DNA of 40,000 bases from Blastocatellia bacterium (GTDB lineage: Bacteria > Acidobacteriota > Blastocatellia > UBA7656): assembly GCA_963726785.1 (NCBI GenBank), contig CAVSDJ010000007.1, positions 2,169,248 to 2,209,247 on the forward strand, read 5' to 3'. How positions within the stretch are numbered: position 1 is the first letter of the stretch; every line of letters begins with the position of its first letter. The translations under genes were made by a program, and so were the position numbers. Under the pieces are notes generated by a model. That model saw only the letters and a program-made list of their open reading frames with translations. It made no database searches and was not told the origin of the DNA. Of this stretch, positions 1 to 40,000 are shown piece after piece.

Positions 1-1589
1 ACGCCGAGAGATTCATCGAAGAAGCAATCGAGAGCGTATTCGCTCAAAGCTATACTGAATGGGAATTGCTGCTTGTTGACGACGGCTCGACTGACAACAG
101 CACGCGGGTGGCGTTGCGATACGCAGAGCAGTATCCAAATAAAGCGCGTTATTTCGAGCACACAGATCACGAGAATTTGGGAATGAGCGTATCGCGCAAT
201 CTTGGCATAAGCAAAGCGCGGGGAGAGCTAATAGCATTTCTTGATGCTGACGACGTATGGATGCCCGAAAAGCTCGAAGAGCAGGTTGATATACTGAATT
301 CTAATCCTGACGCCGCGATGGTCTACGGCGCGACCGAGTACTGGTACAGTTGGACTGGTAACCCGACGGACGCGCTACGCGATTATATACCAGAGCCCGG
401 CGTGCGACCCGACCGGCTTGTTGCGCCGCCGACGCTCGTCAACAGTCTGTTGCGAGACCAGATTGCTATGGCTACCGGCTGCCTTGCGCGGCGCGAAATT
501 CTGCAAGAGGTCGGCGGTTATGAAGGAAGCTTTCGCGGAATGTTTGAAGATCAGGTCTTTCATTCAAAGGTCTGTCTGAAAGCGCCTGTATTCGTATCGA
601 GCAAGTGCTGGTACAAATACAGGAAACATCCCGATTCATGTTGTGCCGTAGCAGAAAGCACGGGTCAACATCATTCTGAAAGGCTCACTTTTTTGAACTG
701 GCTGGAAGCATATTTGTATCAGCAAGGCGTTGAAGACGCCGGGCTGCAACAAGCTATTAAGAGGGAGCGATGGAAGACGCGCCACCCGGTTTTGTCTCGT
801 TTGCCGGAACACACGAAATATCGGATAACGATCATGAAAGAAGGATTGAAATCAATAGCTCGGCACGCGCTGCCGATGCCGGTTTATGACTGGCTTCGCA
901 GTCGCCGTAATAAATCGCAAGATCGCTTGCCGTTTGGGCAGGTAGACTTAGGCAATCTGCGGCGACTGACTCCTGTCAGCAGTGTGTTTGGATTTGATCG
1001 AGGCACACCTGTTGATCGCTACTACATCGAAAACTTTCTCGCCGAAAACGGCGCTGACATCCGAGGCCGCGTATTGGAAGTTGGCGATGATTCTTACACG
1101 CGAAGATTCGGCGGCGACCGTGTTACTCAAAGAGATGTGTTGCATGTTTCAGAAGACAATCCGCAAGCTACCATCATAGCCGACCTCGCAAGCGCCGATC
1201 ACATTCCTTCCGATGCATTCGATTGCATAGTGCTGACGCAGACATTGCACCTGATCTACGATGTGCGAGCGGCCATTCGGACTTTGTATCGCATACTCAA
1301 ACCGGGCGGAGTTCTGTTGACGACATTTCCGGGCATCACACAGATTGATCATTTCGATTGGAATGGTTCCTGGTATTGGGCGTTTACTGCGTTGTCAGCC
1401 AAACGGATGTTCGGAGAAGTTTTTCCGGCTGCAAATTTCAAAGTCGAAACGCATGGGAACGTGCTCGCATCAATCGCATTTCTGCACGGGCTTGCTTTTG
1501 AAGAACTGCGCGCCGAAGAGCTTGATTATAACGACCCGGATTATCAAGTCATCATCGCGGTCAGAGCTACGAAGGAGGCCGCATTATGA
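1..1589 (+). CDS. Glycosyltransferase family 2 fused to a class I SAM-dependent methyltransferase-like domain (5' end lies outside window)
   Basis: Reading frame is open from the window edge (AERFIEEAIESVFAQSYTEWELLLVDDGSTD, then FLDADD, typical GT2). C-terminal half has VLEVGDD...ILKPGGVLL methyltransferase-like motifs. TGA stop overlaps next start (ATGA). Confidence 0.8.
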   Translation, partial: AERFIEEAIESVFAQSYTEWELLLVDDGSTDNSTRVALRYAEQYPNKARYFEHTDHENLGMSVSRNLGISKARGELIAFLDADDVWMPEKLEEQVDILNSNPDAAMVYGATEYWYSWTGNPTDALRDYIPEPGVRPDRLVAPPTLVNSLLRDQIAMATGCLARREILQEVGGYEGSFRGMFEDQVFHSKVCLKAPVFVSSKCWYKYRKHPDSCCAVAESTGQHHSERLTFLNWLEAYLYQQGVEDAGLQQAIKRERWKTRHPVLSRLPEHTKYRITIMKEGLKSIARHALPMPVYDWLRSRRNKSQDRLPFGQVDLGNLRRLTPVSSVFGFDRGTPVDRYYIENFLAENGADIRGRVLEVGDDSYTRRFGGDRVTQRDVLHVSEDNPQATIIADLASADHIPSDAFDCIVLTQTLHLIYDVRAAIRTLYRILKPGGVLLTTFPGITQIDHFDWNGSWYWAFTALSAKRMFGEVFPAANFKVETHGNVLASIAFLHGLAFEELRAEELDYNDPDYQVIIAVRATKEAAL

Positions 1590-2632
1590 GTGCGCCGATT
1601 CTGAAAAAGATACGAAGCGCTGGCGCAAGAATCAAAAGACGCCTCTCAAGGCGCTCGCTCATATTGCTTTACCACCGCATAGCAGAGACGGATTCAGACC
1701 CTTGGCAGTTGGCCGTTACACCGCAGCATTTCGCCGAGCACCTTCAAGTCTTGAGTGAATATGATCGCTCGATGCCTCTTCAGAAATTGTCGGCTGCCAT
1801 GCGAAATGGGACTCTTCCGCGCCGCGCCGTGAGTGTGACTTTTGATGACGGATATGCCGACAATCTGCTTAATGCGAAACCTCTGCTGGAAAAGCACGAT
1901 GTTCCGGCGACCGTGTTCGTGACGACGGGCTACACGGGAGAGGGTCGCGAGTTCTGGTGGGACGAACTGGATAGATTATTTCTGCAGCCGGGCCGATTGC
2001 CCGACACTCTTCGTTTAAGCGTGCAGGGAAACAACTACAATTGGGAGTTGGGCGAAGCGGCTGACTATCAGGAAACGTTTTATCATCGCAATCAAGGGTG
2101 GAGAGCATGGCAAGAGGCTGATCCGACTGCTCGCCAGTCGGTCTATCGCTCGCTCTGGCAGTTGATGCATCCGATGCCGGAAAGCGAGCGGCAACCGCTC
2201 AGAGCCGAACTGCTGGCATGGGCAGGCGCTGCCCCGTCAGCCAGGCCGACTCACCGCGCGCTCTCGCGCGAAGAGATACGCGAGCTTGCGCGAGGAGGGC
2301 TGATTGAAGTCGGGTGCCACACGGTGACGCACCCGCAACTTTCCGCGCTTTCGCGGGCCTCGCAGTGGGATGAGCTGCGCCAAAGTAAGTCTGACCTTGA
2401 AGAGATATTGGGAAACCCTGTGACCAGCTTCGCCTACCCATATGGACAGAAGCGCGATTACACTAGCGAAACGGTTGAGCTGGTTCGCAAGGCAGGTTTC
2501 GATTGCGCCTGCACTACTTCAGTCGGAGTTGTCGCCCGCCGCGCCGACCGCTTTCAGTTACCTCGCGCACAGGTGCAGGACATGGACGGAGAATCATTCG
2601 CCCGATTCTTATCCGAATCGATTGGCGATTGA
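1586..2632 (+). CDS. Polysaccharide deacetylase (NodB homology domain)
   Basis: 348 aa ORF with VTFDDGYADN and CHTVTHPQLS motifs characteristic of NodB-type deacetylases. Translationally coupled to upstream gene. Confidence 0.8.
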   Translation: MSAPILKKIRSAGARIKRRLSRRSLILLYHRIAETDSDPWQLAVTPQHFAEHLQVLSEYDRSMPLQKLSAAMRNGTLPRRAVSVTFDDGYADNLLNAKPLLEKHDVPATVFVTTGYTGEGREFWWDELDRLFLQPGRLPDTLRLSVQGNNYNWELGEAADYQETFYHRNQGWRAWQEADPTARQSVYRSLWQLMHPMPESERQPLRAELLAWAGAAPSARPTHRALSREEIRELARGGLIEVGCHTVTHPQLSALSRASQWDELRQSKSDLEEILGNPVTSFAYPYGQKRDYTSETVELVRKAGFDCACTTSVGVVARRADRFQLPRAQVQDMDGESFARFLSESIGD

Positions 2633-2645
2633 GCGACTCTGACAG

Positions 2646-3884
2646 ATGCGAATACTGGTCGTCTCAAATTATTATCCGCCTCACTTCATAGGCGGTTACG
2701 AACTCGGCTGCAGGGATGTTGTCGAAGCGCTCAAATCTCGCGGGCATCAGGTCAGGGTTCTAACCAGCACTTACGGCGTAAACCGCGCGGAGCATTCCGA
2801 TTCCGTATACAGGTGGTTGGAAACAGACCTTGCGCTCGACATCAAAGACTCTTCCGAAGATTTGATCAAGGTCGTTAAGAAAGAATCAATCAACCAGCGA
2901 GCTTTCAATCGCATTTCTCGCGAATTTTTACCGGACGTGGTTTATGTGTGGAATGCGACTCACATCTCCATATCAATCGCCATCAAAGCTCAGCAGGTAG
3001 GGCTTGCGGTCTGTTATTTCATTTCCGACCATTGGCTGGCTCGATGGGAGAGTGACGCTTTGTATTCGATCAAGCATCGCTCTCCGCGCAGGTTCCATCG
3101 GCGGCTGATCTGGAAGACGCTCAAATCTTTGCTGAACGCTTCAGGGATTCTGCCGCGCGTTGACTTGGATTTGAGCCGCGTTCAGTTCGCCAGCCATTTT
3201 CTCAAGCGAGCCGCTTTAGAGGCTGACAGGCCCGTACAAAATGCAGAGGTGATTCATTGGGGGGTCGATGTAAACCGGTTCCCCTTTAATGAGACGGCGC
3301 ATAATCCGAGGCGGCTTTTGTACGTCGGGCAGGTCACATTGCTCAAAGGTGTACAGACGGTTGTCGAAGCGCTCAAGCTGATAGTCGAGCAGCCGTATTA
3401 TCGTTCGACGACGCTGACAATTGTCGGTGGCCCGGATTACGATAACCGAATTCACAAGCTCGTTTCTTCGCTCGGCCTTGAAGATAACGTCCGATTTACC
3501 GGGCTGATTCCGCGCGATCAACTTCCGGCCATCTATCGAGAGCACGACATACTCTTATTCCCATCAATCTGGGATGAGCCGTTCAGCATAACGCTGCTTG
3601 AAGCGATGTCATCCGGGTTAGCCGTTGTGGGAACAAACACGGGTGGCAGTTCTGAAATCCTTAAAGACGAGATCAATGCATTGGTCTTTGCGAAAGAGGA
3701 TGCAGAAGCTTGCGCCGGTCAAATAGCGCGACTCATTAAAGACGCAGAGCTTTTTGAACGAGTCAGGCGAAACGGGCGACGCACGGTTGAAGAGAATTTC
3801 AGGCTTGAAGCGATGGTGAATAGAATTGATCTTTCATTAAAGAAGCAGGCCGGATTAAGAGAAAGCGCCTCGGTTGAACCATGA
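2646..3884 (+). CDS. Glycosyltransferase, GT4/GT-B family
   Basis: 412 aa. N-terminal MRILVVSNYYPP and C-terminal EPFSITLLEAMSSGLAVVGTNTGG typical of GT4 enzymes. Confidence 0.8.
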   Translation: MRILVVSNYYPPHFIGGYELGCRDVVEALKSRGHQVRVLTSTYGVNRAEHSDSVYRWLETDLALDIKDSSEDLIKVVKKESINQRAFNRISREFLPDVVYVWNATHISISIAIKAQQVGLAVCYFISDHWLARWESDALYSIKHRSPRRFHRRLIWKTLKSLLNASGILPRVDLDLSRVQFASHFLKRAALEADRPVQNAEVIHWGVDVNRFPFNETAHNPRRLLYVGQVTLLKGVQTVVEALKLIVEQPYYRSTTLTIVGGPDYDNRIHKLVSSLGLEDNVRFTGLIPRDQLPAIYREHDILLFPSIWDEPFSITLLEAMSSGLAVVGTNTGGSSEILKDEINALVFAKEDAEACAGQIARLIKDAELFERVRRNGRRTVEENFRLEAMVNRIDLSLKKQAGLRESASVEP

Positions 3885-5092
3885 AAGTGGGAATCTACAA
3901 CGAGCCGTCGGGTGGCGGCATAGGCGGCTCTGAAATCTCAGTCGCTGTGCTGGCAGAAGCGCTGTCCGGTCAGCATAAGGTGGAGATCATCCACCACAAG
4001 CCGTATATGACCCTTGATCGGCTTGCTGAGATTTCCGATGCCGATTTGAGCAAGGTGCGGATGCGCTATGTCGAGGTCGAGCCTTATTCGTTTGGCAGCG
4101 CACGAACGGTGTGGCGGCGTTACAAAGAAGCGCAAGCGTGGCATGCGGCCTTGAGCGAACCTTATGACCTCTTCATCAACTTCACGCACGGTTTTCCGCC
4201 TTTTTGTCACGCGCGTTGCGGGATGCTCGTTGTCTTATTTCCTTTTCACAACCGCCCTCACGCAAAGCCGCGCACGCCTCTGTGGAACTATCTGAAGTCT
4301 TTTTATCATGAATGGGAATGGCAAGAGCGATTAAGCACTTATCAAATCAAGACGACCATCTCCGAGTTCTCGCGCCTGTGGACAAAACGCCGATGGGGAA
4401 TTGACAGCGAAATCGTTTACCCGCCGGTTGACACTCGTTTTCAGCCCGGAAATAAGAAGAACTACATTCTGAGCGTCGGGCGATTCACGGCAACAGGTCA
4501 CTCGAAGAAGCAATTGGATATGGTAACAGCCTTTGACCAGTTGCAAACTGCTGCTCGCTCGGGCTGGGAGTACTTCTCGGTCGGAGGAGTCAGCGATGCT
4601 ACTGAGGATATAGCATACTTCGAGAGCGTGAGCCGCAAGGCGCTTGACCCGAAAACGCAGGTAATTGCCAACATCGAGCATAACCGCCTGAAAGACCTCT
4701 ACGAACGATCCAAGATATTTTGGCACGCCGCAGGGTACGGCGAAGGCGACGAGCGACCGGAGCTTTCAGAGCATTTCGGGATAGCGACGGTCGAGGCTAT
4801 GTCGGCTGGATGCGTGCCTCTGGTCATCAATAAAGGCGGGCAGCCGGAAACTGTTCAGCACGGGATCAGCGGATTCGTCTGGGAAAATCTCGGAGAGCTG
4901 AAAATGTATACGGAGATGGTGATTAGAGACGAGCACATGCGCGCCCGTCTGGCAGAGGCCGCCCGCACCCGCGCCGCTTTTTTCAGCCGGGAACAATTCA
5001 TCAATCGCTTTTTGAGACTCATTAATGAATTGAAGCCGTTAAATAAAAAACATCAGGCAAATAAAATTGTTGAAATATCAAATGACTTATGA
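3881..5092 (+). CDS. Glycosyltransferase, GT4/GT-B family
   Basis: 403 aa. EHFGIATVEAMSAGCVPLVINKGGQPE motif. Start overlaps previous stop (ATGA). Confidence 0.75.
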   Translation: MKVGIYNEPSGGGIGGSEISVAVLAEALSGQHKVEIIHHKPYMTLDRLAEISDADLSKVRMRYVEVEPYSFGSARTVWRRYKEAQAWHAALSEPYDLFINFTHGFPPFCHARCGMLVVLFPFHNRPHAKPRTPLWNYLKSFYHEWEWQERLSTYQIKTTISEFSRLWTKRRWGIDSEIVYPPVDTRFQPGNKKNYILSVGRFTATGHSKKQLDMVTAFDQLQTAARSGWEYFSVGGVSDATEDIAYFESVSRKALDPKTQVIANIEHNRLKDLYERSKIFWHAAGYGEGDERPELSEHFGIATVEAMSAGCVPLVINKGGQPETVQHGISGFVWENLGELKMYTEMVIRDEHMRARLAEAARTRAAFFSREQFINRFLRLINELKPLNKKHQANKIVEISNDL

Positions 5093-5172
5093 GTATTGGA
5101 AGTAGAGAGGATTGCTGCGGGGATCGTGAAATTATGAGGTCAACATACTTAACGAAATAGCAATTTGACTCG

Positions 5173-6891
5173 ATGAAAAGGGAGTCGCACTCGCCGCAGC
5201 CGACACTGCCGACTGCAGATTTTGCAATGAACAACATGTCTTTGACTGAATCAAAAGGATCAGCTACGGCTTTTGCAAAAGAGAGACCGAATCTATGGGA
5301 CTTGCAGTCAATTTCAAGCGTCCTCTATCCCAGGTTTACCATATTAGATCTGCTTGATCAGTCAGAGGACGGCGCGATTTTCCTGGCTCAGGATGAGAGT
5401 GCCAGGTCCGAGGGTCGCGATCTTATAGTCAAGCTAAAGGTACTGTCGGAGCAGGCTCGGCTTGATCGAAAGAAGCTGGAGTTGTTTTATCTCGAAACTC
5501 GCGCGGCGGCAAAACTATCGCATAAGAACATTATAAAGACCTGGGAAGCAGAGCAGATCGGAAATATTCACTTCTGCAAGATTGAGCACAAGCCTGACTG
5601 CGAAAGCCTGCGCAGCCTGCTTGAACTCAAGGCATGGCTGGATACGCAACTTGCGGCGGCCATCACTCTGCAAATCGCCGAAGCTCTCGATTACGCTTAC
5701 AGGCAAGGCGTGATGCATTTGAGGTTGCAACCGGAGAGCATCCTTATTGACCCGGAAGGCACCGCGCTTATTACGGACTTCGGCATCGAAAAGCGCAATG
5801 AATTGAGATGGGCGCATCAGGAACGAGCGCGGAGCATGCCCGCGTTTTATTGCAGCCCTGAACAGGCAAACGGTCAGGATGTTGACGTGCACAGTGACCT
5901 TTATTCTCTGGGCATCATTTTGTATGAAATGCTGACAGACCGCGTGCCTTTCGATTATCAAAATCCCGACGTCGTCCTGCACAAACACAGAACTCAAATG
6001 CCTGAGCCCCCCTATGTATTCCGCTCAGACTTGCCCGCTCCCGTATCAGCAGTTGTGATGAGCCTGCTTGAGAAGCAGCCAATTAAACGTCCTCAACTCC
6101 CTGCGAATTTGCAAGCCGCGTTAAATGGAATTATTCAGAAGCAGAAAATCAGCCCCGATGTGCCTATATTAGAACTGGAAATTGATGATGGAATGATTTC
6201 CGGCGCGGTCGTTGATGAAGACAAAAAGGTCAGCGAACCGCCTCGCCTCGAATCCGATTTATCACACTCTGAAGGAAATGAGCCCCTGATTGGATGGGAC
6301 GATTTTGCACACGCGGAAGATGCCTTGATCTTAGAGCCTGTCGCGCGCGAGCAAATTGAATCAAGCGTAGCACGACGTGAACGATTTGAACCGCCTACGA
6401 TAACCGTTATCGAGCCGCCTCTGCATGAATTAATTGAGCATAGCCCCACGGCTGAAACCACTGCGAAGGTAATTGCCAGCCAACAAGAGAGTCCACGGTC
6501 TGCTCCGGCAGAGATGCGGACGAAATTGTTTCTCGGCTTATTAATTATCATCGTCGCAGCCCTGGCGCTAACCCTGTTTGAGCCTGCCATATCGTTCCGC
6601 AGTCAGGGGCCGACAAATTCCCCGCAGGAAGAAGCGACAAAAGAAGGCTCGACGGAAGCCGTGCAACCTGCAAAGCCAGCTTTAAACAGTGTTGAAGACC
6701 GCGCGCCGCTCGACGACAAAGTAGGCTCTACTCGTTCCGATAAGATACGAACTTCGAGTCGCGTTCAGGGACGCGCTGCGCTGCGTTATTCCAGGCAAAA
6801 ACCGATAGTTCGCGCTACGCCGCGTAGATTCAAGAGCAACACCGCCGCACGCGCTGCAAAGCGCGCCCGAATACGCGCTCGTTATAACTGA
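5173..6891 (+). CDS. Membrane-anchored Hanks-type Ser/Thr kinase homologue with degenerate catalytic loop (predicted pseudokinase)
   Basis: 572 aa. Kinase subdomains are recognisable (VKLK, DFG, SPEQ, DLYSLGIILYEML) but the catalytic loop reads HLRLQPES. One TM helix (LFLGLLIIIVAALALTLF) and a basic C-terminal tail. Start could also be the ATG at 5227. Confidence 0.7.
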   Translation: MKRESHSPQPTLPTADFAMNNMSLTESKGSATAFAKERPNLWDLQSISSVLYPRFTILDLLDQSEDGAIFLAQDESARSEGRDLIVKLKVLSEQARLDRKKLELFYLETRAAAKLSHKNIIKTWEAEQIGNIHFCKIEHKPDCESLRSLLELKAWLDTQLAAAITLQIAEALDYAYRQGVMHLRLQPESILIDPEGTALITDFGIEKRNELRWAHQERARSMPAFYCSPEQANGQDVDVHSDLYSLGIILYEMLTDRVPFDYQNPDVVLHKHRTQMPEPPYVFRSDLPAPVSAVVMSLLEKQPIKRPQLPANLQAALNGIIQKQKISPDVPILELEIDDGMISGAVVDEDKKVSEPPRLESDLSHSEGNEPLIGWDDFAHAEDALILEPVAREQIESSVARRERFEPPTITVIEPPLHELIEHSPTAETTAKVIASQQESPRSAPAEMRTKLFLGLLIIIVAALALTLFEPAISFRSQGPTNSPQEEATKEGSTEAVQPAKPALNSVEDRAPLDDKVGSTRSDKIRTSSRVQGRAALRYSRQKPIVRATPRRFKSNTAARAAKRARIRARYN

Positions 6892-6925
6892 AAGATTACA
6901 ACCGCTTGAACACGGAGATAATTGA

Positions 6926-7822
6926 ATGTACAGAGATTTCTATGGATTCAAAGAAATACCTTTTGGCTTGACGCCGAATCCCAAATATATTTTCAAGACG
7001 GACAGCTATCTTGAGGTAACGGCAAATCTGAGATACTGCATAAGCCATTACAAGGGTCTTGTAGTCGTGACGGGCGAAGTAGGCACGGGAAAGACAACCA
7101 CTCTGCGTTCGATGATGCAGCATCTTGGGCATGAAATTCTGGCCGTGTATATGGTAAATCCATATCTTTCCATATCTGAATTCTACGAACTATTGATCTC
7201 CGATTTAAGGCTGGGCCTTTCACCTACCTCGTCAAAGACGCAGATACTGTCGGCGCTGGCTTGCTTTCTTTCACATCGCCATACAAGAGGGCTGCGAACA
7301 GTCCTGATCGCTGACGAAGCGCATGGCCTTTCACCGTCTGTGCTTGAAGAGATTCGACTGCTCGCGAATCTGGAAACGAACACCGAGAAACTTTTGCAGG
7401 TAATCCTTTGCGGCCAGCCTGAGCTGCGCGAAACATTGAATCAACCAAATCTCAGACAGCTAAAACAGAGGATTTCATTGCGCTGCTCGATAAAGCCGTT
7501 AACTATGGTCGAAGTGATAAAGTACATTCGGTTTCGCTTGAAAACAGCGGGAGCGGACAGGATGGATATCTTTGATACAAACGCGCTCGATTTGATCGGT
7601 CGAGTATCGCTCGGCATACCTCGCGTGATCAATAATATTTGCGACAACGCTTTGCTTATGGGCTATGCTGACGGACATAAAACAATCTCTAGCGACATCA
7701 TAGAGGAAGTGATCGTCGCGCTCGACATCACTCCGAATGAGACTACGTCAACCGACCCGGCAGATTTTAATATGTGGGGGACGTCGCTACATCGCACAGT
7801 CGTTGATGGCTCGCAAAACTGA
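6926..7822 (+). CDS. ExeA-like AAA ATPase (type seen in PEP-CTERM/EPS loci)
   Basis: 298 aa. N-terminus MYRDFYGFKEIPFGLTPNPKYIF, Walker A GEVGTGKT, Walker B VLIADEAH, matching my recollection of ExeA / PEP-CTERM-locus secretion ATPases. Confidence 0.7.
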   Translation: MYRDFYGFKEIPFGLTPNPKYIFKTDSYLEVTANLRYCISHYKGLVVVTGEVGTGKTTTLRSMMQHLGHEILAVYMVNPYLSISEFYELLISDLRLGLSPTSSKTQILSALACFLSHRHTRGLRTVLIADEAHGLSPSVLEEIRLLANLETNTEKLLQVILCGQPELRETLNQPNLRQLKQRISLRCSIKPLTMVEVIKYIRFRLKTAGADRMDIFDTNALDLIGRVSLGIPRVINNICDNALLMGYADGHKTISSDIIEEVIVALDITPNETTSTDPADFNMWGTSLHRTVVDGSQN

Positions 7823-8232
7823 CCTGTTGATGGGTTGGTTATGCAAACATAAAGAATTCATTTCTCTGCCTGAGCGTGCTCAGTTGTTATCTTCTGACAA
7901 TTGAGATCATGTTTTCTTCCCTTGAAATTAATAAATCATAAATTCTTTTCCGATTAATCCTGTCATTCTACCGTTTACACGGCTCCGTGCGTAGGATGGC
8001 TCTAAAATACATCTCTGGACGGGAAAAAATTCTGTAAATTTGGCGTTAGGGCAACCCATTTGCATAGTAAATGGCCGCCACACGAACAGGTTGAAAAAGA
8101 GCCGAGTGTCGTAATGAAATTGAATTACCAGCAAAATAGCCGGACGCACAATCAAGGATTAAATAAAGTTATGAGACACCTCATAGAGTCTTTGTCTCAT
8201 TAATGCACTCGGGTGAGTGGGAGGAATAGGCT

Positions 8233-9471
8233 GTGACAATAAAAGATCGTAGTTGGCTAGATGTATTACGCAACAATGACACGGAAACATTATGGAGCAA
8301 ATTATTCAATCTGCTTTCAAGACATTCAGCCGTTAGATTGCTGTACCCGCAAAAAGAACTCTCAAGCGACAACAAATGGGATATCTATAGCGACCTGACT
8401 CAAGGGCTATTCCTGCGCTTGCTAGAGAAAGACAGGTGGCAGCATTACCTTGATCTTGGCTATTCGGACGACAGGGTAGAGCAGGAGCTTTTCCGAATCG
8501 AAGTACCCAACTTCGTCTCAGAGCTTCAACGCGAGCGGTATCCCGAATCGTATCGTTTAGCTCGCCGCATCAGCGACCTGATAAAGACGCGAGCAGAGTT
8601 TCGATATTATCCCAATCAAGCTTGGTCTTCGACCAACGCAAAGGCGTCTGGCATGCCTCGCGTCACCAACAAGATGGTGCTGAAAGTTTATGGATTGACT
8701 TGCTGGCCCGCTGGCAAAGAGGTAAAGCGCAACGCCAACCTCGAACACCTTGTCAGAGAGGTTGCTGTCAGGACTCGCGATACGAGGCGAACAGGGCGGG
8801 GAAGCGGCTCGCAGGTCATCATCTCTAATGAGGAGTTGACGCAGCTAATAGTTGATATATTTACCGCCGTAGATACTCCATTGACGGTGCGAATGATTCG
8901 GGGATTCGTTATGTCGAAGCTGATGATCGAAGACTGCTGGTTTATCTCCTTAGATGCTGAGTTGACCTCTGCATCAGAGCACGCCACAGAGCCGCAGAGA
9001 GTAGACCTGCCCGACAAGCGCCCCACGCCTTTGGATTCGCTTCTGGCCAAAGAGATGAAACAACAGATTGAAAACGTTGTCGAATCCCTTTTGAACAAAA
9101 TGCGCGAAGCCGTCAGGTTTAAGACGATCAGATACTTTAAGCTGATTGACGTGGTGTGGCACTGCTACTTCAATCCCGCATCGCCCTCACAAACGAAGAT
9201 AGCGAGGCTTATGGGAATATCGGATTCTCTGGTCAGCCACTATCGGAACATCTTTGATGATCTGATCCGGGGTTTGCCACTGAGCGTTGATGAGTTCATT
9301 CACCTCAACACCGTGCTCGGCAATCGATTGACGACCCTTAAGTCCGAGATGATGGTAACAGCTAAGTCCAAGTCGAAAATTGGCGAAGAAAAAACGATTG
9401 AGCTTGATGCTCAATTCGCTTCCGCGAAAAGCGCAAGAGCTTTCAGTGTTGCCGCGTCGGGCAGCTCTTAA
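8233..9471 (+). CDS. Hypothetical protein, possible C-terminal helix-turn-helix
   Basis: 412 aa uninterrupted ORF after a 400 bp AT-rich intergenic region. C-terminal SQTKIARLMGISDSLVSHYRNIF resembles an HTH. No family recognised. Confidence 0.5.
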   Translation: MTIKDRSWLDVLRNNDTETLWSKLFNLLSRHSAVRLLYPQKELSSDNKWDIYSDLTQGLFLRLLEKDRWQHYLDLGYSDDRVEQELFRIEVPNFVSELQRERYPESYRLARRISDLIKTRAEFRYYPNQAWSSTNAKASGMPRVTNKMVLKVYGLTCWPAGKEVKRNANLEHLVREVAVRTRDTRRTGRGSGSQVIISNEELTQLIVDIFTAVDTPLTVRMIRGFVMSKLMIEDCWFISLDAELTSASEHATEPQRVDLPDKRPTPLDSLLAKEMKQQIENVVESLLNKMREAVRFKTIRYFKLIDVVWHCYFNPASPSQTKIARLMGISDSLVSHYRNIFDDLIRGLPLSVDEFIHLNTVLGNRLTTLKSEMMVTAKSKSKIGEEKTIELDAQFASAKSARAFSVAASGSS

Positions 9472-9523
9472 TATGAGTGATTGGTCAGCGGAAGCCTTGA
9501 GGAACCCCCCTGGCGCGACCAAA

Positions 9524-9808
9524 TCAACTCGGCGATCTTTTCGTAGTATTAGCTGCCCGTGCGCTTTTTCGGGCAGGTTTAACTTTGGCTATCTCAGGAT
9601 TCTCATTGCTTTGCAAATCCTTTATCTGTTTTGCGACCGCATTCTTAAATCGTTCGTCTTGAGTCATCCACTTGTTGACTTCTGAGGATTTTATTCTCAA
9701 CACAAGTGCGGCATATCTGGCCGTGCAGCCCGAAGCAATGAGTTTGATAGCATCAAGTTGTATATCAGATAGCTCACTTCCCGAGGGACAATCAGGCTGT
9801 CTTCTCAT
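9524..9808 (-). CDS. Small hypothetical protein with HTH-like segment
   Basis: 94 aa ORF, ATG start. LSDIQLDAIKLIASGCTARYAALVLRIKSSEVNKW resembles a DNA-binding HTH. Basic C-terminal tail. Confidence 0.45.
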   Translation of the reverse strand: MRRQPDCPSGSELSDIQLDAIKLIASGCTARYAALVLRIKSSEVNKWMTQDERFKNAVAKQIKDLQSNENPEIAKVKPARKSARAANTTKRSPS

Positions 9809-9941
9809 TTATGCTCCTTTAGGGGATGATCTAGAGTTTTTACACTGACCAAGCTTCATTGTCAACAAACAGCCTATTGCGTCCAGGGTCTATACATTCT
9901 CGGCGCAGAGCCATTAAGTTCTAAAATCAGAAACCTGAAGA

Positions 9942-10036
9942 TTCACCGCAGAGACGCAGAGGACGCAGAGGCGGCGCAGAGTTTATGATAGTTTTTCTCT
10001 GCGTAATCTCTGTGTCCTCTGCGTCTCTGCGGTGAA
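9942..10036. repeat. 95 bp composite palindrome built from CGCAGAG-type units (REP/MITE-like element)
   Basis: 40 nt arms at 9942-9981 and 9997-10036. The outer 23 bp are perfectly complementary (ttcaccgcagagacgcagaggac / gtcctctgcgtctctgcggtgaa). GCAGAG occurs 4 times per arm. Confidence 0.8.
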
Positions 10037-10096
10037 CAGGCTTCTTTTTCACAGAACTATAGAAAATGAATAGACACTGCTGTTGCGTCCTGACCG

Positions 10097-10864
10097 TCAA
10101 TTGTCATAGCAGGGCGCTTTCACTGGAAATTCGCTCTCGGTCGGCTTGTCATTCATAAATACGCCTTTCTTATCTATGTGACCGTAGCTCCCGAAAAAAC
10201 GAGGAGCGCAGCAAAGACATCTTCCTACATAGCAAATCCGACCAATGGAAACTCGCGCTTGACCATTACGAAAAGGCTCCGCGTGAGCGAAAGCCGGTTC
10301 AACGACAAACGCGCCTGTTTTGTCTACGTAGCCAAACTTGCTCGGTCTTCCGCACATAGACTGACTCTCTGCTCCTACATCAACATGAGCCAGGCTTTCT
10401 GAGAAATCTCCCGCGTATAGAAACTTCATCGGGATGACAACTTGCCCGCTTCTGTCAACGTAGCCCCATTTGAGATTGTGAAGCAATCTGTCCCTATAAG
10501 ACCTTTTCTCCTTGTCATCCGTGTCTGGTACGGCGGCTGCCGCAAGGCCCTCACAGAAATCGCGCAGAACTGAGTATCGCAATTCAACAACTATACGACC
10601 GCTTTCATCAATGTATCCCCACTTGTAGTCGGAGAGTCTTATCTTTGGATGATTCTTTATCTACACGGCCCACTCGCGCCACCCCATCATTGAATGGGAG
10701 CGCAATATCGAACTGCGGCGCTATCACCGTCTTGCCTTTTTTGTCGGCATAGCCCCACTTCCCTTTGACCTGCACAGGCATAAGCTGCGGAGTCGTTTGC
10801 GCCTGCCTGCGACGGAGGTCTGAAACACCAGCAGGATGAGACAAGCAGATATGATGTGCTTCAT
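10097..10864 (-). pseudogene. WG-repeat (KWG-type) secreted protein gene broken into three reading frames
   Basis: GGAGGTG RBS then MKHIISACLILLVFQTSVAG signal peptide (start 10864). WG repeats (KWGYADKKGKTVIAPQF, YKWGYIDESGR, KWGYVDRSGQVVIPMKF, FGYVDKTGAFVVEPAF) continue in two other frames, implying two frameshifts. Confidence 0.6.
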
Positions 10865-10874
10865 ATTCATCACC

Positions 10875-11084
10875 TCCAATAATGACGCCGAGAAGGAATG
10901 TGACTGCAAATATCTTTGCCCAAAAGCGCGCGGCTTTGTTGTATCGCTCGTCTTTTTTCCAGATGGCAAGCGTCTTGAACAGGACGATCAATGGAGCAAG
11001 CCCCATCGTCAATTGCGGAAACAGATAATGAAACGTGATTGTAAAAGCAAACTGCAAACGGTCAACCGTAAGCGCGCTGTCCAC
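10875..11084 (-). pseudogene. cydA: 5' fragment (about 70 codons) of cytochrome bd oxidase subunit I
   Basis: MDSALTVDRLQFAFTITFHYLFPQLTMGLAPLIVLFKTLAIWKKDERYNKAARFWAKIFAVTFLLGV matches the conserved CydA N-terminus. Similarity ends abruptly where the WG-repeat gene RBS begins. Confidence 0.65.
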
Positions 11085-11137
11085 AATTCACCTCCACTTT
11101 GACAAGTGTAGCGATAACTCAATGTTTTATAGCTGGT

Positions 11138-11209
11138 CACAGTACCGCGAGCGGTAGCGAGTGGGTAGGCTTGATTGCTGACCCGCTCGCTACTGCTCGC
11201 GGTACTGTG
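11138..11209. repeat. Long hairpin (29 bp stem, 14 nt loop) 22 nt downstream of the xfp stop
   Basis: Arms 11138-11166 and 11181-11209 pair at 27 Watson-Crick positions plus 2 G-T positions when read on the + strand. Confidence 0.8.
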
Positions 11210-11230
11210 GTGTTTGCACAATGGACCGGC

Positions 11231-13609
11231 TTATCTATTCCATTTCCAATCACGAATCTCAGGCAAATCATCGCCGTGCTGCGTTATATATTCTCTATGC
11301 TCGATCAGCTTGTCACGCATTCTCTGTTTCACATGCGCGGCAACGCGCTCAAGGCGCGGCACGCGCTCGATGACATCAATCACAAGATGAAAACGATCAA
11401 GGTCGTTTAGCACCACCATATCAAATGGAGTCGTCGTGGTTCCTTCCTCCTTGTAGCCTCGCACATGCAGATTTCTGTGATTCGTTCGGCGGTAGGTCAG
11501 CCGGTGAATCAGCCACGGGTAACCGTGAAAAGCAAAGATCACAGGTTTATCTATGGTGAAGAGAGAATCGAAATCTTTATCCGACAAACCGTGCGGGTGT
11601 TCTGTAGCCGGTTGAAGCTTCATCAGATCAACTACGTTTACCACGCGCACTTTCAGGTCGGGGAAGAACTGGCGGAGCAGGTCTACTGCGGCCAGAGTCT
11701 CAAGCGTTGGAACGTCTCCCGCGCAAGCCATCACCACATCGGGTTCGACGCCCTCATCATTGCTCGCCCATTGCCATATGCTGATTCCGGCGGTGCAGTG
11801 CTTTATGGCGGCGTCCATATCCAGGTACTGCAACGCGGGTTGCTTTCCGGCTACGATGACGTTGACGTAATTGCGACTTCGCAGGCAGTGGTCTGTTACC
11901 GAAAGCAAGGTGTTCGCGTCCGGCGGAAGATAGACACGGATGACCTCTGATTTCTTATTAACTACGTGATCAATGAAGCCCGGGTCTTGATGGCTGAACC
12001 CGTTGTGATCTTGCCGCCAGACGTGAGAAGTCAGCAGGTAGTTCAGCGAAGCAATAGGCCGCCGCCATTCGATGTGGCGTGTAGTCTTCAACCACTTGGC
12101 GTGCTGATTGAACATCGAATCCACGATGTGAATAAAAGCCTCATAACATGAAAAGAGTCCGTGTCGCCCTGTCAGAAGATACCCCTCAAGCCAGCCCTGG
12201 CACATGTGCTCGCTCAACACTTCCATCACACGACCATCCGCAGAGAGGTGATCATCGCCCGGCAGGACCGTGGCCGCCCAGACTCTGTCAGTCGCTTCAA
12301 AGAGCGCGTTGAGGCGATTTGAAGCGGTCTCGTCCGGCCCCATCACGCGAAAGTTTTTGCTGTCGGCGTTACGCTTCATCACGTCGCGCAGGAATTTCCC
12401 CATCACGCGAGTTGCTTCCGCTTCAACGTTACCCGGTACGGGCACTTCCACGGCATAGTCGCAGAAATCAGGCATCCGCAGGTCTTTGAGCAAGAGTCCG
12501 CCGTTGGCATGCGGGTTCGCTCCCATGCGGCGGTCGCCTCTCGGAGCCAACTCCGCAAATTCCGCGCGCAGACTTCCATTCTCATCAAAGAGTTCTTCAG
12601 GCTTATAGCTCAACATCCACTGTTCGAGCATACGTAAATGCTCAGGCTTGCTGGCCAACTCCGAAAGCGGCACCTGATGCGAGCGAAAAGTACCTTCCAT
12701 CTCTAAGCCGTCCACAGCCTTTGGCCCTGTCCATCCCTTTGGAGACTTGAGCACGATCATCGGCCACTGCGGGCGGTTATGGAAACCGTTAAGCCGCGCT
12801 TCTTTTTGTATGGCCTCGATCTCGGAAAGCGCATTCTCAAGAGTCGCCGCCATCAGGTGGTGCATCTGTTCCGGTTCACTCCCCTCGACGTAATAGGGGT
12901 GATAGCCGTAGCCGACCAGCAGGCTCGTTAATTCTTCTTTGCTGATACGCGCAAGCACGGTCGGGTTAGCTATCTTATAACCGTTCAGGTGCAGTATCGG
13001 CAGCACAGCGCCATCTCGCACAGGGTTCACAAACTTGTTAGAGTGCCAACTGGCAGCAAGCGGGCCGGTTTCCGCCTCGCCATCGCCGATGACGCAGCAG
13101 GCAATCAAGTCAGGGTTATCAAAGACTGCGCCATAAGCGTGCAGCAATGCGTAGCCGAGTTCTCCGCCTTCGTGAATTGAGCCGGGAGTTTCGGGCGCTA
13201 CGTGACTGGGGATGCCGCCGGGAAAAGAGAACTGCTTGAACAGTCTTTTCATCCCTTCCGCATCCTGAGAAATATTCGGATAAACCTCGCTGTAGGTTCC
13301 TTCCAAATACGTGCTGGCGACCAGCCCCGGCCCGCCGTGCCCCGGCCCCGCGATATAAATCACATTCAAATCGTGCTCTTTAATCAGGCGATTGAGGTGG
13401 ACGTAAATAAAGTTCAACCCCGGCGTTGTGCCCCAATGACCGAGCAGGCGCGGCTTGACGTGTTCGAGTTTCAGAGGCTCGCGTAGCAACGGGTTATCGT
13501 AAAGATATATTTGCCCGACTGAAAGATAGTTTGCCGCCCTCCAATAAGCGTTAATGCGGCGAACATCATCAGCATCGAGCGGTGAGCCATCCGTTTCAAG
13601 CGTCTTCAT
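11231..13609 (-). CDS. xfp: Xylulose-5-phosphate/fructose-6-phosphate phosphoketolase
   Basis: 792 aa. N-terminus [17 protein letters not shown], then [11 protein letters not shown] and EGGELGYAL motifs, typical of phosphoketolases at typical length. Confidence 0.95.
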
Positions 13610-13639
13610 TTTGATAACGACCTTTCTTTATCCGAAAGA

Positions 13640-14887
13640 TTAATAGCGTTGCGCCGCGCCGCGAATCACTCGTACTGTGTCGCGCGCGATCAACAACTCT
13701 TCATTTGTGGGAATGACGTAAGCTGCCAGCCGTGACCCGTCGCGGCTGATTACGCCTTCAAGCCCGTCTGTCATTGTCCGGTTGCGCTCCGCGTCCAGTT
13801 CAAGCCCCATCCATTGTAAACCGTCGCATATCGAAGCGCGCACCTCTGCCGAGTTTTCGCCAATGCCTCCCGTGAATACAATTGCATCTGCGCCATTCAT
13901 CGCCGCCAGATAGGCTCCCGTATATTTGCGCGCGCGATAGCAGAAAATTTCAATCGCGAGCCGCGCCCGACGATCATTGTTTTCATGTGCTTCTGCAAGT
14001 AGCTCGCGCATATCATTAGTCATGCCGGAGATGCCGATCAGCCCCGATTGCTTGTTCAGCATGGTTTCGATTTCATGCGCCGACAGACCTTCTTTGGCGG
14101 CGACGAAATCAACAATCGCCGGATCAACATCGCCCGAACGCGTGCCCATCACCAGCCCTTCGAGCGGCGTCAATCCCATCGAAGTGTCAACCGAGTTTCC
14201 CTCGCGAATCGCCGCAGCCGAACAGCCGTTGCCCAGATGCAGCGTGATGATGTTAGTTTGTTCGCGCGGGACGTTCGTTATCTGGCGATACCGATACGCA
14301 ACATAGCGGTGCGATGTGCCGTGAAAACCGTATCGCCGGATGCGGTGGCGGCGATAGAGTTGATACGGAAGCGCGTAAAGATAAGCGTGTTCCGTCATCG
14401 TCTGGTGGAATGCCGTATCGAAGACGGCTGCCTGCGGCAGGCCCGGGCCAAAGACTTCGCGCGCCGCCACAATGCCCTTGATGTTTGCCGGGTTGTGCAG
14501 CGGAGCAAGCTCGATGCAGTCTTCGATGCCACGCAAAACTTCATCCGTGACAAGAACGGAATGAGTGAACTTCTCGCCGCCATGCACAACGCGGTGTCCG
14601 ACTGCATGAATGTCAGCCAGGCTAGTGATGCCCGTGATTCCTGAATCTTCAGAGCATACCCATCGCAAGACGAGTTCAAGCGCAGCGCGAAAGTCGCGCA
14701 AGGGAGCAGTTGATCGCCCGGGCGCGCGGTCTTCCTTCTGCAATGTGATGATTGCTTCGCCGCCGATACGTTCGATTGTGCCGCGCGCCAATCGCTGATC
14801 GGTGTTACTGGCTATTTGTTCCAGATCGGTGGCTATCAACTGAAACTTAACTGAAGAACTGCCGCAATTGAGTACGAGAATATTCAT
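13640..14887 (-). CDS. ackA: Acetate kinase
   Basis: 415 aa. [18 protein letters not shown]-terminus, [22 protein letters not shown] motifs. Directly upstream of xfp on the same strand, forming the phosphoketolase pathway pair. Confidence 0.95.
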
Positions 14888-15109
14888 AAGTGATAATCAA
14901 TTTTAGCCCTCGCAACTCTTAAACCTGAAGCGGGTTGTTGAAATCTTCACTCAAAGGTCATAACATGTCATAGCAACCTTTCTCACAGAGGTTGGAAGCC
15001 GCCCATTCTCCGTGGCTGATCTTTAGCTTGTTGGACGGTTATATCTGCAACGAAGGCCGATCCGGTGGGAGCATCTGGTCGTCGTCATTTTTCTCCTCGG
15101 AGTGATAAA

Positions 15110-16198
15110 GTGAAGATACTATTCCTTGCGGCGAATCCTGTGGATGTAGTCACACAATTACGAATGGACCGGGAGATTCGCGAGATCCGTCGGAAGATTC
15201 GCATGGGCACGCTTAGAGATCATCTTGAGATCGTTTCGGAGTGGGCCGTCAGGGCTGGCGACCTGCAAGAGGCGTTGCTGAGGCATCAACCCGATATAGT
15301 TCACTTCAGCGGCCACTGTAGTCAAACCAGTGGGATCGTACTGGAAGATGAAGCCGGAAATCGTAAGGTGGTTAACAGAAAAGCGCTTCGCGACCTGTTC
15401 AGGATATTGAAGGACAATATTCGAATGGTTGTGCTGAACGCATGCTATGCGAGGGATCAGGCGAAGGCTTTAGCGACGACGATTGACTTCACGATTGGAA
15501 TGACCTCTGAGATAGAAGACAAAGCCGCCATCGTCTTCTCTTCACACTTTTATCAATCGCTGGCGTTTGGTCGCTCGGTGAAAGAATCATTTGACCTGGC
15601 GGTGAACCAGCTTGAGCTTGAAGGCATTGACGTTGCGCACGTGCCGGAACTGCTGGTGCGGGACGGCGCGAACGCAGCCAGAACTCGAATCGTCAGGCCG
15701 AATCGCCGCTCTGTGGAGCCTAAAAGCAAACTTGCCAAGTTTAGAAGGCGAAAGGTCGCGGTGGCCGGAGCCAGGATGAGACCCTCGCTCATCCCTAAGA
15801 ACAAGCTCAATGTCACGATTAGCGGGCAAGCGATGCGGGGACTCGCTAGCAAGGAACGGGAAGGCAAACCTCGCCCGCTTGCTTTCTTGCTCTGGCTGTT
15901 CGCCTGCATCGCAATCAACCTGATCACAGATGTCTTGCGCCGGTTATTTATCAGCAACGGCGGTCGGTTGGACATGGCTTGTATGATAATACAAGCCGTT
16001 CTTATCGCGCTCGCGGTCATAGCCGCCGCTCTCGCAGGCATATCGCTGGTGCGCCCGACCAGTTCGCTTGTAGAGAAAGCTGCCAGCTTAAGCGTCTTTA
16101 AAGAACCACGTAATGCTCAAATGGCAGCCATCTTAACAGGAATGGCTCTGGTCATCGCTCTCGGTTTGTGGCTGTCTATTCCCGTTTTTGCTAGTTAG
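15110..16198 (+). CDS. Minimal CHAT/caspase-like domain protein with C-terminal transmembrane region
   Basis: GTG start 8 nt after GGAG (the ORF track starts at 15065). KILFLAANP...IVHFSGHC...VVLNACYA gives a His/Cys dyad layout like CHAT domains. Three hydrophobic helices in the last 110 aa. Confidence 0.6.
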   Translation: MKILFLAANPVDVVTQLRMDREIREIRRKIRMGTLRDHLEIVSEWAVRAGDLQEALLRHQPDIVHFSGHCSQTSGIVLEDEAGNRKVVNRKALRDLFRILKDNIRMVVLNACYARDQAKALATTIDFTIGMTSEIEDKAAIVFSSHFYQSLAFGRSVKESFDLAVNQLELEGIDVAHVPELLVRDGANAARTRIVRPNRRSVEPKSKLAKFRRRKVAVAGARMRPSLIPKNKLNVTISGQAMRGLASKEREGKPRPLAFLLWLFACIAINLITDVLRRLFISNGGRLDMACMIIQAVLIALAVIAAALAGISLVRPTSSLVEKAASLSVFKEPRNAQMAAILTGMALVIALGLWLSIPVFAS

Positions 16199-16298
16199 TA
16201 CAACCGCAGCTATTGCAATTGAGTGTATGCCCATTCAAATCGAATCAGCATCTCGTTAATGCCCGGAGACAGCTTTGACAGATATGTCCGCAATACGC

Positions 16299-17009
16299 TC
16301 ATTCATCAGATTCCCCTTTTTTGCGTAGTATATAGACAGCTTTAACAGATATGTCCGCAATACCCTCCCGCCGGTACTGCCGTGACACAGCGACCTTCGC
16401 GTAAACCTCCGATTCAGAAATCCGCTTTAGAGTAATCGCTTGACCCAGCTTGCCTAGACGGAAGTCGAGGTGCGCGCCATCCAGATCAATCTCGTTTGAA
16501 GAGAAATGGATTATCATATCGGCATTCTTTTCCATAGTCGCGCGCACCTGCAACTTGCCGTCTTTGCTTTGCCACCGCCAAACTTCTTCGCTCTGAGGGT
16601 CTCGCATCTGATGGCTTCGCATCTGATGGCTTCGCATCTGATGGCCTCGCGTCGCCCCTTTCATGAAAAAGGCTCGCCAACTCTCGACCATCTGTAGCAG
16701 GTATTCGGCCAGACGTTGCTGCAATGAAGCCTCTATTTCAATTTCTAAAGATTCGGCGACGGCCTGCCTGAGCATCTGATCTACGAGCGCAACATCCTCA
16801 TCCGTAATCTGCCGATCTGTTAATGCCGCGCTCTCTTCTCGCAGCAGTTCCAGTTGCCTCTCGCAAATGAAGCATTGTTTCAGATGCGCTTCCATTCTGG
16901 CGCGACGGATCTGGTCGCGCTCATTGTCGCAATAAGCGACAAGCTCGCTTTCGGTCAAGTGAATGAACTTGAGATTTCGCAGTTCATATTCCAGATCTTT
17001 TCTCTTCAT
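16299..17009 (-). CDS. Anti-sigma factor (zf-HC2 type)
   Basis: 236 aa. N-terminal HLKQCFICERQLELL zinc-finger anti-sigma motif. Overlaps the 3' end of the upstream sigma factor gene. Contains HQMRS x3 repeat. Confidence 0.65.
   Translation of the reverse strand: MKRKDLEYELRNLKFIHLTESELVAYCDNERDQIRRARMEAHLKQCFICERQLELLREESAALTDRQITDEDVALVDQMLRQAVAESLEIEIEASLQQRLAEYLLQMVESWRAFFMKGATRGHQMRSHQMRSHQMRDPQSEEVWRWQSKDGKLQVRATMEKNADMIIHFSSNEIDLDGAHLDFRLGKLGQAITLKRISESEVYAKVAVSRQYRREGIADISVKAVYILRKKGESDE
16602..16646. repeat. 15 bp in-frame tandem repeat, 3 copies
   Basis: tcgcatctgatggct repeated three times (third copy has one substitution). Encodes HQMRSHQMRSHQMRD within the anti-sigma ORF. Confidence 0.9.
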
Positions 17010-17728
17010 CGCGCTCCCCTTTCTTTATAATATCAAGTCGCTTGCGAAGCTTTATTATCGCACGCTGACGAATTTTTGTGACGTTGCTTACGGTTAATTC
17101 GAGCCTTTCAGCGATTTCTTGAGGCGACTGTTCCTCCAAATAGTAATAGCTTAAAATCAACGCTTCTCTTTCACTGAGTTGCGAGAGCGCATCCCGAACC
17201 AAAAGGGTCGTCTCCGGCAGCGCGGCTTCAATAAGGTGTGACGGGTGATCTTCGGAATCAGGCAGTGCCCCGGCGAAAGCAATGCCCATCGCATCAATGG
17301 CCTTTCGTATTTTCTCGACCAGTGAGTTCAATTTTCTCTGCAATCTCTTCAATCGTCGGATTGCGCTGGAGCATTTTTATTAATTCGGCTTCTGCCCGTT
17401 TGATCTTACGGCAGATTTCTTCCTGCTGGCGAGCCATATCGCGTGTGAGTTCCGAGCCGTCAAAAATTGACCCGCGAATATAGCGGCGCGCAAAGTATTT
17501 GAACTCCACACCACGACTTGGATCAAATCGTTCAATGGCTTTCATCAATCCCATTACCCCATCTTGCCTCAAATCCTTCCAGTTGGCCCAGCTTGCGGAC
17601 TGCGATATTCGTTTTGCCCACTCATCGACCAGAGGCAAATAAAACAAGATCAATTCTTTTCGCGCAGTTTCGTCTCTCTGGCTGAAACGCTCCCACAAGT
17701 TGAATTCGTGTTCGGTCATGCTTGTCAC
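16984..17728 (-). pseudogene. FliA/WhiG-type sigma-70 family factor split by a frameshift
   Basis: ORF 17294-17728 carries regions 2-3 (FYLPLVDEWA, DLRQDGVMGLMKAIERFDP). ORF 16984-17352 carries region 4 (LSEREALILSYYYLEEQSPQEIAERLELTVSNVTKIRQRAI). Removing one A from the A4 run (T4 at 17332-17335 on +) gives continuous EIAEKLNSLVEKIRKAID. Confidence 0.7.
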
Positions 17729-18022
17729 CGAGAGTCAACCGCCTGCAGGGATGATGCGCTGGTTGCAGCCGTCGAAGAGACCGCCGCCTGGATATATCTT
17801 CGCCCCGGGAAAGAGTGCTGGCGGGATGCGCGACATTGCACCCCTCCATCAGATTTAAAGTTATCCACATTGCGCTCGATACTTCAAGCCAGCGATTTCG
17901 CGGTCAACACAAAAATGAAAAAAAGTTTCTTCCCTGTGTCCACCTTTCGTTGGCTTTTGCCCATTAGGAAAACGAAGGGAAGCTGGCTCAATCAAAAGTC
18001 GGCTTAAGAAAAGGAGAAACTT

Positions 18023-18259
18023 ATGAATAAAACTTTGCAAGGAAACCTGGTAACCCGCACCCGACAGCGATGGGGGGCTCGTTTTTTTCTTTTGGCGTTG
18101 TTGCTGACGCTTAGCTTGACGAGCCTTAAACTGACTGCTTCTGCCCAGGCCTGTTTCGAGGCATGCCAACAAGCCTACGTTCAGTGTTTAGCGTCGTTCC
18201 CGGAAGACCAGGCCCGCTGCGACGACCGTTACGACGCCTGCCTGGTGGGCTGCATGTAA
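18023..18259 (+). CDS. Small secreted cysteine-rich protein
   Basis: 78 aa. AAGGAG RBS, signal-like FFLLALLLTLSLTSLKLTASAQA, then a 36 aa tail with 6 Cys (CFEAC...C...C...C..GC). Confidence 0.6.
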   Translation: MNKTLQGNLVTRTRQRWGARFFLLALLLTLSLTSLKLTASAQACFEACQQAYVQCLASFPEDQARCDDRYDACLVGCM

Positions 18260-18279
18260 TAAAGGCGAAAGGAAAAACC

Positions 18280-19077
18280 ATGAAAATCCTAATTAGCGCA
18301 TTGATACTGGGCAGTCTGCTTTGCACAGGACTGTTAGCCTCGTCCTCTGAAAAACCAGTTCAGCCCACCCCCGCTATTTCAATTGGAGAAGCAGATCAAT
18401 CTGCTTCTCCCGTATCCATCGGCGAGGTGTTGCGTGCACATAATGCTCCGCAGAACATTGATGTCTTGTCGGCCTGCGACGGTGAAGCCGTGAGACTGAC
18501 TTCACGCCCTCCCGGAATTGACCATGAATTGCCGAGCTTCTTTGAGCGGCACGTGTCGGTCGTGTGGGCCGGTAACGCCTACAAACGATATACGGCGGAT
18601 CCGCTGAGGCTGAGAGAACAATTCGACCTGTTTGATGGTAGTGCGCCTTACCATGCTGTGACCGAAGGAGGAATGCTGGCCGAAGAAGCTAATACAAGAG
18701 CCGAGTCGGTTGAGTTCGGCGTCAAGACATTCGGCCTCGTTCCGGTTCTCAAACAGCTCTCGGACCCGACGACGGAAGCCGTCTATTTGGGACGTACAGC
18801 CTACAGGCAAGATAAGTTCGACATTAAGACGGCGACCGGCAGATGGACGCTTTATACTGATATGGAGCATCTCGTAAGCCGAATAGAAGTAGGCGACAAG
18901 GTCATAGAGTATGCGAGCTATCGCTCGGTTGACGGCATTCGACTGCCGTTCATTCAGCGGTTATCTATCGGCGGGCAGCTAATCCAGGAGTTGATCTTCA
19001 CCAGAATAGCCCTTAATCCGAAGCTTGCTCCCAATTATTTCAGACGCGAGACCCCCTCGAAGCCGACAGACCGTTGA
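18280..19077 (+). CDS. Secreted hypothetical protein (possibly LolA-like fold)
   Basis: ATG at 18280 after AGGAAAAACC. MKILISALILGSLLCTGLLASS signal peptide. The ORF track extends upstream to 18163 but that part lacks a signal or RBS. Confidence 0.6.
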   Translation: MKILISALILGSLLCTGLLASSSEKPVQPTPAISIGEADQSASPVSIGEVLRAHNAPQNIDVLSACDGEAVRLTSRPPGIDHELPSFFERHVSVVWAGNAYKRYTADPLRLREQFDLFDGSAPYHAVTEGGMLAEEANTRAESVEFGVKTFGLVPVLKQLSDPTTEAVYLGRTAYRQDKFDIKTATGRWTLYTDMEHLVSRIEVGDKVIEYASYRSVDGIRLPFIQRLSIGGQLIQELIFTRIALNPKLAPNYFRRETPSKPTDR

Positions 19078-19079
19078 AT

Positions 19080-19116
19080 CAAAGCCCCTCGGATGACATA
19101 GGCATCCGAGGGGCTT
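19080..19116 (+). terminator. Stem-loop immediately after the 18280-19077 stop
   Basis: Perfect 15 bp stem aaagcccctcggatg / catccgaggggcttt with a 7 nt loop. No clear U tract follows. Confidence 0.5.
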
Positions 19117-19244
19117 TGACCTGCCAGGCGATTTTGAGATTTACACAGAGATTGCGGTGTTGTATTCTCGCTAAGTCCTTCTCGGTTGTTTTAATTCCAG
19201 ATCATTACCAGGTTAGGAAAATCTTGATACATAAAGCCCCCTCA

Positions 19245-21744
19245 ATGCCCTTAATGGCGTTCTTCGTGACGGCCCTTCTGCTGTCTGCTTCCGACTCGCT
19301 TGCTTTCAAGCAAAGCGGCATAGCAGAAAGCAACCGCCAGTCATCGGAAGTCTGCAAGAAAAGCGGAAGAGTTGTTCCAAGACGCTTTGCTTCTGTCTGC
19401 CACTAAAGACAGCGAATCAACACGCCAGCGACTGCAAGAGGCCATGCGTTTATGGGCGCAGATAGGTAAGCCGGAAAAAGCAGCGCAGGCGGCTCTGCAG
19501 GTGGGAGATCGCTATAAACAGGTCAGGAAATATCAAGATGCCCTGTATTGTTACAAGCAGGCATTAGGCGTAAAATCACTCCCCGGCTCAATCAGGCTGA
19601 ACGCCTTGAATGCCCTCGCACTGTTTTATGCTCAACTGTATCAAAGCGATTTGGCGCTGCATTATTTCACCGAATCCCTCAAGCAGGCGCGCGCCATTAA
19701 AGATCTCTCGGCGCAGGTATTTGCCTTAACCAGACTGGCCAATCTTTATTATCAGCAGGGTGATAAGGCGCAAGCCCTGGCCCAGATCACGAAAGCGCAG
19801 AAGTTAAACGAGCAAAGGAATGCTGATGCTGATCCGGCCTTGCTGTATCTGCTTGGTCAGATTCGCCAGGAAGAAGGATCGATTGAGGATGCGAAAGGCG
19901 CTTTTGAAGAAGCTTTGGCGATCTATAGAAAACAGGGCAATGTCGAGGGGGAAGTCAGAACATTATGTTCGATTTCAACTATCTCCTTGCTCGCTTCGCA
20001 GAAGGAAGAAGCTCTCAAACAAGCCGTACAGGCTGTTGAACTGGCGGACAAAAATTACAAACGAATGGTGAGCGCTGAGGATAAAGCGAGCGCCAGAGAA
20101 TTGCAATGGCGCTCACTGGCCAGCCGCGCACGCGCAGAGCGCGCAGTTGGGAAAACGGATAAAGCGATCAAACTTATGAATTTGCGGTAGCTCAGTTCGA
20201 GGGTGTGTGGTTGGGCCGCTATATAGCCACAGAAGCCAGTTCGATTGCTTCAAGAGAAGAAGCTCAGAGGGCATATCGCGAACTCGTAGATGTCTTGATG
20301 GAACAGGGGAAAATCGAGAAGGCGTATGCGTATGTAGAACACGCCAAAGCTCGGGCGATAATGAATTTGACCAAAGCACAACAGGCGACGCCGACGCCCG
20401 ACAGTAGTAAGCAAGCAGCAACCCTGCCTGATCCATCTCAATTAATCGCCCACAAGCCCTCTTCAAACCTCAACCCGGAACGACAAGCGCGACTTCAAAA
20501 AGATAAAAGCGACGTAGAACGTAAGCTGCAAGAGGAGCAGGTACAAGCTGAAATAGGTCATTCCAGAGAGCGTCTTGTCTGGGCGAGCCTTGCCAAAACC
20601 GATCAACTGCAAAAACAGATGGCGGGGAATCAGACGGCGCTGGTGGAATTTTTTTTGGACGAGAACCGCTCATTCGTCTGGTTGTTTACGCGTGGCGAGG
20701 TCTTTGTTAAGACCCTTCCGGCTGGTAAAGAAATCGAGAAAGCGGTCAGGTCGTATTTAGAAACTCTCGCCGCCATCCCCAGATCGCCTGGGCAGAGAAA
20801 GGGATCAGACCAAACTGAGAGATCAAGCCGAAGCGCTTTTCTCTGATCTGTTCGGCAGCTTGTCCAGGCAGCTTGAGCCGGGCCAACGGTTAATCGTGGT
20901 GCCCGATGGCTTGCTTCATTATTTGCCTTTCGAGACGTTGATTCATAACGAACGCTATTTAATCGAAGATCATGAGATCAGCTACAGTCCATCCACGAGT
21001 ATGTTGGGTGTATTACAGGATTCAAGAAACAGAGTTGATAGCGAGGATAGCATGGAGATTCTTGCTGTTGGCGACCCGGTCTTCGAGCCGGGGTCGAAAG
21101 CCATTGGCGGCAAGGGGATGAGATACGGTTCAAATAAGATGATGCGACAGAGGGCTGCCGCTCGCGGATTCAGTTTACCGCCGCTGCCAAGGACGCGGGA
21201 TGAGGTTCAGTTTATAGCCAGCCTCTTTCCCGCCGACCGGCGAAAGCTGCTTACGGGAATGGCAAGCACTGAGGGGGCCATCAAGCACGAATCGCTGCGT
21301 CGCTACCGGCGCTTGCATTTTGCAACTCATAGCCTGATTGACGAGAGATCGCCTTTGCGCTCCGCCGTGGCGCTGACACCGGATAATAATTCGGGAGAAG
21401 ATGGCTTTCTCGAAATGAGTGAGATTTCGAGGCTGAATTTGGATTGTGATTTGGTGGTTGTGAGCGCTTGTCAGACGGGACGCGGGCAACTGCTATCAGG
21501 AGAAGGGATTGTCGGATTGAGTTGGGCATTCTTGAGGGCCGGTGCGCGTTCGGTCGTCGTGAGTCTATGGAACGTCACCGACATTTCAACTAGCCAACTG
21601 ATGAAGAATTTCTATCAAAATATGACTGACGGATTAAGCAACTCAGCGGCTTTGCGAAAGGCGAAACTCCAGATGCTCAATAGCGGCAAAGGGACGAATC
21701 ATCCGTACTACTGGTCGGCCTTTGTCATAGTTGGCAAGCCTTAG
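19245..21744 (+). pseudogene. TPR-CHAT domain protein gene split into four frames (three frameshifts)
   Basis: Signal peptide MPLMAFFVTALLLSASDSLA (frame of 19074 ORF), TPR repeats (19372-20190), middle region (20205-20846) and a classical CHAT domain (20860-21744: HFATHS...VVVSACQTG). Protein sense continues across each junction in an adjacent frame. Confidence 0.7.
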
Positions 21745-22381
21745 AGCAAAGCGGCTCAAACGTTTGATGTGCGAATGTATGGGTCTACCAACTGAACAAA
21801 GTCTGGTTAAGGCGAGCAAGGAAACCGATTGGGCCGATTGGATTTGGCAAATCACCCTTGGCAATGCGACCGCCGAAGAGGAACTGTTTCGCCGGTACAA
21901 AGATGGCATTGCCATCATCATTGGCCGCATCGTTCATAACGAGTCTGTCACCGAAGATCTCTCTCAGGAGACGTTTAGAATATCGCTGGAGAAGATCAGG
22001 GATGGCGATGTGCGCGAACCCAAAAGGCTCTCCGGTTTCATCTGCGGCGTGGCGCGAAACCTGGCCCTTGACTACGTCCGCAAAATGCGACGACTGACGA
22101 ATCAGGAAGAGGTATTTGACGCCGAACAGATTCGTGATCCGCAACCGGATCAGTTTGAACAGCTCTGGCGCAAAGAAAGAGCTGAGATTGTGCGAAAGGT
22201 GATAAACGATATAAAAGTTGACCGCGACAGGGAAGTGCTTTTCCGTTACTACATCGCCGAAGAAGATAAAGACCAGATATGCGCCGATCTGAGTCTGACC
22301 AGTCACCAGTTCAACAGTGTCATTTTCAGGGCGCTCAAGCGCTACAAGAAGCTTTACATAAAGCGGTTTGGCAAACCCTGA
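21731..22381 (+). CDS. ECF-type sigma-70 family factor
   Basis: Region 2 (EELFRRYKDGIAIIIGRIV...DLSQETFRISL) and region 4 (REVLFRYYIAEEDKDQICADLSLTSHQFNSVIFRALKRY). True start may be an internal ATG near 21767. Confidence 0.75.
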   Translation: MASLRAKRLKRLMCECMGLPTEQSLVKASKETDWADWIWQITLGNATAEEELFRRYKDGIAIIIGRIVHNESVTEDLSQETFRISLEKIRDGDVREPKRLSGFICGVARNLALDYVRKMRRLTNQEEVFDAEQIRDPQPDQFEQLWRKERAEIVRKVINDIKVDRDREVLFRYYIAEEDKDQICADLSLTSHQFNSVIFRALKRYKKLYIKRFGKP

Positions 22382-22453
22382 CAAAGATTTTCAAATGTGC
22401 TGTCATAATTACATATTTATGAACACTTTCAGTTTAGGGTTATTTTAATAGCA

Positions 22454-23332
22454 ATGGAACATGAGGAAATAGACAAATTCAACCTCATTGATCGCTATTT
22501 GATGGGGAAGTTGCTGGCAGAAGAGCGCGCCTGCTTCGAGGAGCATTTTGTTGATTGCCCGCAATGCATTGCCCATCTACAAACGACGAAAAACTTCATG
22601 CAAGACCTGCGATTTGTCGCGGCGGAGCAAGCGTCTCAAATAAATCGTCACCAGCCGAAAAAAGCATTCTGGAGGTTTCCGCAAGTCCTATTGGGTAAGC
22701 CCATGGCGACGGCAATGGGTTGTTTGTTGATCGCGGCTGCCATCAGCGGGTTTTTTTTAGTAAACCACACGCGACGTTTGCGGGCTGAGATAAATCAAGC
22801 AGAAAGTCTCTCTAAGCAATGGGAACAACTATATGAGCAAGCTATTTCGGCGGACAGGAAGCATCAGGAGACGGAGTTGCAACAGGCCGAGCAATTGCGA
22901 GCCCTGGAAGCAAGGCTGAAGGATGAGGAAGCGCAACGCACAAAAATAGCGGCAGAACTCGGTCGGCAGATGCACTCGGAAGGCAATCTGCCCATATTCG
23001 TTTTGGCTTCTATCAGAGGCGGTGGGCCGAATACTTCTGAAGCGATTAATCAAATTACCGTTTCCCGCTCGTCCGCAATGTTTGCTTTTTACATACCGCT
23101 TGAAGGGGAACTGCAATTTAAAAATTATCGCATAACAATTGATGATCGTAATAGTCTTGTTTGGAAAAGCCGCAATTTGACACCAGACCTGAAATCAGAC
23201 TCTCTTTCTATCTGGTTCAAACGAGAGCGCTTCCGGCCCGGCGATTACTCTTTGACGGTCGAGGGCTTCGAAAAGGAGGGCGGAAAGGCCATCATTGGCA
23301 AATATCCTTTCTCGATCACGAAGACGCCTTGA
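22454..23332 (+). CDS. Anti-sigma factor (zf-HC2) with TM helix and coiled coil
   Basis: 292 aa. FEEHFVDCPQCIAHLQ motif, TM MATAMGCLLIAAAISGFFLV, Gln/Glu-rich coiled segment. Directly downstream of the ECF sigma. Confidence 0.7.
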   Translation: MEHEEIDKFNLIDRYLMGKLLAEERACFEEHFVDCPQCIAHLQTTKNFMQDLRFVAAEQASQINRHQPKKAFWRFPQVLLGKPMATAMGCLLIAAAISGFFLVNHTRRLRAEINQAESLSKQWEQLYEQAISADRKHQETELQQAEQLRALEARLKDEEAQRTKIAAELGRQMHSEGNLPIFVLASIRGGGPNTSEAINQITVSRSSAMFAFYIPLEGELQFKNYRITIDDRNSLVWKSRNLTPDLKSDSLSIWFKRERFRPGDYSLTVEGFEKEGGKAIIGKYPFSITKTP

Positions 23333-23797
23333 GATTGGATGTTTCAAGGAGTTGATAATAGAGGCGTGCTAAATTTTTTTTTAACATTCCTGTAATAATT
23401 TTCAGTTCTCAATCACTTTATGATTGGACATAGCCCGGTAAAGAGGTACCGCTTTGCTTGGGTCTTATACAGCGAAGCTTCAGCCAGTTCAGGTTGTTCA
23501 AGCCATCAACCTGATCAGTGGGCTGGTAGGTTGCTTGGATGAGTTTGTACAAGCAACACTGGGAGAACCGTGTGGCAAGGGTAGTTACTACACATCGTGA
23601 AAGCTTTCCGATGTGGCCCAGAGGGTTCCCTTGCCACACAGTTCCTCTGCTGTGCCAGCTTTAATTGGCTCAACTCAACATCAGATGGTGGATAGAGATA
23701 TCCGTCCATCTGGCTGAAATACGCTCACAGCCTCATTCAAACGGTTGTGGTGCAAATTTAAGGAAGAGGATTAGCAATCAGAATTCAGTGATCAATC

Positions 23798-24050
23798 TTA
23801 TGCAGCCAACACTGTTTCCCATATCAGAGGTGCTCGCTCTTTACTGAGTGAAATATCGAACTGCCCTCTCTTGATCTTATGCTCTAATTCAATCCCGCCA
23901 ATAGTGACTGCTGCATTCTCGAACTTCTTGAATCCGCGCATTGGATAAATTCGCTGTTTCACTCGCCTGCGCTGCCTGATTCATCTCAATTAGATTTTCA
24001 ATGTAGACGGGGACATAAGACGGATTGATTTGGTTGAGGGATTCACCCTG
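23798..24050 (-). pseudogene. Decayed C-terminal remnant of an IS6-family-like DDE transposase
   Basis: Minus-strand translation gives RRRVKQRIYPMRGFKKFENAAVTIGGIELEHKIKRGQFDIS, resembling the IS26/IS6 C-terminus (GFKS...GIE...RKGQ) from memory. Upstream part (ENLIEMNQ) is in another frame with stops, and the N-terminal half is absent. Confidence 0.5.
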
Positions 24051-24093
24051 TCATAGAGTTCCCTACATAGACTGAAATCTAACTTGGAAAATG

Positions 24094-24324
24094 CTATAAG
24101 CCAGGGTCGTCTATCGGCCTGAGACAACCTAACATACACTCACACCGTTCTTCGGCATTACCTGGAGATGGAAACATCTTAGCGCAGGCCGCTGTACATT
24201 CCGGGTCAAACTGGGCATTCGGCGGCGGATTCATTAGACATGGGTCTGGTTCACTAGAACTCGCCATAGCAGTAAAGACAAATGCCAATAAGATAACTAA
24301 CAGAATTATAGCCCTTCTCGTCAT
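24094..24324 (-). CDS. Small secreted cysteine-rich protein
   Basis: 76 aa. AAAGGAG RBS, signal peptide AIILLVILLAFVFTAMASS, 7 Cys including CTAAC and RCECMLGC. Confidence 0.6.
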   Translation of the reverse strand: MTRRAIILLVILLAFVFTAMASSSEPDPCLMNPPPNAQFDPECTAACAKMFPSPGNAEERCECMLGCLRPIDDPGL

Positions 24325-24554
24325 AATACTCTCCTTTCTAGGTAGCGCGTTCTATGTCAAAAAATTATTAGAGTCAATTGGAAAGAAGATTACATTTGGA
24401 ACAAGCCTGCCTGGGCAACTTCTCTTACTGAATGCCCCTGACATACTGGCTTGGAATGAGTTGGTAGCTTACACAACCTTTCATTGCAAAATCTCTTGTT
24501 GCTGTTCTAGACTAGCACCCATCAGTTTTACTTTTAACCTCGGAGGTGATTTCA

Positions 24555-24659
24555 ATGCGTAAAATGAAAACATTCGTAGCAGTTCTGATGGCGGTATTTG
24601 TATTGGGTGGTGAAGGTTTAAGGTTTTACAGAATATTTTTATCAATAAACTTTTCCTGA
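24555..24659 (+). CDS. Possible 34-codon signal-peptide-like micro-ORF
   Basis: Strong GGAGGTG RBS 6 nt before ATG. MRKMKTFVAVLMAVFVLGG. Overlaps the convergent ORF 24626-24874 by 34 nt. May be a gene remnant. Confidence 0.3.
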   Translation: MRKMKTFVAVLMAVFVLGGEGLRFYRIFLSINFS

Positions 24660-24874
24660 TCCTTTTGAGGTATCGGGGCTGGGGTGAGGAGGGCTATTGC
24701 TTTTTCTATACCGCCAATTTCATCGTGGCAAAAGCATTTACATCTGCGGCATCCGTGTCCGTGCTTTTCGCACCACGTACATATCTTCGCTATACCTTTC
24801 AGTTCATCTAATATTTTCAGCCTATCTTTGGCGATAACTTGATTGGTGTGTCTTGCGAATAAAATCTTTAACAT
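24626..24874 (-). CDS. Hypothetical Cys/His-rich small protein
   Basis: 82 aa ORF with CTWCEKHGHGCRRCKCFCH cluster. Same strand as intI and downstream of it. No family recognised. Confidence 0.4.
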   Translation of the reverse strand: MLKILFARHTNQVIAKDRLKILDELKGIAKICTWCEKHGHGCRRCKCFCHDEIGGIEKAIALLTPAPIPQKDQEKFIDKNIL

Positions 24875-24883
24875 TATCTGGGT

Positions 24884-25120
24884 TTACGAGGCTGCCGGGT
24901 CTTTCATACATCTCACCTCGCCGTCATCGTAAACAAACTCATATTCAAACTCTTTCTCCCACTCCTCAGCAGCTATGTTGTTGGGGGCGTTGGTCATTGA
25001 AGAGAAAGAAGATTGTTTTCCAGTAGGTAGATAAGCATCTTGGCGCGGGCGTGGATGTATCAATGGGCAACCTGGTGTCCAGACTCGAAGGCCATTCGAA
25101 AGCACTGAATGATGCGTCAA
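24884..25120 (-). CDS. Hypothetical small acidic protein (start uncertain)
   Basis: 78 aa by the ORF track using TTG at 25120, 6 nt after the intI stop. An internal ATG at 24997 would give 37 aa. No RBS seen. Confidence 0.3.
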   Translation of the reverse strand: MTHHSVLSNGLRVWTPGCPLIHPRPRQDAYLPTGKQSSFSSMTNAPNNIAAEEWEKEFEYEFVYDDGEVRCMKDPAAS

Positions 25121-25125
25121 AAGGA

Positions 25126-26082
25126 TCAGCTTCTGTCCAAAGGACTCCTCACACCTTTTCCTCCTCGATTCAGTACGTGCGTGTAGATCATCGTAGTGCT
25201 TACGTCTTGATGGCCCAGCAATTCTTGCACGGTACGTATATCGTAGCCGTCCTCTAACAAGTGGGTAGCAAAGCTATGTCGAAATGTGTGGCAACTACCG
25301 GGCTTGCTAATGCCCGCTGTTCGTATTGCTGCTTTGACCGCTTTCTGTAACACTTGCTCATTCACATGGTGGCGTCGCACTGCTTGAGAGCGCGGGTCAA
25401 TAGAGCGCTTCGATGCCGGAAAGACATACTGCCAGTGCCATTCCCGGTTGGCATTGCGATATTTCCTCTCCAGAGCGAAAGGCAAGTAAGCCTCGCCGTA
25501 TCCTTCATCAAGGTCAAGCTTGTGAAGGGCTTTAACTTTAGCCAGATGCCTGTGCATTTGTGGTCTGACAGAGTCAGGTAGTATGGTGACGCGGTCCCTC
25601 CCGCCTTTGCCATCGCGGACTATTACCTGACTCATGCTGAAATCCAAATCTTTGACGCGGAGTCTCAGACACTCCATCAATCTCAGACCAGAGCCGTACA
25701 AGAGGCTTGCCATCAGCCAAAGCGAGCCATCGAGGTGACCTAAAATAGCCTGTACTTCCGCCTTGGTGAAGACGACAGGCAACCTTGAAGGCTTCTGAGC
25801 CCGCTCTACATTGTCAAGCCAGTCTAGCGGCTGTTTAAGAACATCTCTGTAAAGGAACAGGATAGCGCTCATAGCCTGATTCTGAGTAGAAGCAGCAACA
25901 TTCCTATCTAAAGCGAGGTGAGAAAGGAAGGCAGTGACTTCAAGGTGGCCCATATCAGAAGGGTGGCGTTTGTTGTGGAATAGGATAAACTCTTTAACCC
26001 ATCGGAGGTAAGCTTGTTCAGTCCTGATGCTGAAATGTCTAACTCGGATGGTGTTGCGAACCTGATCGAGAAGTTTAGGCAT
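25126..26082 (-). CDS. intI: Integron integrase (tyrosine recombinase)
   Basis: 318 aa. Box [17 protein letters not shown], box [41 protein letters not shown], and the integron-specific extra segment [30 protein letters not shown]. Divergent from an attC array. Confidence 0.93.
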
Positions 26083-26170
26083 AAAAAGTAAGAAAAGACG
26101 TATAACTAAGCGAAAGGCTGCTAAGTTATATTTAAGAGATAAGGATACCGGGAATGAGGTAGATTATACG

Positions 26171-26223
26171 TCGTAAAAGAAGTAAAATTCTACTTCTTTT
26201 ACGAGGTCTACTTCTAGTTAGAC
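26171..26223 (+). other. Candidate attI site
   Basis: GTTAGAC at 26217-26223 is the first R-type box after intI and the first cassette sequence starts at its TT. It is preceded by GTCTAC (26206-26211, imperfect inverse), a third TACTTCT copy, and a perfect 14 bp inverted repeat at 26171-26184 / 26191-26204. Confidence 0.6.
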
Positions 26224-26428
26224 AGTCGCGTACGAAATAGAGTGAGTACTCGCACGCCTCCGCGCCGCTAGTGGGCGACATTGTTCCGAGTCACCGCCGC
26301 GCCGCAGTAGCGTTAGGCTGAATATGCAAATAGAAAGAATGAGCAGCATCATGCTAGCTAACACTGTAGGATTGATTCGGCAGCAAGCGGCGCGGCAGTG
26401 CGCGCAGAGGCGTGTGACAAGACACGAT
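26218..26428. other. ORF-less cassette, family S1 copy 1 (cassette 1)
   Basis: 211 bp. Shares blocks tcgcgtacgaaat, acgccNccg, cgccgcgccgcag, gcaagcggcgcggc, gacacgat with 33149-33357, 38107-38317 and 38664-38872. Confidence 0.85.
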
Positions 26429-26531
26429 GTCTAACTATTGCATGCAGCGGAGCGCAGTATGCAAATTTCACATGGTTCGCACTAGCTGAGTCGGTCAACA
26501 GCCCCGCGCCCGCTGATGCCGGGCGTTGGGC
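26429..26531 (+). repeat. attC site 1 (103 bp class)
   Basis: R'' GTCTAAC at 26429, L''/L' GCAGCGGAGCGC...GCGCCCGCTGAT, R' GTTGGGC at 26525. Confidence 0.85.
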
Positions 26532-26565
26532 GGCTATTCTCGACAACAGTCAGATGAGGTGAACC

Positions 26566-26979
26566 ATGAAAGCGAAAATAATATGCTTAACTTTACTGTT
26601 ATTTCTAGGAGGCTGCGAGAGCTACTCAGGAAATAAAGAAAGTGCGCGTAAATTGGCAGAGGGTGGAGAGTGGATAGTTAAATTCACGGAATTTGATAAG
26701 GTTCCGGAAAGGCGCAATCCCGATGGTACTACAACAACTACAACTTTTGGCTCGGCTTGTGCATATTGTGAAGGTGAGGAGGGTATTCAGGTTAGGATCG
26801 GCAAGAATCCAGACCCATATGACGTTGGAGATGAGGCACTATGCATCTTGAAATCCCATCCTCAATTTGCAGACTTTGCGCGATTACGTAGAGGGGACAA
26901 AGTACGTTTTGAGTTTACAGATACTCCGATTCAGACTGTATGCAGAACCGATGGCATGTTCATAAAACTTAAACGGTAG
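26566..26979 (+). CDS. Cassette-encoded lipoprotein, unknown function
   Basis: 137 aa. Lipobox LFLGGC after MKAKIICLTLL. AGGTGA RBS. Cassette 2. Confidence 0.7.
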   Translation: MKAKIICLTLLLFLGGCESYSGNKESARKLAEGGEWIVKFTEFDKVPERRNPDGTTTTTTFGSACAYCEGEEGIQVRIGKNPDPYDVGDEALCILKSHPQFADFARLRRGDKVRFEFTDTPIQTVCRTDGMFIKLKR

Positions 26980-27024
26980 GATTACTATATTCCTGAAAGG
27001 TTCTTCTGGATTGATATACACGCC

Positions 27025-27117
27025 GCCCAACAATCGCATGCAGTGGAGCGCGGCGAGCGAATTTCTTATCATACTTTCAGTGTTATGCGCCGCGCCCACT
27101 GATGCGCGGCGTTAGGC
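27025..27117 (+). repeat. attC site 2 (93 bp)
   Basis: R'' GCCCAAC at 27025, GCAGTGGAGCGCGG...CCGCGCCCACTGAT, R' GTTAGGC at 27111. Confidence 0.8.
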
Positions 27118-27157
27118 TTGCTTAAACAGTTCGCCGACAACTTGAGTAATTCGCACT

Positions 27158-27841
27158 ATGACTTGGAAAGATTATCAGGAAGAGACCGCTGAGTTTTTTC
27201 GCTCTCTTGGCCTAGAAGCCCAGACGGATGCAAGAGTCCAAGGAGTTCGTACGCAGCACGATATTGACGTACTGGTTAAATCGCACCACGCCGGCTTTGA
27301 GGTAACCTGGATCGTTGAATGCAAGAAATGGAATACAAGAGTTTCAAAGCTTCATGTTCTAGCACTTCGCGAAATAGTGAGCGACCTAGGTGCGGATAGA
27401 GGTATCTTACTCTCGGAAAGCGGATTTCAAAGCGGAGCCATCGAGGCAGCTAACTTGACAAATGTTCAAGTCACCTCTCTTTCGGAAGCCCGAATCAAAT
27501 CTGAGCATGACATCAATGCTATGCGCCTACGCGACCTTTACGACCGCACAGAGACCTGCAAGGCAAGGTACTGGGATATTCCTAAATACACTCGAATTGA
27601 GCATGGTCTGCGTCCAGATGTCGGAGCGATTGGCTACTCTGGTAATATCGTAATATCGGCTGCGGAAGAGTTGCTGAGCAAAGGCTTACGAGGCAAATAC
27701 CCTTTCACTGTCGATGCGATGATTCATCCCCCTTTAGCTAAGGTTCCAGAGACGATTACATCTGCTAGACAAATAATTAAAATAGTGGACGTGATGATTA
27801 CTGATCTAGAATCAAAGCTGGACGGTGCAACGCAAGCCTAA
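27158..27841 (+). CDS. Mrr-like restriction endonuclease domain protein (PD-(D/E)XK)
   Basis: 227 aa. HDIDVLV...WIVECKKW...GILLSESGFQSGAIEAA matches the D...(E/Q)xK layout of the Mrr_cat family. Stop TAA lies in attC R''. Cassette 3. Confidence 0.7.
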   Translation: MTWKDYQEETAEFFRSLGLEAQTDARVQGVRTQHDIDVLVKSHHAGFEVTWIVECKKWNTRVSKLHVLALREIVSDLGADRGILLSESGFQSGAIEAANLTNVQVTSLSEARIKSEHDINAMRLRDLYDRTETCKARYWDIPKYTRIEHGLRPDVGAIGYSGNIVISAAEELLSKGLRGKYPFTVDAMIHPPLAKVPETITSARQIIKIVDVMITDLESKLDGATQA

Positions 27842-27928
27842 CAACTGCATACAGCGGAGGCCGCGAAGCACACTTCTTATGGTTACTTTCAATGCCGTTC
27901 GCGGCCCCGCTGATGCTGGGCGTTAGGT
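27836..27928 (+). repeat. attC site 3 (93 bp)
   Basis: R'' GCCTAAC at 27836 (contains the CDS stop), ACAGCGGAGGCCGCGAAG...CGCGGCCCCGCTGAT, R' GTTAGGT at 27922. Confidence 0.8.
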
Positions 27929-28053
27929 CGCTAGCAAGTATGAGTAAATGGGTGGGTGCTGAAAATGGAATACGGCTTTGTTCTTGCAATTAGGTTAATG
28001 GAGGGTTAAAAATTAACACTCTCGTTTATTTGGCGAAATAGCTAGCCCTAAAA

Positions 28054-28647
28054 ATGGACAAGTTTATTCAATTAATATCGGTTCTTCAGTACTTGGCGCT
28101 TATCGTTTCGGCAGCATGGATTTACAGGCTTTATTTGATCAGACGTGAAGGGGAGCCGGGTGGAGAGCTTGAGATCAATGTTGATTTCGTAGGAAAGCAA
28201 AATGCCAAGTGGTTGATAGAGGTGTCGGCTATCCTCACAAACAAGAGCTTTGTCCGCCACAAGTATGAGAACTTTCAAGTAGTAGTTCGTTTTTTAAAGC
28301 CAGAAGACATAATCGAAGACAGAATCCCAGATCATAATAAGAAGCCGACAAACTACCAGATCAACTGCCCGCGTACGATAGATGAACGCATTGACGGAAA
28401 GAAGCGTTACTTTTCTAATGCAGAATATATCAATCCGAGACTGAGTTTTAGACATAGCTACATTACTTTTGTTCCAGAAGAAGCAACGTTTATATGGGTA
28501 CAATGCAAGTTGCAATTCTATACAAAACCCCATTGGCTCGCATGGAAGAATAACAAGGAGAAAAAAAACGCTCAGAAGCTTTTCAAGGTCCCTAGAGAGG
28601 AGTCAGGGAAAGATGTGATGAGCATTGAGAACACGAGTCCTGAGTAG
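28054..28647 (+). CDS. Cassette-encoded membrane-anchored hypothetical protein
   Basis: 197 aa. N-terminal TM LISVLQYLALIVSAAWIYRLYLI. No family recognised. Cassette 4. Confidence 0.6.
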   Translation: MDKFIQLISVLQYLALIVSAAWIYRLYLIRREGEPGGELEINVDFVGKQNAKWLIEVSAILTNKSFVRHKYENFQVVVRFLKPEDIIEDRIPDHNKKPTNYQINCPRTIDERIDGKKRYFSNAEYINPRLSFRHSYITFVPEEATFIWVQCKLQFYTKPHWLAWKNNKEKKNAQKLFKVPREESGKDVMSIENTSPE

Positions 28648-28680
28648 GCCGAAGGGTATATTTGATGAAAACAAACCGCA

Positions 28681-28772
28681 ACCTAACAAGCGCATTCAGC
28701 GGAGGCCGCGAAGCGAGTTTCTCGTCAATCCATCAATACCGCTCGCGGCCCCGCTGATGCGAGGCGTTCGGC
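28681..28772 (+). repeat. attC site 4 (92 bp)
   Basis: R'' ACCTAAC at 28681, TTCAGCGGAGGCCGCGAAG...CGCGGCCCCGCTGAT, R' GTTCGGC at 28766 (one deviation from GTTRRRY). Confidence 0.75.
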
Positions 28773-28868
28773 GTCACTACGATGGACGCTCCGTGCAAAT
28801 GAACTCATATGGAACTTGCTTGCTTATGTCAATGATATTCCGGCTCCGAAGCCGACTTATGATTAGCT

Positions 28869-29246
28869 ATGCCTAAGAATGATACGTTCTCTGATGATGT
28901 GGTCGAATTGTTGCGACAATCCAAGATCATCGGCGTCCGAGCGGGGACTGTGCACCGATATACGGGCGTCTGGCTCGTGGTTGTTGAAGGCAGGCTCTTT
29001 GTCCGTTCTTGGAATGACAAGCCGACAGGGTGGTACCGCGCCTTCATAAAAGAACCCAATGGGAGCATTCAGGTGGCAGGGCTGGAGATGACTGTGCGAG
29101 CCAAGCTCACACGAAGCGCGCGAATCCGCAAGGCAGTGACTGAGGCATTGGGCCAGAAGTACAACACGAAAGCATCTCGGAAGTGGGTTGAGGGATTCGC
29201 CGAGCTAGGGCGTGAGTTGACGACGCTAGAACTGGTTCCCGGCTAA
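28869..29246 (+). CDS. DUF2255-like protein
   Basis: 125 aa. GVWLVVVEGRLFVRSWNDKPTGWYRAF resembles DUF2255 family members as I recall them. Cassette 5. Confidence 0.6.
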   Translation: MPKNDTFSDDVVELLRQSKIIGVRAGTVHRYTGVWLVVVEGRLFVRSWNDKPTGWYRAFIKEPNGSIQVAGLEMTVRAKLTRSARIRKAVTEALGQKYNTKASRKWVEGFAELGRELTTLELVPG

Positions 29247-29306
29247 GGTACAGGCGATGAGTGCAAAGTGAATGCGTTGATGGTTGCAAGCTGGTTGTGC
29301 CGTGCC

Positions 29307-29399
29307 GCCGAACAATCGCATCAACCGGAGCGCGCGAAGCAAATTTCTCGTGGTTTCTTTCAGCGCCGCTCGCGCGCCCGGTTATGCGGGGCGTTGGGC
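29307..29399 (+). repeat. attC site 5 (93 bp)
   Basis: R'' GCCGAAC at 29307, CAACCGGAGCGCGCG...CGCGCGCCCGGTTATG (stem arms covary relative to other sites), R' GTTGGGC at 29393. Confidence 0.75.
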
Positions 29400-29467
29400 C
29401 CCTGCTCGTGCCTTCTTGAAGAGGCAGTGATATATTTATTGCCGTACTAGAACTTGGAGGTAACAAA

Positions 29468-30031
29468 GTGGCATCTTTACCTAAAACCTATATCACCTCT
29501 GAAGAGTATCTCGCACTTGATCGAAAAGCTGATGTTAAAAGCGAGTATTATGCAGGTCAGATTATAGCTTTTGCAGGTGCTAGTAAAAGACATAACCTTA
29601 TAGTCGCCAATGTCCTTGCAGGTATCCATCGCCAGTTAATAGACCGGCCTTGTAATGTGTATCCGAGTGATATGCGAATAAGGATTAGCAAAACTGGGAT
29701 GTATGCTTATCCCGACGTTGTTGTGACTTGCGGTGAAGAACAGTTCGCTGACGAAAATAGTGACATTCTGCTAAACCCTATTGTATTGATAGAAGTCCTA
29801 TCTGAATCCACAGCCAATTATGATCGAGGAGATAAGTTTGAGCACTACCGGCGGATAGAGTCTTTGCGTGAATACATCTTAGTGTTCCAAGAGCTACATA
29901 GAGTAGATCAGTATGTACGCCAGAATGATACTCAATGGTTGTTGACTGAGTTTCACACTCCTAAAGATATAATTAAACTCAATTCAATCACTTGTGAGCT
30001 TGCCGTCAAAGAGATATACGCAAAGCTATAA
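29468..30031 (+). CDS. Uma2 family (DUF820) endonuclease-like protein
   Basis: 187 aa. EEYLALDRKADVKSEYYAGQI...YPDVVVTCG...LIEVLSESTANYDRGDKFEHYRRIESLREYILV is typical of Uma2/DUF820. GGAGG RBS, GTG start. Cassette 6. Confidence 0.75.
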   Translation: MASLPKTYITSEEYLALDRKADVKSEYYAGQIIAFAGASKRHNLIVANVLAGIHRQLIDRPCNVYPSDMRIRISKTGMYAYPDVVVTCGEEQFADENSDILLNPIVLIEVLSESTANYDRGDKFEHYRRIESLREYILVFQELHRVDQYVRQNDTQWLLTEFHTPKDIIKLNSITCELAVKEIYAKL

Positions 30032-30051
30032 ATATTTTGTTTCCAACGGTG

Positions 30052-30142
30052 GCCCAACAAACGCATGCAGCGGAGGCCGCGAAGCCAGTTTCTCATCGTT
30101 AGCCAGTTATTCACGCGGCCCCGCTGATGCTGGGCGTTAGAC
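30052..30142 (+). repeat. attC site 6 (91 bp)
   Basis: R'' GCCCAAC at 30052, GCAGCGGAGGCCGCGAAG...CGCGGCCCCGCTGAT, R' GTTAGAC at 30136. Confidence 0.85.
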
Positions 30143-30544
30143 CCTTGCGGCGGTGCTGTTGAGGATCAGTGTTCGGGTTGCCAATCGAAATTCCAACCAA
30201 CTGCCTCTTTCTCGCTTCACACCTCCCTTCCTGCCGCCGCTTGTTTCTTCTTCTTTCTTGCTCCTGCTTTGCTGCTTGCTTCCACACTCTTGCTATGAAG
30301 TCTGGCAGCCCTAATGTGGGATTGCACAAGATTAGCCGGGATGGTTCACCAAGCACTAGCACAAAGCTATGCTCTTGCTTGCTGACAGATCGTCGCCTGT
30401 TGTAGCGTTTGTGGGTCGGTCATTTTGGCAATAGAGTAGAAGCAACAATCAGCATCAGCCAACAGCAGAGGGAAACGAGCAAGGGTTCAGATAAAAGCAG
30501 AAGGAAGAAATTGGGATGGAATCGGTTTGGTAAAATGAAAGCGG
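30137..30544. other. ORF-less cassette, family L variant a, copy 1 (cassette 7)
   Basis: 408 bp. Identical to 38970-39377. Shares 5' block cccttgcg..ggaggatca.tg.tcg..ttgc.aat and central gctatgc.cttgct.gc.gacagatcgt.gcctg.tgtagcg with the other L cassettes. Confidence 0.85.
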
Positions 30545-30647
30545 GTCTAACTACAGCATGCAGCGGAGCGCGGTAAGCACAGTTGAAAAGGCTTGGGCTA
30601 GCTGAGTTAGTCTGCAACAACGCGCCCGCTGATGCTGGGCGTTAGAC
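30545..30647 (+). repeat. attC site 7 (103 bp class)
   Basis: R'' GTCTAAC at 30545, GCAGCGGAGCGCGGTAAGC...CGCGCCCGCTGAT, R' GTTAGAC at 30641. Confidence 0.85.
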
Positions 30648-31037
30648 CCTTGCGACTGCGTGGCGGAGGATCAATGTTCGAGTTGCTAATCAATTCATTC
30701 GAGCCAGATGCCTCCTCTCGCTTCACTTCACGGCTGCCGTTGCCGCTTGTTCTTCCTTCCTTTATGCGCTCTGTGTGTGCTCGTTGCCTTTTCTTTCATC
30801 CCATAGTCTATAGTTGTCCAGATGCAGGCTCGGGCAAGAAGCGAGCAGGAGAGCAACAAGCGGCAGCAGTTAGCTATGCGCTTGCTCGGCGACAGATCGT
30901 TGCCTGTTGTAGCGCTCGATATCAACAAGGCCATGCGGCATAAACAGGGTGGAGCAACAGTGACCAACAGATTTGAGTCGAAGCAGAAGGGAGAAAGAAG
31001 AATCTGGCAATGAAACAGGTCATAGAAATAAAGACGG
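30642..31037. other. ORF-less cassette, family L variant b (cassette 8)
   Basis: 396 bp. The 3' ~190 nt are nearly identical to variant c while the 5' half is diverged. ORFs present are not conserved in frame with the other L copies. Confidence 0.8.
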
Positions 31038-31127
31038 GTCTAACTAGAGCATGCAGCGGAGGCCGCTAACAGAGGTTCAAATGAAAGCGAGTGCAACACG
31101 CGGCCCCGCTGATGCTGGGCGTTAGAC
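31038..31127 (+). repeat. attC site 8 (90 bp)
   Basis: R'' GTCTAAC at 31038, GCAGCGGAGGCCGC...CGCGGCCCCGCTGAT, R' GTTAGAC at 31121. Confidence 0.85.
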
Positions 31128-31220
31128 CCCTTGACTGCAAGCTTCAATTGCCTGCCTGTGCTGCTTGATAAATCACAAAAATGATTGTATCTTCTTTGTA
31201 GAAACATTGGGAGGTAACAA

Positions 31221-31463
31221 ATGCGGACTCAAATACAAAAATGGGGCAATAGCCTTGCTCTTCGGATACCCAAGTCATTCGCTACAGAATCAAGCATTGA
31301 AGAAGGTTCTCTTGTAGATATGTCCATAATCGAGGGAAGGTTAGTTATAGAACCTATCTCTGAGCCGACATATTCTCTTGAAGAACTCTTGGCAGGAATC
31401 ACTAAAGAAAACATCCACGCGGAAGTTGACACTGGCAGTCCGACCGGCAAAGAGGTGTGGTGA
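31221..31463 (+). CDS. mazE: MazE/AbrB-family antitoxin
   Basis: 80 aa. MRTQIQKWGNSLALRIPKSFA SpoVT/AbrB swapped-hairpin motif. GGAGG RBS. Stop overlaps the mazF start (TGATG). Cassette 9. Confidence 0.85.
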   Translation: MRTQIQKWGNSLALRIPKSFATESSIEEGSLVDMSIIEGRLVIEPISEPTYSLEELLAGITKENIHAEVDTGSPTGKEVW

Positions 31464-31798
31464 TGCCAAGGGTTTATGTACCTCATCGCGGTGATGTAGT
31501 GTGGATGAGCTTTAACCCACAAGCGGGACACGAGCAATCAGGCAGAAGGCCAGCAGTTGTAATTTCTCCGGCTGCCTACAACGGCAAAGTAGGTCTGGCA
31601 ATATTATGTCCTGTCACCAATCAGATCAAAGGCTATCCGTTCGAGGTGATAATACCGAAGGGGCTGAAAGTAACTGGAGCAGTTTTGTCTGACCAAGCGA
31701 AAAGCCTTGATTGGAAAGCAAGAAAAGCAGAATTGATTTGCAAACTGCCGGAATCGGTAATAAATGACGTATTACAGAAGCTGAATACATTGTTGTGA
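31463..31798 (+). CDS. mazF: MazF/PemK-family endoribonuclease toxin
   Basis: PHRGDVVWMSFNPQAGHEQSGRRPAVVISPAAYN...CPVTNQIKGYPFEV is typical of MazF/PemK. The ORF track starts 6 nt earlier at a GTG. Confidence 0.85.
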   Translation: MPRVYVPHRGDVVWMSFNPQAGHEQSGRRPAVVISPAAYNGKVGLAILCPVTNQIKGYPFEVIIPKGLKVTGAVLSDQAKSLDWKARKAELICKLPESVINDVLQKLNTLL

Positions 31799-31836
31799 TC
31801 AACAAATCTGAGATATGCCCGCTGTTCGAAAGCGGG

Positions 31837-31926
31837 GTCTAACAAACGCATGCAGCGAAGGCCGCGAACAACTATTCGAATGCTTGCTAGTGCTGCGCGC
31901 GGCCCCGCTGATGCTGGGCGTTAGAC
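31837..31926 (+). repeat. attC site 9 (90 bp)
   Basis: R'' GTCTAAC at 31837, GCAGCGAAGGCCGCGAAC...CGCGGCCCCGCTGAT, R' GTTAGAC at 31920. Confidence 0.85.
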
Positions 31927-31946
31927 CCCTATACTGAGGAAGCTGG

Positions 31947-32501
31947 ATGAACGACACCGGAACGAGAGAAAGATCATGGCTCAGGCTGCCCGTTGTTGCA
32001 GCAAGTTCTGAATATCTGGTGATGGGCCACCTGATGCGCCGAAATATCTTGACCTATAAAGCTCCTCAAAATAATGAGGGCTACGATCTAATCTGTATCC
32101 ACCCCAATCCTCGGCATGTTCTAAAGAATAGTGATCTTGCACAGGTCAGAGTCCAGGTAAAGAGTCGTTACGCTACCGATTGTGATAGAGGCTTTCCAGT
32201 GAAAGATGTTTCCTTTGATGCCTTCGATTTCTTGATAGTTGTTTTCCTGAACATTGGCAAGTTCTCAGGTAAAAATGACGGCTCTCAAGGCGCACGCGAA
32301 ATAGAATTCTATACTCTGCCGAATGAGTTTATAAGGAAGCATCATAACAAGAGTTCCTCTTGGCAGAAGGTAAGGTTAAGAGCACTTGAAAACGAGATCG
32401 AACAGTACAAGAATGAGAAAGGTTTTGAACAGATAGCACAAGCATTGGGCATTCCAAAACCGATAAAGAGAAGAACGGAGTTGCCCAACAATGGGGTCTA
32501 A
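31947..32501 (+). CDS. Hypothetical protein with PD-(D/E)XK nuclease-like core
   Basis: 184 aa. SEYLVMGHLMRRNILTYKAPQNNEGYDLICI...VRVQVKSRY...FDFLIVVFL resembles the D...QxK layout of PDDEXK_5-type endonucleases (from memory). Stop TAA lies in attC R''. Cassette 10. Confidence 0.5.
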   Translation: MNDTGTRERSWLRLPVVAASSEYLVMGHLMRRNILTYKAPQNNEGYDLICIHPNPRHVLKNSDLAQVRVQVKSRYATDCDRGFPVKDVSFDAFDFLIVVFLNIGKFSGKNDGSQGAREIEFYTLPNEFIRKHHNKSSSWQKVRLRALENEIEQYKNEKGFEQIAQALGIPKPIKRRTELPNNGV

Positions 32502-32587
32502 CTTCAGCATGCAGCGGAGGCCGCGAAGCAGGTTTCTTATCATTCTGCCAGTGTCGCTCGCGGCCCCGCTGATGCTGGGCGTTAGAC
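32496..32587 (+). repeat. attC site 10 (92 bp)
   Basis: R'' GTCTAAC at 32496 (contains the CDS stop), GCAGCGGAGGCCGCGAAG...CGCGGCCCCGCTGAT, R' GTTAGAC at 32581. Confidence 0.85.
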
Positions 32588-32610
32588 AGCTTCGCGGAGA
32601 AGGTGAGTAT

Positions 32611-33036
32611 ATGAAGATAAAACGAATGATGCTGTTGGTTCCAATCCTCTTTTATGCATGTAGCGCAGAAGATTCTCAAACTTACACATTTTATAGTCTT
32701 GAGTCTGGGAAGACGATCAAGATTGTACAGATGGGCCAATGCTCTTTGAATTTTCCTGAAACCGAAGAGACTGGTATAGCTCTAACCTATCAAACCAGTC
32801 TTGCAGTCGGAAACGAGTCCAAACTCGACCAAGAGATGGCTGAGATATCGGAATGGCTTGAGGTGGAAGCAGAAAAAATTGGTGTGAGGCTTATAAATAT
32901 CAATGCTGTTGAAACGATAGGTGCATCAAAGCCGAAGTCGAATGGCAAGAGTATAGTATTGAGGAAGGAAATAGATGGTCAGTGGCATTCAATAGAGTTG
33001 TTACCAGAAAATAGATATGTAAGTCGAACTAACTAA
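32611..33036 (+). CDS. Cassette-encoded lipoprotein, unknown function
   Basis: ATG at 32611 after GGAGAAGGTGAG. MKIKRMMLLVPILFYAC lipobox. The ORF-track start at 32491 lies inside the preceding attC and is rejected. Cassette 11. Confidence 0.65.
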   Translation: MKIKRMMLLVPILFYACSAEDSQTYTFYSLESGKTIKIVQMGQCSLNFPETEETGIALTYQTSLAVGNESKLDQEMAEISEWLEVEAEKIGVRLININAVETIGASKPKSNGKSIVLRKEIDGQWHSIELLPENRYVSRTN

Positions 33037-33064
33037 ATTCAAGGGGGACTGTCGCCACAGGGCT

Positions 33065-33154
33065 GTCTAACATTTGCATGCAGCGGAGGCCGCAAACAAG
33101 GACTCAAATGAATGCGACTGCCACACGCGGCCCCGCTGATGCTGGGCGTTAGAC
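33065..33154 (+). repeat. attC site 11 (90 bp)
   Basis: R'' GTCTAAC at 33065, GCAGCGGAGGCCGCAAAC...CGCGGCCCCGCTGAT, R' GTTAGAC at 33148. Confidence 0.85.
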
Positions 33155-33357
33155 AGTCGCGTATGAAATACTGCGAGTGAACGTACGCCGCCGCGCCGTC
33201 AGTCGGCCAGATTGTTGCGAGTGATCGCCGCGCCGCAGAAGCGTATAGTTGAGTCTGCAAAAAGAAAGCTTGAGCAGGTGTGCAATTGGCAAGAGCGAAA
33301 GAAAGCAAGAGGCAAGCGGCGCGGCAGAAGGCGCAGCGGCGTCTGCCAAGACACGAT
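33149..33357. other. ORF-less cassette, family S1 copy 2 (cassette 12)
   Basis: 209 bp. Same conserved blocks as the other S1 copies. Confidence 0.85.
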
Positions 33358-33460
33358 GTCTAACAACAGCATGCAGCGGAGCGCGGTTATCACGCTTGAA
33401 ATGGCTTGGGCTAGCTGAGTTAGTCTGAATCAACGCGCCCGCTGATACTGGGCGTTAGAC
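33358..33460 (+). repeat. attC site 12 (103 bp class)
   Basis: R'' GTCTAAC at 33358, GCAGCGGAGCGCGGTTATC...CGCGCCCGCTGAT, R' GTTAGAC at 33454. Confidence 0.85.
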
Positions 33461-33851
33461 CCTTGCGTGAGTGCGGTGGAGGATCAATGCTCGACTTGCC
33501 AATGATTCCTTCCAACACAATGCCTCTTCTCAGTTTCGGCCTTCATCTTGCCCTGTCGCTTGTTCATCTCTGGGTCACACCCCTCTTGCCTTCTTGCTCA
33601 GGATTGCGCTCTCTCAATGCGATCTCGCTCTACTGATGCAGTTGCGAACAAACGGACAACAATGCTTGAACAAGCGGCAGGGCAAAGCTATGCTCTTGCT
33701 CGCCGACAGATCGTTGCCTGATGTAGCGCTTGATAACAACGAGGCCATGCGGCATAAACAGGGTGGAGCAACAGCGACCAACAGATTTGAGTCGAAGCAG
33801 AAGGGAGAAAGAAGAATCTGGCAATGAAACAGGTCATAGAAATAAAGACGG
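33455..33851. other. ORF-less cassette, family L variant c, copy 1 (cassette 13)
   Basis: 397 bp. Differs from 37361-37757 at a single position (33501 a vs 37407 t). Confidence 0.85.
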
Positions 33852-33944
33852 GTCTAACTAGAGCATGCAGCGGAGGCCGCGAAGCGAGTTTCTCATGGTT
33901 ACTTTCAGTTCTCCGCGCGGCCCCGCTGATGCTGGGTGTTAGAC
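33852..33944 (+). repeat. attC site 13 (93 bp)
   Basis: R'' GTCTAAC at 33852, GCAGCGGAGGCCGCGAAG...CGCGGCCCCGCTGAT, R' GTTAGAC at 33938. Confidence 0.85.
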
Positions 33945-34008
33945 GTCTGACTTTTCAGCAACTCTCCAATCTGCCGCAATGCGAAGGCCGAAATGATATA
34001 CTTCACCT

Positions 34009-34302
34009 ATGCAATTTGAGTGGGACTCAACAAAAGCAACGGCTAATCTATCAAAGCACGGAGTCTCATTCGATGAAGCCAAGTCTGTCTTTGACGATCC
34101 GCTCTACGTCGATTTTTACGATCCTGATCATTCAGACGGGGAGAATGGTTACATCATTATTGGGCAGTCTCAGCAAGGTCGTTTATTGATGGTGTCGTAC
34201 ACGGAAAGAAATGATACTATCCGAATTATCAGTTCGAGAGAAGTAACAGCAACGGAGGTAACTGTTCAGACTTCGGCGAATGGGCGAAGCTCAGCGATTT
34301 GA
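34009..34302 (+). pseudogene. brnT: BrnT-family (DUF497) toxin gene interrupted at codon 83 by an IS
   Basis: MQFEWDSTKATANLSKHGVSFDEAKSVFDDPL...RIISSREVTATE is BrnT-like. After 34257 the frame runs into IS sequence. Joining 34257 to 35708 restores ...TATERREAYEEG-stop, overlapping the brnA start. Confidence 0.8.
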
Positions 34303-35699
34303 CATAGGGTGTAAACTTTGCGCGTGAAGCTTGATCTCGACAACGCTACCCGCGAAGAGTTAATCCAACTCAACTTGCAGTTGTTTGCTCAACTTCAAGT
34401 TTTGCAGGAACGTGTCAAACAGCTAGAAGCAGAACTGGAATCTTTGCGCGGCGGCGGCTCACACAGCAACCCTCCTAGCTTCGTCAAGGCTAATCGCCCT
34501 GCTCGCAATAAGAAAAAGAAGCGCAAGAAGCGTCTGCACGGATTCTCGCGCAGGCTTGATTGGGTTACTGCTCGCGTCGAGCACTCGCTTAATCAGTGCC
34601 CAGAGTGTCTAGTTTCGCTCAAAGGCCGACGCGTGGTCAGCTCTCGACAGATCATTGAGCTTCCATCGGTTCAGGTCCAGGTCGTTGAGCACAAACTTGT
34701 AGAGCGGTCTTGTCCCAACTGCCTCAAGCGCTGGACGCCGCCTCTGGATTTATCATCACTTGCAGTAGGCAAACAGCGATTCGGCATTAGCGTTCAATCC
34801 GAAGTAGCACTGTTGCGCGAGCAATGCAGGCTTCCCTTCAGAGTCATACAAGAGTATCTCCAAGCTAGATTCAACCTGCGGATAAGTCTTGGCCAGATAG
34901 TGGCCTTAGTTGAAGGTGTGGCTCGGCGAGGCAAAGCAATAGTCGAATCTTTCAAAGACGAAATTCGAGCCTCTCCTGTAGTAAATGGCGATGAAACGAG
35001 TTGGCGAGAAAACGGGCAAAACGGATATGTGTGGAGTTTCTCAACCGATAAGGTCAGATATTTTCTATACCGCAAAAGCCGTTCAGCAGAAGTTGTGAAA
35101 GAAGTTCTCGGCCAGCAGTTCGAAGGCGTTGTGGTGAGCGATTTCTACGCGGCCTACAACGCGCATCTGGGATTGCACCAGCGATGCTGGGTGCATCTGC
35201 TGAGAGATATACACGAACTGAAAGAGAAGCATGCCAAAGATAAAGGGTTGAAAAAGTGGGCGGTAGCAGTCAAAGCGATCTATGAGGAAGCTAAGGCATA
35301 CAAAGGAGCAAACGCGAGGTTAGGGCCGGTAGAGCAGAAAGCAGAGCGAGTAAAGCGTCAGCGAGAGTATGAACAAAAGTTGATGAGAGTGTGCCGACCA
35401 CACTTGAAGAAGAAGAGGCCGCAGTCAACGCTATGTGAAAGGATAGAGAGATACTTGCCGGAGATGTTCGTGTTCATAGCAGACGCTCGTGTGCCGTCAG
35501 ATAATAACGCGGCAGAGCGAAGTGTGAGACATGTAGTTGTAAGTCGCAAGATCAGTGGAGGGACGAGATCTGAAACGGGGAGCGAGACAAAGAGTATATT
35601 GGCATCATTGTTTGGAACGTGGAGATTGCAAGGACTAGATTTCTATCAATGCTGCTGGAATTTACTGGCAGCAAATAATCCGACACTCTGAACAGTTAC
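34258..35699 (+). mobile_element. IS66-family insertion sequence (single-ORF type), 1442 bp
   Basis: Perfect 13 bp terminal inverted repeats gtaactgttcaga (34258-34270) / tctgaacagttac (35687-35699). 8 bp direct target duplication caacggag at 34250-34257 and 35700-35707. Confidence 0.9.
34318..35691 (+). CDS. IS66-family transposase
   Basis: 457 aa. N-terminal leucine zipper, zinc-finger CPEC...CPNC, DDE core (DETSWRE...VVSDFYAAY...CWVHLLRD...NNAAERSVR) as in IS66 TnpC. Confidence 0.85.
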   Translation: MRVKLDLDNATREELIQLNLQLFAQLQVLQERVKQLEAELESLRGGGSHSNPPSFVKANRPARNKKKKRKKRLHGFSRRLDWVTARVEHSLNQCPECLVSLKGRRVVSSRQIIELPSVQVQVVEHKLVERSCPNCLKRWTPPLDLSSLAVGKQRFGISVQSEVALLREQCRLPFRVIQEYLQARFNLRISLGQIVALVEGVARRGKAIVESFKDEIRASPVVNGDETSWRENGQNGYVWSFSTDKVRYFLYRKSRSAEVVKEVLGQQFEGVVVSDFYAAYNAHLGLHQRCWVHLLRDIHELKEKHAKDKGLKKWAVAVKAIYEEAKAYKGANARLGPVEQKAERVKRQREYEQKLMRVCRPHLKKKRPQSTLCERIERYLPEMFVFIADARVPSDNNAAERSVRHVVVSRKISGGTRSETGSETKSILASLFGTWRLQGLDFYQCCWNLLAANNPTL

Positions 35700-35717
35700 C
35701 AACGGAGCGGGAAGCGT

Positions 35718-35957
35718 ATGAAGAAGGTTGAAACAGAAATGGATGATGATCTTCGGCCAGAATATGAGCTGAAAAGCTTGCGTGTAAGAAGGCTAGGACC
35801 AGGACGTAAGAGTTTCGGAGGGCTAGTGGTTCGCCTAGAACCAGACGTTGCAGAGGTCTTTCCAGATGCAGAGTCAGTGAACGAGGCGCTACGGTTCCTG
35901 ATAAGAGTGACTAAAGAGAATAAGCCCTCAGTTAGTGACAGCCGAGGCGACGTCTGA
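35718..35957 (+). CDS. brnA: BrnA-like antitoxin
   Basis: 79 aa. DDLRPEYELKSL...LVVRLEPDVAEVFPDAESVNEALRFLI resembles antitoxins paired with BrnT. The present TGA stop is partly supplied by the adjacent IS. Confidence 0.7.
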   Translation: MKKVETEMDDDLRPEYELKSLRVRRLGPGRKSFGGLVVRLEPDVAEVFPDAESVNEALRFLIRVTKENKPSVSDSRGDV

Positions 35958-37273
35958 GTGATCGGGGACATGGGTAACAAAAAAGTCCGGGCACATGGGT
36001 TACACTTTTTTCTTATGTCGCCACAGCTTCCCCAACTCGTCTTCGATTCGCATCTGCGCTTCGATTAGACGACCGAGTTTGACTGGGCCAAAGTAGACGT
36101 TCCATATACCATTATCTATTTCTTCGAGGCCGACCCATTGACCGGCACACGTTATACTGACATTTACCCAGTCACAGTTCCAGCGGATTCCTCCGTTGTA
36201 GCTCACGTAGCGCGTTTCATAATGCGCAGGATATTCCAAGGCCGGAACTTTCTTAGGGTACGGGCGCGGGCTTGGCTGGTAGACCGAAGCTGGCGTTTCA
36301 AGATTGATCGCTTCGTGAGGGCGAACTTCGTTGTACTCTTGCCGGAAAGCGTTGAACTTGCGCTGCTGCGCTCGCAGATTGCCAGCCGCAGGTCGCGTGG
36401 TTTCTGCTTTTAACGTGCGATGCATACGTTCGTGTCGGCCATTTTGTTGGGGCTTACCCGGCTCGATCAGTTCGGGCAGTATGCCAAGTTGAATCCACCA
36501 GGCTGATAGTGAAGAAAGGCGGGCAAGCGAGACGGTGGCAAAGGGCACGCCGTTATCAGTGCGGATGCGCTCAGGCAAGCCGAACTCGCGAAATACCCTC
36601 TCGAATACTGATTTGGCGGAAGCACACTCAGTCGTAAACAAAGCTTGGCAGCCAAGCAAGTAGCGCGAGAATCCATCGGTGATGGTCAGAGGATAGCAAT
36701 AGATACCGTCGTGAGTTTTGAACTGGCCTTTGAAGTCAGCGCACCAGACTTGATTGGGAGCGGCTATAATAGAAGAAGGTTTGCCGGGATGAGAGAGATG
36801 ACGGCGCTTGCGAGCTTTCTTTACAAGCCCGTGACGAGCGAGTAGGTCACAGACAGTTGTTCGAGCGGGTCAGATGCGGTTGGGATCTCGTTTAGACAAC
36901 AGCTTGAGTAGTTTCTTCGGTCCCCAGGTAGGGTGAAGGCGACGAGCATCAAGCAGGGCGTCAACGATGTCAGGATCAGTTTGGTGAGGGCATGAATTAG
37001 GCTTGCGAGAGCGATCTTCAAGGCCGGAGATGGAGTCTTGCTGGTAGCGATTGATCCACTTATAGGCAGTCTTTCTGCTGATGCCGTAATGGAGGCATAG
37101 TTCTGTGATGGAAAGAGATTGACGAAGGAAATCGGCGATGAACTGAGTCTTGTGGTCCATAGGTGATAAATTACTCCAGGGCATCTTGCACCTCCTTTAA
37201 TGGAGGACAGTATGCCGGAAAAGTGTTACCCATGTACCTGGACTAATCTGTTACCTATGTACCTGGACTATAC
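35956..37273 (-). mobile_element. IS481-family insertion sequence (boundaries approximate)
   Basis: About 45 bp imperfect terminal inverted repeats, each holding two copies of a GTCC(A/G)GG(T/C)ACATGGGT(A/T)AC-like motif. Candidate 5 bp target duplication cgtct at 35951-35955 and 37274-37278. Confidence 0.65.
36000..37184 (-). pseudogene. IS481-family transposase with an in-frame TGA stop
   Basis: N-terminal HTH ORF (36870-37184) and the rve/DDE ORF (36000-36659) are in the same frame. Translation is continuous (…DPNRI-TGA-PARTTVCDLLARHGLV…WCADFKGQF…) except for TGA at 36870-36872. Confidence 0.8.
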
Positions 37274-37274
37274 C

Positions 37275-37366
37275 GTCTAACAAGCGCATGCAGCGGAGGC
37301 CGCGAATTGGGTTTCTCATGGTTGCTTGACTGCCGCTCGCGGCCTCGCTGATGCTTGGCGTTAGAC
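37275..37366 (+). repeat. attC site 14 (92 bp)
   Basis: R'' GTCTAAC at 37275, GCAGCGGAGGCCGCGAAT...CGCGGCCTCGCTGAT, R' GTTAGAC at 37360. Confidence 0.85.
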
Positions 37367-37757
37367 CCTTGCGTGAGTGCGGTGGAGGATCAATGCTCGA
37401 CTTGCCTATGATTCCTTCCAACACAATGCCTCTTCTCAGTTTCGGCCTTCATCTTGCCCTGTCGCTTGTTCATCTCTGGGTCACACCCCTCTTGCCTTCT
37501 TGCTCAGGATTGCGCTCTCTCAATGCGATCTCGCTCTACTGATGCAGTTGCGAACAAACGGACAACAATGCTTGAACAAGCGGCAGGGCAAAGCTATGCT
37601 CTTGCTCGCCGACAGATCGTTGCCTGATGTAGCGCTTGATAACAACGAGGCCATGCGGCATAAACAGGGTGGAGCAACAGCGACCAACAGATTTGAGTCG
37701 AAGCAGAAGGGAGAAAGAAGAATCTGGCAATGAAACAGGTCATAGAAATAAAGACGG
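37361..37757. other. ORF-less cassette, family L variant c, copy 2 (cassette 15)
   Basis: 397 bp. 1 mismatch to 33455-33851. Confidence 0.85.
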
Positions 37758-37850
37758 GTCTAACTAGAGCATGCAGCGGAGGCCGCGAAGCGAGTTTCTC
37801 ATGGTTACTTTCAGTTCTCCGCGCGGCCCCGCTGATGCTGGGTGTTATAC
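37758..37850 (+). repeat. attC site 15 (93 bp)
   Basis: Identical to attC 13 except R' reads GTTATAC (37844-37850). Confidence 0.85.
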
Positions 37851-38009
37851 GCTCGCGTGCGAAATGACTTGAATACACGAACGCCTCCGCGCTGGCAGGT
37901 CTACAATGACTTTCAGTGAGATGCCGCGCTTGTCTTGACTGGCGCGAGTTTCAATTCTATTTTGGAGGCGCGGCCTTTGGGCGCTGAGGCGTGCGGGCAA
38001 AGACGCGCC
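37845..38009. other. ORF-less cassette, family S2 copy 1 (cassette 16)
   Basis: 165 bp. Shares ttatacgctcgcgt.cgaaat..cttgaatacacg.acgcc.ccgcgc, tgccgcgc, ttgac, ggcgcggc with 38415-38579 and 39475-39639. Confidence 0.85.
37935..37963 (+). promoter_or_regulatory. Candidate sigma70-type promoter inside S2 copy 1
   Basis: TTGACT - 17 nt - TATTTT, pointing into the downstream cassettes. Confidence 0.35.
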
Positions 38010-38112
38010 GTCTAACTACAGCATGCAGCGGAGCGCGGTTATCTGGTTTCACATGATGCGCGTTGGCTGAGTTGGTCTACAGCAACGCGCCCGCTGATAC
38101 TGGGCGTTAGAC
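38010..38112 (+). repeat. attC site 16 (103 bp class)
   Basis: R'' GTCTAAC at 38010, GCAGCGGAGCGCGGTTATC...CGCGCCCGCTGAT, R' GTTAGAC at 38106. Confidence 0.85.
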
Positions 38113-38317
38113 AGTCGCGTACGAAATGCTTTGAGTGCCCGAACGCCGCCGTGCCGTCAGTGGACGAGATTGATCTGAGCCATCGCCGCGCCGCAGAAAC
38201 GTGAAGCCGAATATGCAAACAGAAGCATAGAACAGCATCGTGCAAGCTGATATTGTAAGAGTGATTTGGCAGCAAGCGGCGCGGCAGAAGGCCCGGCGGC
38301 GTATCAAATGACACGAT
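38107..38317. other. ORF-less cassette, family S1 copy 3 (cassette 17)
   Basis: 211 bp. Same conserved S1 blocks. Confidence 0.85.
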
Positions 38318-38420
38318 GTCTAACTACAGCATGCAGCGGAGCGCGGTAAGCTGGTTTCAAATGGCTTGCTCCGGCTGAGTGGGTCTACAACAACGCGCCC
38401 GCTGATGCTGGGCGTTATAC
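38318..38420 (+). repeat. attC site 17 (103 bp class)
   Basis: R'' GTCTAAC at 38318, GCAGCGGAGCGCGGTAAGC...CGCGCCCGCTGAT, R' GTTATAC at 38414. Confidence 0.85.
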
Positions 38421-38579
38421 GCTCGCGTACGAAATGGCTTGAATACACGGACGCCTCCGCGCTTGCGAGTCTGCAATCACTTATAGTGAGATGCCGCGCC
38501 TGAGTTGACACGCTGCTGAAACGAAACTGTTTTGGAGGCGCGGCAGAGGGGCGCGGCGGCGTGGAGGCGATGACGCTCG
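38415..38579. other. ORF-less cassette, family S2 copy 2 (cassette 18)
   Basis: 165 bp. Same S2 conserved blocks. The central ~35 nt differ from copies 1 and 3. Confidence 0.85.
38505..38533 (+). promoter_or_regulatory. Candidate promoter inside S2 copy 2 (weaker -10)
   Basis: TTGACA - 17 nt - TGTTTT at the position homologous to the other S2 copies. Confidence 0.25.
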
Positions 38580-38669
38580 GTCTAACTACAGCATGCAGCG
38601 GAGCGCGCGAAGGAGGCTTCTCATGCTTGTCAGTGATTGCCGCGCGCCCGCTGATACTGGGCGTTAGAC
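38580..38669 (+). repeat. attC site 18 (90 bp, hybrid of the two classes)
   Basis: R'' GTCTAAC at 38580. Stem GCAGCGGAGCGCGCGAAG...CGCGCGCCCGCTGAT combines the long-class stem with the short-class centre. R' GTTAGAC at 38663. Confidence 0.85.
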
Positions 38670-38872
38670 CTCGCGTACGAAATGAAGTGAGTGCCCTAAC
38701 GCCGCCGCGCCGCCAGTCGGCGACATTGTTGCGAGTGATCGCCGCGCCGCAGAGGCGCTAGGCGGAATACGCAAATAGAAGGATGGATAGCATGCGACAG
38801 GCTGAAACTGTAACAGTGAAGACGAGGCAAGCGGCGCGGCGGGAGGCTTGGCGGCGTGTGACAAGACACGAT
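38664..38872. other. ORF-less cassette, family S1 copy 4 (cassette 19)
   Basis: 209 bp. Same conserved S1 blocks. The 5' end is 1 nt shorter (ttagacctcgcg vs ttagacagtcgcg). Confidence 0.85.
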
Positions 38873-38975
38873 GTCTAACTATAGCATGCAGCGGAGCGCG
38901 GTATGCACACTTCAAATGGCTTTCGCTGGCTCAATCGATCTACAGCCCCGCGCCCGCTGATGCTAGTCGTTAGAC
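38873..38975 (+). repeat. attC site 19 (103 bp class)
   Basis: R'' GTCTAAC at 38873, GCAGCGGAGCGCGGTATGC...CGCGCCCGCTGAT, R' GTTAGAC at 38969. Confidence 0.85.
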
Positions 38976-39377
38976 CCTTGCGGCGGTGCTGTTGAGGATC
39001 AGTGTTCGGGTTGCCAATCGAAATTCCAACCAACTGCCTCTTTCTCGCTTCACACCTCCCTTCCTGCCGCCGCTTGTTTCTTCTTCTTTCTTGCTCCTGC
39101 TTTGCTGCTTGCTTCCACACTCTTGCTATGAAGTCTGGCAGCCCTAATGTGGGATTGCACAAGATTAGCCGGGATGGTTCACCAAGCACTAGCACAAAGC
39201 TATGCTCTTGCTTGCTGACAGATCGTCGCCTGTTGTAGCGTTTGTGGGTCGGTCATTTTGGCAATAGAGTAGAAGCAACAATCAGCATCAGCCAACAGCA
39301 GAGGGAAACGAGCAAGGGTTCAGATAAAAGCAGAAGGAAGAAATTGGGATGGAATCGGTTTGGTAAAATGAAAGCGG
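38970..39377. other. ORF-less cassette, family L variant a, copy 2 (cassette 20)
   Basis: 408 bp. Identical to 30137-30544 (the ORF track shows identical spurious ORFs in both). Confidence 0.85.
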
Positions 39378-39480
39378 GTCTAACTACAGCATGCAGCGGA
39401 GCGCGGTAAGCACAGTTGAAAAGGCTTGGGCTAGCTGAGTTAGTCTGCAACAACGCGCCCGCTGATGCTGGGCGTTATAC
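39378..39480 (+). repeat. attC site 20 (103 bp class)
   Basis: Identical to attC 7 except R' reads GTTATAC (39474-39480). Confidence 0.85.
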
Positions 39481-39639
39481 GCTCGCGTACGAAATAACTT
39501 GAATACACGGACGCCGCCGCGCAGGCAGGTCTGCAATCACTTTGAGTGTGGTGCCGCGCCTGAGTTGACTGGCGCGAGTTTCAATTCTATGTTGAGGGCG
39601 CGGCAGAGGGGCGCGGAGGCGTGGTTGCAAAGACGCGAG
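39475..39639. other. ORF-less cassette, family S2 copy 3 (cassette 21)
   Basis: 165 bp. Same S2 conserved blocks. Confidence 0.85.
39565..39593 (+). promoter_or_regulatory. Candidate sigma70-type promoter inside S2 copy 3
   Basis: TTGACT - 17 nt - TATGTT. The next cassette carries a + strand ORF at 39900. Confidence 0.35.
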
Positions 39640-39742
39640 GTCTAACTACAGCATGCAGCGGAGCGCGGTAAGCTGGTTTCACATGGCTTGCGCTGGCTGA
39701 GTAAATCTACAGCCCCGCGCCCGCTGATACTGGGCGTTAGAC
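39640..39742 (+). repeat. attC site 21 (103 bp class)
   Basis: R'' GTCTAAC at 39640, GCAGCGGAGCGCGGTAAGC...CGCGCCCGCTGAT, R' GTTAGAC at 39736. Confidence 0.85.
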
Positions 39743-39899
39743 GCTGGCGATTAAAACCTGCTGCAATGCTCTGTTGGCAGATTGCGCTCTATTAATCCAA
39801 CATGCCGTACCTGAGCAGGACTGTATGTGATGAAGAGTGTGAAATAGCGCCTGCTTCAGCTATTATTTTCAAACGGGCGCTATTTATAGGAGAAAGAGA

Positions 39900-40000
39900 A
39901 TGCCTCAACTCGGACACCTTACAATAGGAACAATAATATTCCTGATCGGCGCTGTGATATACATCGTAAATCTGGTGCTTAGCTTGGCGCGAAAAGGTAC
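39900..40000 (+). CDS. Cassette-encoded membrane protein, 3' end outside window
   Basis: AGGAGAAAGAGA RBS then MPQLGHLTIGTIIFLIGAVIYIVNLVLSLARKG (hydrophobic helix). Truncated by the window edge. Cassette 22. Confidence 0.5.
   Translation, partial: MPQLGHLTIGTIIFLIGAVIYIVNLVLSLARKG

Follow-up and report, generated by a model that had tools for sequence, protein, structure and literature searches.

The S1 elements are gene-less integron cassettes, each made up of a payload of ~210 nt and an attC site. Four copies are present in the 40,000-nt stretch of DNA analysed here (the window), within a chromosomal integron of the sedentary type that belongs to a soil bacterium of the Blastocatellia (Acidobacteriota). 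Each copy can fold into a long hairpin with a GC clamp. They belong to a known class of repeated gene-less cassettes and have an unusual architecture, in which a conserved framework of nested pairing arms, termed the chassis, surrounds a variable apical loop. As read from the alignment of all known members of the family, the arms and a motif at the 5′ end are under position-specific purifying selection. The favoured explanation, with a probability of roughly 40%, is that the chassis acts in cis as a fold of the single-stranded cassette and that the apical loop serves as a slot for variable cargo, a DNA fold being preferred to an RNA fold. Gene-less cassettes account for a considerable part of the arrays of chromosomal integrons, and it is debated whether they are selfish or have promoter or RNA roles. 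To our knowledge, the integrons of the Acidobacteriota have barely been studied.

Integron setting and the S1 cassettes

The integron occupies the right part of the window. Its integrase gene, intI, is located on the minus strand at 25126-26082 and encodes a protein of 318 aa that matches TIGR02249 (E=2.3e-146, above the curated cut-off). To the left of intI lie ordinary chromosomal genes, including those for a phosphoketolase, an acetate kinase and a Ser/Thr kinase. The acetate kinase has 92% identity to that of a Blastocatellia MAG and 80-84% to proteins of Pyrinomonadaceae, in agreement with a host in the Blastocatellia. The attI crossover core, GTTAGAC, was recognised by sequence on the plus strand at 26217-26223, and the cassette array begins at 26218. 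At least 21 cassettes were mapped to the right of attI in the window. The 3′ ends of the attC sites are represented by 21 same-strand matches between 26508 and 39738, compared with 0.03 expected by chance. A promoter scan of the intI-attI region found no consensus Pc.

Each S1 copy corresponds to exactly one cassette, as does each copy of the related S2 family described below, and the S1 cassettes run from TTAGAC to ...G|TT and carry an attC of 103 bp. Copy 1 directly follows attI, as the opening cassette of the array, and starts at the attI GTT|AGAC. The whole cassette lies on the plus strand at 26218-26525, with the payload at 26218-26428 and the attC at 26429-26531. The remaining cassettes, also on the plus strand, are copy 2 at 33149-33454 (attC from 33358), copy 3 at 38107-38414 (attC from 38318) and copy 4 at 38664-38969 (attC from 38873). 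Taken together, the S-type cassettes (S1 and S2) account for seven of the 21 mapped in the window and include a partly alternating run, S2-S1-S2-S1. A 33-nt signature pattern gave seven matches in the window, whereas shuffled sequences gave an expectation of 0.00.

The four S1 copies align over ~210 bp plus attC, and the mean column identity is 81% including flanks. This alignment upholds the four positions reported in an earlier note on this DNA, together with its statement that a 103-bp attC follows every copy. The conserved blocks which it described were all located, among them TCGCGT/TAyGAAAT at 26226-26238, ACGCCkCCGyGCC at 26254-26266 and a ..GGCGT block ending at 26413. Its description of a mobile cassette also stands, as the copies are bounded by attC, lie in an array beside intI and attI, and are present in several integrons. 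The pairwise identity of the payloads is only 0.73-0.81, and the S1 copies are therefore regarded as old paralogues rather than fresh duplicates.

The same note had called the element ORF-less. Taken literally this does not hold, as ORFs of 62-94 aa lie across the copies on the minus strand; in the sense of non-coding, it is supported by the frame tests. A C-terminal stretch, '...LLRRGD.S.Q.R.L.ARRR....SISYATV*', is common to the minus-strand frame of copies 1-3. In copy 4 and in the genomic homologue L002 this frame contains a 1-nt deletion, copy 4 has a stop, and copy 2 is frame-shifted upstream. The start codons vary among the S1 copies, and the plus frame of copy 3 stops early. The variable columns fall on the three codon positions as 16/12/14 and 16/13/13, i.e. 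without codon periodicity, and a search of 5.8 billion proteins with the 94-aa minus-strand ORF found no homologue. S1 is considered non-coding on these three grounds: frames that are not shared, even variation across codon positions and the lack of a protein homologue. The overlapping ORFs and the C-terminal stretch of copies 1-3 speak for a small protein gene, either a minus-strand frame ending at the TAA in the 5′ core site or a basic peptide on the plus strand ending at the TAA of R″. Against the deletions, stops, frame shift and unconserved starts, such a gene is highly improbable.

The sister family S2 and the distribution of homologues

A sister family, S2, which the earlier note did not link to S1, consists of shorter relatives of S1. 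It is represented in the window by three plus-strand cassettes, at 37845-38106, 38415-38663 and 39475-39736. The two families have a common 5′ end, TTAkAC-nn-TCGCGTryGAAAT-n5-GArT-n6-ACGCCkCCGCGC, a common inner-stem core, GCCGCGC/GCGCGGC, and a common 3′ end, GGCGCnGnGGCGT...GACrCGn-GTCTAAC. The difference between them is in the apical loop, which is ~35 nt long in S2 and ~80 nt long and A/T-rich in S1.

The S2 loop contains TTGACT-17-TATnTT in seven of eight copies and a variant of it in the eighth, in each case pointing down the array. Within the window it reads TTGACT-17-TATTTT at 37935-37963, TTGACA-17-TGTTTT at 38505-38533 and TTGACT-17-TATGTT at 39565-39593. Across the eight copies, which come from four sources, conservation is 96% for the -35 element and 90% for the -10 element compared with 71% for the spacer, the length of which is fixed at 17 nt. 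Such a pattern is that expected of a sigma-70 promoter, which would fire down the array. By the definition of a promoter-bearing gene-less cassette, whose copies have in common a -35 and a -10 element 16-18 nt apart, S2 qualifies in silico. Since the promoter-like site is inside the loop, the transcript made from it would not include the 5′ arms and could not form the chassis.

No promoter-like site was detected in S1 at the scan threshold, and none is position-conserved among five copies on either strand at the relaxed threshold of 7/12. Sigma-54, ECF, extended -10 and minus-strand promoters were also considered for the S1 loop, by eye and by the relaxed scan, and were rejected as nothing conserved was seen.

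The family comprises 13 distinct members across all databases scanned. These come from four sources, and all are cassettes in Blastocatellia-type integrons. Among 185,579 species-representative genomes, the 33-nt pattern identified two true loci and one chance match. Both true loci belong to one contig of a Blastocatellia MAG, CAWDRU010000002.1, where L002 is S1-type and L004 is S2-type. A looser pattern applied to metagenome contigs gave one true locus out of 31, which contains three S2 copies (L015); the rest were mostly chance matches from the human gut. The pattern scan of viral contigs returned 0 loci, and blastn against plasmids gave no match. An independent Logan contig (L001) contains an identical junction of intI, attI and S1 copy 1.

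Twelve loci were examined for 11 relatives of IntI. Most of these contigs end 150-400 nt from attI, and for this reason only one locus (L036) added a member to the family. It carries the closest IntI relative, which is 93% identical, and its attI flank is ~92% identical, after which the cassettes differ. The first cassette after the orthologous attI is S1 in the window and S2-type in L036. A possible third attI-proximal case is found in L041, where IntI is 75% identical and the first cassette is truncated; its first 50 nt resemble the 5′ module of the S cassettes, the match being weak (E=6.5 with the covariance model). A scan of 219 kb of DNA from related integrons with the covariance model built from the 13 members (R1) added none to the family.

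In the other arrays each homologue is a single cassette and is flanked by different neighbours. No S copies were found outside arrays, either at positions 1-25000 of the window or in the non-array parts of the loci. The attC of L002 is different from, and shorter than, the 103-bp class. Payload and attC are thus separable modules, and the 103-bp attC is not obligatory. The family is real and of limited distribution, and every member of it is a cassette.

Pairing and conservation of the nested arms

The chassis is composed of three nested helices, P0ext, P1 and P2, and an invariant unpaired 5′ motif, TAyGAAAT. The outermost helix, P0ext, is absent from the earlier note. It joins TCGCGT to ACrCGA and is ~90% paired, with 1-2 nt between its start and the recombination core sites; as this start lies just inside the cassette boundary, P0ext runs on from the R′/R″ pairing. 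In copy 1 its 5′ arm, TCGCGT, is at 26226-26231 and its 3′ arm, ACACGA, is at 26422-26427, 1 nt before R″ (GTCTAAC, 26429-26435). The unpaired motif of this copy, TACGAAAT at 26231-26238, overlaps the 5′ arm of P0ext, and among the 13 members of the family both vary little or not at all. An extra bridging pair is present in 10 of the 13 and varies in type (A-T, G-C, C-G).

The middle helix, P1, pairs ACGCCkCCGCGCC with GGCGCnGnGGCGT. In copy 1 the 5′ arm is ACGCCTCCGCGCC at 26254-26266 and its partner is CGCGCAGAGGCGT at 26401-26413. The corresponding arms are at 33185-33197/33330-33342 in copy 2, 38143-38155/38290-38302 in copy 3 and 38699-38711/38845-38857 in copy 4. The inner helix, P2, follows the scheme GCCGCGC(CGC)/(GCG)GCGCGGC. 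Its arms in copy 1 are GCCGCGCCGC at 26296-26305 and GCGGCGCGGC at 26387-26396, and those of copies 2, 3 and 4 are at 33227-33236/33316-33325, 38185-38194/38276-38285 and 38741-38750/38831-38840, respectively. As had been noted earlier, this stem has 10 bp and is perfect in all four S1 copies; its 7-bp core is invariant throughout the 13 members. The apical loop specific to S1 has a length of ~81 nt in copy 1 (26306-26386) and contains a conserved block, GAATATGCAAATAGAA, at 26320-26335. All of these features are on the plus strand.

The proposal that the arms can pair in a nested way is well borne out. When the R-box, P0ext, P1 and P2 are scored over the 13 sequences, 92% of cells are paired; shifting the 3′ partner by 1-3 columns lowers this to 27-50%. 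Single-copy folding gave z-scores of -3.1 for the top strand and -2.6 for the bottom strand, and a consensus fold was obtained for five copies. As circular ssDNA, the S cassettes have energy densities of -0.18 to -0.21 kcal/mol/nt, the maximum in the array, versus -0.095 to -0.17 for the other cassettes. These folding energies are equal on both strands and hence uninformative on the strand.

Conservation is unevenly distributed over the payload. In the 13 members the loops differ by 20-40%, whereas no change is seen in the arm cores or the 5′ motif. It is this invariance, set against copies that overall differ by 19-27%, from which purifying selection is concluded. Excluding the R boxes, invariant positions make up ~60% of the 5′ half (motif and 5′ arms) versus 37% of the 3′ arms. 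The stronger conservation of the 5′ half means that recognition of the sequence, e.g. by a protein, could be what is selected, rather than pairing.

The earlier note had drawn on a compensatory change in the outer stem as an indication of structure. Copy 1 does have a T:A pair at 26259/26408 where the other copies in the window have G:C, as claimed. The compensatory interpretation is not supported in the larger family, as the pair is broken in three of the 13 members and copy 1 carries S2-type alleles on both arms. In alignment A8 (n=13), columns 44-194 of P1 are U-A in six sequences, G-C in four and broken in three (T.C twice, G.A once), and columns 88-174, the edge pair of P2, are C-G in seven, U-A in three and U.G in three on the top strand. 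Of the 37 pairs, 23 are invariant in the 13-member alignment. Three change on both sides, and one of these is a mostly unpaired helix-end pair, which leaves two that are informative. The covariation score of the 13 sequences was reached by 15 of 500 shuffles and lies in the range possible for related sequences without structural constraint; it is not significant and does not support the covariation argument for a structured RNA. The earlier note had named a lack of statistically supported covariation in a larger alignment as a refutation, and this is what is seen, as far as 13 sequences can show; the match to an Rfam family that it also named is not seen. The cells that are not Watson-Crick comprise 7 G.T, 13 A.C and 24 others. 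Wobble, which should be enriched in an RNA helix under selection, is enriched on neither strand, and these counts do not assign the fold to one strand.

Candidate roles and relation to known elements

The favoured reading is that of a cis-acting fold of single-stranded DNA. While the cassette is in the array, its payload hairpin would form a tight junction with the attC hairpin on either side. Once the cassette has been excised as a circle, the payload hairpin would stack on the attC R-box, and the whole cassette could then fold as a rod. Both the junction and the rod may favour attC folding and synapsis, and in this way the excision and re-insertion of the short S cassettes. A chassis that promotes mobility would explain the multiplicity of the S cassettes and their presence next to attI, and the reading is favoured because S cassettes are numerous and because different members are attI-proximal, the place of the latest insertion, in sister integrons. 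DNA is preferred to RNA since the helices lie coaxially with the R-box and begin 1-2 nt from the crossover, an arrangement that suits recombination and has no obvious use in an RNA. The chassis is, moreover, equally conserved in S2, whose own transcript cannot form it, and there is no strand-specific wobble signal. The differing loops of S1 and S2 and the differing attC of L002 count for a chassis that is independent of both loop and attC.

A more specific form of this reading is a modular 'mobility chassis', in which a viroid-like rod and the tight junction would raise IntI-mediated excision and re-insertion. The loop would be the cargo slot, filled by a promoter in S2 and by an 80-nt element in S1. 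In this specific form the proposal is doubtful.

Several observations stand against the single-stranded DNA reading. The 5′ half is conserved above the 3′ arms, covariation is not significant, and the only P1 pair that varies on both sides is broken in 3/13 members. The finding of an S cassette in first position in two to three of ~12 integrons would also be expected, by chance, of an abundant cassette. When the payload is folded in its array context, with near-identical flanking attC sites, the MFE is dominated by attC-attC pairing and a clean three-hairpin junction is not obtained. Nor does this reading account for the S1 loop and the GAATATGCAAATAGAA block conserved in it.

A structured sense RNA, in which the P0-P1-P2 fold would be active in read-through transcripts, is a close second to this reading, although less likely than not. 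Copy 1 would be transcribed from the integron promoter, and copies 3 and 4 from the S2 promoter cassettes that precede them. The product could be an sRNA seeded in the ~80-nt A-rich loop, a cis-acting stabiliser or processor of the polycistronic transcript, or a shield against Rho polarity. The strong fold of the sense strand (z=-3.1), the consensus fold of five copies, the P2 edge pair with its U.G variants and the conserved unpaired block in the S1 loop are all consistent with this, and RNA roles have been proposed for paralogous non-coding Vibrio cassettes (Boucher et al. 2006, PMC1382264). An S2 cassette lies directly upstream of two of the four S1 copies, and another copy adjoins attI, which also agrees with transcription. 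However, most pairs are invariant, and on the sense strand A.C (13) and other (24) mismatches exceed G.U (7). The S2 chassis is impossible in RNA from its own promoter, and no complementary target was found within the window, where antisense action was rejected accordingly. Rfam 15 matched no family over the window at gathering scores, and at E<=10 the matches were at chance level only. There are 0 terminator-like sites in the S1 and S2 regions; as no terminator follows the element, the RNA would be without a defined 3′ end. The hairpin itself was rejected as an intrinsic terminator, as no T run follows it. The earlier suggestion of a structured RNA or folded ssDNA carried by a mobile cassette thus retains its mobility and its complementary arms, and loses the covariation support for RNA.

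Somewhat less probable again is double-stranded regulatory DNA, in which S1 would serve as a promoter or an operator. Proteins would then bind to the TAyGAAAT module and to the four GC-rich motifs, two of which are direct and two inverted. The promoter would be of an alternative sigma or acidobacterial type missed by the sigma-70 scan, or S1 would be an operator-only or silencer version. The conserved -35 and -10 elements of S2, with 17-nt spacing in 8/8 copies, point in this direction, as do arms that are kept as sequence and not via covariation, with the 5′ half conserved above the 3′ half. Promoter cassettes would be useful given that intI-attI has no consensus Pc, and experiments on gene-less cassettes of Vibrionaceae have demonstrated promoters in sense or antisense orientation (PMC11014356). 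Against it, the five S1 copies have no position-conserved promoter-like site on either strand at 7/12, and arm complementarity of 92% is unexplained by independent sites unless these are simple inverted repeats. A functionless passenger is improbable. S1 would then be decayed or selfish filler, and its arms relics of S2-type or attC-like stems kept alike by gene conversion. Both gene conversion and selfishness were raised by Boucher et al. 2006 (PMC1382264), and the narrow distribution, with only 13 members in the collections scanned, is in keeping with this. The allele mixes at columns 44-194 (T..C, G..A) and in the local hairpin (G..G, C..C) resemble the reshuffling of paralogues. Conversion would, however, homogenise whole copies, whereas here the loops are divergent, with arm cores and a 5′ motif that do not change between the four sources or the two subfamilies.

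The closest known systems are found in Vibrio. Arrays of this genus contain repeated non-coding cassettes with lineage-restricted homologues, for which a selfish nature or a promoter or RNA function has been proposed (Boucher et al. 2006, PMC1382264). Like S1, these paralogous cassettes are ORF-less, repeated in one array, conserved beyond neutrality and limited to related hosts in their close homologues, and the same explanations have been put forward for them (PMC1382264). The S1/S2 family differs in its host, in a nested hairpin that reaches the cassette boundaries and in its two subfamilies, which differ only in the apical loop. A limited search of the open-access literature, the Vibrio families included, found neither the S1/S2 family described nor a hairpin chassis that spans a cassette from one boundary to the other. 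In Vibrionaceae superintegrons, gene-less cassettes have been demonstrated by experiment to have promoter activity (Blanco et al. 2024, PMC11014356). S2 is similar to these in silico by its sense -35/-10, and S1 has the chassis and array position of S2. S1 differs from them as it is without a conserved promoter-like site, and a shared hairpin framework is not reported for the Vibrio cassettes (PMC11014356).

Within the integron, the S payload is similar to attC in that it is an imperfect inverted repeat with a variable centre, and its helix is continuous with the R-box. It is GC-rich, like the stems of the attC class of this integron (CAGCGG-A-GCGCGG / CCGCGC-CCGCTG). A second or inverted attC was nevertheless rejected, as the order of the core sites is opposite to that of attC (5′ GTTAGAC ... 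GTCTAAC 3′ on both strands), which puts the payload loop on the wrong side of the R-box; the payload is also without an L-box or the extrahelical-base layout. REP and REPIN elements are likewise short, GC-rich, non-coding, multi-copy and possibly selfish, with conserved hairpin arms and variable loops. The S members differ from them as 13/13 are exact cassettes with attC, the mobilisation of which would be by IntI and not by a RAYT/Y1 transposase. A REP/REPIN or MITE identity was rejected since every member is a cassette and no dispersed copies occur at window positions 1-25000 or in the non-array parts of the loci; for a MITE, no target-site duplications were seen either. A LexA box was rejected as there is no palindrome.

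The family provides a natural comparison, in which one hairpin framework occurs with a promoter-like loop (S2) and without one (S1). It is suited to testing the influence of payload structure on attC folding and cassette mobility, and the part of promoter cassettes as drivers of arrays without an obvious Pc. The effects of untranslated, highly structured cassettes on the expression of their neighbours could be addressed in the same way. Should all three of these effects be absent, S1 would be one more lineage-restricted family of non-coding cassettes. If the mobility chassis is true, it would be the first cis-acting DNA structure besides attC shown to tune cassette mobility, and the family would illustrate how selfish cassettes deliver promoters in nature.

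The intI-attI region and the reach of the survey

A search of both strands of intI and the intI-attI spacer (window 25100-26250) turned up no sigma-70 consensus promoter (at least 9/12), so the cassette promoter (Pc) of the array is not evident. A GTATAAy box near the start of intI is common to relatives. Upstream of its GTTAGAC crossover, at a distance of 14 nt, the attI site carries a perfect 13-bp inverted repeat, CGTAAAAGAAGTA (26172-26184) and TACTTCTTTTACG (26191-26203). The related integrons L036, L037, L039 and L040 have comparable inverted repeats, but these are imperfect.

In most of the contigs with IntI relatives (L001, L036, L037, L039, L040, L041, L043 and L044), the short-read assembly breaks within 150-400 nt of attI, where the first cassette or the attC of that cassette is cut. 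Any database survey of such arrays is thereby restricted to long-read assemblies.

Leader-sharing and duplicate cassettes

A second group of cassettes, starting at 30137, 30642, 33455, 37361 and 38970 and also found in the metagenome contig L015, has a conserved 5′ leader, TTAGACCCTTGCG-n-GGAGGATCArTGyTCG..TTGCCAAT. Beyond this leader the remainder differs from cassette to cassette; the 505-bp member is CT-rich and without a convincing ORF. There are two duplicate pairs inside the array, one exact (30137-30641 and 38970-39474, 505/505 identical) and one near-exact (33455-33938 and 37361-37844, 483/484 identical). The near-exact pair brackets a 3.4-kb ‘cassette’ (33939-37360) whose size is inflated by insertion sequences. 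It contains an IS66-family transposase (34318-35691; NF033517) with small ORFs upstream, while its minus strand carries part of an IS481/IS3-like transposase (36000-36659).

A candidate relative and the neighbours of the S cassettes

The more distant integron L041 (IntI 75% identical) has a first cassette (1-170, minus strand) which opens GTTATGC..CTCAATATGCGGACGCCGCCGCGCC, similar to the 5′ module of the S family, the gene-less hairpin cassettes; it is a candidate member, on a contig that stops before any 3′ arm. In the Blastocatellia MAG, the same upstream cassette end, gggccggtcagggaaagtgttttctcttgacttccttttcatagaacaa (L002, about 2964-3100, minus strand; L004, 5350-5400), precedes both the S1-type cassette of L002 and the S2-type cassette of L004. 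This arrangement suggests that a cassette pair was duplicated, or that cassettes inserted more than once next to the same neighbour.

The S2 sister cassettes

The shorter S2 sisters are located at 37845-38106, 38415-38663 and 39475-39736 in the window, at 5475-5645 in L004, at 5105-5279, 11805-11976 and 12065-12238 in L015, and at 68-240 in L036, where an S2 member is the first cassette after attI. The window and L036 copies begin with TTATAC (37845, 38415 and 39475 in the window), and the reconstituted R′ would therefore be GTTATAC facing an R″ of GTCTAAC. This predicted R-box has an internal T.C mismatch (columns 6-219 of the S-family alignment, 4/13 members).

The hairpin loop of the S2 cassettes contains a conserved, promoter-like TTGACT-17-TATnTT, oriented down the array. 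Judged by sequence, the S2 sisters are probably promoter cassettes.

Follow-up and report, generated by a model that had tools for sequence, protein, structure and literature searches.

A new family of gene-less integron cassettes with a conserved sequence core and a covarying long-range helix

The 40,000-nucleotide stretch of DNA analyzed here (the window) contains a chromosomal integron, with an integrase gene (intI), an attI site and at least 21 attC sites and cassettes on the plus strand (Table 1). Relatives of the integrase carry the source-given name "integron integrase". All coding cassettes of the array lie on the plus strand, toxin-antitoxin cassettes are common, and exact look-ups of the neighboring cassette proteins found none on record. 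Integrons are commonly viewed as stocks of protein-coding genes. In this array, families L, M and N together account for 12 gene-less cassettes out of 21 complete ones. Such cassettes have been noted in many arrays, and to our knowledge almost none have been characterized beyond a few promoters and one sRNA. The N family, in which TTGAC-17-TATnTT is conserved in six copies, looks from this motif like a promoter-type cassette. Here we describe the L family.

Table 1. Coordinates in the window of the integron features and of the L cassettes with their conserved elements
Feature	Position	Strand	Remarks
intI, integron integrase gene	25126-26082	minus	Pfam Phage_integrase 1.9e-35, Phage_int_SAM_4 1.1e-30
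attI crossover (G/TT)	26218/26219		junction read from sequence
Cassette La1	30137-30641	+	non-coding body 30137-30544, then own attC
La1 attC	R'' from 30545; R' 30641-30647	+	R' GTTAGAC
Cassette Lb	30642-31121	+	body 30642-31037, own attC from 31038
Cassette Lc1	33455-33938	+	body 33455-33851, own attC from 33852
Cassette Lc2	37361-37844	+	Lc1 copy, 1 nt different
Cassette La2	38970-39474	+	identical to La1
5' end of Lc1 cassette	33454-33462	+	GTTAGACCC
Start of Lc1's own attC	33850-33858	+	GGGTCTAAC
5' block, Lc1	33460-33503	+	CCCTTGCG-N11-GAnnATnnnTGnTCGnnTTGCnAAT
5' block, other copies	La1 30142-30185, Lb 30647-30690, La2 38975-39018	+	
Central block, Lc1	33687-33728	+	42 nt, most conserved
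Central block, other copies	La1 30366-30407, Lb 30873-30914, Lc2 37593-37634, La2 39199-39240	+	
GA-rich 3' block, Lc1	33797-33816	+	GCAGAAGGGAGAAAGAAGAA
GA-rich 3' block, other copies	La1 30497-30510, Lb 30983-31002, Lc2 37703-37722, La2 39330-39343	+	
P3 5' arm	Lc1 33548-33566, Lc2 37454-37472, Lb 30739-30751	+	19 bp helix in Lc
P3 3' arm	Lc1 33667-33685, Lc2 37573-37591, Lb 30855-30867	+	

An earlier note on this DNA had described L as five copies of three variants (La, Lb and Lc), and an nhmmer profile of the family recovers all five at those positions (E 1e-108 to 1e-112). It had also taken them for ORF-less cassettes of an integron array. Indeed, every L unit is bounded by attC sites in an array that lies beside intI and attI; each starts with the TT of G/TTAGAC and ends with its own attC. 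When two further variants from a second array (Ld and Le, see below) are included, the first bases of a unit are TTAGAC, TTAAAC or TTATAC and its end reads GTCTAAC...GCGTT. The bodies are joined to three different attC types. In Lc1, GGGTCTAAC at the start of the attC is complementary to GTTAGACCC at the beginning of the cassette, which lengthens the R''/R' pairing to 9 bp, and the same is true of all L variants. Judged from these borders, the L units are complete mobile integron cassettes that lack a gene, and the family is a new example of a known but poorly understood kind.

Two of the variants have recently been duplicated. La1 and La2 are 100% identical across 505 nt, and Lc1 and Lc2 differ by a single base (A at 33501, T at 37407). 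In both pairs, identity ends within a few conserved core bases of the G/TT crossover, and the neighboring cassettes differ. Copies that end at the cassette crossover points indicate that the integrase made them and that each cassette moves as a discrete unit, as opposed to a segmental duplication.

The earlier note had suggested metagenomes as a place to look for homologues, and a pattern scan of metagenomes led to a single contig, L001. It carries a second cassette array with Ld and Le, which are joined to different attC types. Both retain the 5', the 42-nt central and the GA-rich blocks, together with the long-range helix described below. The same kind of scan gave no match for L in genome contigs, and three viral scans gave either none or chance matches inside phage ORFs. 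Blastn against plasmids found no match for L, and neither blastn nor nhmmer found L at 80 integrase-guided genome loci (IntI identity ≤71%). The IntI proteins most similar to this one (93%, 90% and 77% identity) are encoded at contig ends, with the arrays left unassembled. Rfam, which the earlier note had also suggested as a place to find relatives, was unproductive: the whole window has no match at the gathering score (Rfam 15), and at E up to 5 the region 30100-34000 returned only a snoR79 match attributable to chance (18 bits, where the gathering score is 80). Group IIC-attC introns carry a domain V/VI signature and measure at least ~600 nt. With no Rfam match and a body of only ~400 nt, we rejected such an intron, or another mobile RNA element, as the identity of L.

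All five copies in the window contain the three blocks that the earlier note had picked out, at the 5' end, in the center and in the GA-rich 3' part. The 5' block has a Shine-Dalgarno-like GGAGGA 4 nt upstream of an invariant (A/G)TG in three of the five variants. The central block, which holds a small hairpin (CGACAG-N8-CTGTTG), tops every comparison for conservation, also the one between the two arrays; conservation reaches 0.96 there (alignment columns 256-270), against 0.4-0.7 in the variable parts. By eye, none of LexA box, IHF site, sigma-54 promoter or ssoA-like CS-6 (TAGCGT) is convincingly conserved.

Sequence and composition are distributed unevenly along the body, as had been noticed before. 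Lb and Lc share 57% identity in the 5' half and 93.5% in the 3' half, a mosaic pattern, and the 5' part is 66-70% pyrimidine while the 3' part is 64-69% purine. Ranked against all 78-nt windows in the 40 kb, the La and Lc 5' halves exceed the 99th percentile for C>G skew (C/G = 4.1 and 2.5, respectively), and the La 3' halves are among the most G>C-skewed. This composition is conserved across L, whereas the sequence of the inner domain is not.

L shows no sign of coding constraint. The earlier note had considered protein coding unlikely, and this view is strengthened by pN/pS values that stay at 0.82-0.95 whichever of the six frames is read, by indels of 1-2 nt and by the lack of any protein or Pfam match in L. 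As it had reported, the central block falls in three different frames of the longest ORFs, reading KLCSCLLTDRRLL, SYALARRQIVACC or KAMLLLADRSLPD. When the conserved blocks were examined one by one, none had a stop-free frame with low pN/pS. Neither the Lc ORF nor a six-frame concatenate of the five variants has a homologue among 5.8 billion protein clusters, the latter among at most 8000 candidates, which makes it the weaker of the two negatives. A HMMER scan of 1.84 billion representatives found P0121, a 63-aa ORF that belongs to a further L variant, located on the 2.9-Mb contig of the window; beyond it, there were only two low-identity matches, in proteins of 1,630-1,675 aa (E 1.4e-10 and 9.7e-4).

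L has one well-supported helix of long range, which we call P3. The stem had been proposed from the window sequences, and its pairing in Lc (33551-33566 with 33667-33682, including one T-G pair) and its core in Lb (30741-30751 with 30855-30865) are exact; in Lb the helix extends to 13 bp. It holds in Ld and Le, which are independent of the sequences from which it was proposed, with compensatory changes. In register, 19 of 19 positions pair in Lc, 15 of 16 in Ld, 15 of 16 in Le and 13 contiguous positions in Lb. Changes on both sides occur at four positions, as in the CCC/GGG of Lc versus the GGG/CCC of Le, and the non-Watson-Crick cells are split evenly between G-U and A-C. P3 appears in both the MFE and the centroid structures (z -2.0 in Lb, -4.6 in Lc, -1.4 in Ld and -1.4 in Le). 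In La it is degenerate (30231-30246 with 30347-30363) and the helix is lost. Where present, it encloses a variable, pyrimidine-rich domain of ~100 nt that immediately precedes the central block. That four variants preserve the pairing of P3 through compensatory changes speaks for selection.

attC sites are folded hairpins of bottom-strand ssDNA with RYYYAAC...GTTRRRY at the base of the stem. L, part of the same genetic system, resembles them in having a structure that shows compensatory changes and is conserved beyond sequence, and its ends extend the pairing of its own attC. P3 differs from an attC in several respects. Its arms, ...GCTTGTTC and GAACAAGC..., place GTT (5' arm) and AAC (3' arm) beside the loop rather than at the base, its loop is ~100 nt long, and it lies inside a cassette body alongside a normal attC. 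We rejected P3 as an attC or a MITE because it shows compensatory changes, has no isolated copies and carries the core sites in the wrong order.

The remainder of the predicted structure is less well supported. The earlier note had suggested that L may be a large structured RNA. The stem described there is upheld, but a large structured RNA does not follow: the MFE of the whole body is close to that of dinucleotide shuffles (z -0.3 to -1.4), La is without P3, and Rfam offers no match. Against shuffles that keep the composition of each half, the five variants do fold better (z -1.7 to -2.7), but overall a global fold of ~400 nt is only weakly indicated. Covariation statistics computed on the five sequences are circular in that the structure was derived from the same sequences, and five sequences from two arrays give little power to R-scape-type statistics. 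In an out-of-sample test on Ld and Le, only P3 survived, plus a weak CU/GA helix and the small invariant hairpin. The predicted helices besides P3 transfer poorly, with 61-69% of cells paired versus 28-58% in slid controls. The CU/GA helix is of low complexity, and sliding it by 3 columns hardly reduces its pairing. The even split of G-U and A-C cells in P3 favors neither strand, nor RNA over ssDNA. Folding energies could not be used to assign a strand either, as the plus/minus asymmetry follows G+T content and folds computed with DNA parameters are alike on both strands.

Given these observations, we propose that L is a new family of gene-less cassettes selected for both a nucleic-acid structure and a core of sequence, and that it probably works as RNA inside array transcripts; we regard the case for this reading as evenly balanced. 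Under it, the body would be selected not for a protein but for three things: the sequence core formed by the 5', central and GA-rich blocks, the 13-19-bp helix P3, and the composition, with a pyrimidine-rich 5' end and a purine-rich 3' end. The body and its attC are copied and moved together by the integrase, as seen in the cassette-precise duplicates. The earlier note had also raised a regulatory cassette, which L may be; no conserved sigma-70 promoter or intrinsic terminator is found in it. Since the cassette has no promoter of its own, we infer that its plus strand is transcribed within array transcripts, which would start from Pc or from a promoter-type cassette such as N. This RNA may then fold into a domain closed by the pairing of its ends and by P3. 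Beside P3, the invariant central block would be displayed as a possible binding or processing site, and the long, perfect P3 duplex would suit cleavage of the RNase III type, freeing or stabilizing a discrete RNA. Within the window, a search for an antisense target of L returned only chance matches of 11-13 nt.

In another integron, that of Vibrio sp. DAT722, non-coding cassettes are reported to be detectably expressed (PMC2945992), and cassette-borne sRNAs have been reported (review PMC8876359). Among the latter is sRNA-Xcc1 of Xanthomonas campestris, which that review describes as trans-acting and encoded by an integron (Chen et al. 2011, cited in PMC8876359). As far as that citation describes it, sRNA-Xcc1 may serve by analogy as a model for L, as a non-coding RNA function carried by an integron cassette. 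It differs from L in that the two have no sequence or Rfam relationship, and L is ~400 nt long with no promoter or terminator of its own recognized.

Integron recombination uses folded ssDNA, and structure-based motif searches cannot separate ssDNA from RNA (PMC5737381). Both points count in favor of a possible, though rather improbable, alternative in which L is a selfish cassette at the ssDNA level. Its body would favor its own excision and re-insertion and spread without providing the host with a product. Folded through the GTTAGACCC/GGGTCTAAC end pairing, the CU/GA pairing and P3, the single-stranded body would bring the flanking attC sites together or shield them from mispairing in a single-stranded array. 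The cassette-precise recent duplicates of a multi-copy family, the attachment of its bodies to three attC types, and the conserved pairing between the two body ends all fit, as do the similar DNA-parameter folds of the two strands and the continued mobility of La in spite of its lost helix. However, a hairpin role alone leaves the near-invariant sequence of the central block, which is predicted to lie in a loop, unexplained. The slid CU/GA helix pairs almost equally well, and P3 has no R''/R' core in attC order. We know of no experimental precedent for cassette bodies that enhance excision. If this were nevertheless true, L would be a parasitic element of the integron system.

A comparable ambiguity between RNA and ssDNA surrounds the DUF1874 motif, a multistem structure that recurs in consecutive intergenic regions and has been proposed as an unusual attC (Weinberg et al. 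2017, PMC5737381). Like it, L is structured, repeated and non-coding, in a cassette-like arrangement. Unlike the DUF1874 motif, which lies between ORFs, L is a separate cassette body between ordinary attC sites.

The skewed composition raises the question of whether L insulates transcription units from one another. As an untranslated, C-rich and G-poor sequence, the 5' half could be a Rho-loading (rut) site on plus-strand transcripts, and the reverse complement of the GA-rich 3' half could play the same role on minus-strand transcripts. L would thus end read-through in the array, with transcription resuming from promoter cassettes such as N. We consider this unlikely. The extreme skews of the La and Lc 5' halves and of the La 3' halves agree with it, as does a composition kept while the inner sequence varies. 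The lack of a conserved ORF implies an RNA unshielded by ribosomes translating a conserved gene, and an N cassette (TTGACT-17-TATTTT) comes immediately after two of the five L copies. On the other hand, Lb is much less skewed, and rut function needs neither P3 nor an invariant central block. P3 would moreover enclose the C-rich tract, and pairing between the 5' and 3' parts also explains the composition.

Equally doubtful, in our estimate, is the view of L as neutral debris, either the remains of a former gene or a chance fragment with an attC that hitch-hikes on the integrase. In that case the conserved blocks would stem from recent common ancestry and from gene conversion among copies instead of from function. 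Recombination among copies is evident in the Lb/Lc mosaic, the family is rare (one metagenome contig, no genome or viral match), and La persists without P3. Annotation of this genome includes the 63-aa ORF but omits its Lb equivalent, which is typical of spurious ORFs. However, debris would not be expected to hold P3 paired by compensatory changes in four variants or to keep its central block most conserved in all comparisons, across two arrays too, and no frame has a trace of similarity to a protein family.

A small peptide, translated from the 5'-block ATG after GGAGGA or from the ATG in GCTATGC, is very improbable. Both start codons are invariant in all five variants, with GGAGGA or GAGGA 4 nt before the first in La, Lb and Lc. 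The pyrimidine-rich region gives hydrophobic peptides (78 aa in La, 49 aa in Lc). One possibility would be a type I toxin-like hydrophobic peptide whose mRNA is closed by 5'-3' pairing, in an array where toxin-antitoxin cassettes are frequent. Yet the ORFs measure 78, 89, 49, 10 and 15 aa from the first ATG and 21, 45, 45, 75 and 34 aa from the second. Indels of 1-2 nt shift the frames right after conserved nucleotides, the Shine-Dalgarno-like sequence is lost in Ld and Le, and pN/pS is unreduced in every stop-free frame. Because frames, lengths and sequences downstream of the two invariant ATGs are unconserved, we rejected a small protein or type I toxin gene.

Least credible of all is a promoter cassette: ORF-less cassettes with promoter activity and a proposed regulatory role inside arrays have been reported from Treponema in oral metagenomes (PMC6557892), and the Ld 5' block contains a perfect TTGACA, but no L copy has a site with at least 9 of 12 matches on either strand, and no -35/-10 pair at fixed spacing was seen by eye in the five-way alignment. 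L resembles the Treponema cassettes in lacking an ORF and in its proposed regulatory role and differs from them in having no conserved sigma-70-like promoter on either strand; the N family, in contrast, fits that type.

A broader and more speculative proposal, which we put forward only tentatively as it is rather unlikely, concerns L, M and N together: some soil-bacterial integrons may traffic mainly in non-coding modules, L being a mobile ~400-nt structured RNA gene or ssDNA device. L would then consist of a protein- or RNase-binding core beside a covarying helix, copied through the array by the integrase. It could act as a processed regulatory RNA or, with N, as a terminator or insulator that splits the array into separate transcription units. 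With its covarying helix, near-invariant 42-nt core, recent integrase-mediated duplication and presence in two arrays, L makes the role of gene-less cassettes testable. The array is itself unusual, combining its many non-coding cassettes with one family that has a conserved promoter and another, L, of Rho-loading-like composition, which suggests that certain integrons may bring along mobile regulatory parts of their own.

The closest parallel to this setting is the array of Vibrio sp. DAT722, in which 25 of 116 positions are non-coding (PMC2945992). Like the ORF-less cassettes there, L is a whole cassette with its own attC and no gene, present in several copies of a sedentary array. Unlike them, it is a defined family known from two arrays and combines a conserved sequence core with a covarying long-range helix. 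The gene-less share also differs, at 12 of 21 positions in the window's array versus ~22% in DAT722.

The window carries a sedentary chromosomal integron. The minus-strand ORF at 25126-26082 encodes a tyrosine recombinase that has both domains of an integron integrase (Pfam: Phage_integrase, 1.9e-35; Phage_int_SAM_4, 1.1e-30), and its relatives carry the source name "integron integrase". From the attI crossover at 26218|26219, about 21 successive attC sites of the form GTCTAAC..GCATGCAGCGGAG....CCGCTGATGCTGGGCGTTAGAC run along the plus strand to past 39742; the 3'-side attC pattern had no match in 100 shuffles. The closest named integrases (71-76% IntI identity) come from Blastocatellia/Pyrinomonadaceae (Acidobacteriota) MAGs, as do the most similar attC sites. 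The array probably belongs to an acidobacterial host. Minus-strand genes for phosphoketolase (XFP) and acetate kinase at 11231-14887, approximately 10 kb from the integron, are an ordinary chromosomal context and confirm a chromosomal location for the integron. Within the attI region, just upstream of the crossover, positions 26171-26206 form a perfect 13-bp hairpin, CGTAAAAGAAGTA-N-TACTTCTTTTACG. The coding cassettes, all on the plus strand, encode an Mrr-like nuclease, DUF2255, Uma2, MazE/MazF and BrnT, a content typical for such arrays.

ORF-less cassettes account for 12 of the 21 complete cassettes in 26219-39738 (five of family L, four of M and three of N). This share is far above the approximately 22% in the Vibrio sp. 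DAT722 array, where 25 of 116 positions are non-coding and reportedly detectably expressed (PMC2945992). Every element of the earlier note's description of L, a five-copy family, was found in the sequence. The five copies are whole cassettes, with all the features looked for in an integron cassette and in an ORF-less cassette. The two La copies are identical across all 505 nt, and the two Lc copies differ by a single base. In both pairs, the match breaks off no more than a few conserved core bases from the crossover points and the neighboring cassettes differ, so the duplicates are cassette-precise copies, as expected of integrase action; the same observations exclude segmental duplication. 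The proposed Lb/Lc mosaic is also borne out, with 57% identity in the 5' half versus 93.5% in the 3' half, which points to recombination between family members.

Coordinates of ORF-less cassettes and of the disrupted BrnT cassette
Feature	Location	Strand	Remark
La1 cassette	30137-30641	+	delimited at G|TT
Lb cassette	30642-31121	+	delimited at G|TT
Lc1 cassette	33455-33938	+	delimited at G|TT
Lc2 cassette	37361-37844	+	delimited at G|TT
La2 cassette	38970-39474	+	delimited at G|TT
Ld cassette	L001 6455-6085	-	
Le cassette	L001 4003-3590	-	
N copies, window	37845-38106, 38415-38663, 39475-39736		
N copies, L001	5275-5014, 12235-11984, 11973-11714	-	
M copies, window	26219-26527, 33149-33454, 38107-38414, 38664-38969		
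brnT	34009-34302		toxin cassette 33939-37360
IS66-family transposase	34318-35691	+	inside BrnT cassette
IS481-like element	36000-37184	-	frameshifted transposase; inside BrnT cassette

The L family is real but rare in current databases. A strict pattern for the central block, its most conserved 42 nt, had no match in 185,579 species-representative genomes and matched one metagenome contig, L001. This contig holds a second attC array, with cassettes on the minus strand, that includes the variants Ld and Le and three N cassettes. Because the attC of Ld and Le is of a third type, the L body has been joined to at least three attC types. No further copies were found in viral contigs, plasmids, 80 integrase-anchored genome loci or the contigs of the closest integrases. 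An annotated 63-aa "protein", P0121, is 86% identical to an un-annotated Lb ORF (30822-31013) and maps outside the window on the 2,912,118-bp contig that carries intI, so the genome has at least one further L variant farther along the array. ORF calling in L bodies is thus inconsistent. All inference on L draws on five sequenced variants (La, Lb, Lc, Ld and Le).

The solid structural result is P3, a long-range helix conserved and covarying in the alignment. The stem coordinates in the earlier note were exact, and the helix can be extended. First proposed from Lb and Lc, P3 forms in four variants (Lb, Lc, Ld and Le), in the MFE fold as well as the centroid, with 19/19 in-register pairs in Lc, 15/16 in both Ld and Le, and 13 contiguous pairs in Lb. 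At four positions both partners of a pair have changed; the three outermost pairs, for example, read CCC/GGG in Lc and GGG/CCC in Le. P3 closes a pyrimidine-rich domain of approximately 100 nt and variable sequence, and it adjoins the central block. La lacks it (at most 5 contiguous pairs, z-score +0.6). P3 is not an attC, as its core sites are in the wrong order, and compensatory changes, without isolated copies, rule out a MITE.

Beyond P3, the predicted fold is weak. RNAalifold gave 77 pairs, 17 of them with both-sided changes versus 6.9 in shuffles, although this test is circular. When the structure derived from La, Lb and Lc is applied to Ld and Le, little carries over beyond P3, a CU/GA helix of low complexity and one small, invariant hairpin. 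For the whole body, dinucleotide shuffles give z-scores of -0.3 to -1.4, and shuffles preserving the composition of each half give -1.7 to -2.7. The outermost "helix", AGACCC/GGGTCT, is the R'/R'' pairing of the cassette's own attC, lengthened by CC/GG. Of the suggested large structured RNA, then, P3 holds in Ld and Le, while the remaining fold is weak and Rfam, one of the comparisons proposed at the time, has no family that matches L.

For this mobile non-coding cassette, we favor, at about even confidence, a body selected for a nucleic-acid fold together with a sequence core, acting most likely as RNA with a P3/central-block module. Read-through of the array transcript would yield the L RNA, in which P3 and the central block may serve as a processing or binding module. 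Alternatively, L could be a single-stranded DNA "selfish" device that promotes its own excision. In four variants folding favors the plus strand over the minus by 14-18 kcal/mol, but in shuffles this gap follows G+T content; DNA-parameter folds are similar on both strands, and the non-Watson-Crick cells of P3 include both G-U and A-C. These measures therefore identify no acting strand and do not separate RNA from ssDNA. Weinberg et al. noted that structure-based searches cannot tell RNA from ssDNA motifs, attC among them (PMC5737381). We consider the DNA device unlikely. The 5' half of L has an extreme C>G skew and the 3' half a mirror skew, a pattern that speaks for a Rho-dependent insulator, which we regard as improbable; that L is neutral debris we judge just as improbable.

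Small peptides are a very improbable product. As had been claimed, three different frames are used where the longest ORFs cross the central block, and no frame shows coding constraint: across the five-way alignment, each of the six frames has a pN/pS within 0.82-0.95. In the two best-conserved blocks, lower values (0.41-0.64) occur only in stop-containing frames, with 0.73-1.5 in stop-poor ones, and 1-2-nt indels fall just after the 5' block. Two ATGs are invariant. The first is preceded by GGAGGA in Lb and Lc and GAGGA in La, an SD-like sequence absent from Ld and Le; the second sits in GCTATGC. The resulting peptides (10-89 aa and 21-75 aa, respectively) are unrelated outside the conserved nucleotides. 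Pfam matched no family, and neither the Lc ORF nor a six-frame concatenate of the five variants had a protein homologue among the matches listed. These comparisons lead us to conclude that L does not encode a protein, although a peptide that is very short or not conserved is formally possible.

A 121-aa ORF (33824-34189) runs from the GA-rich end of Lc1 through its attC into the next cassette and is probably fortuitous; a comparable read-through ORF begins at the end of Ld. Separately, the pattern AACAAGCNGCAG-N6-GCTATGC matches within phage ORFs (IMG/VR contigs L086-L089) encoding ...EQAAAVCYAKW..., which is similar to the reading of the L central region in one non-open frame (EQAAAxSYALARRQ). 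We judge this match to be chance because that frame has stops in three L variants.

The idea that L is a promoter cassette is scarcely credible. Neither a sigma-70-type promoter nor an intrinsic terminator was found in any copy or conserved in the alignment, and the window holds no complementary target. L thus differs from promoter-type cassettes such as those of Treponema, where promoters are reported on some ORF-less cassettes (PMC6557892). One Xanthomonas cassette reportedly encodes the sRNA Xcc1 (review PMC8876359). As L has the features of a cassette, is not of the promoter type and matches no catalogued RNA, we regard it as a new example of a known ORF-less kind. Such cassettes are well documented; L adds unusually clear features: a covarying helix, a core that does not vary, recent copies and occurrence in two arrays.

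The second ORF-less family, N (approximately 260 nt including attC), is probably a mobile promoter cassette, judging from its motifs. In all six copies, three from each array, the array strand keeps TTGAC(T/A) without variation, followed after a variable spacer of 17 nt by TATnTT. Nested inverted repeats, CGCCTCCGCGC/GCGCGGAGGCG and GCCGCGC/GCGCGGC, enclose this promoter-like site. The third family, M (approximately 306 nt), shares with N a 5' block, CGCGTACGAAAT, and a GC-rich segment, and its copy M1 is the first cassette past attI. M has GCCGCGCCG twice and CGGCGCGGC once, so alternative pairings are possible.

The BrnT cassette is broken by IS66-family and IS481-like elements. Two near-identical Lc copies flank it, and they could serve as substrates for homologous recombination that deletes it.
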